Part shown: piece after piece, positions 1 to 64,000 of the stretch | How the letters are laid out: every line of letters starts with the position of its first letter | Numbering within the stretch: the first letter of the stretch is position 1 | NCBI GenBank assembly: GCA_049521735.1 | Contig: JBEKON010000001.1 | Location: 98,604-162,603, forward strand | Direction of reading: 5' to 3' | Length of the DNA stretch: 64,000 bases | Origin: Verrucomicrobiota bacterium | GTDB lineage: Bacteria; Verrucomicrobiota; Verrucomicrobiia; Limisphaerales; UBA11358 | Made by a program: the position numbers and the translations under genes | Notes under the pieces: model-generated | Told to the model about the DNA's origin: nothing | The model's input: the letters and a program-made list of their open reading frames with translations, nothing else | Databases searched by the model: none

Positions 1-558
1 AGCGCCATGTGAATTGCCGATGGCGACGGCGAGTGAATCGCAGCCGGATTCCTTCACAAATTTCACCGCTTCCTCCGGATTGGTATAATGGCCGCTCTTG
101 GAATAGCTGCCGCCGGCCTCGCCTTCATCGAATTGCGCGCCCACGAGATGACCCAGCTCGGCTTCCACCACGCAATTATGTTTGTGCGCGTATTCCACGA
201 CCTTCCTGGTGATTTCGACGTTTTTCTCAAACGGCTCGTGGCTGGCGTCAATCATCACGCTGGTAAACCCTTCGTCAATGCAGTCCTTGCACAATTCAAA
301 CGTGTCGCCATGATCCAGATGCACGGCAATGGGAATGGTTGAGAGGCTGACGGCCGCCTCAATGAGCTTTTTGAGATAAACGGGATTTGCATATTGCCGG
401 GCGCCCTTGGAAATCTGGAGGATCAACGGCGCTTTTTCCTCTTCGCAGGCCTCAACGATGGCCTGGATAAGCTCCATGTTGTTGACGTTGAACGCGCCGA
501 TGGCGTATTTGCCCTTCAACGCTTTTGCAAACAGCTCTTTTGTATGTGTCAGTGGCAT
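1..558 (-). CDS. fba: Class II fructose-1,6-bisphosphate aldolase, N-terminal ~185 codons (3' end beyond window)
   Basis: Hand translation of minus strand from ATG (complement of 556-558): MPLTHTKELFAKALKGKYAIGAFNVNNMELIQAIVEACEEEKAPLILQISKGARQY...IAVHLDHGD...GFTSVMIDASH. Not in ORF track (no stop in window); + ORF 88..342 is its antisense shadow. Confidence 0.85.
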   Translation of the reverse strand, partial: MPLTHTKELFAKALKGKYAIGAFNVNNMELIQAIVEACEEEKAPLILQISKGARQYANPVYLKKLIEAAVSLSTIPIAVHLDHGDTFELCKDCIDEGFTSVMIDASHEPFEKNVEITRKVVEYAHKHNCVVEAELGHLVGAQFDEGEAGGSYSKSGHYTNPEEAVKFVKESGCDSLAVAIGNSHGA

Positions 559-670
559 AGGTTTTCGATTTTAAATTTGCAGTGGCAAAGATGATAACCA
601 AGTTTTTCTGAAAAGAAACAAAAAACATAGCCGCACATCTCCGAATAAATTCCTTTGCGCCGTCGCGTCT

Positions 671-3600
671 TTGCGCGAAAAATGCGGTGTGCAGGTGCGA
701 TTTCTCCTCGGCCCCGCCGGCAGCGGCAAGACGTTCCTTTGCCTGAAGGAAATCCGTGATGCACTGCGCGAAAATCCTGAAGGACCGCCGCTGATTTTGC
801 TGGCGCCCAAACAGACCACGTTTCAACTCGAACGCCAGTTGCTCACCGGCCATTCGCTTGACGGTTACACGCGACTCCACATTTTTTCATTCGAGCGGCT
901 GGCACGATTTGTTTTTGAAAAATCAAACATCGTGCCGCCTGAACCATTGAGTGACGAAGGCCGTGTGATGGTGTTGCGCGCGCTGTTGATGCGGCACGAA
1001 CATAAACTGAAACTTTTTCGCGGGAGCGCGCGCCGCCCCGGCTTCGCGCAGGAACTCGGCGGATTGTTCAATGAATTCCGGCAGCATCAATTGACGCCGC
1101 TCAAACTCCGCGCCCTTGCCCAACGCCCGGGCTTGCGTCCCGAACTTGGGGACAAGCTGCAAGACCTCGCGCTGCTGGACGACGCTTACGCGAAATGGCT
1201 CTCCGAACACGAATTGCAGGACGCGGATTGTTTGCTGGATACGGCGACCGAAGCGCTGCGCTCCGAACTTAAAACTCAAAACTCAAAACTTAAAATTCAA
1301 GGTTTGTGGTTGGACGGTTTTGCCGAAATGACGCCGCAGGAACTCGGTTTGCTCGCCACCATTCTGCCGTTTTGTGAACGCGCAACGCTCGCGTTCTGCC
1401 TCGACGAATCCCGCGCGCGGAAAGCCGAAAGTTCATGGCTCTCACTTTGGTCAGCCGTTGGCAAAACCTATCAACAATGCCGGTCGCGAATTGAAAATCT
1501 GCCCGATTGCACAATCAGCGTTGAAACACTTAAGCGTGTCCCGGACCAAAACCGCTTTACGGGCAGTCCCGCTTTGCAATTTTTGGAGGCAAACTGGTCG
1601 CAACCAACTCAAAACTTAAAACTTAAAATTCAAAACTCAATCCGGCTCGTTGCCTGTCCAAATCCCGAAGTCGAGGCCGTTCTGGCCGCGCGCGAAATTT
1701 TGGAATTCGTCCGCCGCGGCAATCGCTTTCGCGACTGCGCCGTGCTTGTTCGCAGTCTTGACGCCTATCACAAGCCGCTGGAGCGCGCATTTTGCCGTTA
1801 CGGCATCCCGTTTTTCCTGGACCAGCGCAAATCCGTTTCACATCACCCCCTCGGCGAACTGACCCGCAGTGTGGTCCGCACCGTTGCATTTGACTGGCGG
1901 CAGGAGGATTGGTTCGCCGCGCTGAAAGCCGGGTTTTCGCCGGTGGATGAGGCGGAGATTGACCGGTTGGAAAACGAGGCGCTGGCGCGCGGCTGGCGTG
2001 GCGCGAAATGGCGCGAACCCATTCAAATCGCCGACGATCCACAATTGGAAAAATCACTCGAACGGTTGCGCAAAAAAATCCTGCCACCGTTTGAAAATTT
2101 CGCCAAACAGCTTGTGCGGTTGAAAAATGAACCCACCGGCGGGCAATTGGCCGATGCGTTGCGCGAACTTTGGGGCGAACTCGATGTGGAGAAAACCTTG
2201 GAGCGTTGGAGCCTTGTCGAAACGGAACAATCCGCAATCCATTCGACCGTTTGGGATCAAATGAACTTGTGGCTGGAAAATCTGGCGCTTGCATTTCCAC
2301 GCGAGCCATTGCCGCTGCGCGACTGGCTGCCAATTTTGGAGGCGGGACTTTCGAACCTGACCGTTGGGGTGATTCCGCCCGTGCTCGACGAAGTGCTCGT
2401 CGGCGCGATTGACCGCGCGCGCAACCCCGATTTGAAACTGGCGCTCGTGCTCGGCGTGAATGAATCCGTTTTTCCCGCCGCGCCCGCCGCCCCGACGATT
2501 TTGACCGACGCCGACCGCGATGAATTGAATCCTGCGGTTGCGCTTGGCCCGGATTTGCGCGAGCGGCTGGCGCGCGAGCGTTATTATGGCTACATCACCT
2601 GCACCCGCGCGCGGGAAAAACTCGTTGTGACCTTTGCCCGCCTCGACGCCGATGGCAAAACACTGAACCCGTCGTCGCTCGTCGCACATCTGCGACAGAT
2701 GTTCCCTGAACTTGAAATTGAGGAATTCCACACGGACACCGATTTGGGCGAGGTGGAACATGTGAGTGAAATCGCGCCGATGCTGATGGGAGTTCAGGTA
2801 GGGCGGGCTGTCCCCAGCCCGCCGGAGCGGCGCGATGAGGACATCGCGCCCTACCAACAAAATTGGGCGAGGTTGCTGAAAATTCCAGTGCTCGCAACGC
2901 TGCTCGAAAATTTGCGCCAGTTGCGCGAACCGGATTCGGCGGAATGTTTGTCTCCCGCGCTCGCGGAAAAAATTTACGGCGAGACACTGCAAACGTCGGT
3001 CAGCCGGCTCGAGGAATTTGCCCAGTGCCCGTTTCGATTTTTCGTTCATTCCGGCTTGCGCGCCGAGGAGCGAAAAGTTTTCGAGCTGGATGCGCGCGAA
3101 CGCGGCAGTTTTCAGCACGAAGTTTTGAAAAAATTCCACGACGATTTGACGAAAGAGGGCAAACACTGGCGCGACATTGCGCCGTCGGAAGCGCGCGAAC
3201 GCGTTGGTAAAATTGCCGCCGGACTTGCGCAAGATTATCGCGACGGTTTGTTGCGCGCGGATGACCAAAGCCGGTTTGCCGCGCGCATGCTGACGGAGTC
3301 GCTGCAGGATTTTGTCGAGGTGCTCGTCGCGTGGATGCGCGGGCAGTACCAGTTTGATCCGGCGGTGGCTGAACTCGAATTTGGTTTCAACGTCGGCGGT
3401 GCGCCCGCGTGGGAAATCAATCTCGACGACCGGCACAAGCTCGCGTTGCGCGGACGGATTGACCGGGTTGATTTGTGCCGCGAAACCGGCGACAGCGCGT
3501 TATGCGTGGTGATGGATTACAAGTCCGGCGGCAAGAAGCTCGACGCGATTTTGGTCGAGCACGGCGTGCAATTGCAATTGCTCGCGTATTTGAACGCGCT

Positions 3601-4102
3601 GCGGCATTGGCCAAATCCTCAAACGCTGTTGGAAGCGGCCCGGTTGATTCCAGCGGGTGTTTTCCACGTGAATCTGCGCGGCCAATACGAAAGCGGCAGC
3701 ACGCGCGCCGAGGCGCTGGCCGACGCGGATGAATCACGGCGCGTGGCGTATCGTCATACGGGACGTTTTGATGCGAGTTTTCTGGACAAGTTTGACAACC
3801 GTCCGAATGTGCGGTGCGGCGACCAGTTTAATTATAACCGCAACAACGACGGCTCAATGCGCAAAGGCTCGACTGAAGCGCTGTCGCGCCCGGAATTTGG
3901 AGCGTTGCTTGACCGCGTCGAAATGCAATTGCGCAAGATGGGCCGCGCGATTTTTTCCGGCGCGGCGTCCGTTGACCCGTATCGCAAAGGCAGCGAGACG
4001 CCGTGCGGATTTTGCGATTACCGCGCCGTGTGCCGGATTGATCCGTGGACGCACCGTTATCGCGTGCTGCGCGCGGCGAAAGAAAATTCTCCGTCAACAT
4101 GA
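671..4102 (+). CDS. addB: AddB/RexB-type helicase-nuclease subunit (PD-(D/E)XK nuclease with Fe-S cysteines)
   Basis: 1143-aa ORF; N-terminal Walker A GPAGSGKT; C-terminal CPFRF ... CGFCDYRAVC four-Cys pattern typical of AddB. Start uncertain (TTG 671 or GTG 689/695). No addA-like gene adjacent. Confidence 0.75.
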   Translation: MREKCGVQVRFLLGPAGSGKTFLCLKEIRDALRENPEGPPLILLAPKQTTFQLERQLLTGHSLDGYTRLHIFSFERLARFVFEKSNIVPPEPLSDEGRVMVLRALLMRHEHKLKLFRGSARRPGFAQELGGLFNEFRQHQLTPLKLRALAQRPGLRPELGDKLQDLALLDDAYAKWLSEHELQDADCLLDTATEALRSELKTQNSKLKIQGLWLDGFAEMTPQELGLLATILPFCERATLAFCLDESRARKAESSWLSLWSAVGKTYQQCRSRIENLPDCTISVETLKRVPDQNRFTGSPALQFLEANWSQPTQNLKLKIQNSIRLVACPNPEVEAVLAAREILEFVRRGNRFRDCAVLVRSLDAYHKPLERAFCRYGIPFFLDQRKSVSHHPLGELTRSVVRTVAFDWRQEDWFAALKAGFSPVDEAEIDRLENEALARGWRGAKWREPIQIADDPQLEKSLERLRKKILPPFENFAKQLVRLKNEPTGGQLADALRELWGELDVEKTLERWSLVETEQSAIHSTVWDQMNLWLENLALAFPREPLPLRDWLPILEAGLSNLTVGVIPPVLDEVLVGAIDRARNPDLKLALVLGVNESVFPAAPAAPTILTDADRDELNPAVALGPDLRERLARERYYGYITCTRAREKLVVTFARLDADGKTLNPSSLVAHLRQMFPELEIEEFHTDTDLGEVEHVSEIAPMLMGVQVGRAVPSPPERRDEDIAPYQQNWARLLKIPVLATLLENLRQLREPDSAECLSPALAEKIYGETLQTSVSRLEEFAQCPFRFFVHSGLRAEERKVFELDARERGSFQHEVLKKFHDDLTKEGKHWRDIAPSEARERVGKIAAGLAQDYRDGLLRADDQSRFAARMLTESLQDFVEVLVAWMRGQYQFDPAVAELEFGFNVGGAPAWEINLDDRHKLALRGRIDRVDLCRETGDSALCVVMDYKSGGKKLDAILVEHGVQLQLLAYLNALRHWPNPQTLLEAARLIPAGVFHVNLRGQYESGSTRAEALADADESRRVAYRHTGRFDASFLDKFDNRPNVRCGDQFNYNRNNDGSMRKGSTEALSRPEFGALLDRVEMQLRKMGRAIFSGAASVDPYRKGSETPCGFCDYRAVCRIDPWTHRYRVLRAAKENSPST
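1268..1300 (+). repeat. Heptamer tandem array (AAAACTC/AAAACTT/AAAATTC x4-5), in frame inside addB
   Basis: cttaaaactcaaaactcaaaacttaaaattcaa read directly; encodes ...LKTQNSKLKIQ... Confidence 0.9.
1606..1640 (+). repeat. Second AAAACTY heptamer array, same orientation, in frame inside addB
   Basis: caactcaaaacttaaaacttaaaattcaaaactcaa; encodes ...TQNLKLKIQNS... Confidence 0.9.
2797..2855 (+). repeat. GTAGG...CCTAC double-hairpin palindromic element (type 1), in frame inside addB
   Basis: ggtagg-gcgggctg tcccc agcccgcc-ggagc-ggcgcgatg aggac atcgcgcc-ctacc; translated as VGRAVPSPPERRDEDIAPYQ. Confidence 0.9.
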
Positions 4103-4788
4103 CGCTTCGCGGCAAATCCGATCCGGATTGGTCCTCGCTTGTCGAAGAATGGAAGGCCATGCAGTTGCAGTTACGTGAGCGAATGATTGTCACGCCGCTC
4201 GAACCGCTGCCGGGATTTGTCGCCGGGGCGGATTGTGCGTTTTCCGCCGACAAACAAACCATCTTCGCCGCCGCCGTGGTTTATGACCGTGAAACGCAGC
4301 GCATCATCGAAACCGCCCATGCGGTGCGGCCCGCTGAATTTCCCTACATTCCGACTTTTTTAAGCTTTCGCGAAGGGCCGGCGGTTTTGCAGGCAATCCG
4401 TTCGTTGAAGCATGAATTTGGTGCGATTCTTTTCGACGGTCATGGTTTTGCGCATCCGCGTCGCTGCGGCATCGCATCGCATCTGGCGATTGAATTGGAC
4501 AAGCCCGGCGTTGGCGTCGGCAAAAGCCGGTTGATCGGAACGTTTGGAAAACTTTCGCCAAAGGCGGGGGCAACTGTGCCGCTTATGGACGACAACAAAC
4601 AAATCGGCGTTGTGTTACGGACGCAGAAAGGTATTCGTCCAGTTTTTGTGAGCGTCGGCCATCACGTGGATTTGGCATCCGCTGTCAAACTCGTGTTGGC
4701 CTGTTGCACGTGCTATCGCATTCCAGAACCGACGCGGCAGGCGGACATCGAAGTGGCGAAGTTGAAACGGACGAGCGGTGAGATTTAA
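4099..4788 (+). CDS. nfi: Endonuclease V
   Basis: [48 protein letters not shown] motifs; ATG 4099 overlaps the addB stop (ATGA). The ORF-track start at 4045 is probably too early. Confidence 0.85.
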
Positions 4789-6575
4789 TGATACTCCTGC
4801 AACGTCTTGACGCTGTAGCCGGATTTTTTGAGTGCGGCGATGCCGAGGGCGGCGGCTTTCGCGCCGCTTAGCGTCGTCATGATGGGCGTGCCGGTGTAAA
4901 TCGCTGTCGTGCGGATTTTGACTTCGTCTTCTCGCGGCACCGCGCCGCTCGGCGTGTTGATGACGAGCTGGATTTCCTTGTTCTTGAGCAAATCAATCAC
5001 ATTTGGACGGCCTTCGAGCAATTTAACGATGCGCTCGACTTTCAAGCCCGCCTTTTCCAGCACACCGGCCGTGCCGACTGTCGCCACAAACTCGAATTCC
5101 AAATCGGCAAATTGTTTCGCCACCGCCGCAACATGTTTTTTGTGCGCGTCACTCACGCTGATGAAAACTTTTCCGCTCAACGGCAGCGACGCGCCCGCCG
5201 CTATTTGCGATTTGGCGTAGGCGATGCCCAGGTCGGCATCCAGACCCATGACTTCGCCGGTCGAGCGCATTTCCGGCGAGAGCAAAATATCCTGCCCATG
5301 AAAACGGTTGAACGGGAAAACGGATTCCTTCACCGCCCAATACTTCGGTTTGATTTCCTTGGTGAAACCGAGTTCTTTCAAGGTTTTTCCGGCCATGACT
5401 CTCGCCGCGAGCTTGGCCAGCGGCACGCCAATGGCCTTGCTCACAAACGGCACGGTGCGCGACGCACGCGGGTTCACTTCGAGCACGAAAACCTTTTCGT
5501 CCTTCACGGCGTATTGGACGTTCATCAAGCCGATCACTTCCAATTCGCGCGCCATCGCGTGAGTGTAATCGCGAATTGTCTCGATGACTTTTTTGGAAAG
5601 TGTGTGCGGCGGCAAAACCATCGCTGCATCGCCGGAATGAATACCGGCGAATTCGATGTGCTCCAATATTCCTCCGATGACAATTGTGCCGTCGCCCGGT
5701 TTTTTGGAATGGCCGACGTCGGCGATGCAATCCACGTCCACTTCGGTCGCATCTTCCAAAAACCGGTCCACGAGCACCGGACGTTCGGGCGATGCCTCGA
5801 CCGCGAAACGCATGTAATGCTGCAATTCGGCGTCGGAATAGACAATTTGCATCGCGCGACCGCCGAGCACGAAACTTGGCCGGACCAAAATCGGGTAGCC
5901 AAGCTTTTGGGCGACTTCGAGCGCCTCCGTTTCGTTCGTGGCAACACCGTTGGGCGGCTGCGGAATTTTCAGTTTGTCGAGCATCGCGGCGAAGAATTTG
6001 CGGTCTTCGGCGATTTCGATGTTCTGTGGTGAAGTGCCGATGATGTTGACGCCATTTTTCTGGAGGCCGAGCGCAAGGTTCAGCGGGGTTTGCCCGCCGA
6101 ATTGCGCGATGGCGCCCCAGCATTGCTCGCGTTCGTAAATGTGCAGCACGTCTTCGAGCGTGAGCGGTTCGAAGAAAAGCTGGTCGCTTGTGTCGTAATC
6201 GGTCGAAACGGTTTCGGGATTCGAGTTGACCATGATGGTTTCGAAACCGTCCTCCTTGAGTGCGAACGCGGCGTGCACGCAGCAGTAATCAAACTCAATT
6301 CCCTGCCCGATGCGGTTCGGTCCGCCGCCGAGAATCATCACTTTTTTCTTCGGCGTCCTTTTGATTTCGTCATCGCCGCGATCATAAGTCGAATAATAAT
6401 AAGGCGTGTAAGCCTCAAACTCGGCGGCGCAGGTGTCCACGAGTCGATAGCTGGGCACAAGGCCGAGTTTTTTCCGTAGCGCGCGGACTTCGTCCTCAGT
6501 TTGGCCGGTTAAATGGGCGATTTGCCGGTCGGAAAATCCCAAACCTTTCGCTTTGCTCAAAGTGTCATGTGTCAT
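4785..6575 (-). CDS. carB: Carbamoyl-phosphate synthase large subunit, C-terminal half only (split carB)
   Basis: 596 aa. From memory it aligns with E. coli CarB from about residue 470 onward: [57 protein letters not shown], second ATP-grasp, MGS-like tail. No N-terminal half in this window. Confidence 0.85.
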
Positions 6576-6590
6576 GTGCCATGTGCCACG
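6562..6590. repeat. Left arm of long hairpin (GTGTCAT/GTGCCAT heptamers x4) enclosing the four-helix-bundle gene
   Basis: gtgtcatgtgtcatgtgccatgtgccacg. Hand pairing with 6978-7006 gives 22 Watson-Crick + 3 G-T of 29 positions. Contains the carB-C start codon and the four-helix-bundle ORF stop. Confidence 0.8.
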
Positions 6591-6967
6591 TTTGCGCTTT
6601 GGGCGCGCCGTGTCAGGGAACGTTTGAAACCGCCGATGAGGGCTTTGGTTTTGGCTGCTTGTGTATGATGTTCCCGAAACACAGGTTCATTAATATAGCC
6701 ATTGTCGAGCGCCACATAAAGCAGAGACTGAACTTCAACAGCTGAACGTCTGGCGATTCCTAAAAAACGGGCGAATTCGACCTTTGATTCACAATCGAAA
6801 CCTTCGGCAATGTTGGCCATGGTTGAAACCGCTGCGCGTTGAATTTGATCCTTCAATCCAAAATCCCGCGCCAAACCACCATCACCAGTCAAATGATAAA
6901 CACCACGCGTCAATTTCCGCGCTTCCTGCCATGCTTGAATATCTTCAAATTTGCTGATTAAAGGCAT
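6572..6967 (-). CDS. Four-helix-bundle protein (23S rRNA intervening-sequence protein family)
   Basis: [19 protein letters not shown]...[18 protein letters not shown]...[23 protein letters not shown] matches my memory of this family; start taken at the internal ATG 6967. Confidence 0.8.
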
Positions 6968-6977
6968 GGTGATAAAA

Positions 6978-7007
6978 CCTGATACGTGACACTTGATACA
7001 TGACACG
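6978..7007. repeat. Right arm of the hairpin enclosing the four-helix-bundle gene
   Basis: cctgatacgtgacacttgatacatgacacg, imperfect reverse complement of 6562-6590. Confidence 0.8.
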
Positions 7008-7097
7008 AAAGAGTAAGCCGGAAAAATCTGCGCGTGTCGAGCGGGGAGTGTTCAAATCCGCTTGCCGACCGCACAGGTTTGCGTTACGAAACGGCGG

Positions 7098-8306
7098 ATG
7101 AAAAGATTCGGGTGCGCGTTTTTTTGGCTGTCGTTTTTCGTCCCGATGCTCGCCAATGCGCAAATTGATCCCATCAAGCGCGATTTGGTTCAGTTCGGCT
7201 ACAATCAAGCGCTCGAAGGCCACGCGCCATTTGCCGGATACGCGTTTTATTATCACAACCAGCCGGATTTTCTGCGCACGAACCTCACCTTGCGTCTGGC
7301 GCTCGCGCCGGTTTATCTCGATTCGGAGCTGGGCTTCGTTGGCGGACTGGGACCGAACACGGATTTCGCCATCGGCGTGGCTGGCGGCGGTTTTGGGGAC
7401 AGTTATTCGGAGATTCGCGGCGGCACGTACTATCCCGGCGAATCGTTTGACGGCAACGGCGGGGAAATTTCCGCGAGCGTTTATCATCTGTTCAATCCCG
7501 GCGACGAAATCCCGCTGAACTTTGTTTTGCGCGGCACGGCGCATTATTCTTTTTACGGTCGCAACGGAGACACGTCACCGGCGTTTCAACTGCCCGGCGA
7601 CCACGGCGATTTCAGCGTGCGCACCGGACTGCGCTGGGGCGGCGTCGAACCGACGTTGTTTCCGCCACTCGCGATGGAGTTGTCCGTTTGGTATGAGGGT
7701 TATTTTCGCAGCCATTCCGGCACGTATGGTTTCAACGGCGACCGCGAGCTCAAGGAACAATCGCATTTGTTTTGGGCGGAAGCGGCGCTGGCGTACACGC
7801 TGCCCAAAAGCCAGCAAAGTTTTTACGTCCGCCTGACCGCCGGCACGAGCGTGGACGCCGACCGTTTCAGCGCGTATCGGCTCGGCGGATTTCTGCCGCT
7901 CATCGCGGAATTTCCGCTATCGCTGCCCGGCTACTATTTTCAGGAAATCAGCGCGCGACAATTTGCGCTGCTCAATGCGAATTACCTTTTGCCGCTCGAC
8001 GGGGAAAAACGCTGGAACATTGACGTGAACGCATCCAGCGCGTTTGTGGATTATCTGCCCGGCGAATCGCAGCCCGGCAACTGGCTCAACAGCGTAGGCG
8101 GCGGCATTTTGTATCATTCACCGTCCGACCGCTGGAAAATCATGCTCGATTACGCTCACGGCATTGACGCCATTCGTTCTCATGGACGCGGCGCGAACAG
8201 CATCGGTTTGCTCGTGCAATTCGATCTCGGCGCCAAGCCCAGCCGGAGCTTCAATTCCACGCAACCATCGCAGTGGCGCGGATGGCAGCGGATTTTCGGC
8301 GATTGA
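7098..8306 (+). CDS. Secreted hypothetical protein, probably an outer-membrane beta-barrel
   Basis: Signal peptide MKRFGCAFFWLSFFVPMLANAQ; Gly/aromatic-rich alternating composition; no family recognised. Confidence 0.5.
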   Translation: MKRFGCAFFWLSFFVPMLANAQIDPIKRDLVQFGYNQALEGHAPFAGYAFYYHNQPDFLRTNLTLRLALAPVYLDSELGFVGGLGPNTDFAIGVAGGGFGDSYSEIRGGTYYPGESFDGNGGEISASVYHLFNPGDEIPLNFVLRGTAHYSFYGRNGDTSPAFQLPGDHGDFSVRTGLRWGGVEPTLFPPLAMELSVWYEGYFRSHSGTYGFNGDRELKEQSHLFWAEAALAYTLPKSQQSFYVRLTAGTSVDADRFSAYRLGGFLPLIAEFPLSLPGYYFQEISARQFALLNANYLLPLDGEKRWNIDVNASSAFVDYLPGESQPGNWLNSVGGGILYHSPSDRWKIMLDYAHGIDAIRSHGRGANSIGLLVQFDLGAKPSRSFNSTQPSQWRGWQRIFGD

Positions 8307-8426
8307 AAGTCGCGAAAGCCGTTTTCAAATGCATTTTTCCCCGCGCCTGGCGCCCGGGGCGGGCCGGGATGCGATTCGATTCGACTTGCGCCAATCGCCG
8401 TCGCTTGGTTTATTATGAGGACAAGT

Positions 8427-8511
8427 GCGCATATGGTGGAATTGGCAGACACGCTACTTTGAGGTGGTAGTGGGGCAACCCGTGCAGGTTCAAGTCCTGC
8501 TATGCGCACCA
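8427..8511 (+). tRNA. tRNA-Leu (anticodon GAG), CCA encoded
   Basis: Hand fold: acceptor GCGCATA/TATGCGC, anticodon stem CTACT/GGTAG with loop TTGAGGT, long variable arm, T-arm GCAGG-TTCAAGT-CCTGC. Layout parallels E. coli tRNA-Leu. Confidence 0.9.
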
Positions 8512-8547
8512 AATTTTTGATTCCCCCCATTCCGCCAGGGGAAAAAC

Positions 8548-8964
8548 ATGGTTTACCAAAAACAAATCCTGCTGGAAACCCGGGGACACCGGCACATGCA
8601 TGACCTGACGGCGGACGTGGCGCGGATTGTCCATGAATCCGGCGTGCGCACGGGCACCGCCCACGTGTTCAACGTCGGCAGCACCGGCGCGCTGGGCGCC
8701 ATCGAATACGAACCCGGACTGCTTGAAGACCTGCCAAACCTCCTCGATAAACTCATTCCACCGGGCCGCAACTATGGACACGAACAGGCCTGGCACGACG
8801 GCAATGGCCATTCGCATTTGCAGGCAACACTGCTCGGGCCGTCCCTGACCGTGCCGGTGGCCGACCGCAAACCGGTGCTGGGCACCTGGCAACAAATCTT
8901 CCATCTGGAATGCGACATTAAACCGCGCCGCCGTGCCATCATGGTGACGGTCTCCGGTGAGTGA
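8548..8964 (+). CDS. yjbQ: YjbQ/UPF0047 family protein (secondary thiamine-phosphate synthase family)
   Basis: 138 aa; ...HVFNVGSTGALGAIEYEPGLLEDL...HDGNGHSHLQATLLGPSLTVPV... typical of UPF0047. Confidence 0.8.
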   Translation: MVYQKQILLETRGHRHMHDLTADVARIVHESGVRTGTAHVFNVGSTGALGAIEYEPGLLEDLPNLLDKLIPPGRNYGHEQAWHDGNGHSHLQATLLGPSLTVPVADRKPVLGTWQQIFHLECDIKPRRRAIMVTVSGE

Positions 8965-8997
8965 TTTTTTCGCGAATGGCAGATCGGCAGGCAGCAA

Positions 8998-9618
8998 TTA
9001 CCGTCGCGCCTGCAGACTACGCACCGCGAAAAACTTCTCGGCGTATTTGCCGAGCAAATCGGCCTCCAAATTCACCGCATCGCCAACTTTGCGTTCGCGC
9101 AATGCCGTGACTTCGTAGGTGTGCGGGATAATCCAGACGCGGAAACTTTTTTTCTGCACGCTGGCTACGGTGAGGCTGATGCCATCCACGGCGACCGAAC
9201 CTTTGAAGACGATATAACGCATCACTTCTGCCGGCGCGGCTATGTCCAAAACAAAATCCGCACCGGATTGTTCCCAGCGGATGATTTTGCCGACGCCGTC
9301 AATGTGCCCGGTCACGAAATGGCCGCCAAACTCGCCGCTCGCGCGCAGCGGACGTTCCAAATTCACCAGCGAACCGGGCTCTGCGAATTGCAAATTCGTC
9401 CGCTTCCACGTCTCCCGCAGCAAATCAAACTGAACCAGTTTGTTTTTTCCACGCGGAGAAACTTTCACGGCTGTCAGACAACAGCCGTTGACAGCCAGGC
9501 TGCCTCCGGATTTCAAGCCGCGTCCAGTGACGCCGGCGCGCACGGTCAATTCGATGGATTTCGCCGTCGGTTTGATCCGCTCGACGATTCCTGTTTCTTC
9601 AACGATACCGGTGAACAT
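8998..9618 (-). CDS. ribE: Riboflavin synthase alpha chain
   Basis: Starts MFTGIVEETG; two lumazine-binding repeats (GSLAVNGCCLT / GSVAVDGISLT). Confidence 0.9.
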   Translation of the reverse strand: MFTGIVEETGIVERIKPTAKSIELTVRAGVTGRGLKSGGSLAVNGCCLTAVKVSPRGKNKLVQFDLLRETWKRTNLQFAEPGSLVNLERPLRASGEFGGHFVTGHIDGVGKIIRWEQSGADFVLDIAAPAEVMRYIVFKGSVAVDGISLTVASVQKKSFRVWIIPHTYEVTALRERKVGDAVNLEADLLGKYAEKFFAVRSLQARR

Positions 9619-9626
9619 CAGGTGTA

Positions 9627-9655
9627 GTTTCAAGTTTCAGGTTTCAAGTTTCAAG
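9627..9655. repeat. Intergenic heptamer array (GTTTCAA/GTTTCAG x4)
   Basis: gtttcaagtttcaggtttcaagtttcaag between the ribE start and the ribD stop. Confidence 0.9.
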
Positions 9656-9693
9656 CAGACAAATTGTCCCCGAAAAATGCGATGGTTTTGAAT

Positions 9694-10896
9694 TTAATCA
9701 ACACGTGCCGTCAGCAACAAATCCGGTCCGAGCCGCCTCCACTCGACGTTGCGAAGCCGGAGCGCCTCCGCCAGACTTTTCGCGCCGCCACCCGCGACCG
9801 CTTTGCGTGAGTCGCGTCCGCCCAGAATTTTTGGCGCGTAAAAAAACGCGATGCGATGTGCAAAACCGCCGAGCAGAAACGATGCGTTCACTTCGCCGCC
9901 GCCTTCGACCAGCAGGCTGGTAATATTTTGTGAGCCGAGTTTTTGCAACAGCCAACGCAGGTCAATTTGTTGGTAGGGCACGGTCTCCGCACCGTGCCGC
10001 GGCGCGCTGGGGACAGCGCGCCCTACCTTGATTATGGGCGCGACAAGAACATTCACGCGCCCGGCCAAAGCCGCGACGCGACTTTTCGGCGCGGATTTGC
10101 TCACGACAATCGTCGTCAGCGCCGCAAATTTGTCAGTTACAACTTTTGCCTTCAACGGTGTTCGTGCCATCGAATCCAAAATAATCCGGCGGAGCCGCAA
10201 ATTTTTGTTCTGACTTCTGACTCCTGACTTCTGCCTTCTGAATGTCAGGCTTGGGTTGTCCGCTAGAATCGTGTTGATGCCGACGAGAATCGCGTCGTTG
10301 CCTTGACGCAATTTCATGCCGTGCGCCCGAGCCTGCTTGCCGGTAATCCATTTCGACTCGCCACTCGCCGTGGCGATTTTCCCATCGAGCGTCATTGCCG
10401 CCTTCACGGTCACGAACGGCGTGCGGTGAACAATCCAATGGTTGAATGGTTCATTAAGCCGCTCACATTCATCGGCGAGTCTGGTAGGGACGGCTCGCCG
10501 AGCCGTCCGGTCATCACGGCGCAATAACCCTACCTCTGTTACTGCAATCCCGGCACGTTTCAAAATCCTGAAAGCACGACCGGCATGTTTCGGATTTGGA
10601 TCCGTCGCGCCGACAACCACGCGTTTGATTCCCGCCGCGATGATGGCGTCCGTGCAAGGTGGCGTGCGGCTGTGTGAGCTGCACGGTTCGAGCGTCACGT
10701 AAAGCGTTGCGCCGCGCGGCGAGTGCCCGCGTTTCTGCGCATCGCGGAGCGCTTCGATTTCCGCGTGCGGCAGACCCGCACGCCGGTGCCAGCCGCGCCC
10801 GATGATTTTTCCGCCTTTCGCCAATACCGCGCCGACCATCGGATTGGGCGAAGTCATGCCGTAGCCGCGTTGCGCCAAACTCAAAGCCAGGCGCAT
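9694..10896 (-). CDS. ribD: Bifunctional riboflavin biosynthesis deaminase/reductase RibD, carrying three in-frame repeat insertions
   Basis: MRLALSLAQRGYGMTSPNPMVGAVL, HAEIEAL, LEPC..H..TPPC deaminase motifs plus reductase domain. Start moved to ATG 10896 to clear the ftsY stop. Confidence 0.9.
   Translation of the reverse strand: MRLALSLAQRGYGMTSPNPMVGAVLAKGGKIIGRGWHRRAGLPHAEIEALRDAQKRGHSPRGATLYVTLEPCSSHSRTPPCTDAIIAAGIKRVVVGATDPNPKHAGRAFRILKRAGIAVTEVGLLRRDDRTARRAVPTRLADECERLNEPFNHWIVHRTPFVTVKAAMTLDGKIATASGESKWITGKQARAHGMKLRQGNDAILVGINTILADNPSLTFRRQKSGVRSQNKNLRLRRIILDSMARTPLKAKVVTDKFAALTTIVVSKSAPKSRVAALAGRVNVLVAPIIKVGRAVPSAPRHGAETVPYQQIDLRWLLQKLGSQNITSLLVEGGGEVNASFLLGGFAHRIAFFYAPKILGGRDSRKAVAGGGAKSLAEALRLRNVEWRRLGPDLLLTARVD
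9972..10027 (-). repeat. Type-1 GTAGG...CCTAC double-hairpin element, in frame inside ribD
   Basis: Gene-strand reading ggtagg-gcgcgctg tcccc agcgcgc-...-ggcacggtg cggag accgtgcc-ctacc = VGRAVPSAPRHGAETVPYQ. Confidence 0.9.
10210..10249 (-). repeat. Heptamer array (CTGACTT/CTGACTC/CTGCCTT x5) in frame inside ribD
   Basis: ctgacttctgactcctgacttctgccttctgaatgtcagg; encodes RRQKSGVRSQNKN on the gene strand. Confidence 0.9.
10483..10534 (-). repeat. GTAGG...CCTAC palindromic element (variant) in frame inside ribD
   Basis: ggtagggacggctcgccgagccgtccggtcatcacggcgcaataaccctacc; gene strand reads VGLLRRDDRTARRAVPT. Confidence 0.85.
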
Positions 10897-10906
10897 AAAT
10901 TTCAAA

Positions 10907-11851
10907 TCATTCTTCAAACAACGCCTCCGCAAATTGTTTTGCATCGAACGGCTGCAAATCGTCCGCCTGCTCGCCGAGGCCGACGAATTTAATCGGCAGG
11001 CCGAGTTCCTTCTGAATCGCCACGACCATGCCGCCTTTGCTCGTGCCGTCGAGCTTGGTCACCACCAGCCCGGTGAGCGGCACGGCCTTGTTGAACTCGC
11101 GCGCCTGATTCAGCGCGTTCATGCCGGTCGTCGCATCGAGCACCAGCAACACTTCGTGCGGCGCGCCGGGCAGTTGCCTGCCGATGACGCGATGTAGCTT
11201 CTGCAATTCCTGCATCAGATTGTGCTTGGTGTGCAAGCGTCCGGCGGTGTCTATGAACAGGTAATCCGTCTTGCGCGCCTGCGCAGCAGCAACGGCATCG
11301 TGCGCCACAGCCGCCGCATCCGCGCCATAAGCGTCGGCAATCACTTCAACTTTCAACCGCTGACCCCAAAGCTTGATTTGCTCTATGGCTGCGGCGCGAA
11401 ACGTGTCACACGCGGCGAGCAAGGCGGTTTGCCCGCGCGATTGAACGGCGTGCGCAAGCTTGGCCGCCGTGGTGGTTTTGCCCGTGCCATTGACACCAAC
11501 AATGGAAACGACGGTCGTGCCATGCGGCGCTTTGATTAAATCGGTTTTATTCGATGCCCCCGTCTCCGCCGAAGGCTTCGACGCGGCAAGAAAACTCTTC
11601 TCCACTTCGGCACGAGCGATGGCAAAGACATCCAAGCTGGCGCCGCCCTGCGTTTCATAGTTTTTTTTCACCGCAGCGATAATTTGCGAAGTCATCGCCA
11701 TTCCCAAATCGGCGGCGATGAGCGCGGTTTCGAGTTCTTCGAGCGCGGCGGCGTCGAGCTTCGGCGAGCGCGTGATGACGCGCTTGATTTCGTGCGCCAG
11801 CCTGCCGTGGGTTTTTTGCAGACCGGCTTTGAACTTCTGAAATAGTCCCAT
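10907..11851 (-). CDS. ftsY: Signal recognition particle receptor FtsY
   Basis: [35 protein letters not shown]-GTPase motifs. Confidence 0.9.
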
Positions 11852-11887
11852 GTTGTAAATGCAAAATGATGAATGAAGAATGCGGAA

Positions 11888-12739
11888 TTATTTTGGCGTG
11901 GGCGACGAATGTTTTTCGTCCGCTCTTTTTTTCGCCGCAAAGAGTTTTTCGACGTGTTCGTAGGGCAGTTTAATCCTGCCGATGAGCGGTTTGCCCTTGC
12001 TGAAGCCGTGGCAATCGGAGCCGCCGGTCACAAGCAAATGAAATTTGTCCGCGATTTCCAGATAACGCCCGGTCATCGTGGTCGAGTGCTTCGTGTGAAA
12101 ACATTCGAGGCCGTCGAGGCTGGAGTCAACCAGGGCCGGAATCACGTCGTCGGTGCGATTCAATCCCGGATGCGCCATGATCGCGAGGCCGCCGGCCTGA
12201 TGGACGAGTTCAATGGCTTCGAACGCCGATATTTTGGCTTTGGGCACCCACGCCGGACGATTCTTTTTAAGAAAACGCCTGAAAGCCTCGTCCGAATTTG
12301 CGACGAGCCCGGCTTTCACCAGTGCGCGTGCGACGTGCGGTCGACCGGGTGATTTGCAGTTGGCCAGCGCAAAAACAGCTTCGGCCTTCAACGGCATATT
12401 CAATTCATTGAGTCGCGCGACCATTTCGCGAATGCGGTTTTGGCGGACAACCTGAAACCTGGCGATTTCGGTCAGCAATTTTTGGTTCTGCGTGTCCACG
12501 AAATAGCCGAGGATATGCAACTCCGTGTCCTCGTGTTCAGCGGTCAATTCGGTGCCCGGAATGAAGGTAATGCCCGACGCTTCGCACACTTCAGCCATGC
12601 GCGCGCAGCCCTCGACCGAATCGTGATCCGTCAATGAGAGCGCGGCAAAACCGAGTCGCACGCCGTGTCCGACCAATTCCTCCGGCGAAAATGTGCCGTC
12701 GGAAAAATACGTGTGCAAATGCAAATCGGCGAATTTCAT
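11888..12739 (-). CDS. PHP-domain phosphoesterase (TrpH/YciV-like)
   Basis: MKFADLHLHTYFSDGTFSPEELV..., LSLTDHDS, GGSDCHG. Confidence 0.8.
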   Translation of the reverse strand: MKFADLHLHTYFSDGTFSPEELVGHGVRLGFAALSLTDHDSVEGCARMAEVCEASGITFIPGTELTAEHEDTELHILGYFVDTQNQKLLTEIARFQVVRQNRIREMVARLNELNMPLKAEAVFALANCKSPGRPHVARALVKAGLVANSDEAFRRFLKKNRPAWVPKAKISAFEAIELVHQAGGLAIMAHPGLNRTDDVIPALVDSSLDGLECFHTKHSTTMTGRYLEIADKFHLLVTGGSDCHGFSKGKPLIGRIKLPYEHVEKLFAAKKRADEKHSSPTPK

Positions 12740-13236
12740 TTAACGATTCTTGCCGGACGCATGAGTTCGCTCCGGATTTTGTCCAAAATGCCGTTCACAA
12801 ACTTGCCGCTGTCCTGCGTTGAGAATTTTTTGGCGATGTCCACCGCCTCGTTGATGCTGACAATGGGTGGAATGTCCTCGCGATACAGCATCTCGTAAAT
12901 CGCCAGCCGCATGATGTTGCGGTCCACGGTGGCGATGCGGTGCAGTTCCCAATTTTTTGCGTGGCCTTTGATTTTTTCGTCAATGGCGTCGCGATGCTCG
13001 ATGACGCCGTGAATCAGCGGGTCGGCGAACAACCGCATTTCAGCTTCCTCGGCCGTTGGCGGCGGCAACTCGACCGGTTGTCCCCAGGTTGCCGGCCCTT
13101 TTTCCTCGGCGATGGCGGCGGCGCGTTGCGTCTGCCAAAATTCCTCCAGCGCCCGGTTCAAATCCTCCGGTGGATTCAAATCGTGCTGAAACAAAAACTG
13201 CACGGCGTGTTCACGCGCCTCGCGTCGCTTGCCCAT
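12736..13236 (-). CDS. nusB: Transcription antitermination factor NusB
   Basis: MGKRREAREHAVQFLFQ..., IDRNIMRLAIYEMLY..DIPPIVSINEAVDIAKKF. Confidence 0.9.
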   Translation of the reverse strand: MGKRREAREHAVQFLFQHDLNPPEDLNRALEEFWQTQRAAAIAEEKGPATWGQPVELPPPTAEEAEMRLFADPLIHGVIEHRDAIDEKIKGHAKNWELHRIATVDRNIMRLAIYEMLYREDIPPIVSINEAVDIAKKFSTQDSGKFVNGILDKIRSELMRPARIVK

Positions 13237-13417
13237 AAACTTAAGTTTAACAGTATGACCTGTCCAAAGTCCATCCGCCTTCGCAAGGCTACGGCGAGAT
13301 TAAAAGTCTAAAGCTCGCCTCGGCGGAGCCTTCAGCGAAGCCTGGGTCCAAAGTCAAACAATGCGACGCAACTTTGGACATTGGACATCGAACATTGGAC
13401 TTGTTAAAACTTCGCGC

Positions 13418-13801
13418 ATGAGCAAAGTCCGAAAACTCCTGCATACGCGCTATCGCGTCAACGATTTGGAACGCACAGTGAAATTTTACCGCGACGTGCT
13501 TGGCCTCGATGAAATCCGGCGGCACAAATCGCCGCGCGGCTCGGAACTTGTCTTTCTCAAGGCGCCGGAAAGCGACGAACAAATTGAAATCTGCCATTTT
13601 CCCGGCAGCGATTCCGTGCAAGTCCAGCCCGATCTCACGCATCTCGCGTTTGAAGTGGACAGCCTCGAAGAATTCGGCAGGCACCTTGCCAAACACGGCA
13701 TGAAATACTCCGACGGCCCGACCACGACTTCCAACGGAACAACTTTCGCCTTCATTGACGCGCCAGAAGGTTACGAAATCGAATTGATTCAAAAAAAGTG
13801 A
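13418..13801 (+). CDS. VOC/glyoxalase I family protein (lactoylglutathione lyase-like)
   Basis: LLHTRYRVNDLERTVKFYRDVLGL...HLAFEVDSLEE...FIDAPEGYEIELIQ; start taken at ATG 13418. Confidence 0.75.
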   Translation: MSKVRKLLHTRYRVNDLERTVKFYRDVLGLDEIRRHKSPRGSELVFLKAPESDEQIEICHFPGSDSVQVQPDLTHLAFEVDSLEEFGRHLAKHGMKYSDGPTTTSNGTTFAFIDAPEGYEIELIQKK

Positions 13802-13813
13802 GCGCCGTTGCAA

Positions 13814-13845
13814 CTTAAAACTCAAAATTCATAATTCAAAATTAA
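13814..13845 (+). repeat. Intergenic AAAACTC-type heptamer array, same family as 1268 and 1606
   Basis: cttaaaactcaaaattcataattcaaaattaa. Confidence 0.85.
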
Positions 13846-13851
13846 TTTGAA

Positions 13852-14751
13852 ATGAGCATTCTCATTGTCGGTTCGACGGCGTTGGATTCCATCAGGACTC
13901 CGACGGCAAAAAATCCGCGCCTGCTGGGCGGCTCGGCCAGCCACGCGGCAGTCGCGGCGAGTTTTTTCAGTCCGGTGAAATTGATTGGCGTTGTCGGCGA
14001 CGATTTCCCCAAAAAATACATCCGGCTTTATCGCCGACACAAAATTGATCTCGAAGGCCTGCAGATTTTACCCGGCAAAACGTTTCACTGGTCGGGCGAA
14101 TATGAGGCGAACATGAACAATCGCCGCACGCTGCTGACCGAGCTGGGCGTGTTCGAGACATTCACGCCCAAACTGCCGAAGGCGCATCGAAACACCCAAT
14201 TCGTCCTGCTGGCGAACATTGCGCCGGCGCTCCAGCATCACGTGCTCAACCAGATGAGGCGGCCCAAATTCGTCGTGGCCGACACGATGGACTTGTGGCT
14301 GAACATCGCGCTGCCGGATTTGCTGAAGCTGCTCAAGCGCATTGACGGCTTTGTGCTCAACGACAGCGAGGCGTACCAGTTGACGAAGGAAAGCAACGTG
14401 TTCGCCGCGCTCAAAAAAATCCACAAGCTGGGACCAAAGTATGTGATCATAAAAAAAGGTTCGCACGGTTCGATTTTGTCCGGACCGCGCGGCTATTTCA
14501 TTTGCCCGGCATATCCGCTGCACGCCGTCGAAGATCCGACCGGCGCCGGCGATTCGTTCGTGGGCGGCATGATGGGTTATCTGGCGACGGCGAAGGGTTC
14601 GATTGATGACAACATCCGGCGCGCCATGGTTTACGGCAGCGTTGTGGCGGCATTTTGCTGCGAAGGCTTTGGCCTGACCCGCACCACGAAAATCAAACGC
14701 GCCCACATTGACCGCCGCGTGAAGGAATTGGAGAGGTTGACCAAGTTTTAA
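13852..14751 (+). CDS. PfkB-family carbohydrate/nucleoside kinase
   Basis: LLGGSASHAA..., C-terminal DPTGAGDSFVGGMMGYL motif. Confidence 0.8.
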   Translation: MSILIVGSTALDSIRTPTAKNPRLLGGSASHAAVAASFFSPVKLIGVVGDDFPKKYIRLYRRHKIDLEGLQILPGKTFHWSGEYEANMNNRRTLLTELGVFETFTPKLPKAHRNTQFVLLANIAPALQHHVLNQMRRPKFVVADTMDLWLNIALPDLLKLLKRIDGFVLNDSEAYQLTKESNVFAALKKIHKLGPKYVIIKKGSHGSILSGPRGYFICPAYPLHAVEDPTGAGDSFVGGMMGYLATAKGSIDDNIRRAMVYGSVVAAFCCEGFGLTRTTKIKRAHIDRRVKELERLTKF

Positions 14752-14770
14752 GAGGAAAATATGTCGGCGC

Positions 14771-14843
14771 TTTCGGAGGGCGGAGCCCTGCGACGCCCTA
14801 ACTGTCTGGAATATGGGGGCTTGTGGAACTCGCCCCTCCGAAA
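14771..14843. repeat. Palindromic element with TTTCGGAGGG...CCCCTCCGAAA termini
   Basis: tttcggagggcggagccctgcgacgccctaactgtctggaatatgggggcttgtggaactcgcccctccgaaa between convergent genes; related copy at 30423. Confidence 0.85.
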
Positions 14844-14844
14844 T

Positions 14845-15744
14845 TCAACGGTCGCGCTTCAAAAGAAATTCAGCCAGCGCTTCGAGGGCGATGGCTTTGC
14901 CTTTGAAAATTTTTAGCGCGGCAAAGGCTTTGGCTGTCAGTTGCTCGGCAATTTTCCGCGATTTTTCCAGACCGACAATCGCCGGGTAGGTCGCCTTTTG
15001 CGCCTGCGTGTCTTTGCCCGCCGTTTTGCCGAGTTGCTCGCTCGTCTGCGTCACGTCCAGAATGTCGTCAATCACCTGAAAGGCGAGCCCGACGTGATAG
15101 CCGAAATCCGTCAGCGCCTTGAGTTGCGCGGACGTGCAGTTGGCGCTCATGCCGCCGAGCCGGACGGAACAACACAACAGCGCGGAGGTCTTGCGCTCGT
15201 GAATGTAGCGGAGTTCGTTCGCGGAAAGTTTTTTGCCTTCGCTTTCCAAATCCGCGACCTGCCCGGCGACGAGTTGGAGTGAGCCGGACGCTTTGGCGAT
15301 TTCCAGAATGAGGTCGCGGTGCGGATAGCGCGGCCAGCCTTTGGCTTGCGTGGCGATTTCAAACGCCTGTGTCAGCAATGCGTCGCCTGCGAGCACGGCG
15401 ATGCCTTCGCCGAAGACCTTGTGGTTGGTCGGCTTGCCACGGCGGAAATCGTCGTTGTCCATCCCGGGCAAATCATCGTGGATGAGCGAATAGGTGTGGA
15501 TGCACTCAACGGCGCACGCGAGCGGCATGGCGGCAGCGTCGCTGCCTCCACAAGCTTCGGCAGCGGCAAGGCAAAGCGCGGGGCGCATTCGTTTGCCGCC
15601 GGCAAAGAGCGAATAGCGCATGGCTTTGTGAATGGTGACGGGCCTGGTTTTTTCGGGAGGCAGGAATTTGTCGAGCGCGACATTGACGGCTTTGGTGCGC
15701 GCGGCCAGGAATTGCTGCAAATTGAATGGGTTTTTGGCGGACAT
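14845..15744 (-). CDS. ispA: Polyprenyl (farnesyl/geranylgeranyl) diphosphate synthase
   Basis: LIHDDLPGMDNDDFRRGKPT and FQVIDDILD Asp-rich motifs; start taken at ATG 15744. Confidence 0.85.
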   Translation of the reverse strand: MSAKNPFNLQQFLAARTKAVNVALDKFLPPEKTRPVTIHKAMRYSLFAGGKRMRPALCLAAAEACGGSDAAAMPLACAVECIHTYSLIHDDLPGMDNDDFRRGKPTNHKVFGEGIAVLAGDALLTQAFEIATQAKGWPRYPHRDLILEIAKASGSLQLVAGQVADLESEGKKLSANELRYIHERKTSALLCCSVRLGGMSANCTSAQLKALTDFGYHVGLAFQVIDDILDVTQTSEQLGKTAGKDTQAQKATYPAIVGLEKSRKIAEQLTAKAFAALKIFKGKAIALEALAEFLLKRDR

Positions 15745-15857
15745 GACGGTTTGTTTTAGAAAACGTCCCCAACCGGCGCAAGTTTTAAGGAGGTTTTTCT
15801 TATTGCCTTCAGGCCGTTCACGATTAGAATCCCCAGTTCCGCTTATCAAAACATATT

Positions 15858-16112
15858 GTGAACGCTGAACTTTGCAAAAGAGCCGCCGAGAAAGTCGGCA
15901 ATCCGAACGTGCTGGTGAACCTCCTTTCGCGCCGTGTGCGCCAGCTCAATTCCGGCGGCGGCGGCTCGAGCCGTCCGCTGATTGGCGATGTGGGGAATCT
16001 CGGCGTAGCGGACATCGCGTTGCGTGAAATTCTTGAGGACAAAATGGGCTGGGACGTGCCGGAGCCGATCGAATTGCTCCGTCCGCAAGCCAAGAAACGC
16101 AAAAAGCGTTAA
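15858..16112 (+). CDS. rpoZ: RNA polymerase omega subunit
   Basis: 84 aa; NPNVLVNLLSRRVRQL...ADIALREI. Confidence 0.8.
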   Translation: MNAELCKRAAEKVGNPNVLVNLLSRRVRQLNSGGGGSSRPLIGDVGNLGVADIALREILEDKMGWDVPEPIELLRPQAKKRKKR

Positions 16113-16124
16113 ATGTCCGTTTCC

Positions 16125-16209
16125 GTAGGAGCCGAGGTGACGAGGCTCTGACAGGTTTTCAATTTCTGATTTCCACTTTAGAAGTGAGCCTCCTTACGTC
16201 GGCTCCTAC
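16125..16209. repeat. GTAGGAGCC...GGCTCCTAC palindromic element (type 3)
   Basis: gtaggagccgaggtgacgaggctc...gagcctccttacgtcggctcctac followed by a T-run; likely also acts as the rpoZ terminator. Confidence 0.85.
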
Positions 16210-16257
16210 ATTTTTTAATCTGTGAAATCCGCGTCATCTGCGGATAGACTCAAACCC

Positions 16258-16716
16258 ATGGCCGACATCATGACCAATCACAAAGCCCGGCGCGATTATC
16301 ACATCCTCGAAACGTTCGAAGCGGGCATCGTGTTGCGCGGCACGGAGGTCAAATCGCTGCGCGCGGGCAAGGGGCAGATCGCCGACGCCTTTGCGCGCGT
16401 GGAAAAGGACGAGGTCTGGCTTTACAACGCGCACATTGACGAATACTCGCACGGCAATCTCCAGAACCATCAGCCCAAGGCCCCGCGCAAATTGCTCCTG
16501 CACAAATCGGAAATCCAGAAGCTGTTTGGTCTGGCAGCGGTAAAAGGCCACGCGCTCGTGCCGCTGGCGTTTTACTGGAAGAACGGGAAGGTGAAGGTCG
16601 CGCTCGCCGTCGGCAAAGGCAAACAGCAATTCGACAAGCGCGAAGATTTAAAACGGCGCGAGTCGGAACGCGAACTCAAGCGCGCCCAGATGCACCGGTT
16701 TAAGGGAGGAAAATAA
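16258..16716 (+). CDS. smpB: SsrA-binding protein SmpB
   Basis: NHKARRDYHILETFEAGIVLRGTEVKSLR...; start at ATG 16258. Confidence 0.9.
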   Translation: MADIMTNHKARRDYHILETFEAGIVLRGTEVKSLRAGKGQIADAFARVEKDEVWLYNAHIDEYSHGNLQNHQPKAPRKLLLHKSEIQKLFGLAAVKGHALVPLAFYWKNGKVKVALAVGKGKQQFDKREDLKRRESERELKRAQMHRFKGGK

Positions 16717-16717
16717 A

Positions 16718-16798
16718 ACCGCAGAGGCGCGGAGATGCAGAGAAGATACGAAAAATTTGATTGGTAATTTTTACTCTGCGCCTTTGCGTCTCCGCGGT
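16718..16798. repeat. Long hairpin with period-8 arms (GCGCGGAG/ATGCAGAG vs CTCTGCGC/CTTTGCGT/CTCCGCGG); probable bidirectional terminator
   Basis: accgcagaggcgcggagatgcagagaag ... ttactctgcgcctttgcgtctccgcggt between convergent smpB and rpmB. Confidence 0.8.
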
Positions 16799-16802
16799 GA
16801 AA

Positions 16803-17072
16803 TCAAACCTTTGCTTCGGCGGGCTTCTTCCAATTCCGCTTGGGCGCCTTGGTGATGAGACCTTTTTTAATTGCGCTGGCGGAAACAGAGATGTAACGCA
16901 CTTCGCCGCTGGGGAAAATGGCCTTTACGCGCTGCAAATTCGGCAGGAAACGGCGCTTGGTGATGGCCGTGATGTGTGTGCCGATGCCGCCCTGTTTCTT
17001 GGGCTTGCCACTGCGCCAGATGATGCTGCCCTTCATCGGGCGTTTGCCGGTCAGTTCACAAATTCGTGCCAT
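16803..17072 (-). CDS. rpmB: 50S ribosomal protein L28
   Basis: MARICELTGKRPMKG...TKRRFLPNLQ; start at ATG 17072. Confidence 0.85.
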   Translation of the reverse strand: MARICELTGKRPMKGSIIWRSGKPKKQGGIGTHITAITKRRFLPNLQRVKAIFPSGEVRYISVSASAIKKGLITKAPKRNWKKPAEAKV

Positions 17073-17223
17073 AACAATTTCGTAAAAATCAAGGAGCGCG
17101 GAAGGTAGCAGCCAATCGCCCTGTTGCAAGCATTATTTCCGGGGGATTTTGCTTTGGATCTTCACCCGAAGTTTGAAAAAAGGGCTTGGCTTTACGGAGC
17201 GATTGCCGTTGTCTTTGGTTTGC

Positions 17224-18825
17224 ATGAACTTGAACTCTCTTTGCCGCCATCCGACCACAGCTCTACTTTTGATTATCAACTTTGTTGCGCCGCTTGTTGC
17301 AGTCCGCGCTGTCGCCGCGGAGACCAACAACGTCCAACCTGGAGCGGCGGTCATTCTGCCGGCGTCTGTGGGAACCAACGCCGATGCTGTCGCGAATTCG
17401 GTTGTGAAAGTGTTTTCCACAGTGCGTTACCCTGATTTTTACCGGCCATGGGCCAAGGAGTCACCGAGTGAAGTCACCGGCAGCGGCGTCGTCATCGAAG
17501 GCAAACGGATTCTCACGTGCGCCCATGTCGTGCTTTACGCCAGCCAGGTGCAGGTGCAGGCCAATCAGGCGGGCGACAAGGTTTCCGCCACGGTCGAGTT
17601 CATCGCGCCGGGAATTGATCTCGCCGTGCTCAAGCTGGATGACGAAACGTTCTTCAACTCGCATCCAGCATTGCCGCGCGCGAAGCTGCTCCCGGAGGTC
17701 AAGGATGCGGTCATGGTTTATGGTTATCCGGAAGGCGGCACGAGCCTTTCCATCACCAAAGGCATCGTGTCCCGCATCGAATTCACCAGCTATAGTTTCC
17801 CCGTTTCCGGTCTGCGAATTCAAATTGACGCGGCCGTCAATCCCGGCAACAGCGGCGGGCCGGCTGTGGTGGGCGACAAGATGATTGGGCTTGCCTTCAG
17901 CCACCTCAACCAGGCCGAAAACATCGGTTACATCATCCCGTGCGAGGAGATTGAGCTGTTCCTCCAGGACATCGCGGACGGCCATTATGACGGCAAGCCC
18001 GCCATGTTTGATGAGTTGCAAACGCTCGAAAATCCCGCTTTACGCCCGTTTCTCAAACTCGACAAGCCGGTGGAAGGAATGATCGTGCATCAGCCGGACA
18101 GCGACGATCCGGCCTACCCGCTGAAGGAATGGGATGTCATCACCAAAATTGGCGACACGCCGGTGGACGACCAGGGCATGGTCAAACAAGGGAACGACCT
18201 GCGCATCCGTTTCCAATATCTGGTTCAGAAAACGGCCAAAAACGGAAAATTGCCGTTGACGGTGGAGCGCGATGGGAAAGAAATCCATATTGAATTGCCC
18301 GTATCGCCGAAGCATCCGATGCTCTTGCCGGATTTGAGAGACGCCTACCCGTCGTATTTTATTTACGGGCCGTTGGTGTTTTCCAGTGCCTCGCAACAAT
18401 TCGTCCGTGAGTTCACCAGCGGCAGCCGGGGGGGCATACGCTGGATGATCTGGTTGAGTTACCGGGGCAGTCCGCTGATAACGCGCATCAGCGACAGGCC
18501 GGCTTTCAAGGATGAGGAACTTGTGGTGGTTCCATCTCCCTTCTTTCCGCATAAATTGTCGGAAGGCTATTCGGATCCATTTTGCCAGGTGGTTAAAAGC
18601 GTTAACGGCATTCCCATCAAAAACCTTGGCCATCTGGTGGAGGTCTTGCGCGATAACAGGGACAAATTCATCACCGTCGCCTTTGCTGGCCGCGATGGCG
18701 AGACGATGGTGTTTCCACGGGCCGAAATGCTCGCCGCCACCGACGGCATCCTCACCGACAACGGCATCCGCAGCCAAGGCTCGCCCGATACCATGGCCAT
18801 CTGGAACGCCGGGTCTTCCAAATAA
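17224..18825 (+). CDS. Secreted trypsin-like serine protease (S1C/HtrA-like)
   Basis: Signal sequence; catalytic triad context TCAHVV, IDLAVLKL, GNSGGPAV; PDZ-like C-terminal region. Confidence 0.8.
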   Translation: MNLNSLCRHPTTALLLIINFVAPLVAVRAVAAETNNVQPGAAVILPASVGTNADAVANSVVKVFSTVRYPDFYRPWAKESPSEVTGSGVVIEGKRILTCAHVVLYASQVQVQANQAGDKVSATVEFIAPGIDLAVLKLDDETFFNSHPALPRAKLLPEVKDAVMVYGYPEGGTSLSITKGIVSRIEFTSYSFPVSGLRIQIDAAVNPGNSGGPAVVGDKMIGLAFSHLNQAENIGYIIPCEEIELFLQDIADGHYDGKPAMFDELQTLENPALRPFLKLDKPVEGMIVHQPDSDDPAYPLKEWDVITKIGDTPVDDQGMVKQGNDLRIRFQYLVQKTAKNGKLPLTVERDGKEIHIELPVSPKHPMLLPDLRDAYPSYFIYGPLVFSSASQQFVREFTSGSRGGIRWMIWLSYRGSPLITRISDRPAFKDEELVVVPSPFFPHKLSEGYSDPFCQVVKSVNGIPIKNLGHLVEVLRDNRDKFITVAFAGRDGETMVFPRAEMLAATDGILTDNGIRSQGSPDTMAIWNAGSSK

Positions 18826-18854
18826 ATCACCGGCATACTAAACTCTGCCGGTTT

Positions 18855-20072
18855 ATGGCCACGATCAAACCATTTGCCGCGTTGCGACCCAAACCGGAAC
18901 TGGCTTCGCAAATTTGCGAACTGCCTTACGACGTCATGTCGTCGGACGAAGCGCGTGAACTGGCGGCCAACAATCCGTTGAGCTTTCTGCATGTCAGCAA
19001 ACCGGAGATTGATTTGCCGCCGGGCACGGACATTTACGCGCCGGAAGTTTATGCGAAGGGCAAAGAAAATTTTCAGAAACTCATCCGTGACGGCGCGCTC
19101 CAGCAGGATTCACAGCCGCACTTTTACCTTTACCGGCAAATCATGGGCGGTCATTCGCAAACCGGCCTTGTCGCGGCCGCGAGCTGCGAGGAGTATCTCA
19201 ATGGCGTCATCAAGAAGCATGAATTGACCCAGCCCGACAAGGAAGACGACCGGTTGCGCCACATTGAAACGCTCAATTCCCAAACCGGTCCGGCGTTTCT
19301 GACTTATCGCGCCAGTTCAGCGCTTGACGAATTGGTTGCGATGAAAATTGCGGGGAAACCCGACGTGGATTTCACGGCCAAAGATGATGTGCGGCACACT
19401 TCATGGACGATCAATGACGCGGCGGAAATTCGGCTTATCGGAGCGCAATTCGCAAAAATTTCACGCCTTTACATCGGGGATGGGCATCATCGCAGCGCTG
19501 CGGCGGCGCGTATTTTTCAAAAGCGCCATGGCGCGGGCCGCAGCGGGCAATTTCTGGCCGTGATTTTTCCGCATAACCAGCTGCAGATTCTGCCCTACAA
19601 CCGCGTGTTGAAGGATTTGAACGGCCACACGCCGGAACAATTGCTGGAAGAACTGCAAATCCATTCGGATTTTTTGATTTCAAAAGACGGAAGCGCGATG
19701 CCAAAACGGAAAAACGAACTCGGGTTTTATTTTCAAGGCAAATGGCGGACGCTTTCGGTGCAGCCGATAAAATTGCGGAAAGACGCGATTGAGAATCTGG
19801 ACGTGACGCTGTTGCAAAAAAGAATTCTTGCGCCGGTGTTTGGCATTGACGACCCGCGCACGAGCGAGCGTATTGATTTCATCGGCGGCATCCGTGGCAC
19901 GGCGGAACTGGAAAAATTGGTGGATAGCGGTGAATACGCCTGCGCGTTTTCGATGTTCCCGACGGGCATCGAGGATTTAATGACGGTCGCGAACGCCGGC
20001 GGCATGATGCCGCCCAAAAGCACGTGGTTCGAACCGAAGCTCCGCGACGGGATGTTTTGCCATATGATTTAA
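18855..20072 (+). CDS. DUF1015 family protein
   Basis: MATIKPFAALRPKPELASQICELPYDVMSSDEARE and YIGDGHHRSAAA are as I remember for DUF1015. Confidence 0.75.
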   Translation: MATIKPFAALRPKPELASQICELPYDVMSSDEARELAANNPLSFLHVSKPEIDLPPGTDIYAPEVYAKGKENFQKLIRDGALQQDSQPHFYLYRQIMGGHSQTGLVAAASCEEYLNGVIKKHELTQPDKEDDRLRHIETLNSQTGPAFLTYRASSALDELVAMKIAGKPDVDFTAKDDVRHTSWTINDAAEIRLIGAQFAKISRLYIGDGHHRSAAAARIFQKRHGAGRSGQFLAVIFPHNQLQILPYNRVLKDLNGHTPEQLLEELQIHSDFLISKDGSAMPKRKNELGFYFQGKWRTLSVQPIKLRKDAIENLDVTLLQKRILAPVFGIDDPRTSERIDFIGGIRGTAELEKLVDSGEYACAFSMFPTGIEDLMTVANAGGMMPPKSTWFEPKLRDGMFCHMI

Positions 20073-20164
20073 AGTGTCACGTATCACGTATCATGTGTCA
20101 CGCAGCCGAATGCCAAATACCCGACGGACGACACTTGGCACATGACACACGACACCTGACACTT
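20073..20164. repeat. 'Empty' heptamer-arm hairpin of the same family as 6562/6978
   Basis: agtgtcacgtatcacgtatcatgtgtcacg - 27-nt loop - gacacttggcacatgacacacgacacctgacact. Arms share gtgtcacgtatca and tggcacatgacac strings with the carB-adjacent cassette. Confidence 0.85.
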
Positions 20165-20176
20165 TAGCTTTTCCCC

Positions 20177-20956
20177 GTGCCCTTGACCCGCCTCCAACGC
20201 AGTCTGCGCGCCACCTTTGCGGGCATGGCCGTCAACGTTGTGTTGTCAGGCACGAAACTCGCCGCGGGCATTGCCGGCCATTCGCATGCGCTCGTCGCCG
20301 ATGCCGTCGAATCCTTTGCCGACATTTTCAGTTCGCTCATCGTCTGGCGTGGTGTCGTCGTTGCAGCGGTGCCGGCGGACGAAGACCATCCCTACGGCCA
20401 CGGCAAGGCCGAACCCATCGCTTCTGCCATCGTTGCCACCATGTTGTTGGGGGCGGCCCTGTGGATCGCCATCACGGCGTTCGGCGAAATCACGAAACCC
20501 CACCCGTCGCCGGCGCCGTTCACACTCATCGTGCTGCTATTGGTGGTGGCCGTGAAGGAAGGACTGTTCCGGTTTGTTTCGCGCGAAGGCAAGGCGGTGG
20601 ACAGTTCCGCCGTGCGCACGGACGCCTGGCATCATCGCAGCGACGCCATCACGTCCGTGGCCGCCGGCATCGGCATCAGCGTGGCGCTCATCGGCGGCAG
20701 GGGTTTCGAGGCGGCTGAGCAAATCCGCCAGGTTGCGACAACCACGCCCGGCGTGGACAGCGTGGAAAAATGCATCGTTCGCAAGGTGGGTTATCAATAT
20801 TTCGTGGACATGCATGTGGAAGTGGATCCGCAGATGACCGTGCTCCGCTCGCACGAAATCGCCCATGCCGTGAAGGACAAAATCCGCGACGCCCTCCCCG
20901 CCGTTTGCGACGTGTTGGTTCACATTGAACCGCGAAAACACAGTCCCAAAATCTGA
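20177..20956 (+). CDS. Cation diffusion facilitator transporter, apparently lacking TM6
   Basis: HSHALVADAVESFAD, HPYGHGKAEP, DAWHHRSDAITS motifs and cytoplasmic C-domain. About 40 aa between ...GGRGFEAAE and QIRQVATTTPGV seem to be missing versus my memory of canonical CDFs. GTG start. Confidence 0.7.
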   Translation: MPLTRLQRSLRATFAGMAVNVVLSGTKLAAGIAGHSHALVADAVESFADIFSSLIVWRGVVVAAVPADEDHPYGHGKAEPIASAIVATMLLGAALWIAITAFGEITKPHPSPAPFTLIVLLLVVAVKEGLFRFVSREGKAVDSSAVRTDAWHHRSDAITSVAAGIGISVALIGGRGFEAAEQIRQVATTTPGVDSVEKCIVRKVGYQYFVDMHVEVDPQMTVLRSHEIAHAVKDKIRDALPAVCDVLVHIEPRKHSPKI

Positions 20957-21006
20957 ATTCATTTCCTCTTTGCGCGTTTGCCATTTTGACGGTTTAATAT
21001 CCGTGC

Positions 21007-22233
21007 ATGAAAATCGTTTTAGCCTATTCCGGCGGCCTCGACACCTCGGTGCTGCTTTCGTGGCTCAAAGAAACCTACGACGCCGAGATGATCGCCTTCT
21101 GCGCCAACATCGGGCAGGAGGAGGAATTGCGCGGCTTGGAGGCGAAAGCCAGAAAAACCGGCGCGTCGAAAATTTATATCGGCGATTTGCAGGATGAATT
21201 CGCGCGTGACTTCATCTATCCGATGATTCAGGCGGGCGCGGTTTACGAAGGCCAGTATTTCCTCGGCACCAGTATCGCCCGGCCGCTCATCGCCAAGGAA
21301 ATGATTGAAGTCGCCCGCAGGGAAAAGGCCGACGCCATCGCCCACGGCGCCACCGGCAAAGGCAACGACCAGGTGCGGTTCGAACTCACCGCCGCCGCGC
21401 TCGCGCCGGACTTACAGGTCATCGCCCCGTGGCGGGACGCGCGGTTTCGGAGGGAATTTCCCGGCCGGCAGGAGATGATTGCGTATTGCAAGCGGAGAAA
21501 AATCCCCGTCCAGGCCAGCGCGAAGAAGCCGTTCTCGATGGACCGGAACCTCCTGCACATTTCCTACGAGGCGGGCATTCTCGAAGACCCGTGGATGGAC
21601 GCGAGCGACAAAAAGTTTCGCGGCTCGTTCACCACGCTGTCCGTGTTCCCCGAAGACGCACCGAACAAACCGGAATTCGTCACGATTGACTTCAAGAAAG
21701 GCAACGCAGTTGCCGTGAATGGAAAGACTCTTTCCCCGCTGGGCGTGATGAAGACACTGAACAAAATCGGCGGCAAACACGGCGTCGGGCGGGTGGACAT
21801 GGTGGAGAACCGGTATGTGGGCATGAAATCGCGGGGTGTGTATGAAACGCCCGGCGGCGCCATCCTGCATTTTGCGCACCGGCAGATGGAAAGCCTCACC
21901 ATAGACCGGGAAGTCATGCACCTGCGGGACGCGCTGGTTCCGCGGTATGCGGAGTTGGTGTATTACGGCTACTGGTTCGCGCCGGAACGGCTGGCGTTGC
22001 AGGCGCTTGTGACCGAGAGCCAGAAGAACGTGACCGGCACCGTGCGGATAAAATTGTATAAAGGCAACATCATGATTGCTGGCCGGAAATCTCCGGTGAG
22101 CCTCTACAGCTCGCACATTGCGACGATGGAAGCCGATCCTACAAAGGCGTACAACCAGGACGACGCCACCGGCTTCATCCGGTTGAACGCCCTGCGGTTG
22201 AAAGTTGCGGCGAAGGTGCAGAGGAAGAAATAA
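21007..22233 (+). CDS. argG: Argininosuccinate synthase
   Basis: [15 protein letters not shown]..., [15 protein letters not shown]. Confidence 0.95.
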
Positions 22234-22239
22234 ATCGCG

Positions 22240-22710
22240 ATGAAGCTCACGAAAAGTTCACGGCATTCGAAGATCACGGGTGACTTCGGTGAATTGATCG
22301 TGCTGTATCTACTTTCCCGCCACGGCTTCGAATGCGCCCGGGTTGATCACACGGGAATTGATTTGATAGCGCGGCGGCCAAATTCCCGCGAAGTTCTTGG
22401 AATTTCGGTCAAGAGTCGCAGCCGTCAAGCTGGAACTGAAAACACACATCTCGCATTACCACATGATGGATTTGTTAAAGCCAAGGCCGCGTGTGATGCG
22501 TTTGGTTGCACACCTTACTTCGCGCTTGTAATAGATGCCGGTCAGCGAATACGGGTCTTCTTGCTGTCACTTCGTCATCTTCAAAGGCTTTTTCCAGGCG
22601 GGCGCAAGGTGTCCGCGTGGCAGATGTCCGAATCCTTCTTACGGCAGTATTACGCTGATCCGCAAATCGCCATCTTTGAACTTACCACACACGGAGAGAA
22701 GTGGTTTTAG
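22240..22710 (+). CDS. Small PD-(D/E)XK-like nuclease-fold protein (DUF4365/Hjc-like pattern), function unknown
   Basis: GDFGELIVLYLLSRHGFECARVDHTGIDLIARR...LGISVKSRS fits the G-E ... D-h-h-A ... (E/S)-x-K layout of restriction-endonuclease-like folds. Starts 6 nt after the argG stop. Confidence 0.5.
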   Translation: MKLTKSSRHSKITGDFGELIVLYLLSRHGFECARVDHTGIDLIARRPNSREVLGISVKSRSRQAGTENTHLALPHDGFVKAKAACDAFGCTPYFALVIDAGQRIRVFLLSLRHLQRLFPGGRKVSAWQMSESFLRQYYADPQIAIFELTTHGEKWF

Positions 22711-22729
22711 CGCATTTTTAGGGTAGCCT

Positions 22730-23410
22730 ATGCCCAATTCAATTCTCTTGTATCGTTATTTGGATGCTGCGTCAGCGCTGAAGACAATCGAATCCCGGTC
22801 ATTCAAGGTTGGTAGGTTACGAGATTTTAACGACCCGTTTGAATGGCGCATGGGGATTACAGGAATTATCCCTGAAGGCAAAGTGGTCGCAAATGCTTGC
22901 ATGGAGGGCTTCATTGACGACGTTCATGGGTGGCTTGGAATTTTTTGTTTTAGCGATACGGCCACAGAACCAGTCCTCTGGTCGCATTACGCCGACAAGC
23001 ATCAAGGTGTAGCATTTGAGGTCAACTATCTCATAGAGCCGGACAAGCTTTTCAAAATGCGTTACACCAATGAGCGCCCAATTGTGGATGCTAACAGACT
23101 TCTCAATCCAATCGGACTTGACGCTTACCTATTACCGCTCCTTTACCGCTTAATGACCCAAAAATCGCCCGGCTGGTCTTACGAGCGTGAGTATCGAGCA
23201 TTTGTCGACCTCAATAAAGACTGCGAAATTTCTGGCGGGCTTTATTTCAGGCGCATTCCAGAAAATTTTCTTCAACGCGTAATTTTGGGTTATAAATGTC
23301 CGTTAGAGGAAAAATATGTTCTCAAAGCGCTTGGGAAAAGTGGGTTTACTTCAACGAAAGTTGTCCGGGCAAAGATGTGCCTTGAGACTTATTCAATTCG
23401 AACCGAGTAG
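22730..23410 (+). CDS. DUF2971 family protein
   Basis: LLYRYLDAASALKTIESRSFKVGRLRDFNDPFEW, FCFSDTATEPVLWSHYADKHQGVAFEV and WSYEREYR match the remembered DUF2971 signature. Visibly AT-richer than its neighbours. Confidence 0.7.
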   Translation: MPNSILLYRYLDAASALKTIESRSFKVGRLRDFNDPFEWRMGITGIIPEGKVVANACMEGFIDDVHGWLGIFCFSDTATEPVLWSHYADKHQGVAFEVNYLIEPDKLFKMRYTNERPIVDANRLLNPIGLDAYLLPLLYRLMTQKSPGWSYEREYRAFVDLNKDCEISGGLYFRRIPENFLQRVILGYKCPLEEKYVLKALGKSGFTSTKVVRAKMCLETYSIRTE

Positions 23411-23430
23411 CTTCATACTGTGAGGAGCAG

Positions 23431-23795
23431 AATCTTTGTCGCCACCCGATTTTCTTGATTTGTATTTACAACCTCCCTCACCTTTTTCCTCTCCCCAAGG
23501 AGAGGACATACCGGAGCAAGATTTCTGGTTGGCGGGAGATTGTCCGGCCAATCCAGTCGCACGGCATTCCAAGCACGCGGCGAATGATTCTCCTTCTCCC
23601 CGGGGGAGACTTGAGCCGATTGGGAATCGGTGAAAGGAATTCGGCGAAGCCGAAAGCCCGCAGGGCCGAGCGAGCGGGCGCGAGTGAGTCAACGCCGGGA
23701 TGAGGGCGAGCGTTCAAACCATCATTCTGTGAGCCACCGCCCGCCCCCCAGCTCTTGCACGCAAGGGCTGGGCGGAATTTTTGTCGCCACCCGAT
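23431..23795. repeat. 345-bp non-coding block bounded by 20-nt direct repeats (aat[c/t]tttgtcgccacccgat)
   Basis: Direct repeat copies at 23431-23450 and 23776-23795 (1 mismatch). The interior is a string of short GC hairpins (cctctccccaaggagagg, tctccccgggggaga, cccagctcttgcacgcaagggctggg). Confidence 0.8.
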
Positions 23796-23847
23796 GATTG
23801 CGTGGTTCAAGTAACGAAGTTACCCTCGCGCAAATCAAAACCAACCT

Positions 23848-24645
23848 ATGTCAAAATTGAATTTCACTTTCATGTCGCTCGCCGGCCTTTTGCTTTTTTC
23901 AGCCGCCATTTCCCGCGCCCAAGTCACGAACACTCCGGGCATTAACGTCTATGACGGTTTTGAGACGGCCAAGTTGAGCAAGCTTTGGGACACGGACAGA
24001 TTTGAAGCCGGCGCGGTGACGATGCAGACGAACATTGTCCGCACCGGCCGCGGCGCGGCCCAAATCATTCTCCGTTCGCGCGACATTTTTGAGGCTGGCA
24101 TCAACGGCAGCAAGGACACCGAGCGGGACGAGTTGCTCGAGGCCAAGAAATTGACCTCGAAGGAAAACGTGCCTTATGAGCAATCCTTCAGCATGTTTAT
24201 TCCAACGAATTTTCCCATCGTGCCGACGCGCTTGGTCATCGCGCAATGGAAACAGAATTGCGGCGGCAACAGCAATTGTTCGGACGACAGCCCGGTGCTG
24301 GCGATTCGATACATTTCCGGCACGCTCAAAATCACACAGAACATTGCCAGACATGAAACGGTGCTTTATCAGGAAAAGGCCGAGTTTCGAGGTCGGTGGC
24401 TGGATTTCAAATTTCAAACCCGTTTTACAACCAATCAAAACGGCCGGATCAGAGCGTGGCTCAACGACCGGCTGTTGGTGGATTACACCGGCGTGAATGC
24501 CTATCCCGAAAACGCAACCACTGGTTACCGCAACCCCAGCCGGTTTTATTTCAAAATGGGGCTGTATCGCGACCTGATGGCCGAACCGATGACCATCTAC
24601 ATTGACGAGTATTGGAAAAGGGAATTGCCGGAAACCAATCTTTAA
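23848..24645 (+). CDS. Secreted concanavalin-like 'polysaccharide lyase' family protein
   Basis: Signal peptide; ERDEL..., IAQWKQ..., SPVLAIRY, GRIRAWLNDRL, FYFKMGLYRD resemble the heparin-lyase-like Polysacc_lyase domain pattern. Confidence 0.5.
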   Translation: MSKLNFTFMSLAGLLLFSAAISRAQVTNTPGINVYDGFETAKLSKLWDTDRFEAGAVTMQTNIVRTGRGAAQIILRSRDIFEAGINGSKDTERDELLEAKKLTSKENVPYEQSFSMFIPTNFPIVPTRLVIAQWKQNCGGNSNCSDDSPVLAIRYISGTLKITQNIARHETVLYQEKAEFRGRWLDFKFQTRFTTNQNGRIRAWLNDRLLVDYTGVNAYPENATTGYRNPSRFYFKMGLYRDLMAEPMTIYIDEYWKRELPETNL

Positions 24646-24732
24646 ACTCCGTAATTTCAGGCGGGCGGTAAACTTTCTTTACTTATATTTTCTCCGCAGC
24701 AACTCTACATTCCGTTTACCCGTTTTATTCGT

Positions 24733-26208
24733 ATGAAATTTTGGCGCACAATTTTTTTATCCGTTTTAGCCATGGCCGTCGCGGCCAAGGGACAATCTCC
24801 CAATTCCGTCGCCGGCCCAGATCCTCGGGAAATTCCATTGCCGCCAATCAAGACGGCGATGGGCACGTTGCCGGGCGTGAACGATTTGCCGGTTCGCCCC
24901 GAGCTGCCCGATGTGATGACAATGAACGACGGCACAAAAGTCACGACGGTCAAGCAATGGGAAAAGCGCCGCGAGGAGATGAAAAAAATTCTCGAGTATT
25001 ACGCCATCGGCCAAATGCCGCCGCCGCCGGGAAATGTGGAAGGAGAAGAGGTCCAATCACAATTGGTGCTGGGTGGAAAAGTGAAATATCGGTTGGTGCA
25101 TCTGACCTTCGGGCCGGAACGAAAGCTGGCGCTGGACATAGGCATCTTCACACCGGTCGCAGGCGGGCCGTTCCCGACCATCATCTTGCAGAGCGGCACG
25201 CCGCCCGGTGCGACACCGTTGCCACGCCTGCCGCAAGGCCCAACCCAGGGCAAAGGACAGGATGTTTTGCTCGTGGTCGGCCCGGCAACGAACGCAAGTG
25301 CGGCGGCAACCGTCACCAATACTCCTGCGGTGCCGGGTCAGGAACCGGCAGCGCCAACAGCAACAGCCCGTGGCGGTCGCGGCGGGTTTGGCGGACCGGC
25401 CAATGCCGAAGATGTCGCACAGCATAACAGCGAATTGTTCCGTCGCGGTTACGCGCTCGTGATGTTCAACCCGAACGATTGCGCCGAGGACACGACGTTG
25501 CGCAATGAGGATGGCAGTTGGGCGTTTCGCCACACACGATTTTTCCCGGCTTATCCCGGTTATGATTGGGGCATTCTCGCGGCTTGGGCATGGGGCGCGT
25601 CGCGCGTCGCCGATTATCTTGAAACGGATCGCGCGATTGATAAAACGAAGCTCATCATCACCGGCGCGTCGCGCAACGGTAAATCCGCGATGATCGCGGC
25701 GGCGTTTGACGAGCGGTTGATGGGCGCGCCGGTCGTGACGGGCGGCGGCGGCATCGGCGCGTATCGCTTCGCTGGTCCGCGCCACAGCGAGACGCTGGAC
25801 ATCATGCAGAAAAAATATCCGAACTGGTTTTCACCGCATCTGCATGAATTCTGGGGTCAGCGCGAGAAATTGCCCTTCGACGAACACTGGTTTCTTGCGC
25901 TGTGCGCGCCCCGTCCTTTCATCGCATTGGAAGGTGATGCGGATAGGATTTCGTATCCCGAAGCGGTCAGACAGTCAATTCTGGGCGCGCAACCGGCGTA
26001 TGAACTTTTCGGCGCAAAAGACCGGCTCGGTGTGAATTACGCGCATCATGGCCATGCGTTCACAGAGGAGGATTGGACTGCGATGATGGACTTTGCCGAC
26101 AAAAATCTTCGTGGCATGAAAGTCGAGCGCACGTTTGATCATTTCCCGACGGAAGCGGAACTCGACGCTGCTGCGGCGGCCAGGGCCGCGTCACCTTCGT
26201 CCCGATGA
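24733..26208 (+). CDS. CE15-like glucuronoyl esterase
   Basis: Signal peptide; ITGASRNGKSAMIAAAFDERL...VVTGGGGIGAYRF resembles the CE15 G-C-S-R-x-G-K nucleophile region (Ala replaces Cys). Low-complexity Ala/Thr/Gly-rich insert. Confidence 0.55.
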   Translation: MKFWRTIFLSVLAMAVAAKGQSPNSVAGPDPREIPLPPIKTAMGTLPGVNDLPVRPELPDVMTMNDGTKVTTVKQWEKRREEMKKILEYYAIGQMPPPPGNVEGEEVQSQLVLGGKVKYRLVHLTFGPERKLALDIGIFTPVAGGPFPTIILQSGTPPGATPLPRLPQGPTQGKGQDVLLVVGPATNASAAATVTNTPAVPGQEPAAPTATARGGRGGFGGPANAEDVAQHNSELFRRGYALVMFNPNDCAEDTTLRNEDGSWAFRHTRFFPAYPGYDWGILAAWAWGASRVADYLETDRAIDKTKLIITGASRNGKSAMIAAAFDERLMGAPVVTGGGGIGAYRFAGPRHSETLDIMQKKYPNWFSPHLHEFWGQREKLPFDEHWFLALCAPRPFIALEGDADRISYPEAVRQSILGAQPAYELFGAKDRLGVNYAHHGHAFTEEDWTAMMDFADKNLRGMKVERTFDHFPTEAELDAAAAARAASPSSR

Positions 26209-27455
26209 TTCCCATGAAAAAATTATTTTTCCTCCTATTTCTCGCGGTCGCGCTTTTCAGCGCTGATGCCGCAACGAAACTTCCGTTCAACGTCCGCGAC
26301 TTTGGCGCGGTCGGTGATGGCACGAACAAGGACACCGTCGCCTTCCAAAAGGCGCTCGATGCATGCGCCATCGCCGGCGGTGGCGAAGTGCTCGTGCCTG
26401 CCGGCAACTATCTCATCGGCAGCGTGCAGATCGGCAACCGCACCATCCTCCGGCTGGCAACGAACAGTGTCATCACCGGCAGCGCGGACACCAATGATTA
26501 CCCGATGCTCGATGTCCGCTGGGAAGGGCGCTGGCAGCCGGGGCGGCGCGCGCTTATCTATTCTGCGAATGTTGACCACACTGGCATCATCGGGCCGGGT
26601 CGCATTGACGGGAATCCTGCCGTCGCCGCATCGCAGAATCCCCGTGGCGCGGTCGTCCTTGAACCCATTTCTTGCAATGACGTTCGCTGGGAAGGTTTCA
26701 CCGTGACGCAAGGCGGCAACTGGGCGACTCACCCCACTTACTGTTCCGATGTCGTAATTAAGAACGTGAACATCAACGGCAGTCGTGATGGCATTGATGT
26801 GGATTCGTGCAAAAACGTCCGCATCGAAGGCTGCGACATAGACACGGGCGACGATTCCATCAGCCTTAAATCCGGTCGCGGGCTGGACGGCGCGCGCATC
26901 GGCAGGCCGACGGAAGACGTGCTCATTACCAAATGCACCTTGAATGGGCAACGTTTTGCCTGCATTGGCATTGGCAGTGAAACCTCCGGCGGCATCCGCA
27001 ACGTGCGGATCGAACACTGCCAGTTGACCAGCCACACGTATGGCGTCTATGTGAAGACCCGCATCGGTCGCGCCGGAATCATCGAGAACATCGCGGGCGA
27101 CGACCTCGACGTGCTGGCCGGGGGCTTTCTCCGCGTCAACTTGATCAGCTCCGGCAACAAAAACACAGCGGACGATCCGGTGGAGGGACTGGCCGGCTAC
27201 CCGGTGGGCCGGAACTTCCACTTCACCGACATCCGCATGACCGGCACCACCCTGGCCGATGTCAGCCAGATTGCCGCGGAGCGACCGCTGGATGGGCTGA
27301 TCCTGAAAAATATCACGGGTACCTGCACCAAAGGCATCGCGCTGGCGCACGTCAATCACGCCGTCCTGCGCAACATCCACGTGACCGGCTACACAGGTCC
27401 GTTCCTTACCCTGACCAATGCCTCGGGCATCGGGTTGGAAGAGCTGAAGCAATAG
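26205..27455 (+). CDS. Glycoside hydrolase family 28 (polygalacturonase-like, right-handed beta-helix)
   Basis: FNVRDFGAVGDGTNKDTVAFQKALDAC, SRDGIDVDSC, DTGDDSISLKSG; ATGA overlap with the upstream gene. Confidence 0.75.
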   Translation: MIPMKKLFFLLFLAVALFSADAATKLPFNVRDFGAVGDGTNKDTVAFQKALDACAIAGGGEVLVPAGNYLIGSVQIGNRTILRLATNSVITGSADTNDYPMLDVRWEGRWQPGRRALIYSANVDHTGIIGPGRIDGNPAVAASQNPRGAVVLEPISCNDVRWEGFTVTQGGNWATHPTYCSDVVIKNVNINGSRDGIDVDSCKNVRIEGCDIDTGDDSISLKSGRGLDGARIGRPTEDVLITKCTLNGQRFACIGIGSETSGGIRNVRIEHCQLTSHTYGVYVKTRIGRAGIIENIAGDDLDVLAGGFLRVNLISSGNKNTADDPVEGLAGYPVGRNFHFTDIRMTGTTLADVSQIAAERPLDGLILKNITGTCTKGIALAHVNHAVLRNIHVTGYTGPFLTLTNASGIGLEELKQ

Positions 27456-27474
27456 CCAGATGTAGGGCTACGAT

Positions 27475-27873
27475 TCAACTGTTCAACGCCATCACGGCCC
27501 AGTCGTTGTTTGTCGTCGAGAGCACGACCATACATTGGTCCACCTTCACCGTCGTGGCGTAGAGGTAAAGCATGTCGATCTTTTCCTGCGCCAGTTTCTC
27601 GGTGATGAACTGCAGCTGGCCAGCCTGGTTTTCGCATTCGACGAGGATGACCTTGGCTTCCTGCACTTCCCAATGCTTTTCGCGCAACGCATTCATCATC
27701 CGCTGATGCTCGTTGCTGACCATCTGGATGATGGCGTCCTGACCGTCCACGGTGGCGATGATGGCGTCGAGTTTGATGCCCTTTTCCGCGATGCTTTTGG
27801 CGACTTGGGCCAGCACGCCGACCCGGTTATTCAGCCGGACGATTGCTTCCTTCGCCAATTTTGCCTTTATCAT
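27475..27873 (-). CDS. ACT-domain protein
   Basis: Two ACT-like repeats (VRLNNRVGVLAQVAKSIAEKGIKLDAI / VECENQAGQLQFITEKLAQEKIDM). Confidence 0.6.
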   Translation of the reverse strand: MIKAKLAKEAIVRLNNRVGVLAQVAKSIAEKGIKLDAIIATVDGQDAIIQMVSNEHQRMMNALREKHWEVQEAKVILVECENQAGQLQFITEKLAQEKIDMLYLYATTVKVDQCMVVLSTTNNDWAVMALNS

Positions 27874-27976
27874 ACGGCCTCCCATCGGTTTGCCACTTGG
27901 CCGCGCCACCGGCCCGTGGCGTTTTCCAGCTTCAGTTCTATTTTACCACATCTCCATTAGTTTTGCTCCACTGAAT

Positions 27977-28030
27977 TTACGAAAAAATTGATTCAATCTT
28001 CTCTACGCCTTTGCGTGGCAAGGTTTCAAT
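27977..28030. repeat. Partial copy of the 16718-type element
   Basis: ttacgaaaaaattgattcaatcttctctacgcctttgcgtgg versus 16747-16790 atacgaaaaatttgattggtaatttttactctgcgcctttgcgtc. Confidence 0.65.
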
Positions 28031-29198
28031 CCTCCGCCCGTTCACCCGCGGGGGCCATTTTGACGAGGCGCGGGAAAAATTTTGCCAGCGGTTCAACAAG
28101 GTCGGTTTGCGCGGCCATGACTTCCTCGATGTTTTTATAGACCATCGGGACTTCATCCAGACCGGCGGAAATCAGTTTCACACCGCGTTCGTCCAAATAG
28201 GGTTGAACCATCTTCCAATTAAAACTCTCCCTCGCCTTGTGGCGGCTCATCACGCGGCCCGCGCCGTGTGAGGCGGAGTTGAGCGACGCGGCGTTGCCCT
28301 TGCCGCGCGCGACGAACGTCGGGCTGGCCATCGAACCGGGAATCACGCCCAGCACACCCAAGCCCGCCGGCGTCGCACCTTTACGGTGGACGATGAGGTC
28401 ACGTCCACCGTGGCGTTCCTTCCACGCGAAGTTGTGATGGTTTTCGATGTCCAGCAGCACGCCCGCGCCGAGATGACGCGCGATGTGTTTGTGAATGAGA
28501 TAATGATTCGCAGAGGCGTATTGGCCCATCAATTCCATCGCCGCCCAGTATTCCCGGCCGTCGGCGGAATCGAGGTCGAGCCACGCGAGAAAATTCAATT
28601 CCTTTGGCAAATCCCTGTGTTTCTGGCGCGCGACGCGGCTGTAATGGTCGCAGACCTGCGCGCCAGTGCCGCGACTGCCACTGTGGCTCAACAGGGCGAG
28701 ATACGTGCCCGGCTCAAGACCGAGTTCCTTGTTCTCCACGGTGAATTCGCCGAACTCGACGAAATGATTGCCGCTGCCGCTGGTGCCGAGTTGCGCCGCG
28801 GCTTTGTCGCGAAGGCGTTGTGTGACGGGGCTGACCGACCAGTCCTCGTCCATAACCGGATGTGAGCGGCGATGTTTGAATTCCACGCCAATGCCGAAGC
28901 GCGTCTCGGCTTCAATGGCGCGGATGAGATCGGTTTCGCGGCGGCGCAACCAGTCGAGCGGCAAATCGAGCACGGTGAGTTTGACGCGGCAGGCGATGTC
29001 CACGCCGACGGCGTAGGGGATGACGGCGTTGTCGGTGGCCAGCACGCCGCCGATGGGGAGGCCGTAGCCGACGTGGGCGTCGGGCATGAGCGCGGCGGCG
29101 ACGGAGACGGGCAATCGGCAGGCGTTCTCCATCTGCTGGAGCGCGTTGGCGTCCAGATCCACGCCCCACTGGCGGTAGGTGATGGGCTGGCCGGGCAT
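28026..29198 (-). CDS. rtcB: RtcB-family RNA ligase
   Basis: MPDAHVGYGLPIGGV, GSGNHF, HSGSRGTGAQV, NHHNFAW, HGAGR motifs. Confidence 0.9.
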   Translation of the reverse strand: MPGQPITYRQWGVDLDANALQQMENACRLPVSVAAALMPDAHVGYGLPIGGVLATDNAVIPYAVGVDIACRVKLTVLDLPLDWLRRRETDLIRAIEAETRFGIGVEFKHRRSHPVMDEDWSVSPVTQRLRDKAAAQLGTSGSGNHFVEFGEFTVENKELGLEPGTYLALLSHSGSRGTGAQVCDHYSRVARQKHRDLPKELNFLAWLDLDSADGREYWAAMELMGQYASANHYLIHKHIARHLGAGVLLDIENHHNFAWKERHGGRDLIVHRKGATPAGLGVLGVIPGSMASPTFVARGKGNAASLNSASHGAGRVMSRHKARESFNWKMVQPYLDERGVKLISAGLDEVPMVYKNIEEVMAAQTDLVEPLAKFFPRLVKMAPAGERAED

Positions 29199-29285
29199 GA
29201 GAAACAGTATGCCTCGCAAGGCGCATGTGCCAATGGAAAGTGGAACATTTGCATTTTTGCCGAATCGGGATACTGTTCACGCATT

Positions 29286-29522
29286 ATGGAACCGACCATT
29301 GCCCAAAAATCCCCATTTGTTCAACAAGTCAAACCCGGAACGTATTGGTGGTGCGCCTGCGGCCAATCAAAAGCCCAACCGTTTTGTGACGGCTCGCATA
29401 AAGGCACCGGATTTGCGCCGAAGAAAGTCGAGATCAAGGAAATCCGGACTCTCGCGTGGTGCGGTTGCAAACATTCGAAGAACGCGCCGTTCTGCGACGG
29501 GAGCCATGCGGGATTGGTTTGA
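29286..29522 (+). CDS. CDGSH iron-sulfur domain protein (two CDGSH motifs)
   Basis: 78 aa from ATG 29286: ...CACGQSKAQPFCDGSHKG...CGCKHSKNAPFCDGSHAG. Confidence 0.8.
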   Translation: MEPTIAQKSPFVQQVKPGTYWWCACGQSKAQPFCDGSHKGTGFAPKKVEIKEIRTLAWCGCKHSKNAPFCDGSHAGLV

Positions 29523-29624
29523 GCGAACTTACCGGCGCTTTTCGCGTCCGGTTCTTATTGCGAACGGCATCCAGCATGTCATTTCCAGCTTGCCCTCCGC
29601 GCCCGTTTCGCGTCTAAACAACCC

Positions 29625-30419
29625 ATGCCTGACTGGATTGTCGTCGTCATTTTGGGCGTGATCGAAGGGATCACGGAGTTCATACCCGTTTCGTCCACCG
29701 GACATCTGCTGGTCGCGGAACATCTCCTGAAAGTCCACGAGAGCGATCTCTTCAACATCGTCATCCAATGCGGCGCGGTCATCGCCGTCCTGCCGCTGTT
29801 TCCCCAACGCCTTTACAAATTCGTTTTCGAATGGCGCCAGAAGGAAACGCAGGATTACCTGCTGAAAATCCTCACCGCCTTCGTCATCACCGGGGCCGTG
29901 GGTTTCGTCCTTGATAAAAACGGCTTCAAGCTTGAGGAAAACGTCGCACCCATTGCCTTGGCATTGCTCATCGGTGGCATTGCCTTCCTCGCCATCGAAT
30001 GGTGGCTGCGCGGGAGAAAAATGAGCGATAAAATCACCTGGCCCATCGTCATCGCCGTGGCCGTCGGCCAGTTGATTGCGGCGGTTTTTCCCGGTTCATC
30101 CCGTTCCGGCTCGACGATTTTGCTGGCGCTGTTGCTCGGTATGAACCGCCCGGCGGCGACGGAATTTTCCTTTCTGGTCGGTATTCCAACGATGCTGGCG
30201 GCGGGCAGCCTGAAAATTTTTGAGGCGTTGCATCATCCCATCGCCAATGCGCCGCATGAAAATTGGGGCTTGGTTTTGCTGGCGACCGTCATTGCGTCGG
30301 TGGTTTCCTTCATTGCCGTGAAATGGCTGCTGCGTTACATCCAGACGCACACGTTCAATCTGTTCGGCTGGTATCGCATCGCACTGGCGGTTGCGATTTT
30401 TCTCCTGATGCTGCGTTGA
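29625..30419 (+). CDS. uppP: Undecaprenyl-diphosphate phosphatase
   Basis: GVIEGITEFIPVSSTGHL..., SRSGSTI motifs. Confidence 0.9.
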   Translation: MPDWIVVVILGVIEGITEFIPVSSTGHLLVAEHLLKVHESDLFNIVIQCGAVIAVLPLFPQRLYKFVFEWRQKETQDYLLKILTAFVITGAVGFVLDKNGFKLEENVAPIALALLIGGIAFLAIEWWLRGRKMSDKITWPIVIAVAVGQLIAAVFPGSSRSGSTILLALLLGMNRPAATEFSFLVGIPTMLAAGSLKIFEALHHPIANAPHENWGLVLLATVIASVVSFIAVKWLLRYIQTHTFNLFGWYRIALAVAIFLLMLR

Positions 30420-30422
30420 GAA

Positions 30423-30508
30423 TTTTGGACGGGCGGGTTATGCGAGTCCCAAATTATGCGAGCCCAGGATTGCCTTGAATGGGGGCTCGTGTAACTCGCC
30501 CTCCGAAG
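30423..30508. repeat. Second copy of the ...GGGGGCT-GT-AACTCGCCC(C)TCCGAA element family
   Basis: Right half gaatgggggctcgtgtaactcgccctccgaag versus 14808-14843 ggaatatgggggcttgtggaactcgcccctccgaaa; between convergent uppP and the LysM gene. Confidence 0.8.
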
Positions 30509-30512
30509 TAAA

Positions 30513-31100
30513 TCACTGCGCCGGCGCTGGAATAAAAATTTTCTGCCCGATCTTCATGTCGCCTGGATTTAGCCCGGGATTCGCCTTCAAAATCTGGTCC
30601 GTTGTTACTTTGATGCCCTGATCGCGATATGCTTTCACAATCGCCGAGAGCGTGTCTCCGCTGCGAACGTTGTAATCATAGCCTTTTTGCGGGCTGCCTG
30701 CGGCCGGACCGGGATTGCCCGTCGGCGCTGTGATTGGGACACTCGGTGTTATTTTATGGCCTGGCTGCGGCGCGCCCAACGATTTTCCAAGGCGTTCCAA
30801 CTCCTTCAAAATCCGCGCGTTGTCCTCCTGCCGTTTCTTGTCAATTTCCTGCACCTGTTCGGCGAGTTTTTTCAAATCATCCTGGTTGGCTGTGGTACCG
30901 GGCTGATTCAACTTGTCCTGCAGCCCGCTAATTTCCTTCTCCAGCGCCTCGATGCGTTTGGCCTGCAACGCCTGTGCATCAACCAGGTCCTGGACCTGGC
31001 CGTTGAGTTTGTTGATTTGCTGTTGTGTTGCGTCCTCCTGCCCATGCGCCACCCAGGCTGTGAAGACGAAAATGAAAAGCCAAAGCGAGATTTTTCTCAT
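30513..31100 (-). CDS. Secreted coiled-coil protein with C-terminal LysM domain
   Basis: Signal peptide; YNVRSGDTLSAIVKAYRDQGIKVTTDQILKANPGLNPGDMKIGQKIFIP. Confidence 0.75.
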   Translation of the reverse strand: MRKISLWLFIFVFTAWVAHGQEDATQQQINKLNGQVQDLVDAQALQAKRIEALEKEISGLQDKLNQPGTTANQDDLKKLAEQVQEIDKKRQEDNARILKELERLGKSLGAPQPGHKITPSVPITAPTGNPGPAAGSPQKGYDYNVRSGDTLSAIVKAYRDQGIKVTTDQILKANPGLNPGDMKIGQKIFIPAPAQ

Positions 31101-31164
31101 GCACCGAAAATAAACCGCCATGCGGCGGCGTCAAGTTGAAGCGCACAGGTCGCGCGACGAAATC

Positions 31165-32478
31165 TCACGCCAGTTTTCCGTACCGCCGGATTTCCGGCCA
31201 AATCCACGCCACGGCGAGCACGGTCAAAATGGTTCCGACGCCGCCGGACACGACGGAAATCACCGCACCGGCGACAATCGTGTTCCCGATGGTCGGCCCG
31301 AAAATTTGCGCCACCATGCCGGACTCGAATCCGCCGAGTTCATTGGACGTGCCGATGAAGAGATTGTTGACGGCGGAGACGCGCCCGCGTTTTTCGTCGG
31401 GCGTGAGCATCTGCACCAGTGTGTGCCGCACCACGACGCTGATGTTGTCCACCGCACCGCACATGAACAACATAATGAACGAGAACCAAAACCACGTCGA
31501 AAACCCGAACGCAATCGTGCCCAGCCCGAAGGCCGCCACAGCCCACAGCATCGCCCGCCCGGCTTTTTGCAGCGGTGGCCGGTGATTCAGAATAAACACG
31601 CAGAGCACAGAGCCCATGGGCAGCGCCGCGCGCAACAATCCCAATCCGCCTGGTCCACTGCCCAAAATGTCCTTCGCATAGATCGGCAGCAGCGCCGTCG
31701 CGCCGCCCAGCAACACCGCGAACATATCGAGCGTGATGATTCCCAGAATCATCTTGCTCGCATAAACGAACTTGAATCCCGTCAGCAGCACCTGGAGTGT
31801 CATGGGTTCCTTGACGGTAACGGTGTGTTGCTGCCTGATCATGCTGATGAAGATGAAAAAGACCAGCGACGTTACCATAGTGAACACATAAACCAGTGCT
31901 GCGGGGTAGGCCGGGTGATACCTGAGCATGTAGGCGATGATCGCGCCCGCTGCCAGCGGGCCGGTGATGCTGGATAGTTCAAACGCGCCGGCGTTCCAGT
32001 TCACCGCGCGCGGGAAATCCTTGCGATCCACCAGATGCGGCAGAAATGCCGCGTTGGCCGCCCACATGAACGTGCGGGCGGTGCCGCCGACAAACAGACA
32101 GACGTAAACCCAGTAAACCGGCGCCTTGAGCGCCGAAACGACAGCCATTCCGAGGCTTGCCATCGCGATGACAATCGCCATCAACGCCACGATCCGTTTG
32201 CGGTTGTAATTGTCCGCCACGTGCCCCGCCGGCAGCGTGAACAGAAATATCGGGATCATTTGCGTCAGCCCCACAAGCCCCAGTGCCAGCGCGGAGCCGG
32301 TGCGTTCATAAAGTTCCCAGCCCACCGCCAGCAAGAACATCTGCTGGCCAAACACCGCTATGAGGCGGCCCGTGAGGTAAAGCGTGAAATCCCGGTTCCG
32401 GAAAATGGCATACGGATGCTCGCCGGTGGTTTGCGCCAAGGGCGTCGGCAGATTTTCCGGTGATTCAGATTCGTGCAT
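31165..32478 (-). CDS. MFS transporter
   Basis: About 12 predicted TM segments; MFS-like GHVADNYNRKR loop; start uncertain. Confidence 0.7.
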   Translation of the reverse strand: MHESESPENLPTPLAQTTGEHPYAIFRNRDFTLYLTGRLIAVFGQQMFLLAVGWELYERTGSALALGLVGLTQMIPIFLFTLPAGHVADNYNRKRIVALMAIVIAMASLGMAVVSALKAPVYWVYVCLFVGGTARTFMWAANAAFLPHLVDRKDFPRAVNWNAGAFELSSITGPLAAGAIIAYMLRYHPAYPAALVYVFTMVTSLVFFIFISMIRQQHTVTVKEPMTLQVLLTGFKFVYASKMILGIITLDMFAVLLGGATALLPIYAKDILGSGPGGLGLLRAALPMGSVLCVFILNHRPPLQKAGRAMLWAVAAFGLGTIAFGFSTWFWFSFIMLFMCGAVDNISVVVRHTLVQMLTPDEKRGRVSAVNNLFIGTSNELGGFESGMVAQIFGPTIGNTIVAGAVISVVSGGVGTILTVLAVAWIWPEIRRYGKLA

Positions 32479-32573
32479 GAACGGAACGGCCTTGAATTTA
32501 GCGCAAAATTTGCGCCCGTCGAGTTTTCGCGGTGAAGACAACTAGCTCCAGCCGTCCAGCGGGAAGTGGAGCG

Positions 32574-33989
32574 TTACTGCCTCTTCAAAAGTTTTTCAAA
32601 CCTGGCGATCACGTCCGGATTTTTGTCCGCGACATTTTGAGTTTCGCCTGGATCGGTTTTGAGGTTGTAAAGTTCCCAGGGTTTGTCGCCTTGTGCGCGT
32701 GTGATTTTCCAATCGTCCATGCGCGCCGCCTGGGCGAGGCCGTTCCCATTTTTCATTTCCCAACGGAAAAAGCCGTGCCGGTTGGTTTGCGTTTGGCCGA
32801 ACAACGCCGGTAAAACGGAGATGCCGTCAATATTCTCCGGCGGCTTGGTGAGCGCAATCCCCAGTGCCGTTGGCAAAAAATCCCACGATGCCCAGGTGAG
32901 ATCGCTGACTTGGCCGGCTTGAATTTTTCCCGGCCAACGAACGATCATCGGCACGCGCAGGCCGCCTTCGTAAAGCTCGCCACGGATGCCGCGAAACGGT
33001 CCGGTGCTGTGGAGAAACTTCGGATCAATACCCCCGTCCTTTGCCGGCCCGGTGTCGCTCGAAAAGAAAATCACCGTATTGCTGGTTTGATTGATATCTC
33101 GGAGTTGTTCCAGCAGTTGTCCGATGCATCCATCGAACCGCGCAATCATGGCGGCCTTGTTCTTTTCCGCCTGAGGCCACGGTTCCCCTGAATAAGGAGC
33201 GTCGGTGGGCACTTGCATCCCGTTGCCGGTGCGCGCCATTTCGGCGGTGTTCGCGCGCGGAGTTGTGTAATTCAGCAGCAGAAAAAACGGCTGGTGACGG
33301 TTGAATTGGTCCGGTTGATTGTTTTTGATGAAATTCATCGCCATGGTCGTAAACCGGTCGGGAATATATCGGCCCTTTTTGCCGTCGGCGTTTTCGTATA
33401 CCGGCGCCTTGCCCTGAAAATGGGTCGCTGGATCATGCCGCCACATGTAATCGGCGTAATAATTTTCCGCCTCGCTGGCATCAAAATAGCCGGCGAATTC
33501 ATCGAAGCCCTTCAACCACGGTGCGCCACTCGTGCCGTCACCCCCCAAATCCCATTCGCCAATCAAGCCGGTGTGATAGCCGGATTGCTTGAGCACTTGC
33601 GCGACCGTGACATCGTCCGCTGCCAGCGGCACGTCCACGTCCGCGCGCTGTTTCAAATGCGCTGAATCTTTGCCGAGCATCAACGCGGCGCGCGTCGGCG
33701 AACTCGCCGCATCGCCCGCGTAATAGCTCGTGAAACGGATGCCATCGGCGGCGAGCCGGTCGAGATTCGGTGTTTGAAACTTCGTCTGGCCATAGCAACT
33801 CAAATCGCCATAACCGAGGCCGTCGGCGACAATCAAAATAATGTTGGGACGGCGCGGCATGGGTTTTGGCGAACTGTTGGTGAAAACAAATTGCGCCTGC
33901 GCGTCCGGCAAAAATCCCAAAGCTGTCACAAGCGCAAACAGCGCGCCGGCGAAGACATGGCGGAATCGGTAATGGCAAATGGATGTCAT
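32574..33989 (-). CDS. Secreted arylsulfatase-family enzyme, Ser-type active-site motif
   Basis: PNIILIVADGLGYGDLSCYGQ; formylglycine motif reads S-S-P-T-R (AASSPTRAALMLG) rather than C-x-P-x-R. Confidence 0.8.
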   Translation of the reverse strand: MTSICHYRFRHVFAGALFALVTALGFLPDAQAQFVFTNSSPKPMPRRPNIILIVADGLGYGDLSCYGQTKFQTPNLDRLAADGIRFTSYYAGDAASSPTRAALMLGKDSAHLKQRADVDVPLAADDVTVAQVLKQSGYHTGLIGEWDLGGDGTSGAPWLKGFDEFAGYFDASEAENYYADYMWRHDPATHFQGKAPVYENADGKKGRYIPDRFTTMAMNFIKNNQPDQFNRHQPFFLLLNYTTPRANTAEMARTGNGMQVPTDAPYSGEPWPQAEKNKAAMIARFDGCIGQLLEQLRDINQTSNTVIFFSSDTGPAKDGGIDPKFLHSTGPFRGIRGELYEGGLRVPMIVRWPGKIQAGQVSDLTWASWDFLPTALGIALTKPPENIDGISVLPALFGQTQTNRHGFFRWEMKNGNGLAQAARMDDWKITRAQGDKPWELYNLKTDPGETQNVADKNPDVIARFEKLLKRQ

Positions 33990-34052
33990 GTGAGGTTGGA
34001 TTCTGGGAAAATCAATGCGTTCAAAGCAATTCTTTTCGGCAGGGCATTTGTG

Positions 34053-34129
34053 AACAACCAAGAAACAAAGGAACAAAGTTTTAGGGGAATGGATTTGTTC
34101 CACCGTCGTTGCCTGGTTTCTTTGTTGTT
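34053..34129. repeat. Imperfect hairpin with A-rich/T-rich short-period arms
   Basis: aacaaccaagaaacaaaggaacaaag ... tttgttccaccgtcgttgcctggtttctttgttgtt, between the sulfatase start and the ampG-like stop. Confidence 0.7.
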
Positions 34130-35408
34130 AATTCCTTTTCCCAAATTCCGCTTCCAACGGAATTCGCATCGCGACAATGAAGCTCGGAATCGTGGTCAGC
34201 AGCACCCAGACGAAGAAATGCGGATAGCCGATGCGCTCCTGCAACCAGCCGCTCCACATGCCCGGCAGCATCATGCCCAGCGCCATGAAGCCCGTACAAA
34301 TCGCGTAGTGCGCCGTCTGATGTTCGCCGCGCGCAATGTAAATCATGTACAGCATGAACGCCGTGAAACCGAAACCGTAGCCGAATTGCTCGACCGCGAC
34401 GCCCGCGCCGATGGCGAAAAGATTCTGCGGCTGCGCATGGGCCAGCCAGATGAACACCGCGTCGGGCAGATGAATCGCCAGCAACATCGGCCACAGCCAG
34501 AATTTCAATCCGCGCCGCGCCACGACAAAACCGCCGAGCAATCCACCGAGCAGCAGCGCAAAGATGCCGGCTGTGCCATAAACCACGCCGAGTTGTTCGT
34601 TTGTCAAACCCAGACCACCCTGTTCGCGCCCATCAAGCAAAAATGGCTGAACCATTTTCACGAGCTGCGCCTCGCCGAGCCGGTAAAGCAGCAAAAAGAG
34701 CAGCAGCGCGATGATTTTGGGTTTCTGAAAAAATGTTCCGAACGTTTTGAAGAATTCGCGGAGAAAATTTTCTGACGAGCCAGCGCGCCTGGGTTGATCC
34801 ATCGCTGGCTTTGGCAGGACAAAAAAATGATAAGTGCCCAGGCACAAAAAAATTCCCGCCGTCAGGGCAAGCGTCATTGACCAGGCGAACGCATAATCAC
34901 CGGTGCGTCCATGAATTTTACCGGCAAGAATCACGAGGCCGCCTTGCGCACAAATCATTGCCACGCGATAAAACGTGTTGCGAATGCCGACAAAAAACGA
35001 CTGCTCGCGTTCCGTTGTCGCCAGCATGTAAAAGCCGTCCACGGCGATGTCATGGGTCGCGGAGCTGAATGCCAGCAGCCAGAAAAACGCGAGCGTGAAC
35101 TGAAAAAAATGCGGCGCGGGAATGGTCAACGCCACGCCCGCCAGTCCCGCGCCGAGGAGCAATTGCATCGTCCAAATCCACAGCCGCCGTGTTTTAAGCA
35201 GATCCACCACCGGACTCCACAGCGGCTTGATGACCCATGGCAAATAAAGCCAGCTCGTGTAGAACGCGATGTCCGTGTTTGACACACCGAGGTTTTTGTA
35301 AAGCACCAGCGACACCGACATCGCCAGCACATACGGCAGTCCTTCCGCCACATAAAGCGTGGGGACCCAAAACCACGGGCTGCGGGAACTGGTTTTTGCG
35401 TCGGCCAT
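34128..35408 (-). CDS. ampG: AmpG-like MFS permease (muropeptide/PAT family)
   Basis: SPWFWVPTLYVAEGLPYVLAMSVSLVLYKNLGVSNTDIAFYTSWLYLPWVIKPLWSPVVD. Confidence 0.7.
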   Translation of the reverse strand: MADAKTSSRSPWFWVPTLYVAEGLPYVLAMSVSLVLYKNLGVSNTDIAFYTSWLYLPWVIKPLWSPVVDLLKTRRLWIWTMQLLLGAGLAGVALTIPAPHFFQFTLAFFWLLAFSSATHDIAVDGFYMLATTEREQSFFVGIRNTFYRVAMICAQGGLVILAGKIHGRTGDYAFAWSMTLALTAGIFLCLGTYHFFVLPKPAMDQPRRAGSSENFLREFFKTFGTFFQKPKIIALLLFLLLYRLGEAQLVKMVQPFLLDGREQGGLGLTNEQLGVVYGTAGIFALLLGGLLGGFVVARRGLKFWLWPMLLAIHLPDAVFIWLAHAQPQNLFAIGAGVAVEQFGYGFGFTAFMLYMIYIARGEHQTAHYAICTGFMALGMMLPGMWSGWLQERIGYPHFFVWVLLTTIPSFIVAMRIPLEAEFGKRN

Positions 35409-35436
35409 CCGGGCATGAGTAAAACAGGCCGGGGCC

Positions 35437-36234
35437 GTGCGCGCAAAAAATTTCCGGCTTGGCACTTGGGGTGCGCAATGGTTCAGTCAGCGTGTGACCG
35501 GCGCATTTCTCAACGCATTGGGCATTTTAATCGGTGGACTTTTCGGACTCGCCCTGCGCAAGCCGTTGTCTCTCAGCGCGCAAATTTTTTTCCGAGCGGC
35601 GCTCGGCGCATTCACCGTTTTCTTCGGTCTGCAGCTCGTTTGGTTGAGTATCGGCGGAACCTTTATGCCGGTGTTGAGGCAAATGCTCACCGCCGCGCTC
35701 GCCGTGACTCTGGGTTTTTGGGTTGGGAAATTGCTCCATTTGCAAAAATTATCGAATCGCCTCGGCCGTTTCGCGGGCAGTTTGATCGCGTCCGCGCAAT
35801 CGAACGCGCCGCGCAAAATCAGCGGCGGTTTCAGCGCGTGCGCCGTGCTTTTTTGCGCCGCGCCGCTGGGATTGGTCGGCGCGGTGGTGGATGGGCTGCC
35901 GCCCCAAGGCGGCCAGTTCGGGTACTTCTGGCTGCTGGCGATCAAAGCCGTGATGGATGGTTTGGCCATGACCGGTTTCGTGAAGCTATTCGGCTGGCCG
36001 TCCGCACTGTCGGCGTTTCCTGTCTTCGCCTTTCTCGGCGGAATCACGCTTGCCTGCCAGCTTTGGGTGCGGCCGTTTCTCGAAACGCACGGTTTGGTTG
36101 ATCCGGTCAATGCCGCCGCCGGCCTTGTCGTGTGCGCCATTGCGTTGATGATTTTTGAAGTCCGCAGGGTGGAATTGGCAAATTTTCTGCCGGCCATCGC
36201 CCTCGCGCCGCTGCTCGCATGGTTGCTGGAATGA
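35437..36234 (+). CDS. DUF554 family membrane protein
   Basis: GAFLNALGILIGGLFGL...; multi-TM. The true start may be the internal GTG near 35494. Confidence 0.6.
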   Translation: MRAKNFRLGTWGAQWFSQRVTGAFLNALGILIGGLFGLALRKPLSLSAQIFFRAALGAFTVFFGLQLVWLSIGGTFMPVLRQMLTAALAVTLGFWVGKLLHLQKLSNRLGRFAGSLIASAQSNAPRKISGGFSACAVLFCAAPLGLVGAVVDGLPPQGGQFGYFWLLAIKAVMDGLAMTGFVKLFGWPSALSAFPVFAFLGGITLACQLWVRPFLETHGLVDPVNAAAGLVVCAIALMIFEVRRVELANFLPAIALAPLLAWLLE

Positions 36235-36327
36235 ACCAACGCATGCTCGCCCGGTGGCGATGGAGCGGGTTGGCATTCAAGCTTTGGCTTGCCGCGCGCC
36301 GCGAACAAGCTAAAGCTAAACACCGGC

Positions 36328-36981
36328 ATGAATTGCGTTGTCACCGCTGGACCAACTTACGAACCGCTGGACGACGTGCGGCGGCTCACGAATTTTTCCA
36401 CGGGCCGACTCGGCACGGAACTGGCCAATTTTCTGGCCGCGCGCGGCCACAAGGTGAAGTTGCTCATTGGAGAACAGGCCACGTGTTCCGGCGAGCGACG
36501 TGTGGAGCAGGTGCAGCTTTTCTCAACCACCGCCGATTTGTGCGCCAAGCTGAAGGCGCTGGCGGGCAAGCGCGTGAATGCGATTTTTCACGCCGCAGCG
36601 GTCAGCGACTTTGCCTTCGGCAAAATCTGGCTGCGCGCGCCGTCGGGCGAACTCACCGAATTCAAGTCCGCCAAAAAAATTTCCACGCGGGAGGGCAAAT
36701 TGCTCGTCGAACTGGCGCCGACGCCGAAAATCATCGCCGAATTGCGCGCCTGGTTTCCGCGAACGCAGCTCTTTGGCTGGAAATTTGAGGCGAACGGCAC
36801 GCGGGCGGACGCTCTAAACGCCGCCAAACGGCAGATTGCCGGATGCCGTACCGACGTGTGCGTTGTCAACGGCCCGGCTTACGGCGAAGGATTTGGCGTG
36901 GTGCTGCGCGATGGCAAGGCTGCGCATTTTGCCAGTGCGCCGGCGTTGTTCGTGACGCTGGAGAAGATTGTGCAGGCATGA
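36328..36981 (+). CDS. coaB: Phosphopantothenate-cysteine ligase (CoaB domain only)
   Basis: MNCVVTAGPTYEPLDDVRRLTNFSTGRLG..., AAAVSDF. Confidence 0.75.
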   Translation: MNCVVTAGPTYEPLDDVRRLTNFSTGRLGTELANFLAARGHKVKLLIGEQATCSGERRVEQVQLFSTTADLCAKLKALAGKRVNAIFHAAAVSDFAFGKIWLRAPSGELTEFKSAKKISTREGKLLVELAPTPKIIAELRAWFPRTQLFGWKFEANGTRADALNAAKRQIAGCRTDVCVVNGPAYGEGFGVVLRDGKAAHFASAPALFVTLEKIVQA

Positions 36982-37748
36982 AAATCAGCCGACGCCAATT
37001 TATTCTTGCTGCAATGCTGTTGGCTCCTTGGGCGGTTGTTGGCGACGCCAGATGGATTGAACCGCAATGGGTGAAAATTCGACGGTTGCGACTTTGCCAA
37101 GGTAAGCCGACCCATCGGTTTGTTCACTTCAGCGATTTACATCACAAAGGTGACCGTGAGCACTCCACGTCCGTTGTGAAGATGATCAATTCATTGTCGC
37201 CTGATTTTGTATGTTTCACCGGTGACATCATGGAAGAAGGAAAATATCTGCCCGAAGCTCTTGAAATTCTTTCCGGCGTCAAATCTCCGATGTATGGCGT
37301 GCCGGGCAACCACGATTACTGGAGCAAAGTGCCGTTCGACGGGATGATTAAGTGTTTCGCCGCAACCGGCGGAGCTTGGCTTCTCGACGAACAACGAACA
37401 ACCCTTGATGGAAAAACCAACATCATCGGCGTGGCACATGTTGGCCCGAAGCATTCATTGTCTTCCGCAAAGATTGGAATGAAAAACATTTTATTATTCC
37501 ACTACCCCGCGTGGGTTAAAAAATTCGATGGTCAGAAATTTGATTTGATGTTGGCCGGCCATTCACACGGCTGCCAAGTGCGTATTCCTTTTTATGGACC
37601 GATAATGACTCCATACGCTGTGGACGAATACGACCTCGGATTATTTCAGACGAAATCAGGTCCGCTGTATGTGACTTCCGGCATCGGCTGGTATCCCATT
37701 CCAGTCCGTTTCAATTGCAGGCCAGAAATTGTGTTGGTCGAAATTTAG
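36978..37748 (+). CDS. Calcineurin-like metallophosphoesterase
   Basis: MKISRRQFILAAM signal; FVHFSDLHH, FTGDI, GNHD, GHSHG motifs; ATGA overlap with coaB. Confidence 0.8.
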   Translation: MKISRRQFILAAMLLAPWAVVGDARWIEPQWVKIRRLRLCQGKPTHRFVHFSDLHHKGDREHSTSVVKMINSLSPDFVCFTGDIMEEGKYLPEALEILSGVKSPMYGVPGNHDYWSKVPFDGMIKCFAATGGAWLLDEQRTTLDGKTNIIGVAHVGPKHSLSSAKIGMKNILLFHYPAWVKKFDGQKFDLMLAGHSHGCQVRIPFYGPIMTPYAVDEYDLGLFQTKSGPLYVTSGIGWYPIPVRFNCRPEIVLVEI

Positions 37749-37827
37749 AAGTTCCTTTCCCGTTGAAGCCGCTTGCGGCGATTTGTATCGTGCGGCCGAT
37801 GTTGCCGCCGGAAACCATCCCGTTTTT

Positions 37828-37887
37828 GGTAGGGCGGGCTGTCCCCAGCCCGCCGCCAACGGCGCGATGAGGACATCGCGCCCTACC
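37828..37887 (+). repeat. Type-1 GTAGG...CCTAC double-hairpin element immediately upstream of the recG ATG
   Basis: ggtagggcgggctgtccccagcccgccgccaacggcgcgatgaggacatcgcgccctacc. Near-identical to 2797-2855 but 1 nt longer, which gives TGA in the recG frame. Confidence 0.9.
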
Positions 37888-37891
37888 TTCC

Positions 37892-39949
37892 ATGCGTCCA
37901 CAAATCCAAGACAATCCGCTGGCTGCACCCGTAACGACATTGTGGGGTGTCGGCGCGGAACGCGCGGCGCAACTCGCACGCCTCGACATTCACACCATCG
38001 AGGATTTGTTGCTGCACCGGCCGCGGCGTTATGAAGATCGCCGTCATTTTCGCAGTATTGCCGGGTTGACCCGTGACGAAGCGGCGACCACGCGCGGCAC
38101 GATTGTCACGCTCGGCCTCAGACGTTTTCGCGGCGGCAACAAATCCGTTTTTGAAATCATTCTCGATGATGGCAGCGCCCGGTTGCATTGCCGCTGGTGG
38201 AATCTGCCGTTCATGCAAAATTATTTTGCGGTTGGCGACGAGATTTTCGTTTACGGCAAGCTCAATGAAACCAAGCCGCGCATCATTGACCATCCTGAAA
38301 CCGAAGTCATCGAGGGCGGCGAGGAGAGCTTCATCCACATCAACCGCATCGCGCCGGTGTATCCGCTCACCGAAGGCCTGCCGCAACGCTGGTTGCGCGG
38401 GCTGATCTGGCGGACGTTGGAAAAATTCGAGCGGCACATCGCCGAACCGTGGCCGGGAAATGTAGGACAGGTGTCCCGCCTGTCTCCATCTTCAAGTTCT
38501 AAAAATCAGGGACAGGCTGGAAGCCTGTCCTACCCGACGCGCGCCAACGCCATTCACATGACGCATTTCCCCGAAGAGCTGGCCGATGTGGAAATCGCAC
38601 GGCGACGGCTGGCGTTGGATGAATTCATTGCGTTGCAGCGTGACATGCAGCTTCGCCGGAAAAATTTCGAGGCCAAATCGCGCGCATTACCGTGCGGTGG
38701 TGACAATCGTTTGATGAAGCCGTTTCTGGCACGGCTCGGCTTCAAGCTCACCGACGCCCAGACGAAAGTCCTCCGCGAAATCCGGGCGGACATGAGCGGG
38801 GCGCATCCGATGCGGCGGCTGCTGCAAGGCGACGTCGGTTCAGGCAAGACGGTGGTTGCCGCCTGCGCGGCGCTCATGGCTTTGGAAAGCGGGTTCAATG
38901 TTGCGCTCATGGCGCCGACGGAAATCCTTGCGGAACAACATTTCAACAATTTTTCGCGCTGGTTTGGACCGCTCGGCGTGAAGGTGAAATTGCAAACAGG
39001 TTCACACAGGAGTAAGGAACAAGAAGTAAGGCGCAAGACCCTCGCAGCAAAACCCTTACTCCTTACTCCTTGCTCCTTGACCATCGGCACTCACGCCCTC
39101 ATCGAGTCGGGATTTGTATTGGAGAAATTGGGTTTGGTCATTATTGACGAGCAGCACAAGTTTGGCGTGGCACAGCGCGAACAGATCGTGCGTAAAGGCC
39201 GCTATCCGCATTTGCTCGTGATGACGGCTACCCCGATTCCGCGCACGCTCGGCCTTACGCTTTACGGCGACCTTGATATTTCGGTAATTGACCAGATGCC
39301 CGGTGGACGCGGCAGGATAAAAACTTTTCTACGCACGACCGAAAAATTGCCTGAAGTTTGGAAATTCATCCGCGAAAAACTGGCTGCCGGACGGCAGGCA
39401 TACGTCGTTTATCCGCGCGTGGAGGATTCAGGACCAAATGGGTTGAAAGCGGTGAAAAAGGAATTTGAAAATTTGAAGAAGCTGCTCGCGCCATTCCATG
39501 TCGGGTTGATGCACGGCCGGTTGAAAGGGCGGGAGAAGGACGAAGTAATGACAGCGTTTCGCGCGAACCAAATTCAGGCGCTCGTCGCGACGACGCTGGT
39601 TGAAGTGGGTTTGGATGTGCCGAACGCAACGATCATGCTGGTTGAAAATGCGGAGCGGTTCGGTCTGGCGCAATTGCATCAATTACGCGGGCGCATCGGG
39701 CGCGGCGCGCATGAGTCGCACTGCATTTTGATTTCCGACGCGAAGAATGAGGATGCAGGGCGGCGCTTGAAAGTTTTGGAAGAGACGACGGACGGGTTTC
39801 GCATTGCCGAGGTGGATTTGAAATTGCGCGGGCCGGGCGAATTGCTCGGCCAGCGGCAAAGCGGCCTGCCGAAATTCCGCTTCGGCAATCTGGCCGGGGA
39901 TTTGGATTTGATCCGGTTTGCGCGCGAGTTGGCGGCGCAAATAATTTAG
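37892..39949 (+). CDS. recG: ATP-dependent DNA helicase RecG, carrying two in-frame repeat segments
   Basis: LLLHRPRRYEDR wedge-domain start, GDVGSGKTVVA, DEQHKFGV, MTATPIPRTL, HGRLK..EK, QLHQLRGRIGRG. Confidence 0.9.
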   Translation: MRPQIQDNPLAAPVTTLWGVGAERAAQLARLDIHTIEDLLLHRPRRYEDRRHFRSIAGLTRDEAATTRGTIVTLGLRRFRGGNKSVFEIILDDGSARLHCRWWNLPFMQNYFAVGDEIFVYGKLNETKPRIIDHPETEVIEGGEESFIHINRIAPVYPLTEGLPQRWLRGLIWRTLEKFERHIAEPWPGNVGQVSRLSPSSSSKNQGQAGSLSYPTRANAIHMTHFPEELADVEIARRRLALDEFIALQRDMQLRRKNFEAKSRALPCGGDNRLMKPFLARLGFKLTDAQTKVLREIRADMSGAHPMRRLLQGDVGSGKTVVAACAALMALESGFNVALMAPTEILAEQHFNNFSRWFGPLGVKVKLQTGSHRSKEQEVRRKTLAAKPLLLTPCSLTIGTHALIESGFVLEKLGLVIIDEQHKFGVAQREQIVRKGRYPHLLVMTATPIPRTLGLTLYGDLDISVIDQMPGGRGRIKTFLRTTEKLPEVWKFIREKLAAGRQAYVVYPRVEDSGPNGLKAVKKEFENLKKLLAPFHVGLMHGRLKGREKDEVMTAFRANQIQALVATTLVEVGLDVPNATIMLVENAERFGLAQLHQLRGRIGRGAHESHCILISDAKNEDAGRRLKVLEETTDGFRIAEVDLKLRGPGELLGQRQSGLPKFRFGNLAGDLDLIRFARELAAQII
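38462..38533 (+). repeat. Type-2 GTAGGACAGG...CCTGTCCTAC element (72 nt) in frame inside recG
   Basis: gtaggacaggtgtcccgcctgtctccatct...cagggacaggctggaagcctgtcctac = VGQVSRLSPSSSSKNQGQAGSLSY. Confidence 0.9.
39009..39076 (+). repeat. Heptamer-arm hairpin (GTAAGGA/ACAAGAA vs CCTTACT x2) in frame inside recG
   Basis: ggagtaaggaacaagaagtaaggcgcaag - loop - cccttactccttactccttgctcc; encodes RSKEQEVRRKTLAAKPLLLTPCS. Confidence 0.85.
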
Positions 39950-39995
39950 CCGGGTCACGCTTGGATTTTGCGGGGGATTGGCTTAAGTTGCCGGT

Positions 39996-40379
39996 ATGAA
40001 AATATTTTTCTTGGTTTTGATCGCCGCCGGATTGTTTCTGGCAGGTTGCGGTGGCGGTAATTCCGGCAAACAAGCCCAAACCACCAATTCAACAGCCACT
40101 TCCACCAATGCGACTCCGAATTACAACACGGGCAATCCCCTCACGGCACCGGTGGATTATCTCGGCGCGGTGGCGCAGGCAAAAAAATACTCGGAGAAAC
40201 AGATTGATCTTGCGTATCTCAACCAGGCCATCCAGCAGTTCAACGCAATGGAGGGTCGTTATCCCAAAGACCTCAATGAACTCATGCCAAATTACATCGG
40301 CAAAATCCCACAGGCACCTTACGGCTCAAAAATTGTTTATGACCCGAACACAGGCATGGTGAAAGTGGTAAAACAATAA
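39996..40379 (+). CDS. Small lipoprotein with pseudopilin-G-like C-terminal region
   Basis: Lipobox LFLAGCGG; EGRYPKDLNELMPNYIGKIPQAPYG resembles the T2SS GspG C-terminal pattern. Confidence 0.45.
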   Translation: MKIFFLVLIAAGLFLAGCGGGNSGKQAQTTNSTATSTNATPNYNTGNPLTAPVDYLGAVAQAKKYSEKQIDLAYLNQAIQQFNAMEGRYPKDLNELMPNYIGKIPQAPYGSKIVYDPNTGMVKVVKQ

Positions 40380-40483
40380 GTCGCCCTGGGAGAGACTGGA
40401 TGACTCTTTGCCATCTGGGTTTTGTGTTTTTGGCTCGCCAAATGGAGTTCCTACAGGCAAACCGTTCACCTCGGTTTTGATTC

Positions 40484-42025
40484 ATGAACGAGCAAATCGT
40501 CATTCTCGATTTTGGGTCGCAATACACACAGGTCATCGCGCGGCGCGTCCGCGAGTGCAACGTGTATTCAGTCATCCTGCGCTACGACACCCCCGCCGGG
40601 GAAATTGCCGCGCTGAATCCCAAGGGCATCATCCTTTCGGGTGGCCCCTCCAGCGTGTATGCAAAAAACGCGCCGCTGCCGGACAAAAATATTTTCGCGC
40701 TCGGCGTGCCCGTGCTCGGAATTTGTTACGGCGTGCAATTGTTCGCGCAATTCCTTGGTGGCAGGGTCGAGAAAGGCCTCAAACGCGAATACGGCAAAGG
40801 CACGTTGCGCGTGACAGACAATTTTTGCCCGCTGTTTGCAAATCTGCCGGAAATCCTGCAAGTCTGGAACTCGCATGGTGACAAGCTCACGAAACTGCCG
40901 CGCGATTTCAAACCGGTCGCTGTCACGGAAAATTCCGAATACGCGGCGATTGAAAACCGCGCGCGAAAATTTTTCGGCCTGCAATTTCATCCCGAAGTCG
41001 TCCACACGCCGCGCGGCAGGGAAGTCCTCGCCAATTTCGTCCACGGCATTTGCGGTTGCGGCAAAAACTGGACGATGCGCGGTTACATCATGCGGGCCGT
41101 TGAGGAAATTCGCGCGCAAGTCGGCGGCGAAAAAGTGATTCTCGGTTTGAGCGGCGGCGTGGATTCAAGCGTCGCGGCGGCGTTGATTCACAAGGCCATT
41201 GGCGACCAGCTGACCTGCATTTTCGTCAACAACGGCCTTTTGCGCGGACACGAGGCGGAAGTCGTGCAGGAAGTTTTCGGGCGCAATTTCAAAATCAAAC
41301 TGCAATACGAAGACGCCTCGAAGCTGTTTTTGAAACGGCTCAAAGGCGTGACCGATCCCGAACGCAAACGGAAGATCATCGGCAAAACGTTCATCGAAGT
41401 TTTTCAGAATGCGGCCCGGCGCGCGGGCAAGGCGAAATTTCTCGCGCAAGGAACGCTCTATCCCGACGTGATCGAGTCTGTGCCGATTAACGGCAATCCC
41501 GCCGCGCTCATCAAGAGCCATCACAACGTCGGCGGGCTGCCGAAGAAGATGAAGTTTGCGCTGGTCGAGCCGCTTAAATGTTTGTTTAAGGACGAAGTGC
41601 GCAAGCTTGGACTCGAACTCGGCCTGCCGCGCGAAATTGTTTTGCGCCAGCCGTTCCCCGGCCCGGGCTTGGCCGTGCGCGTCCTCGGTGAAGTCACGCC
41701 GCCGCGTCTGGAAATTTTGCGGAACGCGGACAGCATTGTCGTGGAAGAAATGAAGAACAGCGGGTGGTATTACAGAATCTGGCAGAGTTTTGCGGTATTG
41801 CTGCCCGTCCGCAGCGTGGGGGTGATGGGTGACGAGCGGACTTACGATTACACCATCGCCATCCGCGCGGTGGAATCGCAGGACGGCATGACGGCGGACT
41901 GGGTGAAACTGCCCTACGAATTGCTGGAGAAACTCGCCAGCCGCATCATCAACGAAGTCAAAGGCGTGAACCGCTGCGTGTTCGACATCACCAGCAAACC
42001 GCCGGGGACGATTGAGTGGGAGTGA
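40484..42025 (+). CDS. guaA: GMP synthase (glutamine-hydrolysing)
   Basis: GATase + ATP-PPase: [14 protein letters not shown], full-length 513 aa ending ...PPGTIEWE. Confidence 0.95.
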
Positions 42026-42106
42026 TTTGCTTCAGCACGCATTTTTTTGCTGGTCTTCGTTGTGGTGTATGGCTAGACTGCGGGCAAAGTCAGACCTTAG
42101 CGGTTT

Positions 42107-42601
42107 ATGGACATCATTTTTGATTGCCCCAAATGCGGACAGGAACTGGCGGTGGACAGTGCCGGAGCCGGCACGGAAATCGAGTGCCCGTCGTGCAGCC
42201 AGACAATTACGATTCCGCAGGAATCCACAAAACCGGCTTCGGGGGGAACCATCATCACCGGGCAAACCGCTAATCCCATCGCCTCGTCCGCGGCTGCGAA
42301 AATAGAAAAACATCTTAAAGTGCCGTTGCGTGACAAGCCGGGCGAGTCATTGGTAAAAAAAGCACAACCGATAGAGGTCGTAACCAAAAACGCTGACAAA
42401 AAGATACGGGTTCACACCATCCGTCATGCAGGCTGTGTTGAGTTCGGCCATGACAAATTTGACGAGAAGGTTACGGATTTTTTGAATGGAATTGGCGAGG
42501 CCAATCTTATTGGCATTCACATGACCACCTACAACTTTCTCGATGTCGGCACGCAAAAAATAATGCTGGATTTCGGCGTGTTGATTATTTATCGGGGATG
42601 A
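42107..42601 (+). CDS. Hypothetical protein with N-terminal zinc ribbon
   Basis: CPKC...17 aa...CPSC at the N-terminus; C-terminal domain unrecognised. Confidence 0.45.
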   Translation: MDIIFDCPKCGQELAVDSAGAGTEIECPSCSQTITIPQESTKPASGGTIITGQTANPIASSAAAKIEKHLKVPLRDKPGESLVKKAQPIEVVTKNADKKIRVHTIRHAGCVEFGHDKFDEKVTDFLNGIGEANLIGIHMTTYNFLDVGTQKIMLDFGVLIIYRG

Positions 42602-42652
42602 TTGATCTCTGTGTGCCTTGACTCACCGGGTGTGGCTTATTACTGTCGCAGT

Positions 42653-43639
42653 ATGAATCGCCGGTTCGTTGTTCTGTTTGTGGTTGTTGCGTGTGTGGTG
42701 TTGTTTCCATTCCGCTCGCCAGCGCCGCTGACTTACACGCCGGGTGAAGGGTGGTATTACGAATCTTACGGGGAAAGCACCAAGTGGCAGCGTGCCCGTG
42801 CCAAGGATCAATTGGATGTGGCGCAGCAGGCGTTTGACAGTCGTGATTACGGCCTCGCGCTGCGGGCTGCGCACCGCATCGTCCGCGTATGGCCGCTTTC
42901 TGATTACGCTCCGCGCGCGCAATATCTCGTCGGTCGTTGTCTCGAAGTGATGGGCAAGGACGAAGAGGCTTTCAACGCTTATCAGGTCATCGTTGAAAAA
43001 TATCCCAAGAGCGCTGAATACGAAGACGTGTTGTGGCGCCAATACCAAATCGCCGACCGTTTCCTCGGCGGCGAATGGTTCAAACTCTGGGGTTATATTC
43101 CGCTTTACCATTCGATGGATAAAACAGCGGGCATGTTTGACAAAATCGTTCAGAATGGTCCTTACAGCGATGTTGCGCCGAGCGCGCAATTGCGCATTGG
43201 CGCGGCGCGCGAAAAACAGGAGGATTTTCCCGCCGCAGTGAAAGCCTACGAGATTGCCGCTGACCGCTATCACGGCCAGCCGGCGATTGCCTCCGACGCG
43301 TTGTTCGACGAAGGTGTTTCGCATCAGAAACAGGCGGAGACCGCCGAATACGATCAAAGTGCCGCCGTGCAGGCGGTCGCGGCTTTCACCGATTTCATCA
43401 CGCTTTATCCAGACGATAAGCGCGTTCCGCAGGCGCGAAAGGCCATTGCCGTGCTTAAAGCGGAACAAGTGCGTGGTAATTATGAAATCGCGCGATTCTA
43501 CGAAAAGAGCAAAAAATGGAACGGCGCGCTGGTTTATTACAACGAAGTGTTGCAACTCGATCCTAATTCCTCCTACGCCGCGCGGGCGCGCGAGCGTATT
43601 CAAGCCCTCAAGCCGCGCCTTGAAGCGCCGGCCAACTGA
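42653..43639 (+). CDS. bamD: Outer-membrane assembly lipoprotein BamD/YfiO-like (TPR)
   Basis: Signal sequence; TPR-like repeats; AQLRIG...Y..A..AY, ARFYEK pattern; followed by lptE. Confidence 0.65.
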   Translation: MNRRFVVLFVVVACVVLFPFRSPAPLTYTPGEGWYYESYGESTKWQRARAKDQLDVAQQAFDSRDYGLALRAAHRIVRVWPLSDYAPRAQYLVGRCLEVMGKDEEAFNAYQVIVEKYPKSAEYEDVLWRQYQIADRFLGGEWFKLWGYIPLYHSMDKTAGMFDKIVQNGPYSDVAPSAQLRIGAAREKQEDFPAAVKAYEIAADRYHGQPAIASDALFDEGVSHQKQAETAEYDQSAAVQAVAAFTDFITLYPDDKRVPQARKAIAVLKAEQVRGNYEIARFYEKSKKWNGALVYYNEVLQLDPNSSYAARARERIQALKPRLEAPAN

Positions 43640-43640
43640 A

Positions 43641-44153
43641 ATGCGCCTGCTTCAATTCCTCGCTGTTTCCACGATGACTGTGTTGCTGACCGGTTGTGCC
43701 GGTTATCATCTCGGGCCGGTCAACGGCGCGGTCGCAGGTGAAAAAACCATTGAAATTTTGCCTTTCAACAATCAAACGCTTCAACCGCGCCTGGGCGACT
43801 CGGTAACGCAGGCGTTGCGCGAACGGTTGCAAACCGACGGCACATATCATCTCGTCACACGCGGTCCTGGCGACATTGTCGTCACCGGCGTCATCACACG
43901 TTACAGCCGCAAAGGCTTGAGTTTTTTGAATTCGGACGTTGCCACGCCGCAGGATTACCGCGTTGACATCACCGCGCATGTCACCGCTCGCTCGCGCGAC
44001 ACGGGCAAGGTGTTGCTCGACAAAGATGTAAGCGGTTATGCGCTTATCCAAGTCGGCGGGGATTTGACGGACACGGAGCGTCAATCCCTCCCGTTGCTCG
44101 CGGAGGATTTGGCGCGTAATGTTGCGGAACTGCTGACGGAGGGAACCTGGTAA
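43641..44153 (+). CDS. lptE: LPS-assembly lipoprotein LptE-like
   Basis: MRLLQFLAVSTMTVLLTGCAGYHLG lipobox plus GYHLG start, about 170 aa. Confidence 0.6.
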   Translation: MRLLQFLAVSTMTVLLTGCAGYHLGPVNGAVAGEKTIEILPFNNQTLQPRLGDSVTQALRERLQTDGTYHLVTRGPGDIVVTGVITRYSRKGLSFLNSDVATPQDYRVDITAHVTARSRDTGKVLLDKDVSGYALIQVGGDLTDTERQSLPLLAEDLARNVAELLTEGTW

Positions 44154-44235
44154 AAATTATTAAATGGTTGAAGCCAATTCTTATTCTGCTATCGTCTTTT
44201 GTGACGAATAACCAAACAACAAATCATCAACCATC

Positions 44236-44637
44236 ATGACAAAGAAAATTGCTAAAATCACAACCTTAAGTCTTTTCGCTGCCGCGCTCGTTGCGATGCC
44301 CGTGTTGTCGCGCGCGCAAGACAGTAACGCGCCGGCGTCACCCAATCAAACTGCGCCTGCCACGCCCAAGAAACACAGTAACCTGCCCTTCCACGGCAAG
44401 CTGAGCGCGGTGGACACGAAGGCGATGACGCTGACGGTCGAGAAGCGCACGTTTAACATCACGTCCGACACGATAATCACCAAGGACGGCCAGCCGGCGA
44501 CCTTGTCGGATGGCGTGGTCGGTCAGCCCGTTTCCGGCTCTTACAAGAAGACCGATGACGGCAAACTCAATGCCATCACTGTGCATTTCGGTGTCAAGAG
44601 CGGGGAGAAACAAAAGAAGGAAAGCTCGAACAATTAA
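44236..44637 (+). CDS. Secreted hypothetical protein
   Basis: Signal peptide MTKKIAKITTLSLFAAALVAMPVLSRAQ; no family recognised. Confidence 0.5.
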   Translation: MTKKIAKITTLSLFAAALVAMPVLSRAQDSNAPASPNQTAPATPKKHSNLPFHGKLSAVDTKAMTLTVEKRTFNITSDTIITKDGQPATLSDGVVGQPVSGSYKKTDDGKLNAITVHFGVKSGEKQKKESSNN

Positions 44638-44650
44638 TCCTCCGAAGTTT

Positions 44651-44688
44651 CCCTGAATTCAGGGCGGGCGGCAGCGCCCGCCTTTTTT
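44651..44688. terminator. GC hairpin + T-run between convergent genes
   Basis: ccctgaattcaggg / ggcgggcggcagcgcccgcc followed by tttttt. Confidence 0.7.
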
Positions 44689-45682
44689 ATTGCCGCTTCC
44701 ACCAACCGGTAAAGCTCTTGGCCTTTGGCTGCGGCATTTGAGATTGCTTGACGAGCAACTGGCTGCGCGCCGCTGTCAACGCCATGATGAATTCGTCATA
44801 ACTCAGAAAACGGTCCGCCGGATTTTTCGCCAGCGCCTGCACCAAGGCGTCGCTGGTGGGCTGTGTGATTTCAGGCACGACGAGATTCGGCGGCGTCAGT
44901 GGCGTTTGCACCTGGGCGGCGATGAGGTCCTCGACTGTCGGCGCTTCAAAGGGCGTGTGACCGGTCATCGCATGATAAAGAGTCGCACCGAGGCTATACA
45001 TGTCTGAGAGAAATGTTTCCGGCTCACGTTTGATTTTTTCCGGTGCAACATAATACGGCGTGCCCCAGGTCACATCCCCCGTTTCCTGTTTCGTGCCAGC
45101 TGCTTGCGCAAGGCCAAAATCCACCAGCTTCGGTTCATGATCCGCGTTGAACAAAATATTGCCGGGCTTGATGTCGCGATGAAGCAAATCGTATTTGAGT
45201 GCCATGTCGAGGGCCGAGGCGATTTTGATCCCGATATCGAGCACGTCGACTTCCGGCAGCACGTGCAATTTTTCGATGCGCGCATCCAGACTGCCACGGT
45301 CGGCTAATTCCATCACGAGATACCGTCGTCCCTCCCATTCGTCAAAGGTGTAAATGTGGATGATGTTCGTGTGGTTGAGCCGGGCGCAGGAGCGGGCTTC
45401 ACGAGAAAAACTTTCTATCGCCTTCAGGTCTTGGGACAACGCCTTTTTCATCAATTTCACCGCCACAAGCCGTTCCAGCATCGTGTCCCAACCGCGATAC
45501 ACGTTGCCCATGCCTCCGGAGCCGATGATGCTGCGCAGTTCAAATTGCCGCAGCTGCATCGGCACCATAATCGAATGTCCGCACTTGTTGCACGGCGTGG
45601 TGGCCAGCGGCGCGAGATCGCTGGGAACGAAGACCTTCGTCTCACACCACCCACACGTGACCATCCGTAATTGGTCGCTCAT
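44687..45682 (-). CDS. Hanks-type Ser/Thr protein kinase with N-terminal zinc ribbon
   Basis: CGWC...CNKC; GSGGMGNVYRG, VAVK, HRDIKPGNIL, DFGLA, YVAPE. Confidence 0.85.
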   Translation of the reverse strand: MSDQLRMVTCGWCETKVFVPSDLAPLATTPCNKCGHSIMVPMQLRQFELRSIIGSGGMGNVYRGWDTMLERLVAVKLMKKALSQDLKAIESFSREARSCARLNHTNIIHIYTFDEWEGRRYLVMELADRGSLDARIEKLHVLPEVDVLDIGIKIASALDMALKYDLLHRDIKPGNILFNADHEPKLVDFGLAQAAGTKQETGDVTWGTPYYVAPEKIKREPETFLSDMYSLGATLYHAMTGHTPFEAPTVEDLIAAQVQTPLTPPNLVVPEITQPTSDALVQALAKNPADRFLSYDEFIMALTAARSQLLVKQSQMPQPKAKSFTGWWKRQ

Positions 45683-45929
45683 ACTTTGAGATCAATTTAC
45701 CATTACCCTGCTGCGCGACAAGCCTGAGAAATCTTATTTTTTCCTTATAAAAAACTTGTTTGACAAACGCCCCGGAATGGTGTTTCTTTCCACCGGTTAA
45801 AAATGAAAACCACGGTTGTTTCAACTCTGAAGCATGTGCAAGCCAATGGATGCATGTCTATTTGGCAGCGCAATCGCTTTGGTCTGGGCGTCGTGGGGAC
45901 AAAATTCTAAAGAAAACAACAGATTTTTC

Positions 45930-45973
45930 GGGAAACCCGCGATTGCCAGTCAGTCGCGGGTTTCCTGTTTTTT
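45930..45973 (+). terminator. Orphan intrinsic terminator or attenuator
   Basis: gggaaacccgcga-ttgccagtcag-tcgcgggtttcc followed by tgtttttt. No + strand gene lies upstream; it is 30 nt before the ATG at 46003. Confidence 0.7.
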
Positions 45974-46002
45974 AACCCAAAACCGAAAACGAAAGGAAAA
46001 AC

Positions 46003-46341
46003 ATGAACACAAATCAAACACGGGCGCCGACAAAGTTCGTCCCCGAAACACGGTTCGGACTGCGAACGGGACCGCCGGCGTCGTTTCGAGCCACACAGGA
46101 AAATGAATTCGAACGGCTCAAAAACCGGTTGCTTGCGCAACGATTGGCCGAAATACCGGCGCCGGAATTGAACACTCCATTGCGGCGCGCAGCCAACGAA
46201 GCAGCGGCACTGGCATGGGCGGCGCTATACCCATTGCTGGTGTTTCCGGTGCTGTTCGAGGAAAAAACTGTAACCGTCGTTCGCCACGCCGAGCGCCAGG
46301 CGCGTATTTTTAAGAACGGCCGCAAATTTCCCGCCGTATGA
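46003..46341 (+). CDS. Hypothetical protein (112 aa)
   Basis: ORF preceded by gaaaggaaaaac RBS-like purine run and bracketed by hairpin/T-run structures; no family recognised. Confidence 0.4.
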   Translation: MNTNQTRAPTKFVPETRFGLRTGPPASFRATQENEFERLKNRLLAQRLAEIPAPELNTPLRRAANEAAALAWAALYPLLVFPVLFEEKTVTVVRHAERQARIFKNGRKFPAV

Positions 46342-46367
46342 AACCACGCCGATTTAAAGTGGGGACG

Positions 46368-46446
46368 AAGGCGTGTGTGGGAAGCTGTTTGCGCGGGTGA
46401 AAAACCACACCTGTGCCAACAGCTTCTCGCCACGCCTTTTTTCTTT
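46368..46446 (+). terminator. Long hairpin + T-run downstream of the 112-aa ORF
   Basis: aaggcgtgtgtgggaagctgtt ... aacagcttctcgccacgcctt followed by ttttttcttt. Confidence 0.5.
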
Positions 46447-46458
46447 GTGAGGAATGAT

Positions 46459-46490
46459 GCGGAACGCGGACAACTTGTCCGCGCTCCTAC
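46459..46490 (-). repeat. Single REP-like unit (GTAGGAG + hairpin) overlapping the murA stop codon
   Basis: Minus strand reads tcGTAGGAGCGCGGACAAGTTGTCCGCGttcc; the TAG is the murA stop. Confidence 0.7.
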
Positions 46491-47752
46491 GAATTTTCCT
46501 CAACGCGCCGAATCCGCGCGCCGAGTTGTTGCAGCTTGCGGTCAATATTTTCGTAGCCGCGGTCAATGTGATAAACGCGATTCACCTGCGTCGTGCCTTT
46601 GGCGGCCAAACCGGCAATCACCAGCGCTGCCGACGCGCGCAAATCACTCGCCATCACCGGCGCGCCGCTCAACGGCCGCCCGCCTTTGACAATTACGCTC
46701 GGCCCTTCGATCTCGATGTCCGCACCGAGCCGCGCCAGTTCGCTCACGTGCATGAAACGCGATTCAAAAATCCGTTCCGTGATGATGCTGATGCCCGGCG
46801 CAAGCGCGAGCAGCGACATTATCTGCGCCTGCACGTCCGTTGGAAACCCCGCATACGGCAGCGTCGTCACGTCCGCCGGCGAAAGTTTTCCGCTTCGATG
46901 AACCAATAAATTTACGCCGCGTTTTTCAACGGCAACACCCGCCTCATTCAGTTTGTCAATCACCGCGCCCATGTGATCGGCGCGCGCGCCTTTGAGCGTT
47001 ACTTCGCCGTTCGTCGCGGCGGCGGCAATCGCGTAAGTCGCCGCCTCAATCCGGTCGGGAATCACTTCATGCACCGCGCCATGCAGTTTTTTGACGCCCG
47101 TAATTGTAATCGTCGGACTGCCCGCGCCGGAAATTTTCGCGCCCATCGCGTTCAGAAACTTTGCCAGATCCACGAGTTCCGGCTCGCACGCCGCGCTTTC
47201 AATGACCGTCACGCCTTCGGCCAGCGTCGCCGCCATCATCACATTTGCCGTGCCCAGCACCGTTGAACCGGCGCGCCCGCCGAGGAACATCGGCGAACCG
47301 GTGAGTTGTTTCGCCGCCGCGCTGACGTAACCGCCTTCGATTTCGATTTTCGCGCCGAGCGCTTCAAAACCTTTCAAATGAAGATTGATGGGCCGTGCGC
47401 CGATAACACAACCGCCAGGCAGCGCCACACGCGCCTTTTTCAGCCGCCCCAACAGCGGCCCCATGATGCAAACCGAACCACGCATTTTGCGAACGAGTTC
47501 GTAGTCGCCGTAGCCGCGGATTTTCTGCGCGCGAACGGTTACCGTGCCGTTTTCAAATTTAGTGCTGGCGCCGAGCGATTCGAGAATCTGCGTCATGAAC
47601 CGCGAGTCGCTGAGGTCGGGCACACCATGGATGACGCACGGTTCGTCGGTCAGCAACGCAGCCGCCATGATGGGCAACGCGGCATTTTTGCTGCCGCTAA
47701 TCGTCACCTCGCCGTGCAATGGCACGCCGCCTTTGATCAAAAAACTTTCCAT
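46487..47752 (-). CDS. murA: UDP-N-acetylglucosamine 1-carboxyvinyltransferase
   Basis: MESFLIKGGVPLHGEVTISGSKNAALPIM...; start at ATG 47752. The Arg-rich extension in the ORF track is translation of the hairpin. Confidence 0.95.
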   Translation of the reverse strand: MESFLIKGGVPLHGEVTISGSKNAALPIMAAALLTDEPCVIHGVPDLSDSRFMTQILESLGASTKFENGTVTVRAQKIRGYGDYELVRKMRGSVCIMGPLLGRLKKARVALPGGCVIGARPINLHLKGFEALGAKIEIEGGYVSAAAKQLTGSPMFLGGRAGSTVLGTANVMMAATLAEGVTVIESAACEPELVDLAKFLNAMGAKISGAGSPTITITGVKKLHGAVHEVIPDRIEAATYAIAAAATNGEVTLKGARADHMGAVIDKLNEAGVAVEKRGVNLLVHRSGKLSPADVTTLPYAGFPTDVQAQIMSLLALAPGISIITERIFESRFMHVSELARLGADIEIEGPSVIVKGGRPLSGAPVMASDLRASAALVIAGLAAKGTTQVNRVYHIDRGYENIDRKLQQLGARIRRVEENS

Positions 47753-47765
47753 GTGAAATTGGTTT

Positions 47766-47826
47766 ATCCTTCTTGTTCTCGTCCTCGTCCTCATTTTTCG
47801 ATTACGAGGACGACGACGAGGACGAT
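47766..47826. repeat. Hairpin with period-6 arms (CTCGTC/CTCGTC vs GAGGAC/GACGAC)
   Basis: atccttcttgttctcgtcctcgtcctc - atttttcgattac - gaggacgacgacgaggacgat. Hand pairing gives a ~20-bp stem with 1 mismatch and 2 G-T. Covers the prmC 3' end and the murA leader. Confidence 0.85.
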
Positions 47827-48722
47827 TTGGCAATTAAAAATCTTTCGTGCTGACTGTAATCCTCCCTCACCGCTTCGACAATCCACTTTTCGTTTCCAAA
47901 AATTTTCCGAACTGCTTGAGCCTGGCCGTCTCCGAATTCAAGCATGATTTTCCCGTCCGATTTCAAAAATGCCGCTGCGTGCGCCGCAATCAAACGGTAA
48001 AAATCCAGGCCGTCCGTGCCACCGTCGAGCGCAACGCGCGGGTCAAAATCGCGGACTTCAGGTTGAAGTGTGGCAATTTCGGCGGATGGAATGTAAGGCG
48101 GATTACTAATGATGAGGTTGAAGCGCGCGTCGCCGGACAATGCGGCAAAACCGTCACTTTGTTGAAATTGGATTCGCTCGATGACATTGTGCCGGACGGC
48201 GTTTTGTCCGGCCAATGCGAGTGCATCCACCGAGGTGTCTGTCGCGACGATTTTTGCGTTCGGACATTTTACGGCCAGTGCGATGGCGATGCACCCGCTG
48301 CCGGTGCCGAAATCCAGAGCAGTTGGGACATCAACTTGGGAGGGACGGCGTGTCGCCGTCCCTAAATTTGGGTCGGCAGGATGCCGACCTTCCCCTGTTA
48401 AAAATTTCCACCCGAGTTCGGCGAGCAATTCGGTTTCCGGTCGTGGCGCGAGCGCGTGGGGGTTCACAGCGATCTCAAGTCCGCAGAATGAAGTTGAGCC
48501 GACAATGTGCTGAAGTGGTTCGTGTTGGCCACGGCGTTTGACCATCTCGCGCAACGCGTCCACTTCTGTCGGCGTAAGCGTGCGCTCGAAGTTTAGATAC
48601 AATTTCATGCGCGGCAGCTTGAGCAGATGTGCGAGCAGGAGTTCGGTTTGCAGGCGCGGCGATTCGACGCCTTTTTTGGCCATAAAATCCGCGCTCTTCT
48701 GAATCGCTTCAAGAACTGTCAC
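47802..48722 (-). CDS. prmC: Release-factor glutamine N5-methyltransferase PrmC/HemK, with in-frame repeat insertion and hairpin-derived poly-Ser tail
   Basis: LDFGTGSGCIAIALA, IISNPPYIP; C-terminus ...LIAKSSSSSSS. Confidence 0.85.
   Translation of the reverse strand: MTVLEAIQKSADFMAKKGVESPRLQTELLLAHLLKLPRMKLYLNFERTLTPTEVDALREMVKRRGQHEPLQHIVGSTSFCGLEIAVNPHALAPRPETELLAELGWKFLTGEGRHPADPNLGTATRRPSQVDVPTALDFGTGSGCIAIALAVKCPNAKIVATDTSVDALALAGQNAVRHNVIERIQFQQSDGFAALSGDARFNLIISNPPYIPSAEIATLQPEVRDFDPRVALDGGTDGLDFYRLIAAHAAAFLKSDGKIMLEFGDGQAQAVRKIFGNEKWIVEAVREDYSQHERFLIAKSSSSSSS
48338..48395 (-). repeat. Double-hairpin palindromic element (type 4) in frame inside prmC
   Basis: gggagggacggcgtgtcgccgtccc-taaatttg-ggtcggcaggatgccgacc-ttcccc; gene strand encodes GEGRHPADPNLGTATRRPSQ. 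Confidence 0.85.
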
Positions 48723-48785
48723 ATGGACAACTTAAACCGGAGCGATACGCTTGAACAAGCGGCGTGTGACTGCCAAAATCAAGTC

Positions 48786-49349
48786 ATGAATGTACGGGTC
48801 AAAATGTTCCCTGTTGCGCTTTGGCTTGCCGTTTTCGGCACGGCCTGCAGCGCGGACAACACAAAATCCACCGGAGGTAAAACCATGAATATTCAAATCG
48901 CCAGCACCGTCTTTGCCGACGGCCAGCCGATTCCAGCAAAATACACTTGTGACGGACAGAATGTGTCGCCGCCGTTGAAATGGTCAAACGCGCCCGCAAA
49001 CACGAAGAGCTTCGCGCTTATCGCCGACGACCCAGACGCGCCGGGTGGCACGTGGGTGCATTGGGTGCTTTATGATTTGCCGGCGACTACAACCGAACTC
49101 GCCGAGAATACTCCCAAATCGCAACAATTGTCCGGCGGCGCGAAGCAGGGGTTGAACAGTTGGCCGCACTTGGGTTACGACGGGCCGTGTCCGCCGCCCG
49201 GCAAACCGCATCGCTACTTTTTCAAACTCTACGCACTCGACATGTTGCTCGATCTCAAACCCGGCGCGACAAAAAAAGATTTGCTCAAGGCGATGGAAGG
49301 CCATGTCCTCGCCGAAGGGCAATTGATGGGGACGTATCAGCGGCGGTGA
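48786..49349 (+). CDS. YbhB/YbcL (PEBP/Raf-kinase-inhibitor-like) family protein, secreted
   Basis: IPAKYTCDGQNVSPPLKW, DDPDAP, WVHWVLYDL, HRYFFKLYALD. Confidence 0.85.
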   Translation: MNVRVKMFPVALWLAVFGTACSADNTKSTGGKTMNIQIASTVFADGQPIPAKYTCDGQNVSPPLKWSNAPANTKSFALIADDPDAPGGTWVHWVLYDLPATTTELAENTPKSQQLSGGAKQGLNSWPHLGYDGPCPPPGKPHRYFFKLYALDMLLDLKPGATKKDLLKAMEGHVLAEGQLMGTYQRR

Positions 49350-49354
49350 ATTGA

Positions 49355-49424
49355 CCACAAAGACACGAAGAGAAAATTTTCTTTGCGTCTTTGTGCCTTT
49401 GCGTTGAACTTTGCCTCTTCGTGG
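49355..49424. repeat. Complex imperfect palindrome with period-8 arms (CTTTGCGT/CTTTGTGC)
   Basis: ccacaaagacacgaagagaaaattttctttgcgtctttgtgcctttgcgttgaactttgcctcttcgtgg; shares the cctttgcgt string with 16781 and 28005. Confidence 0.75.
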
Positions 49425-49433
49425 TAAAAATTT

Positions 49434-50360
49434 ATGAGCAAAACCGCATTGCTGTTTGCCGGACAAGGCACGCAGGCCGTCGGCATGGGCAAAGACCTCG
49501 CCGAAAAATTTCCGTCGGCCAAAGCCTGGTTCGACCGCGCCAACGGCGCGCTCGGCTGCGATCTGGCTTCGATCTGTTTCACCGGCCCGGAAGCCGAACT
49601 CACCAAAACCGAAAATGCACAGCCGGGAATTTTTCTCGTGAGCTGGGTCGCGTTTCTATTGCTCAAGGAACAGGCGCCGTTGCTTAAATTCGACGCCACA
49701 GCTGGTTTGTCGCTCGGCGAATTCACAGCGCTGACGGCGGCGGGCGCAATGAATTTCGAGGACGGTCTGCGGGTCGTGCGCCAGCGCGGACGATTCATGC
49801 AGGAAGCCTGCGATGCCACGCGCGGCGGCATGGCGGCGGTCATCGGCTTGGACGAAACGCTCACACGCGAGGTTTGTGCCGAAGCCGGCGTGGTGCTGGC
49901 AAACCTGAATTGTCCCGGCCAGCTCGTGATTTCCGGCGAGATGGACAAGATCGCCAAAGCCGTCGAACTCGCCAAAGCCAGGGGCGCAAAACGCGCGATT
50001 CCACTACCGGTCGCCGGCGCCTATCACTCGCCGCTCATGGCCAGTGCACAGCCAAAACTTCAAGCTGAATTGGCCAAAATGAAATTATCATCACTGGTTG
50101 TGCCGGTGATTTCGAACGTGACGGGACAACCGCATGGCGGCACAACGGAAATTTCCGCCCGGCTTGTCGAGCAGATCACGTCATCGGTGTTCTGGGAAAA
50201 ATCCATGCGATATCTGTTGGCACAAGGATTCACGCGGTTTATAGAACTCGGGCCCGGCACGGCATTGAGCGGTTTCATGAAACGAATTGATAAAAATGCG
50301 CAGATGCTCAACGTGGCGGACGTGGCAAGCCTGGAAGCGACGGCGAAAGTGCTGGTGTAG
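49434..50360 (+). CDS. fabD: Malonyl-CoA:ACP transacylase
   Basis: FAGQGTQ, GLSLGEF, full length 308 aa; the stop TAG lies in the GTAG terminus of the next element. Confidence 0.95.
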   Translation: MSKTALLFAGQGTQAVGMGKDLAEKFPSAKAWFDRANGALGCDLASICFTGPEAELTKTENAQPGIFLVSWVAFLLLKEQAPLLKFDATAGLSLGEFTALTAAGAMNFEDGLRVVRQRGRFMQEACDATRGGMAAVIGLDETLTREVCAEAGVVLANLNCPGQLVISGEMDKIAKAVELAKARGAKRAIPLPVAGAYHSPLMASAQPKLQAELAKMKLSSLVVPVISNVTGQPHGGTTEISARLVEQITSSVFWEKSMRYLLAQGFTRFIELGPGTALSGFMKRIDKNAQMLNVADVASLEATAKVLV

Positions 50361-50461
50361 CACCCGCGTCTCGCGGGTGACGTTGGGCGTCCCGCCCGGC
50401 GCAAGTTTCCGCAAAGGTTCAGGCGGGACGCCTGAACCGACCCGCCGGAGGCGGGTGCTAC
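50357..50461 (+). repeat. 105-nt GTAGCACCCGC...GCGGGTGCTAC multi-hairpin palindromic element
   Basis: gtagcacccgcgtctcgcgggtg ... ggcgtcccgcc ... ggcgggacgcc ... cccgccggaggcgggtgctac. Confidence 0.85.
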
Positions 50462-50488
50462 CGACGGCTTTCGTCTCGACATTTTTTA

Positions 50489-50510
50489 TGTGCATTCGTG
50501 TGCATTCGTG
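50489..50510 (+). repeat. Decamer tandem duplication
   Basis: tgtgcattcg tgtgcattcg tg, upstream of fabG. Confidence 0.8.
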
Positions 50511-50527
50511 GTTAAACAATCGCCGTC

Positions 50528-51271
50528 ATGAAACAACTTGAGAATCAAGTCGCCGTCGTCACCGGCGCGGGCCGGGGTATTGGCCGCGCCATCGCGTTGA
50601 AATTCGCCGCTCATGGAGCTGATATCGTGGCTGTGGATTTGAAAACCGAGTTTGTGCAGGAAACAGTGGATGAGGTGCGCAAGCTCGGGCGCAAGGCTTG
50701 GGCGGTGGCCGCCAACGTGTCCGAGGCCGCCAGCGTCGAGGCCGCTGCTGAACAGATTTTGAAAGAGGCCGGTCGGGTGGACATTCTCGTGAACAACGCC
50801 GGCATCACCAAGGACGGCCTGCTCATGCGCATGAGCGAGGCGGATTGGGACGCCGTGCTGGACATCAATCTCAAGGGAACGTTTCTCTTCACCAAGGCAT
50901 TCAGCCGCGCATTCCTGAAACAGAAATCCGGCCGCATCGTCAACATCGCCTCGGTGATCGGCTTGATCGGCAATGCCGGCCAGTGCAATTACGCGGCGAG
51001 CAAGGCCGGCGTCATCGGCTTCACAAAATCCGTCGCGCGGGAACTGGCATCGCGTGGCATCACCGCGAACGCCATCGCTCCCGGGTTCATCGAAACCAAG
51101 ATGACCGAGGCGCTCAGTCCGGAGGCGCGTGCCGCCTTGCTCAAACAGATTCCGCTGGCCAGTCTGGGCCAGCCGGAGGACGTGGCGGAGGTGGCACTAT
51201 TTTTCGCCGGCCCGGCGGCGCGTTACGTCACCGGGCAGGTTTTGGCGGTGGACGGCGGGATGGTGATGTGA
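50528..51271 (+). CDS. fabG: 3-oxoacyl-ACP reductase
   Basis: VTGAGRGIGRAIA, NNAGIT, YAASKAG SDR motifs within the fab cluster. Confidence 0.95.
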   Translation: MKQLENQVAVVTGAGRGIGRAIALKFAAHGADIVAVDLKTEFVQETVDEVRKLGRKAWAVAANVSEAASVEAAAEQILKEAGRVDILVNNAGITKDGLLMRMSEADWDAVLDINLKGTFLFTKAFSRAFLKQKSGRIVNIASVIGLIGNAGQCNYAASKAGVIGFTKSVARELASRGITANAIAPGFIETKMTEALSPEARAALLKQIPLASLGQPEDVAEVALFFAGPAARYVTGQVLAVDGGMVM

Positions 51272-51342
51272 TTGAAAAAATTTATGATTCAAGGCTTGAC
51301 GATTTTGGCATTCATGGCATAGAGACGGGTCAAAATTAACTT

Positions 51343-51588
51343 ATGGCTGACAAACCTATTGACCAACGGGTAAAGGACATCATCGTTGAACAGCTCGGTG
51401 TGAAGCCGGATCAGGTGACGCCGGAGGCAAAATTCATCGAAGACCTCGGCGCGGATTCGCTCGACACGGTCGAGTTGATCATGGCGCTGGAGGAGGAATT
51501 CGGCATCGAAGTGCCGGATGAACAGGCTGAAAAACTCACAACTGTCGGCGATGTCGTCAAATACATCGAAGAACATCAGCAAAAATAG
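51343..51588 (+). CDS. acpP: Acyl carrier protein
   Basis: [20 protein letters not shown]. Confidence 0.95.
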
Positions 51589-51607
51589 TTGCGACCTTGA
51601 GTGCTTC

Positions 51608-51655
51608 GGGGCAGTTTCGGCTGGATTCGGCTTGAACTGCCCCGTTTGATTTTTT
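51608..51655 (+). terminator. Hairpin + T-run between acpP and fabF (partial terminator/attenuator)
   Basis: ggggcagtttcggctggattcggcttgaactgcccc followed by gtttgatttttt. Confidence 0.7.
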
Positions 51656-52915
51656 ATGGCAAACCATTCAACAGAACGTCGTGTCGTCATTACCGGCCTC
51701 GGCGTGGTGACGCCGCTGGGAAATCAACTCGGCGTTTTTTGGGATAACCTCGTCGCCGGCAAATGCGGCATTGACCGCATCAGTTCCTTTGACGCGACAC
51801 CGTTTGACTGCCAAATCGCCGGCGAGGTGAAAGATTTTGATCCCACGCCCGCATTCCCGTCGCCGAAGGAAATTCGTCGCACGGATCGTTATTCGCAATT
51901 TGGCATTTATGCCGGGTATCAGGCCTTGCTGGATTCCGGCCTCGACCTCGATAAGGAAAACCGCGACGAAATCGGTGTCATCATCGGTTCGGGCATCGGC
52001 GGACTGCAAACGACCGCCGAGCAACATATAGTTTTGCTCAACCGCGGGCCGGGGCGGCTGTCGCCATTCATGATTCCGATGCTCATCAGCAACATGGCTT
52101 CGGGCCTGTTTTCGATGTTTTACAAATTGCGTGGTCCGAATTTCGCCACCTGTTCGGCCTGCGCAACGTCCAACCACGCCATCGGCGAAGCCTGGCGCGC
52201 CATCAAAATGGGCGATGCGCAGGTGATGTTCGCCGGCGGCGCGGAAGCGGCGGTCATGCCCGTTGGCATCGGCGGGTTTTGCGCCATGAAAGCCTTGAGC
52301 ACGCGCAACGACGACCCCCAACACGCCTCGCGGCCATTCGACAAGGAACGCGACGGCTTCGTCATGGGCGAAGGTGCGGGCGTGATTGTGCTCGAAGAAT
52401 TGGAGCACGCCAAAAAACGCAGCGCGAAAATTTATTGCGAAATCGTCGGCTACGGAAACACCGCCGACGCTTACCATTTGACCGCGCCATCGCCCGGAGG
52501 TGAAGGTGCGGTGCGTTGCATGAGAATGGCTTTGCGCAATGGCGGGTTGAACCTGGAAGACGTTTCCTACATCAACGCTCATGGCACATCCACACAGCAA
52601 GGCGACCTTTGCGAAACGCAAGCCATCAAAACCGTTTTCGGCGGGCACGCAAAAAAGCTCGCCGTCAGTTCCACCAAAGGCGCAACCGGCCACATGCTCG
52701 GCGCGGCAGGCGCGGTGGAAATGAGTGTCTGTGCCCTCGCCATCAAACATGGCATCGTCCCACCGACCATCAATTATCAGGTGCCCGATCCAGAATGTGA
52801 TTTGGATTACGTTCCCAACACCGCGCGCAAGTTGAAGGTCAACGCTGTTATCAACAATTCATTCGGTTTCGGCGGCCACAACGCGAGCATCGCGGCGAAG
52901 AAGTTTGAGGGCTGA
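51656..52915 (+). CDS. fabF: Beta-ketoacyl-ACP synthase II
   Basis: ATCSACATSNHAIG, HGTSTQQGD, GHMLGAAG. Confidence 0.95.
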   Translation: MANHSTERRVVITGLGVVTPLGNQLGVFWDNLVAGKCGIDRISSFDATPFDCQIAGEVKDFDPTPAFPSPKEIRRTDRYSQFGIYAGYQALLDSGLDLDKENRDEIGVIIGSGIGGLQTTAEQHIVLLNRGPGRLSPFMIPMLISNMASGLFSMFYKLRGPNFATCSACATSNHAIGEAWRAIKMGDAQVMFAGGAEAAVMPVGIGGFCAMKALSTRNDDPQHASRPFDKERDGFVMGEGAGVIVLEELEHAKKRSAKIYCEIVGYGNTADAYHLTAPSPGGEGAVRCMRMALRNGGLNLEDVSYINAHGTSTQQGDLCETQAIKTVFGGHAKKLAVSSTKGATGHMLGAAGAVEMSVCALAIKHGIVPPTINYQVPDPECDLDYVPNTARKLKVNAVINNSFGFGGHNASIAAKKFEG

Positions 52916-52927
52916 AGCATCTTCAAA

Positions 52928-53000
52928 ATAGGACAGGCTTCCAGCTTGTCTCCATCTCAAAGCGGGAAAAAGTCATGGACGGGCAAGATGCCTGTCCTAC
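52928..53000 (+). repeat. Type-2 (A/G)TAGGACAGG...CCTGTCCTAC element between convergent fabF and pyrF
   Basis: ataggacaggcttccagcttgtctccatct...ggacgggcaagatgcctgtcctac; its right terminus supplies the pyrF stop codon. Confidence 0.9.
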
Positions 53001-53701
53001 TTTAAAGACTCCAAAATCTTCTCCGCTGCTTCCCGCGGATTTTCCGCCGCATAAATCGGCCGGCCAATCACCAGCCAGTTTGCCCCGGCGGCAATGGCTT
53101 CCCGCGGCGTCAGCGTGCGCTTTTGGTCGTCGGCTTTTTCTGTGCCAGTGCGAACACCGGGTGTGATGAGTTGAATGCCGGCAGTCAACATTTGACGCAG
53201 CTCGGCCACTTCCAACGGCGAGCAAATAAGACCGCGCAGGCCGGCTTTGGTGGCCATGTTCGCGAGCCGGCGCACCTGGCTGGCGACATTCGGGTCAAGG
53301 CCGATTTCGCTTAACGACTGGCTGGTGAGGCTTGTGAGCACGGTCACGCCCAGCACCAACGGCGCATTGTGACCGGTTTGTTTCGCGGTTTTTTGCGCCG
53401 ATTCCTCCGCCGCGCGCATCATGTCCACTCCGCCGCTGACATGCACGGTGAGCATTTGCACGTCCAATCGCACGGCCGAGGCAACGGCTCTGGCGACGGT
53501 GTTCGGGATGTCGTGGAATTTTAAATCAAGAAAAACCGCGGCCCCCGTCGCGCGAATCCGCCGGACAATATCCGGCCCGGCGCTGGTGAACAATTCGCTG
53601 CCAATCTTGAACGCGCCGACCACCGGCGCGATTTTCTTGGCCAACTCCAGCGCGGCTTCGGCGGTTGGCACATCGAGCGCGGCGATGATGGGATTACGCA
53701 T
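52997..53701 (-). CDS. pyrF: Orotidine 5'-phosphate decarboxylase
   Basis: IIAALDV, FLDLKFHDIPNTV, PGVR. Confidence 0.9.
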   Translation of the reverse strand: MRNPIIAALDVPTAEAALELAKKIAPVVGAFKIGSELFTSAGPDIVRRIRATGAAVFLDLKFHDIPNTVARAVASAVRLDVQMLTVHVSGGVDMMRAAEESAQKTAKQTGHNAPLVLGVTVLTSLTSQSLSEIGLDPNVASQVRRLANMATKAGLRGLICSPLEVAELRQMLTAGIQLITPGVRTGTEKADDQKRTLTPREAIAAGANWLVIGRPIYAAENPREAAEKILESLK

Positions 53702-53717
53702 GGTTCGAATTATTTAA

Positions 53718-53848
53718 CCACAGATGAACACAGATAAACACGGATGGAAATAAAAGAATTGAACGGTCATAAGACAAGACCAGACAACAAAATTTTTCCT
53801 GTGCAGCACTCCGCTTTTTTATCCGTGTTAATCCGTGTCCATCCGTGG
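53718..53848. repeat. Hairpin with period-10 arms (CCACAGATGA/ACACAGATAA vs ATCCGTGTTA/ATCCGTGTCC) and a 75-nt loop
   Basis: Hand pairing of 53718-53745 with 53821-53848 gives 24/28 Watson-Crick. Three of the four mismatches are A-C on the + strand, which are G-U on the - strand. Confidence 0.85.
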
Positions 53849-53908
53849 TTCGATTTGTATTTCCCCAGCTATTTTGACTTTACTCCCGGAATTGCCTAGC
53901 CTGCCCGC

Positions 53909-55204
53909 ATGAAAGTCATCCGCCACACCGACGCGAATTTTTCCCAGAAACTTCGCGAACTGACTGCGCCGTCGAGCCTGTTCGATCCTGTCATCGAACA
54001 GCGCGTCCGCGCCATCCTTGATGCGGTGCAAATTCGCGGCGACGATGCGGTATTGGAATTCACGGAAAAATTCGATGGCGCAAAACTCACCGCCGACCAG
54101 ATCGCCGTGACACAGGCTGAACTAATGGCCGCGTCACTCAAAGCCGACGAGTCGCTGCGCACCGCCGTCGCCGGGGCGGGAAAAAACATCACGAACTTCG
54201 CCAGGAAATCGCTGCGCAAAAACTGGCAGACGAAAAATTCGCACGGCGCGAAAGTCGGCGAGAAATTCGATCCGTTCCAGCGCGTCGGCGTTTACATTCC
54301 CGGCGGCAAGGCGCCGCTCGTTTCGACTGCGCTGATGACCATTACGCTGGCGAAGGTTGCGGGCTGTCCGGAAATTGTTGTTTGCACGCCGTGCGGCAGG
54401 GATGGCTCCATCAATTCCGTGTTGTTGTTCGCCGCTCGTGCGGCAGGCGCGACGGAGATTTACCGCGTAGGCGGGGCACAGGCGATTGCGGCGATGGCTT
54501 ACGGCACAAACACGATTCGCCGTGTGCAGAAAATTTTCGGCCCCGGCAATGCCTATGTCGTCACTGCCAAGCGCCTGCTCGTCGGGTATGTCGCGATTGA
54601 TTTGCTGCCCGGCCCAAGCGAACTGCTCGTGCTGGCGGACGAAACGGCGAATCCGAAATTCATCGCTGCCGACTTGTTGCCGCAGGCCGAGCACGGCTCC
54701 GGACACGAGCGCGTCTGGCTCATAACGACTTCGGATAAAATTTTGAAAGCCGTTGAAAAGGAGATTGCCAGACAATTACCGAAGCTGGAGCGGCGGGAAT
54801 TCATCCAGCGCGTGCTCGACGCCAACGGCTGGCTGATTCAGGTGAAAACGCTCGATGATGGCGTGGCGCTGGCGAACCGGCTCGCGCCGGAGCATTGCGA
54901 AGTGATGACGCGCAATCCGCGCAAGGTTTCCAGGGGTATTTTGACCGCCGGCGCGATTTTCCTTGGGCCATGGTCGCCGACGGTGCTGGGCGATTACGTG
55001 GCCGGGCCGAGCCACACGCTGCCGACCGGCGGCGCTGGCGCGTCGTTTGCCGGCCTGACGGTGGATCAGTTCCAGCGCCGCACCAGCGTGGTGGAATACA
55101 CCCGCGCCTCGCTCAAGAAAGCCCTGCCCACCGTGAAGAAATTCGCGGAACTGGAAGGTCTGGACGCGCATGGACGTTCTGCCGAAATTCGTTCCTCAAA
55201 ATGA
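53909..55204 (+). CDS. hisD: Histidinol dehydrogenase
   Basis: YIPGGKAPLVST, GPGNAYV, AEHGSG..., HTLPTGG. Confidence 0.95.
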   Translation: MKVIRHTDANFSQKLRELTAPSSLFDPVIEQRVRAILDAVQIRGDDAVLEFTEKFDGAKLTADQIAVTQAELMAASLKADESLRTAVAGAGKNITNFARKSLRKNWQTKNSHGAKVGEKFDPFQRVGVYIPGGKAPLVSTALMTITLAKVAGCPEIVVCTPCGRDGSINSVLLFAARAAGATEIYRVGGAQAIAAMAYGTNTIRRVQKIFGPGNAYVVTAKRLLVGYVAIDLLPGPSELLVLADETANPKFIAADLLPQAEHGSGHERVWLITTSDKILKAVEKEIARQLPKLERREFIQRVLDANGWLIQVKTLDDGVALANRLAPEHCEVMTRNPRKVSRGILTAGAIFLGPWSPTVLGDYVAGPSHTLPTGGAGASFAGLTVDQFQRRTSVVEYTRASLKKALPTVKKFAELEGLDAHGRSAEIRSSK

Positions 55205-56352
55205 AAAGTCCTAAACTTTTGGTTCGTCCGCTCGTGCGCGAGTTGTACCCCTACGTTTATGGCGAGCAGCCAAAGATCAAAGGGTTGATCAAGCTCAACA
55301 CGAACGAAAATCCGTATCCGCCGTCGCCGAAGGTGCTGGCGGCGGTCAGAGCGGCGGTGGACGGGCGGTTACGGAAGTATCCAAACCCGACGGCACAGAC
55401 GCTGCGCGAAAAGCTGGCGAAGTTGCACGGTTGTCACGCGGACAACATCATCGTGGGCAACGGCTCGGACGAATTGCTGGCATTGGCCACGCGGTGCTTT
55501 GTGGAGCCAAGCGTAGGACAGGCTTCCAGCCTGTCTCCATCTGCAAAGAAAAAGTCAGAGACAGGCAAGATGCCTGTCCTACGTTGCAACATCATCCAAT
55601 ACTTCACACCAAGTTATTCGCTCTACCCAGTGCTCGCGGATATTCACGGTGCGGCGAAGAATCCCGTGTCACTCAAGCCTGATTTTAGCCTGCCGAGTGT
55701 GGCGGAATTGAAGCATGGAAGGGTGTGGAGATTTAACGCCGCACTGACTTATGTGACGACACCGAACGCACCCAGCGGTCGCGGTTATTCGATAAAGGAA
55801 TTGGAATCGCTTTGCCGGGCGCAACGCGGTGTGGTGGTGCTGGATGAGGCTTATGTGGATTTCGCGGAGGAAAACGCGATGAAACTGGCGTTGAAATATC
55901 CGCATGTGCTCGTCGCGCGGACATTCTCGAAGGCGTATTCGCTCTGCTTCCAGCGTGTCGGTTATTTTGTCGGGCATCGCGACCTCATCGCGGCGCTGCA
56001 CAAAATTCGCGACAGTTACAATGTCAACGGCCTCGGCCAGATCGCCGCAGTGGCAACGCTGGGTGATTTGCCGTATTACCGCGCGAATTTCCGGAGAATT
56101 ATCGCCACGCGTGAGTGGTTGAGCCGCGAATTGACGAAGCTCGGTTTCCGTGTTTTTCCGAGTCAGGCGAATTTTATTCTCGTCCAGCCGTCATTGTTTT
56201 CCGCGAAAGACTGGCTGGAAAAACTTCGAGACCGGAAAATTCTGGTCCGCTGGTTTAATTTCCACGAGGTAAAAAAATATCTGCGCATCACAATTGGCAA
56301 TCCCTCGGAAGTGGAAGCATTGGTGCAAGCGGCGCGGAAGATTTTGTTGTAG
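55201..56352 (+). CDS. hisC: Histidinol-phosphate aminotransferase, carrying an in-frame repeat insertion
   Basis: LNTNENPYPPSP, GNGSDELL, FSKAYSL; ATGA overlap with hisD. Confidence 0.9.
   Translation: MKSPKLLVRPLVRELYPYVYGEQPKIKGLIKLNTNENPYPPSPKVLAAVRAAVDGRLRKYPNPTAQTLREKLAKLHGCHADNIIVGNGSDELLALATRCFVEPSVGQASSLSPSAKKKSETGKMPVLRCNIIQYFTPSYSLYPVLADIHGAAKNPVSLKPDFSLPSVAELKHGRVWRFNAALTYVTTPNAPSGRGYSIKELESLCRAQRGVVVLDEAYVDFAEENAMKLALKYPHVLVARTFSKAYSLCFQRVGYFVGHRDLIAALHKIRDSYNVNGLGQIAAVATLGDLPYYRANFRRIIATREWLSRELTKLGFRVFPSQANFILVQPSLFSAKDWLEKLRDRKILVRWFNFHEVKKYLRITIGNPSEVEALVQAARKILL
55513..55582 (+). repeat. Type-2 GTAGGACAGG...CCTGTCCTAC element in frame inside hisC
   Basis: gtaggacaggcttccagcctgtctccatctgcaaagaaaaagtcagagacaggcaagatgcctgtcctac = VGQASSLSPSAKKKSETGKMPVL. 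Confidence 0.9.
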
Positions 56353-56410
56353 CTGTGCGGTAAAAAACCTTTTGCTTCCAGTCTGCCCGTTTTCTGCTAA
56401 AAAACCCGCC

Positions 56411-57226
56411 GTGTATTTGGATTTTTACGGATTGAAGGTGGCGCCGTTCGACCTCACGCCGGACCCGCGCTTTCTATTCCACAGTGCGAAGCATCGCGAA
56501 GCCATCAATCACCTGCTCTACGGCATCCGCGAGCGCAAGGGCTTCGTGCAGCTCACCGGGGAGGTCGGCGCGGGCAAGACGACGCTTTCCCGCGCGCTGC
56601 TGGAGCAACTGGATTCGCGGTATTCCACCGCCCTCATCCTCAATCCGGTGATGAACATGGACGAGTTGATGAAATCCATCGGCACTGAATTCGGCCTTCG
56701 CGTCAAATGGCGCAACCGGCTGGGGGTCAAGGCGGCAATCAATGAGTTTTTGGTCAAGCAGGTCGAGTGTGGCAGGGAATCCGTGCTCATCATTGATGAA
56801 GCGCAGGACCTGACCGACGAGTTGCTTGAACAAGTCCGGCTGCTTTCCAACATTGAGACCGACGACCGCAAGCTGCTGCAAATTATTTTGCTGGGTCAGC
56901 CGGAATTGCGCGACCGCCTGAATAATCCACGCCTGCGCCAGCTGCGCCAGCGCATCACGGTGCGATATCATCTCGCGCCGCTCACGCGTGCCGAGGTCGC
57001 CCAATACATCCAGCACCGGCTCGAACTGGCCGGCGCCAGGGGCGCACCCTATTTCACGCGGCCCGCGCTCTGGCGCATCTTCGGTTACAGCCGCGGCATT
57101 CCGCGACTGGTCAACGCCGTTTGTGACAAGGCGTTGCTTGCCGGTTTTGTCGAGCAATCCGAAAGCATCAACTATCGGATGATTAGCCGCGCCGTCCGTG
57201 AACTCGAAGGAGACATACACTTATGA
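56411..57226 (+). CDS. ExeA/GspA-like AAA ATPase
   Basis: FYGLKVAPFDLTPDPRFLF.S..H.EA...L.YGI, TGEVGAGKTTL, IIDEAQ. GTG 56411 proposed as start; the ORF-track start overlaps hisC. Confidence 0.75.
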   Translation: MYLDFYGLKVAPFDLTPDPRFLFHSAKHREAINHLLYGIRERKGFVQLTGEVGAGKTTLSRALLEQLDSRYSTALILNPVMNMDELMKSIGTEFGLRVKWRNRLGVKAAINEFLVKQVECGRESVLIIDEAQDLTDELLEQVRLLSNIETDDRKLLQIILLGQPELRDRLNNPRLRQLRQRITVRYHLAPLTRAEVAQYIQHRLELAGARGAPYFTRPALWRIFGYSRGIPRLVNAVCDKALLAGFVEQSESINYRMISRAVRELEGDIHL

Positions 57227-57753
57227 GCCTAATCAACGACGCCCTCAAACAAGCCAGACGGTCACAACAAAACAACCCGCCGTCCAGCCAGCCGCCGTTG
57301 CCGCCGGTCGAATCCGTCTCGCGCGGCGGCATGAATTGGCTTCTGCTGGTGGCGATAGTTCTGCTTCTGGCCGTTGCCGGATTTTTCATCGGACTATCAC
57401 TATCCACACACACACCGCCGCCGCCGGCAACCGCGCCGGCAAGCGCGCCAGTAACCGCGCCGGCAATTTCGCCGATCCAGCAGGTCGAATCCGTTTCCAA
57501 TTCCCTGCCGGTTTCCACCAACACACCATCAGTTTCAAATGAGGTTGCCGCCGTTCCGCCGCCACCGCCACCGCCGCCGGAGCCAAAACTCCAGGGCATT
57601 TTGTTTGACCCGACGCGGCCGTGCGCCATTGTGGATGGGGCCACGGTTTTCGTTGGCGACCGTGTGGGTGAGTTTCGGGTGACGGCAATCTTGAAAGACA
57701 AAGTTACGCTGAAAAGCGGGACGGAAATAAAAGTTCTGAGCTTGGACCGATAA
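57223..57753 (+). CDS. GspB-like membrane-anchored Pro-rich protein
   Basis: MSLINDALKQARR, one TM, Pro-rich linker, C-terminal LQGILFDPTRPCAIVDGATVFVGDRVGEFRVTAI resembling the T2SS-B C-domain; ATGA overlap with the exeA-like gene. Confidence 0.55.
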   Translation: MSLINDALKQARRSQQNNPPSSQPPLPPVESVSRGGMNWLLLVAIVLLLAVAGFFIGLSLSTHTPPPPATAPASAPVTAPAISPIQQVESVSNSLPVSTNTPSVSNEVAAVPPPPPPPPEPKLQGILFDPTRPCAIVDGATVFVGDRVGEFRVTAILKDKVTLKSGTEIKVLSLDR

Positions 57754-57799
57754 AAATTTTCATCTGTTTCGGTGACAGCCCCCAAACCACCGTTGCAGG

Positions 57800-59398
57800 C
57801 TACTTCACTTCGAGTTTGATGCCGTGACGTTCGAGCGTGCTGCCTTCCTGCGCGGCAAGATTGACGAGGGCTTCGTTGTAATTGGCGAGCGCGCGGATTT
57901 CCTGTGAACGCGCGGCGGTCAGGTTGTTTTGATATTGCAGCACTTCAAACGTGGTGGCCTTGCCGACGGTGTAGGTTTTCTGTTCGGCGTCAAGCGCGGC
58001 CTCGGCGTAAATGCGCGCCTGTTTCGTGGCCTCCACGCTTTGGTAATTGGATTGGGCCTGCTTCACGGCGTTGTCAATTTCCACCAAAACATTTTGTTCG
58101 AGTTGCTTCAGTTGCAGCACAATTTGTTGCAGCGTCGCCTTGTTGGATTTGTATTGGTTGCGCGGGCCGATATTGCTGAGGGGAACGGAAAGTTGCGCAC
58201 CGTAGCTGTAAAATGGAGCGTTGCCCTCGCTGAATTGTCCGAACGTGTCGCTGAATTCCCTGCCGGCACCATTGAAACCGTAGGTGCCGATCAAGTCGAG
58301 TTCGGGAAAAAGTTGATTACGATAATACTTCAATTGAATTCCCTGCTGTTTCACGTTTAGCTGCGCTTGCAACAAATCGGGCCGCTCGGTCATGCCTTTG
58401 CTCCAACTGTCCTGCAAATCGAACAGTTGCAGCGGGGCCTCCAGCGTTGCGGTGGGCTGAATGTCCATGTCGTGCCAGCGCGAATACTCATCAGTGAGCA
58501 GGTTTTTCAGGGTGTTTTGGTCCGTATTGAGCGTGCTTTGTGCCGCAATCAGATTTGCGCGGCTGGTGGCAACCTGTGCCTCGTCCTGCTGGACGCTCAA
58601 GATGGCAAGCGTGCCGATTTGCACGCGCTGATTGTCCTGGTCAAGCTGCGTCTGGGCGAGCTTCAACGCCTCCTGCTGCACCTTCACGTTGTCCTGCGCA
58701 TAGATGAGCTCGTAATAGGCGTTCTCAACGGCGGTGACGCTGGTGATGACTTGTTGGCGCAGGCCCTGCTCGGAATATGTGAGCCGGTTTTTGGCGACCT
58801 TGATGGTCAATCGCGTGTTATCAATCCAGAAGTTTTTCAGCAATGGCTGTGTGAGGCTCACCCCGATATTGCCGAACGAGTTGTCAAACGGAAGTCCGTT
58901 GTTTCCGTATTGCTCCGCAATGCTGCCGCTGAAATCGTATTGCAATCCCCACGGCAGCGACCCCTTGATGCCGGAATTGAATGAGTTCTCATCGGATATC
59001 GTGGGCGGCGTTTGGTTGGTTGAATACGGATTGTTACGGGGCGGCGACACCGTATAACTATGCTGGCCGGAAATGTTGAGCAGCGGATCATAACCGCCGT
59101 AGGCCGCGCGCAGGTTGTAGAGGGAGATTTGCGGATTGTAGCGCTCGATTTGCACGTCGAGGTTGTGCTGCAAAGCTTCCTGGATGCAATCGTCCAGCGA
59201 CATTTGGCGCGTAGCGGTGTTCATGCCCGCTGGCGCGGCGGCTGCATTGGTGCCCAAAGGTGGGGCCGGCGCGTTGGTCTCGACCGGCATGGTGGCCACG
59301 TTCGTGCCCGTTTGCGCGGCGGCCGCGTTTGTGTCCGTCTGCGCGACGGCCATGAAAACCGTGGAGAGAAAAAACAAAACAATGTTAAAACTTTTCAT
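57800..59398 (-). CDS. tolC: TolC-family outer-membrane efflux protein
   Basis: Signal peptide MKSFNIVLFFLSTVFMAVAQ; two OEP repeats (LSLDDCIQEALQHNLDV...). Confidence 0.8.
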   Translation of the reverse strand: MKSFNIVLFFLSTVFMAVAQTDTNAAAAQTGTNVATMPVETNAPAPPLGTNAAAAPAGMNTATRQMSLDDCIQEALQHNLDVQIERYNPQISLYNLRAAYGGYDPLLNISGQHSYTVSPPRNNPYSTNQTPPTISDENSFNSGIKGSLPWGLQYDFSGSIAEQYGNNGLPFDNSFGNIGVSLTQPLLKNFWIDNTRLTIKVAKNRLTYSEQGLRQQVITSVTAVENAYYELIYAQDNVKVQQEALKLAQTQLDQDNQRVQIGTLAILSVQQDEAQVATSRANLIAAQSTLNTDQNTLKNLLTDEYSRWHDMDIQPTATLEAPLQLFDLQDSWSKGMTERPDLLQAQLNVKQQGIQLKYYRNQLFPELDLIGTYGFNGAGREFSDTFGQFSEGNAPFYSYGAQLSVPLSNIGPRNQYKSNKATLQQIVLQLKQLEQNVLVEIDNAVKQAQSNYQSVEATKQARIYAEAALDAEQKTYTVGKATTFEVLQYQNNLTAARSQEIRALANYNEALVNLAAQEGSTLERHGIKLEVK

Positions 59399-59521
59399 CT
59401 TGCAAAAAAGCGCGCTTGAGCGCGCCCGTTCAAACAAATCCCATTCTGCAGCCAAAGTTATACCTTCGCCCAAACTTGCCGAGTTTAAGACGCATTGGCA
59501 ATCCCCGAAGTAACCATTTGG

Positions 59522-60844
59522 TTAACTCGAGCTTGCAGCGGCTGCGGGTGTTTCCTCAATTTTCGCGTTCTGTTCAAGAAACGCGAGCACTTTTTCACGG
59601 GCAATCTGGTCGTAAAGCTCCATCACGCCGTTGCGTTTCTGCAAGTCCTTGAGAAATTTTTCCGGCGGAATTTGATACATCGCCGCCAATGCCTGCGCGT
59701 GTTGCAGCGCTTCTTCCTGTGAAACCTTGATGTTTTCCTTTTCCGCGATGCGCTGAATTAAAAACGCCAGCTTCACACGCTCCTTCGCGCTGCGCGTTGC
59801 GGCAGAGTAGATTTCGTCCTTCTGTTTTTCAATCAAATCGCGCGTCACGCCGCGCTGCGAATTTTCGCGCACGATGTCATAAACCACGTTGCGCGTTTCG
59901 TGCGCGACGGCGACTTCCGGCAAATCGAAATTCACCCGGTCAAGCAATCCACGGATAATCTGCCCGCGAACCGCTTTTTCCTGCGAGTATTTCAACTCAT
60001 TCTCCAAATCGCGGCGGATACCCGCGCGCAGCTTGTCCAGATTTTCCGCGTCGTATTTTTTGGCGAACGCGTCGTCAACCGGCGGCAAAACTTTTTCCTT
60101 CACCTCGACAATCTCAACATCGAAAACGCCCTTTTTGCCCGCGAGTTCCTTCGTCACGAAATCAGCGGGGAAATCCACGTTGACCGTGCGTTTGTCGCCC
60201 GCCTTCGCGCCGATGAGCTGATCGGCAAAACCGGGAATGAAACCGCCTGGCGTGGTGTCCACCCAGAATTTTTTTTGCTCCGTCAAACCCTTTGCCGTCG
60301 GCGCGGTGTCGGTCATCGGCTTGCCGTCGCAAGTGCCGGTGTAATTCACCATGGCGATGTCGCCCAGGCGCAGATCGCGCGCGACCGTCTCAAATTTCAC
60401 GTGCTGCTGCGTCAGCATTTTCAACGCGCGCTCCACGTCCGCGTCCGTGACGGATTTATTTTCGTGTTTGACCGGCAACCCCTTGTATTCGGGCAATTGA
60501 AATTCCGGCGCGGTTTCAATTGTCGCGGCGAACTGCAAATTTTGCCCGCGACCGAATTGGATTTCCTCAATGTCCGGGTAGCCAAGTACAGCGATTTTTT
60601 TCTCGTCCAGCGCCTTGCGATACGAATCGCCGATGAGCTTGCGTTTGACCTCATTCTTGATGTCCGCCTCGTATTTTTTGAGCACGAGGTCGCGCGGCGC
60701 CTTGCCGGGACGAAAGCCGGGCAACGCGGCCTGTTTTTGGAAATCCTTCGCGGTGGCATCGAAAACTTCGTCCACAGCTTTCGCATCCACTTCCACCCGC
60801 AGCAATTTTTTGCACGGAGCCAGATTTTCAACGGTAATATTCAC
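59522..60844 (-). CDS. tig: Trigger factor
   Basis: MNITVENLAPCKKLLRVEV..., LPGFRPGKAP, FKBP-type middle domain. Confidence 0.9.
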   Translation of the reverse strand: MNITVENLAPCKKLLRVEVDAKAVDEVFDATAKDFQKQAALPGFRPGKAPRDLVLKKYEADIKNEVKRKLIGDSYRKALDEKKIAVLGYPDIEEIQFGRGQNLQFAATIETAPEFQLPEYKGLPVKHENKSVTDADVERALKMLTQQHVKFETVARDLRLGDIAMVNYTGTCDGKPMTDTAPTAKGLTEQKKFWVDTTPGGFIPGFADQLIGAKAGDKRTVNVDFPADFVTKELAGKKGVFDVEIVEVKEKVLPPVDDAFAKKYDAENLDKLRAGIRRDLENELKYSQEKAVRGQIIRGLLDRVNFDLPEVAVAHETRNVVYDIVRENSQRGVTRDLIEKQKDEIYSAATRSAKERVKLAFLIQRIAEKENIKVSQEEALQHAQALAAMYQIPPEKFLKDLQKRNGVMELYDQIAREKVLAFLEQNAKIEETPAAAASSS

Positions 60845-60948
60845 AATGATTCCCGCTGGTCGGCGAGCCGCGCAGAATAAATGAACCCCGAGGATTTCGT
60901 CAATGGTTTTGATGGATTCCCAACCGCATTTCCGCTTTGATGTCGTGA

Positions 60949-61626
60949 ATGCAGCGAACGATATTCTTCATCACCGGCACGGACACCGGCGTCGGTAAAA
61001 CGGCGCTCACTGCGCTGCTCACGCGCCACTTGCGCGAACGCGGCGTCCGCGCGGCGGCGCTCAAGCCGATTTGTTCCGGTGGTCGCGATGATGCCCGCGC
61101 GCTTCGCGCTGCGTTGAACGGAGTTCTGTCACTCGACGAAATCAATCCATGGCATTTCCGCGCGCCTAGTGCGCCATTGCTCGCTGCGCGCCGGGAAAAA
61201 AGGCGGGTGAAACTTTCACAAGTCCTCGCGCATGTTCGTGCGATGCAAAAACGTTTTGACGTTGTGCTGATTGAAGGCGCGGGCGGTTTGTTGAGTCCAC
61301 TTGGCGGGAATTTCAATTCGCGCGCTTTGATTGCGGCCTTGCGCGCAACGCCGATTATTGTCTGCCCGAACCGGCTTGGCGCGGTGAATCAAGTGTTGCT
61401 TACCCTCGAAGCGCTGCCATACGGCGCAACGGCCAAAGCGCGCGTCGTTCTGATGTCGCCGCCGAAACCGGATGCCGCCACCGCTTCAAACGCAAAATTG
61501 CTGGCGGAATTTTTTGACGCGAAACGGATTTTCATGCTGCCGTGGCTGGAGGAAAAGGTTGGGACGTCCACCGTTTTGAAAAATCCCCAGGTGAAACGGA
61601 CTTTTCACGCGCTGATGAAGTTTTGA
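60949..61626 (+). CDS. bioD: Dethiobiotin synthase
   Basis: FITGTDTGVGKT, VLIEGAGG. Confidence 0.85.
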   Translation: MQRTIFFITGTDTGVGKTALTALLTRHLRERGVRAAALKPICSGGRDDARALRAALNGVLSLDEINPWHFRAPSAPLLAARREKRRVKLSQVLAHVRAMQKRFDVVLIEGAGGLLSPLGGNFNSRALIAALRATPIIVCPNRLGAVNQVLLTLEALPYGATAKARVVLMSPPKPDAATASNAKLLAEFFDAKRIFMLPWLEEKVGTSTVLKNPQVKRTFHALMKF

Positions 61627-61684
61627 CGAGGTGCCGGAGCGAAGCGGGCTGAAGCCCGCGCCCCGCTGCTCATTTGCGCGAGCC

Positions 61685-63706
61685 TCAATCATTTTTCGCC
61701 GGCGCGTTGATGGACTGAAATGATTCCCGCCATGGTTGGTGGTTTCTGTAAAGTTGCAGTCGCCGTCGCATATCTGCAACGCTTTGGCTCATGCCTTTAG
61801 CGGCTGCGAGTTCGACAGCTTTTTGGGTCACTTCCTGAGCGTCATCGAAATGGCCGGCTTCCGCGCAGGCCATGCCTAGCGCGTCGAGCACGAACGGCAG
61901 TGTGCTATCGCTCAAAACGTTCGCTTTGACTGCGAACACCAGCGCGGTCTTCCCGTCGCGAATTTGAGGATTTTCATCGGCGGCCAGCACCTGGGCGGTG
62001 TAGGCGAGGATTTGAAAATTGTCCGGGTCAATCCGCAATGCTTCGCGCAGCCGGCCAACCGCCTCGGCATCACGGCCCTGTTTGAGCAGCGCCTTGCCCA
62101 TTTGAAAATACGGCCAGGGATAGGCCGGATCGAGCCGCGCGGCGTTGGTAAATTCATTCATGGCCTCGTCGAAACGCCCAAGTTCGACCAGCACGATGCC
62201 AAGCCCGTCGTGCAAGGCCGGCGGCTTCGGATCCAGCCGCACAGCTTCGCGGTATTCGGACAGCGCCTCCCCCGGTCGGCCAAGGTTGTCGAGCAGATTG
62301 CCGAGATTGTTGTGAATCTGGTAACGCCCCGGCATGAGGCGCGCCGCTTCACGATATTCCGCCAGCGCCCGGGTCAATTTGCCCTGTTGTTCGAGCGCGA
62401 CGCCGAGGTTGAAGTGAGCGATGCCGTTGTCTTTCGTCACGGCGAGCGCGTGTGTGAACAGCGATTCGCTATCGTGCCAAAAGCGCAATTGATTTTCGGT
62501 GAGAATCACACACGCTGTGAGAATTGCGGCGGCCGCGAACGTGATGACAATTTTCGGAATTTGAAATCGGTCTGCCAAATCACGGACGCCGAAGGCAACG
62601 GCCAGGAACACGCCGATGGAGGGAATGTAGGTGTAACGGTCGGCCAGCGCCGCGCCGCCGACCTGGATCAGGCCGATGACCGGCACCAGCGTCCCCAAAA
62701 ACCAAAGCCAGCCGACGAGCAGATACGGACGCGTGCGTCGTGTCTTCCAAACACAGCAGGAAACCACAATTAAAAATACGGTCGCCGCGAAGAATTGTGT
62801 CCGAAGCAAGGGTGTGATCGGATACAGGACCACCAGGTTTGCCGGCCAAAGCATTTTCAGAAAATAGTCCAGGTAGGATGTCACGGCGTTGGCGAGCCGA
62901 TAACGCAAAGGAACCAGTTCCAGTGGGATAATGGCGCCACCACCATGCTGTGCGAAAACGGTTACGATGCAGGAAACCGCGGCAAGCAGAAAAAACGGCC
63001 ACTTTTCCAAAGCGAGAAGGATGAAGGATGAAGAATGAAAGTTGAAAGCCGGAATTGGCGGCGCCGCGCTGTTTTCGGGATTTGAAATTGGAAATTGGGA
63101 ATTGGAAATTCGCCGGAGCGGCCAGAAATCGAGCAACAACATCACGAATGGCAGCGTGACAAGCATGGGTTTCGCCATGAGGCCGAGCGCGAAGAAAATC
63201 AAGGCGAACCAAAAGCTGCGGCGGCAGTTTTCCTTTGCGTATTTCGTGTAGCTTAAAAGCGCGAGCAGGGCGAAGAACGTACTCAGGACGTCCTTGCGTT
63301 CCGAAATCCACGCAACAGATTCGACGTGCAGCGGATGCCACGTGAACAACGCGGCAACGCATGCGCTAGGCCACAATGCATTCGTCAGTCGGAACAGCAG
63401 CACCAAAAGCAAAACCGCATTGGCTACGTGAAACAGAACGTTGACGGAATGATGTGCGCCAGCATTGAGGCCGAAAAGTTCGCAGTCCGTCATATGGGAG
63501 AGCCAAGTGACGGGATGCCAGTTACTGGCATGTTGCGTGGTGTAAGCCCATTTGATTCCCGTCCACGTCAAACCTTTTTGGACGACATGATTTTTCGTAA
63601 CGTAATCGTCGTCGTCATAGACCAGGAAGCCGTAATGGCATACGGGCAGATAAACCAGCAGCGTGATAAGTGCGAGCAACAGGCCAATGAGGCGCGGGCG
63701 GGACAT
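61685..63706 (-). CDS. Membrane protein with PMT/ArnT-like N-terminal multi-TM domain and C-terminal TPR repeats; carries an in-frame repeat insertion
   Basis: N-terminus YDDDDYV..N, about 10 TM segments, then TPR units (AEYREAARLMPG..., EYREAVRLDP...). Confidence 0.7.
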   Translation of the reverse strand: MSRPRLIGLLLALITLLVYLPVCHYGFLVYDDDDYVTKNHVVQKGLTWTGIKWAYTTQHASNWHPVTWLSHMTDCELFGLNAGAHHSVNVLFHVANAVLLLVLLFRLTNALWPSACVAALFTWHPLHVESVAWISERKDVLSTFFALLALLSYTKYAKENCRRSFWFALIFFALGLMAKPMLVTLPFVMLLLDFWPLRRISNSQFPISNPENSAAPPIPAFNFHSSSFILLALEKWPFFLLAAVSCIVTVFAQHGGGAIIPLELVPLRYRLANAVTSYLDYFLKMLWPANLVVLYPITPLLRTQFFAATVFLIVVSCCVWKTRRTRPYLLVGWLWFLGTLVPVIGLIQVGGAALADRYTYIPSIGVFLAVAFGVRDLADRFQIPKIVITFAAAAILTACVILTENQLRFWHDSESLFTHALAVTKDNGIAHFNLGVALEQQGKLTRALAEYREAARLMPGRYQIHNNLGNLLDNLGRPGEALSEYREAVRLDPKPPALHDGLGIVLVELGRFDEAMNEFTNAARLDPAYPWPYFQMGKALLKQGRDAEAVGRLREALRIDPDNFQILAYTAQVLAADENPQIRDGKTALVFAVKANVLSDSTLPFVLDALGMACAEAGHFDDAQEVTQKAVELAAAKGMSQSVADMRRRLQLYRNHQPWRESFQSINAPAKND
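63018..63112 (-). repeat. Two adjacent heptamer arrays flanking a GC palindrome, in frame in the PMT/TPR gene
   Basis: aaggatgaaggatgaagaatgaaagttgaaag ... ggcggcgccgc ... ggatttgaaattggaaattgggaattggaaattcg; encodes ISNSQFPISNPENSAAPPIPAFNFHSSSFIL. Confidence 0.85.
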
Positions 63707-63890
63707 GGGATTCTTTTGTATGCGATTTTTTCGCGCAGCCAGAATGGAGACAACCATTTATTTTTCCAATAAAAAGTCGTTGCATTTTTCCCGGCAATGG
63801 ATAGAAATTCACCATCAGGCAGGAGAAATTGCTCGACCTCTTGTCATTTGGCCGCTACATCGGTTCCTCACGACGGGGTGAATTATCGGT

Positions 63891-64000
63891 ATGAATGGAT
63901 ATTTATATGTTGTCGTGGGGGCTGCTTCCAATCAAGCAGAACTCGTCTACATTTGGAAACAGGCGACGCCGGAAGGCAAGGCGGTCATCGCCTGTCTCTT
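63891..64000 (+). CDS. Possible 5' end of an unidentified gene running off the window
   Basis: ATG 63891, open to the window end (MNGYLYVVVGAASNQAELVYIWKQ...); too short to judge. Confidence 0.2.
   Translation, partial: MNGYLYVVVGAASNQAELVYIWKQATPEGKAVIACL

Follow-up and report, generated by a model that had tools for sequence, protein, structure and literature searches.

GTAG-headed repeats, probably REP elements, lie within genes and on the stop codons of murA, fabD and pyrF in a Verrucomicrobiota bacterium

The window analyzed here is a 64-kb (64,000-nt) stretch of a Verrucomicrobiota genome. Three of its genes, murA, fabD and pyrF, whose identities are backed by Pfam and PDB homologues, end in TAG stop codons located within the GTAG heads of short palindromic repeats, as a preliminary description of this DNA had claimed and as the ORF and head coordinates bear out. 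The genes and the repeats, which we interpret below as very probable REP units and REPINs, are as follows:

46487-47833, minus strand: murA ORF (Pfam EPSP_synthase, 3.7e-105), ending ...aat tcG TAG
46459..46490, minus strand: single REP unit GTAGGAGCGCGGACAAGTTGTCCGCGTTCCGC, head at 46486-46490 (GTAGG); −22.7 kcal/mol, z = −6.5
49434-50360, plus strand: fabD (malonyl-CoA:ACP transacylase), ending gtg ctg gtG TAG
50357..50461: composite palindrome of 105 nt with GTAGC / GCTAC heads and nested hairpins (inverted pair I1); −72.7 kcal/mol, z = −5.8
52928..53000: REPIN of the GTAGGACAGGC family between the convergent genes fabF and pyrF (I4); z = −4.9
52997-53701, minus strand: pyrF (OMP decarboxylase; Pfam OMPdecase, 9.8e-57), ending tta aaG TAG

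The murA stop is the TAG at 46487-46489 within GTAGG (46486-46490, minus strand), the pyrF stop is the TAG at 52997-52999 within GTAGG (52996-53000, minus strand), and the fabD stop is the TAG at 50358-50360 within GTAGC (50357-50361), the left head of the 105-nt palindrome. The generalization that all termini read GTAGG holds for murA and pyrF but not for fabD. The far head of the pyrF REPIN has decayed to ATAGG (52928-52932), and this REPIN is identical across the near-identical strains L002-L006. PDB alignments extend to residues 444-447 of 448 in MurA, from which we conclude that its C-terminus is unshortened, to residues 303-307 of 308 in FabD and to residue 233 of 234 in PyrF. Because the MurA alignments start at residue 27-28, the true murA start probably lies 3′ of the listed TTG. 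The head TAG of about 30 pyrF relatives stands at the position where REP-free relatives have TGA or TAA; whether or not they carry a REP, the relatives finish at one position in ..ILESLx plus stop. By these comparisons, all three proteins end level with their homologues, with no C-terminal trimming, and the suggestion that the repeats had captured or trimmed gene ends finds no support. C-terminal extension is absent from PyrF and amounts to at most ~3 residues in MurA and FabD. In each of the three genes the head TAG stands where the ancestral stop was, and the G of the head closes the final sense codon.

Our results indicate that the repeats are, with high probability, ordinary GTAG-tagged REP units, mostly arranged as inverted doublets (REPINs). 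They very likely represent the non-autonomous single-strand-DNA kind of element whose spread is thought to be due to RAYTs (REP-associated tyrosine HUH/Y1 transposases). Every unit begins with GTAG followed by an 8-11 bp hairpin, the stems of window units measuring 7-11 bp and the loops 3-6 nt. As in GTAG-tagged REPs, an unpaired GTAG lies directly 5′ of a short imperfect palindrome of 20-40 bp whose stem measures ~6-13 bp, and the minimum-energy folds of the REPINs pair both arms into a long hairpin. The window contains 17 GTAG-plus-hairpin units versus 0-5 for seven other 4-mer heads (GTGG, GCAG, GTAA, ATAG, GTAC, GTCG and GGAG), and 49 occurrences of GTAGG versus 21.4 ± 4.7 expected. Fold z-scores of the elements range from −4.9 to −9.9, and both their copy number and their folding are far above shuffled controls. 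Inverted pairs were detected at I1, I4-I7, I9 and I11. Inspection of the flanks of all ten elements in the 64 kb revealed no flanking direct repeats. The GTAGGACAGGC..GCCTGTC family occurs across MAGs whose labels span at least 10 phyla, among them a Ca. Xenobia MAG (L114) in which GTAGGACAGGC units in inverted orientation flank a 152-aa protein that matches NCBIfam NF047646, “REP-associated tyrosine transposase” (93.7 bits, cutoff 80), as well as Pfam Y1_Tnp. A tblastn search found no RAYT gene in the 64-kb window, and RAYT-driven REPIN transposition has never been directly demonstrated in any organism (bioRxiv 10.1101/2021.07.10.451892). Two other identities were rejected: intrinsic terminators, as the hairpins have no T-run, and Rickettsia-type RPEs or CGTC REPs, as the heads are GTAG(G/C). 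The stretch 46300-53200 has 12 terminator-like sites, a number equal to the shuffle expectation, and not one of them coincides with a REP. REPs are expected to lie mainly outside genes, 3′ of coding regions, and here five of the ten elements are intragenic. This still allows REP membership, because the same exception is documented for the verrucomicrobium Opitutus terrae, in which Di Nocera, De Gregorio and Rocco (2013, BMC Genomics 14:522, PMC3733652) found the highest count of intragenic REPs and listed the encoded peptides. Two elements are intergenic and supply no stop codon to a real gene:

16125..16209: REPIN of 85 nt with GTAGGAGCCGAGG heads (I9)
37829..37886: REPIN of 58 nt (I6), ending 5 nt 5′ of the recG ATG

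The five intragenic copies lie in four hosts confirmed by Pfam as real genes:

2798..2854: REPIN of 57 nt, GTAGGGCG family (I5), in addB (671-4102, plus strand), read as VGRAVPSPPERRDEDIAPY
9973..10026: REPIN of 54 nt in ribD (9694-10944, minus strand), read as VGRAVPSAPRHGAETVPY
10484..10533: REPIN of 50 nt in the ribD inter-domain linker, read as VGLLRRDDRTARRAVPT, its gene-proximal arm decayed
38462..38533: REPIN of 72 nt, GTAGGACAGGC family (I11), in recG (37892-39949, plus strand), read as VGQVSRLSPSSSSKNQGQAGSLSY
55513..55582: REPIN of 70 nt, GTAGGACAGGC family (I7, z = −9.9), in a hisC-type aminotransferase ORF (54895-56352, plus strand) whose real start is near 55200

The positions given previously were correct except for the two ribD copies, which start at 9973 and 10484 on the plus strand rather than at 9972 and 10483. 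The arms of the addB copy are identical to those of the intergenic copy at 37829-37886. Surviving copies are placed in linkers or loops of addB, ribD, recG and hisC. Homologue alignments reveal additional residues at the ribD, hisC and recG copies; no homologue gap could be demonstrated at the addB copy, where the region is too divergent. The ribD allele carrying the 9973..10026 copy (site 2) exceeds empty alleles by exactly 18 codons, which corresponds to the 54-nt GTAGG..CCTAC element. The two ribD loops have been colonized by at least six different repeat families.

We observed that the G of GTAGG occupies codon position 1 in all five intragenic copies, so that coordinate arithmetic confirms the GTA-GGN reading claimed for them. 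This uniformity is nevertheless mostly forced, because an in-frame TAG cannot survive within a gene and because, of the five elements, three (2798, 10484-10533 and 38462) have internal stops in the other non-TAG phase. Only two free choices are left (p ~0.25), and the shared phase is weak evidence within the window. A wider phase bias, of ~10 to 1 across genomes, is likely; the other phase is used in Pseudomonas, whose GTAG REPs are read as xGT-AGx and yield RSGFSRD-type peptides (published tables, PMC3733652). In a ribD relative, a GTGG-headed palindrome is read cgG TGG, the very phase that would give TAG in a GTAG head.

The overlap of heads with stop codons is, on the other hand, strongly non-random. 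Among 121 sequences, 59 of 240 GTAG heads form the stop of ORFs 120 or more codons long, whereas every other offset within ±90 nt places at most 5 heads on a long-ORF stop. Control stop 4-mers yield 1-4 each (pooled, 20/276 over 11 controls versus 59/240 for GTAG; Fisher p = 4e-8). These tallies rest on crude, longest-ORF calls that include some antisense ORFs, and on loci ascertained by an intact head. Measured per position, exact coincidence of a head with a stop codon is in ~70-fold excess, and no comparable pile-up occurs at the tail ends of single REPs. Viewed from the genes (greedy-called, at least 150 codons), a REP hairpin follows 37 of 109 GTAG stops and none of the 497 other stops. 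Overlap is therefore far above random placement, and the claim of the preliminary description, against which chance-level overlap was to count, stands on this point.

That one terminal motif can give either read-through or termination depending on phase is a direct consequence of the genetic code. By the same code, an intragenic copy can persist only if its TAG falls outside the reading frame and the element is open throughout, with a length that is a multiple of three. At gene 3′ ends the TAG can fall in frame, where it serves as the stop codon. The dual use is then most plausibly a by-product of purifying selection on a very abundant TAG-containing repeat and not a designed switch, a view that we hold with considerable confidence. 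The register between head and stop was most likely established when the element inserted or shortly afterwards. For its origin we tentatively favor, at somewhat less than even confidence, a head-linked site preference near stop codons, followed by retention of those copies whose TAG takes over termination. No single insertion model accommodates all the data. On a model of insertion inside the last codon, displaced native stops should be enriched just past the element, but no such enrichment was seen (7/59 versus ~5.5 expected).

Neutral stop-codon drift, in which a REP lands a few codons downstream, the native stop is lost and the ORF extends to the head TAG, needs no site preference and is a possible but rather doubtful explanation. 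Heads do lie near gene ends in general (~45 have a long-ORF stop at most 30 nt upstream), only heads show the effect, which would follow if TAG alone matters, and pyrF relatives differ by 0-7 residues in their C-terminal tails, which shows that stop positions wander. Drift, however, predicts about twice as many out-of-frame as in-frame nearby heads, where ~45 and 59 were counted, and C-terminal extensions, of which PyrF has none and MurA and FabD show no more than ~3 residues. Three convergent gene pairs in which both heads of one REP/REPIN serve as stops are also difficult to reconcile with it.

A bolder proposal combines active targeting of stop codons by REP/REPIN integration, with G-TAG replacing the last base and the native stop, in some cases at both genes of a convergent pair, and horizontal spread of one GTAGGACAGGC..GCCTGTC REP-RAYT lineage over many soil and peat phyla. 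We regard this combination as unlikely.

More doubtful still, and in our view improbable, is that the hairpin integrates 3′ of a pre-existing GTAG, the head being the target and xxG-TAG stops and GTA-G codon pairs its natural sites. IS608, of the IS200/IS605 family, integrates 3′ of its TTAC cleavage tetranucleotide, and by analogy such behavior would account for the exact stop register, for unrelated hairpins all having a GTAG head and for different repeat families at the same ribD sites. G-TAG stops also number 72, versus 22-36 for other N-TAG stops, after removal of recognized REPs. Against this, GTAG is absent from empty ribD alleles at either insertion site; the site-2 insert comprises 54 nt with both heads, whereas the model would add 50 nt and cause a frameshift; and, of the five intragenic elements, three have lengths divisible by three and only one a length of 1 mod 3. 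Finally, the GTGG-headed element that a relative (L210) has at ribD site 1 begins 1 nt from the element of the window, so the two have no common anchor.

Functional selection for a stable hairpin starting at the stop codon, which would stabilize the mRNA 3′ end or tune termination or translation, appears very unlikely. In the predicted folds, strong hairpins have the UAG paired at their base, and the elements are fixed in every near-identical strain sampled. In E. coli, REPs located up to 15 nt from a stop are described as stalling ribosomes, in papers cited in PMC12306157 and in bioRxiv 10.1101/2024.07.17.603846. This effect lowers expression, however, which would be odd to favor in murA, fabD and pyrF, the hairpins have no T-tails, and heads 3-10 nt 3′ of a stop should do just as well but are, per position, ~10 times less frequent than exact overlap. 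The reading of the elements as MITEs from a DDE transposon, intrinsic terminators or chance palindromes is hardly credible and already largely refuted: the GTAGG...CCTAC symmetry does resemble MITE terminal inverted repeats, but target-site duplications and T-tails are missing, the insert at ribD site 2 has precisely the length of the element, each arm forms a hairpin of its own behind a GTAG, single units exist (murA), a GTAGGACAGGC unit flanks the RAYT in L114, and copy number and folding exceed those of shuffled sequences.

The closest known systems are the GTAG REPs of the 2013 study, whose termini often give the TAG stop of flanking ORFs (PMC3733652), as here. These REPs, especially the O. 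terrae GTAG-17/18/19 families, share the GTAG head, 6-13 bp stems, frequent inverted dimers, many intragenic copies, often in DNA-repair genes (here addB and recG), and encoded peptides that begin with V-G or V-A and end in ..P-Y (PMC3733652). In contrast, stem and loop sequences differ here, half of the window elements are intragenic, and the host is an uncultured peat bacterium represented by metagenome contigs only. REPIN-RAYT systems (Bertels and Rainey) likewise comprise inverted REP doublets forming one long hairpin and REPs flanking a RAYT, as in L114, but they are described as lineage-specific and vertically inherited, whereas one stem is here common to MAGs labelled as at least 10 phyla. 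Rickettsia palindromic elements are also in-frame palindromic repeats in loops and linkers of essential genes; several of their families are longer, and their tag is CGTC instead of GTAG (PMC3733652), so that they have no built-in stop codon. IS200/IS605 elements (IS608, ISDra2) share the HUH/Y1 transposase relationship, sub-terminal hairpins, a tetranucleotide beside the hairpin and the lack of target duplication, but the elements studied here are non-autonomous, 30-105 nt long and devoid of an internal transposase, and their intragenic copies do not support integration 3′ of a tetranucleotide.

Since the dual behavior, read-through or stop, was already described in 2013 (PMC3733652), our observations constitute a new example of a known phenomenon, to which they add the reading-phase analysis and the quantified stop overlap that the earlier study does not give. 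These repeats create inserts of 16-24 residues in real enzymes as well as real stop codons, and it follows that neither gene callers nor repeat maskers should assume that they are purely extragenic. New here are the ~70-fold excess on stops, the preserved ancestral stop, ribD loops occupied by at least six repeat families and the cross-phylum stem, measurements that make insertion-site choice by REPINs more testable. If stop targeting and horizontal spread were true, they would provide the first sequence-level handle on RAYT site choice and would contradict the view of REPIN-RAYT systems as strictly lineage-bound.

The elements of the window are, by their anatomy, GTAG-tagged REPs and REPINs. 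Each unit consists of GTAG(G/C) followed by a stem of 7-11 bp and a loop of 3-6 nt, and most units are paired tail to tail with their heads outward. GTAGG occurs 49 times in the window against 21.4 expected, GTAG heads a hairpin in 17 units as compared with 0-5 for seven other heads, and the fold z-scores of the elements range from −4.9 to −9.9. Neither target-site duplications at the element flanks nor T-tails at the elements were found in the window. There are at least four sequence families (GTAGGGCG.., GTAGGACAGGC.., GTAGGAGC.. and GTAGCACCCGC..), and no pre-insertion allele was found among contigs L002-L006 from other metagenome samples (98.5-100% identical), all of which carry the elements. 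The REPIN at 37829-37886 ends 5 nt upstream of the recG ATG (37892), so that the palindrome contains or adjoins the ribosome-binding region of recG.

The preliminary description placed the stop codons of three genes inside repeats, and this holds for all three: each TAG corresponds to bases 2-4 of a GTAG head that is directly followed by its hairpin.

46487-47833, minus strand, murA, 3′ end ...tcG TAG
49434-50360, plus strand, fabD, 3′ end ...gtG TAG
52997-53701, minus strand, pyrF, 3′ end ...aaG TAG

The identities of these genes are backed by Pfam and PDB homologues, and REP heads account for 3 of the 13 TAG stops within the window. Another TAG ends an ORF at 8500-8997 (minus strand) that overlaps a tRNA-Leu (anticodon gag, 8427-8511), the only Rfam hit of the window being a tRNA; this ORF may be spurious.

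Stop overlap was tallied in the window and 120 genome blocks matching the REP pattern (121 sequences, 240 GTAG+hairpin units), using heuristic gene calling on loci selected for an intact head and with some antisense-ORF artefacts. Overlap is above random: 59 of the 240 heads provide the stop of an ORF with 120 codons or more, a per-position excess of ~74-fold, while no other offset within ±90 nt holds more than 5 heads and just 7 ORFs cross a head in a different frame. Hairpins preceded by one of eleven control 4-mers that contain a stop gave 1-4 cases for each 4-mer (20/276 vs 59/240, Fisher p = 4e-8). In greedy-called genes with 150 codons or more, a REP hairpin directly follows 37 of 109 GTAG stops and 0 of 497 other stops. 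Packing of this kind can go as far as convergent pairs of long ORFs in which both stops are the two GTAG heads of one REP or REPIN, as three genome blocks show, the intergenic region being a single palindrome in each.

L125, 2987-3015, single-palindrome convergent intergenic region
L047, 968-1068, single-palindrome convergent intergenic region
L012, 5453-5558, single-palindrome convergent intergenic region

In the called genes with 150 codons or more, G precedes a TAG stop 109 times and A, C or T 22-36 times; a count that took in every ORF down to 120 codons was contaminated by antisense ORFs, and the excess persists on the greedy-called genes. Subtraction of the 37 stops with a recognised REP hairpin leaves 72 G-TAG stops, which hints at many decayed REP heads. 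We rejected the excess as proof that REPs create stops: because the loci were chosen for their REPs, it cannot separate a head brought in by the element from a GTAG that was targeted.

Native gene ends were not trimmed. MurA, FabD and PyrF align with solved homologues up to 1-3 residues from the C-terminus, and about 30 pyrF relatives (62-84% identity) end in ...ILESLx and have their stop where the window has its own. Most pyrF alleles without a REP have TGA or TAA there, preceded by codons such as aat, aaa and att, and a few have TAG without a recognisable REP; alleles with a REP (the window, the relatives' loci L131, L141 and L142, and probably L139) read xxG TAG. Since both kinds of allele stop at one position, the TAG of the head occupies the ancestral stop position. 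Of the final sense codon, the element dictates the third base alone, and there is no evidence for either captured or trimmed gene ends. A TTTGA located 3′ of the pyrF element is probably there by chance. A second repeat class, made of inverted repeats of short tandem units (CACAGAT/CACGGAT-like, GTCACGTATCAC-like and two copies of tgtgcattcg), has no relation to the GTAG elements and is also present in relatives.

53716-53850, second-class repeat
20070-20166, second-class repeat
50478-50505, second-class repeat
L147 and L154 (relatives' loci), second-class repeats downstream of pyrF

Five further copies lie inside genes, all of them real.

2798-2854, REP element in addB
9973-10026, REP element in ribD (site 2)
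10484-10533, REP element in ribD (site 1)
38462-38533, REP element in recG
55513-55582, REP element in a hisC-type aminotransferase gene, encoded peptide VGQASSLSPSAKKKSETGKMPVL

GTAGG begins at the first codon position in all five, which bears out the Val-Gly reading. Alignments indicate that the encoded residues are extra relative to homologues at the ribD, hisC and recG copies; no gap is visible at the addB copy against B. subtilis AddB, the region being too divergent, and the arms of that copy are identical to those of the intergenic copy 37829-37886. A hairpin (GGAGGGACGGCGTGTCGCCGTCC, 48339-48361) with a GGAG head, similar to the GTAGGGACGG unit, lies within a prmC-like ORF (47802-48722, minus strand) and may represent a sixth copy inside a gene, now decayed. 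In L004, a strain variant from a different metagenome sample with 99.3% identity through pyrF-hisD, another gene, of 336 aa, takes the place of the aminotransferase gene downstream of hisD (L004 1-1187, compared with the window from 55173 onward).

A phase rule was also proposed for these copies; the 5/5 for GTA-G stands, but it is mostly forced. An in-frame TAG is lethal to intragenic survival, which leaves just two phases inside genes, and all-frame translation reveals that internal stops shut the other, xGT-AGx, in three of the five elements (2798, 10484-10533 and 38462). In the family of the 2798 copy the phase-closing TGA lies within a conserved arm and is present in the intergenic copy too. 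Only two free choices are therefore left (p ~0.25). Beyond the window, crude ORF calls yielded 15 GTA-G and 10 xGT-AGx heads, the latter mostly in small ORFs or close to ORF starts; with such cases dropped by inspection and window copies 38462 and 10533, undetected by the detector, added, the tally is ~10 to 1 for GTA-G (binomial p = 0.012). A genuine phase bias is likely, though not universal. At almost the same ribD site as a window copy, the relative's locus L210 carries a different palindrome (termini GTGGGGCGAG...CTCGCCCCAC) read as cgG TGG GGC, that is, in the "forbidden" phase with TGG instead of TAG. That one motif has two outcomes depending on phase is trivially true as logic and non-random at stops, and weak as a statement on phase.

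The ribD gene also reveals what is inserted. Nearly all of 120 RibD relatives (72-83% identity) are occupied at both sites by several unrelated repeat families, and a few empty alleles occur, at site 1 (P0010, P0068, P0105) and site 2 (P0099, P0115). Compared with the empty alleles, site 2 of the window is longer by exactly 18 codons, the extra 54 nt being GTAGG...CCTAC at the DNA level, and no GTAG was found at site 2 of the empty alleles; the heads are thus part of the insert. Lengths are multiples of three in three of the five intragenic copies (57, 54 and 72). Both ribD loops have the look of permissive sites with a history of repeated hits. Site 1 alone holds at least six unrelated repeat families among relatives (also in loci L127-L129, L210 and L211), for example VGSSRRDDRTARRAVPT, WGEATDEP..SPHQ, FGLRRHVGALKSGDMSPHS, FGVPRSRGPNRLKAELQT, AGSAGILPA..RRQDAGAP and GKGRARHSVRAV..AEDCAPY.

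Within genes a selection filter operates against TAG in frame, and the register between heads and stop codons is exact and non-random. Our best guess for this register, to which we would give not quite an even chance, is that heads would prefer the immediate neighbourhood of stop codons and that copies whose TAG takes over termination would be retained. Neutral drift, with the stop shifting to the first in-frame TAG that is conserved, accounts for part of the effect, but it predicts more out-of-frame neighbours than observed (~45 vs 59) and C-terminal extensions, none of which was observed. IS608-like integration 3′ of a GTAG already present conflicts with the 3n lengths of intragenic copies and with the GTAG-free empty ribD alleles. 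Insertion within the final codon, which would move the native stop to beyond the element, is not supported, as far-end stops are not enriched (a stop at, or one base past, the far end in 7 of 59 cases vs ~5.5 expected). Pure compaction by deletional squeeze was rejected because the tails of 138 single REPs do not pile up at convergent stops, none being closer than 5 nt.

REPs inside ORFs were reported in several species, with the highest count in the verrucomicrobium Opitutus terrae, many hosting genes being replication or repair genes (PMC3733652). The O. terrae GTAG-18 (VGPALAAG...PPY) and GTAG-17 (VAGVADPG...) peptides (PMC3733652, Additional file 3) correspond to the GTA-G phase, as in the window. 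Peptides of O. terrae GTAG-19 are found in each of the three forward frames (VARASRP, GTGVPPV and WHGRPAR types), and Pseudomonas GTAG-1 copies in either of the two phases without TAG (VGAGLPA and RSGFSRD types; PMC3733652, Additional file 3); back-translation of the GTAG-19 peptides suggests that their head is GTGG, not GTAG. Reading phase was not analysed in that study (PMC3733652). The elements of the window behave as the GTAG REPs already described, intragenic REPs and TAG stops are both already published, and only the explicit statement on phase is new.

The pattern GTAGGACAGGC-N6-GCCTGTC is represented by three elements in the window.

38462-38533, element with GTAGGACAGGC-N6-GCCTGTC
52928-53000, element with GTAGGACAGGC-N6-GCCTGTC
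55513-55582, element with GTAGGACAGGC-N6-GCCTGTC

Scanned over 185,579 species-representative genomes, it matched at least 120 blocks, with ~17 chance matches expected (an estimate for 18 fixed bases). The matches listed are in MAGs whose labels cover at least 10 phyla and include Acidobacteriota, Planctomycetota, Armatimonadota, Chloroflexota, Lentisphaerae, Kiritimatiellae, Spartobacteria and others; carriers include a 5.17-Mb Acidobacteriota chromosome and contigs >1 Mb. Loops differ by lineage (CCTCCYGG in Bryobacterales, ATTCCT in Pyrinomonadaceae, GCCCTC in Thermoanaerobaculia). In the usual description, REPIN-RAYT systems are bound to a lineage. A search with an E. coli RAYT sequence found no RAYT in the window and a single match elsewhere, in a Ca. 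Xenobia MAG, which Pfam and NCBIfam confirmed.

L114, 3445-3903, minus strand, RAYT of 152 aa
L114, 3402-3425, plus strand, GTAGGACAGGC-type REP
L114, 3952-3975, minus strand, GTAGGACAGGC-type REP, inverted relative to the former

The 152-aa protein scores 93.7 bits with the NCBIfam equivalog model of REP-associated tyrosine transposase, above the cutoff of 80, and matches Pfam Y1_Tnp; L114 3402-3975 is a REPtron. The testable residue of these observations is the choice of insertion site, together with a REP family that crosses phyla.
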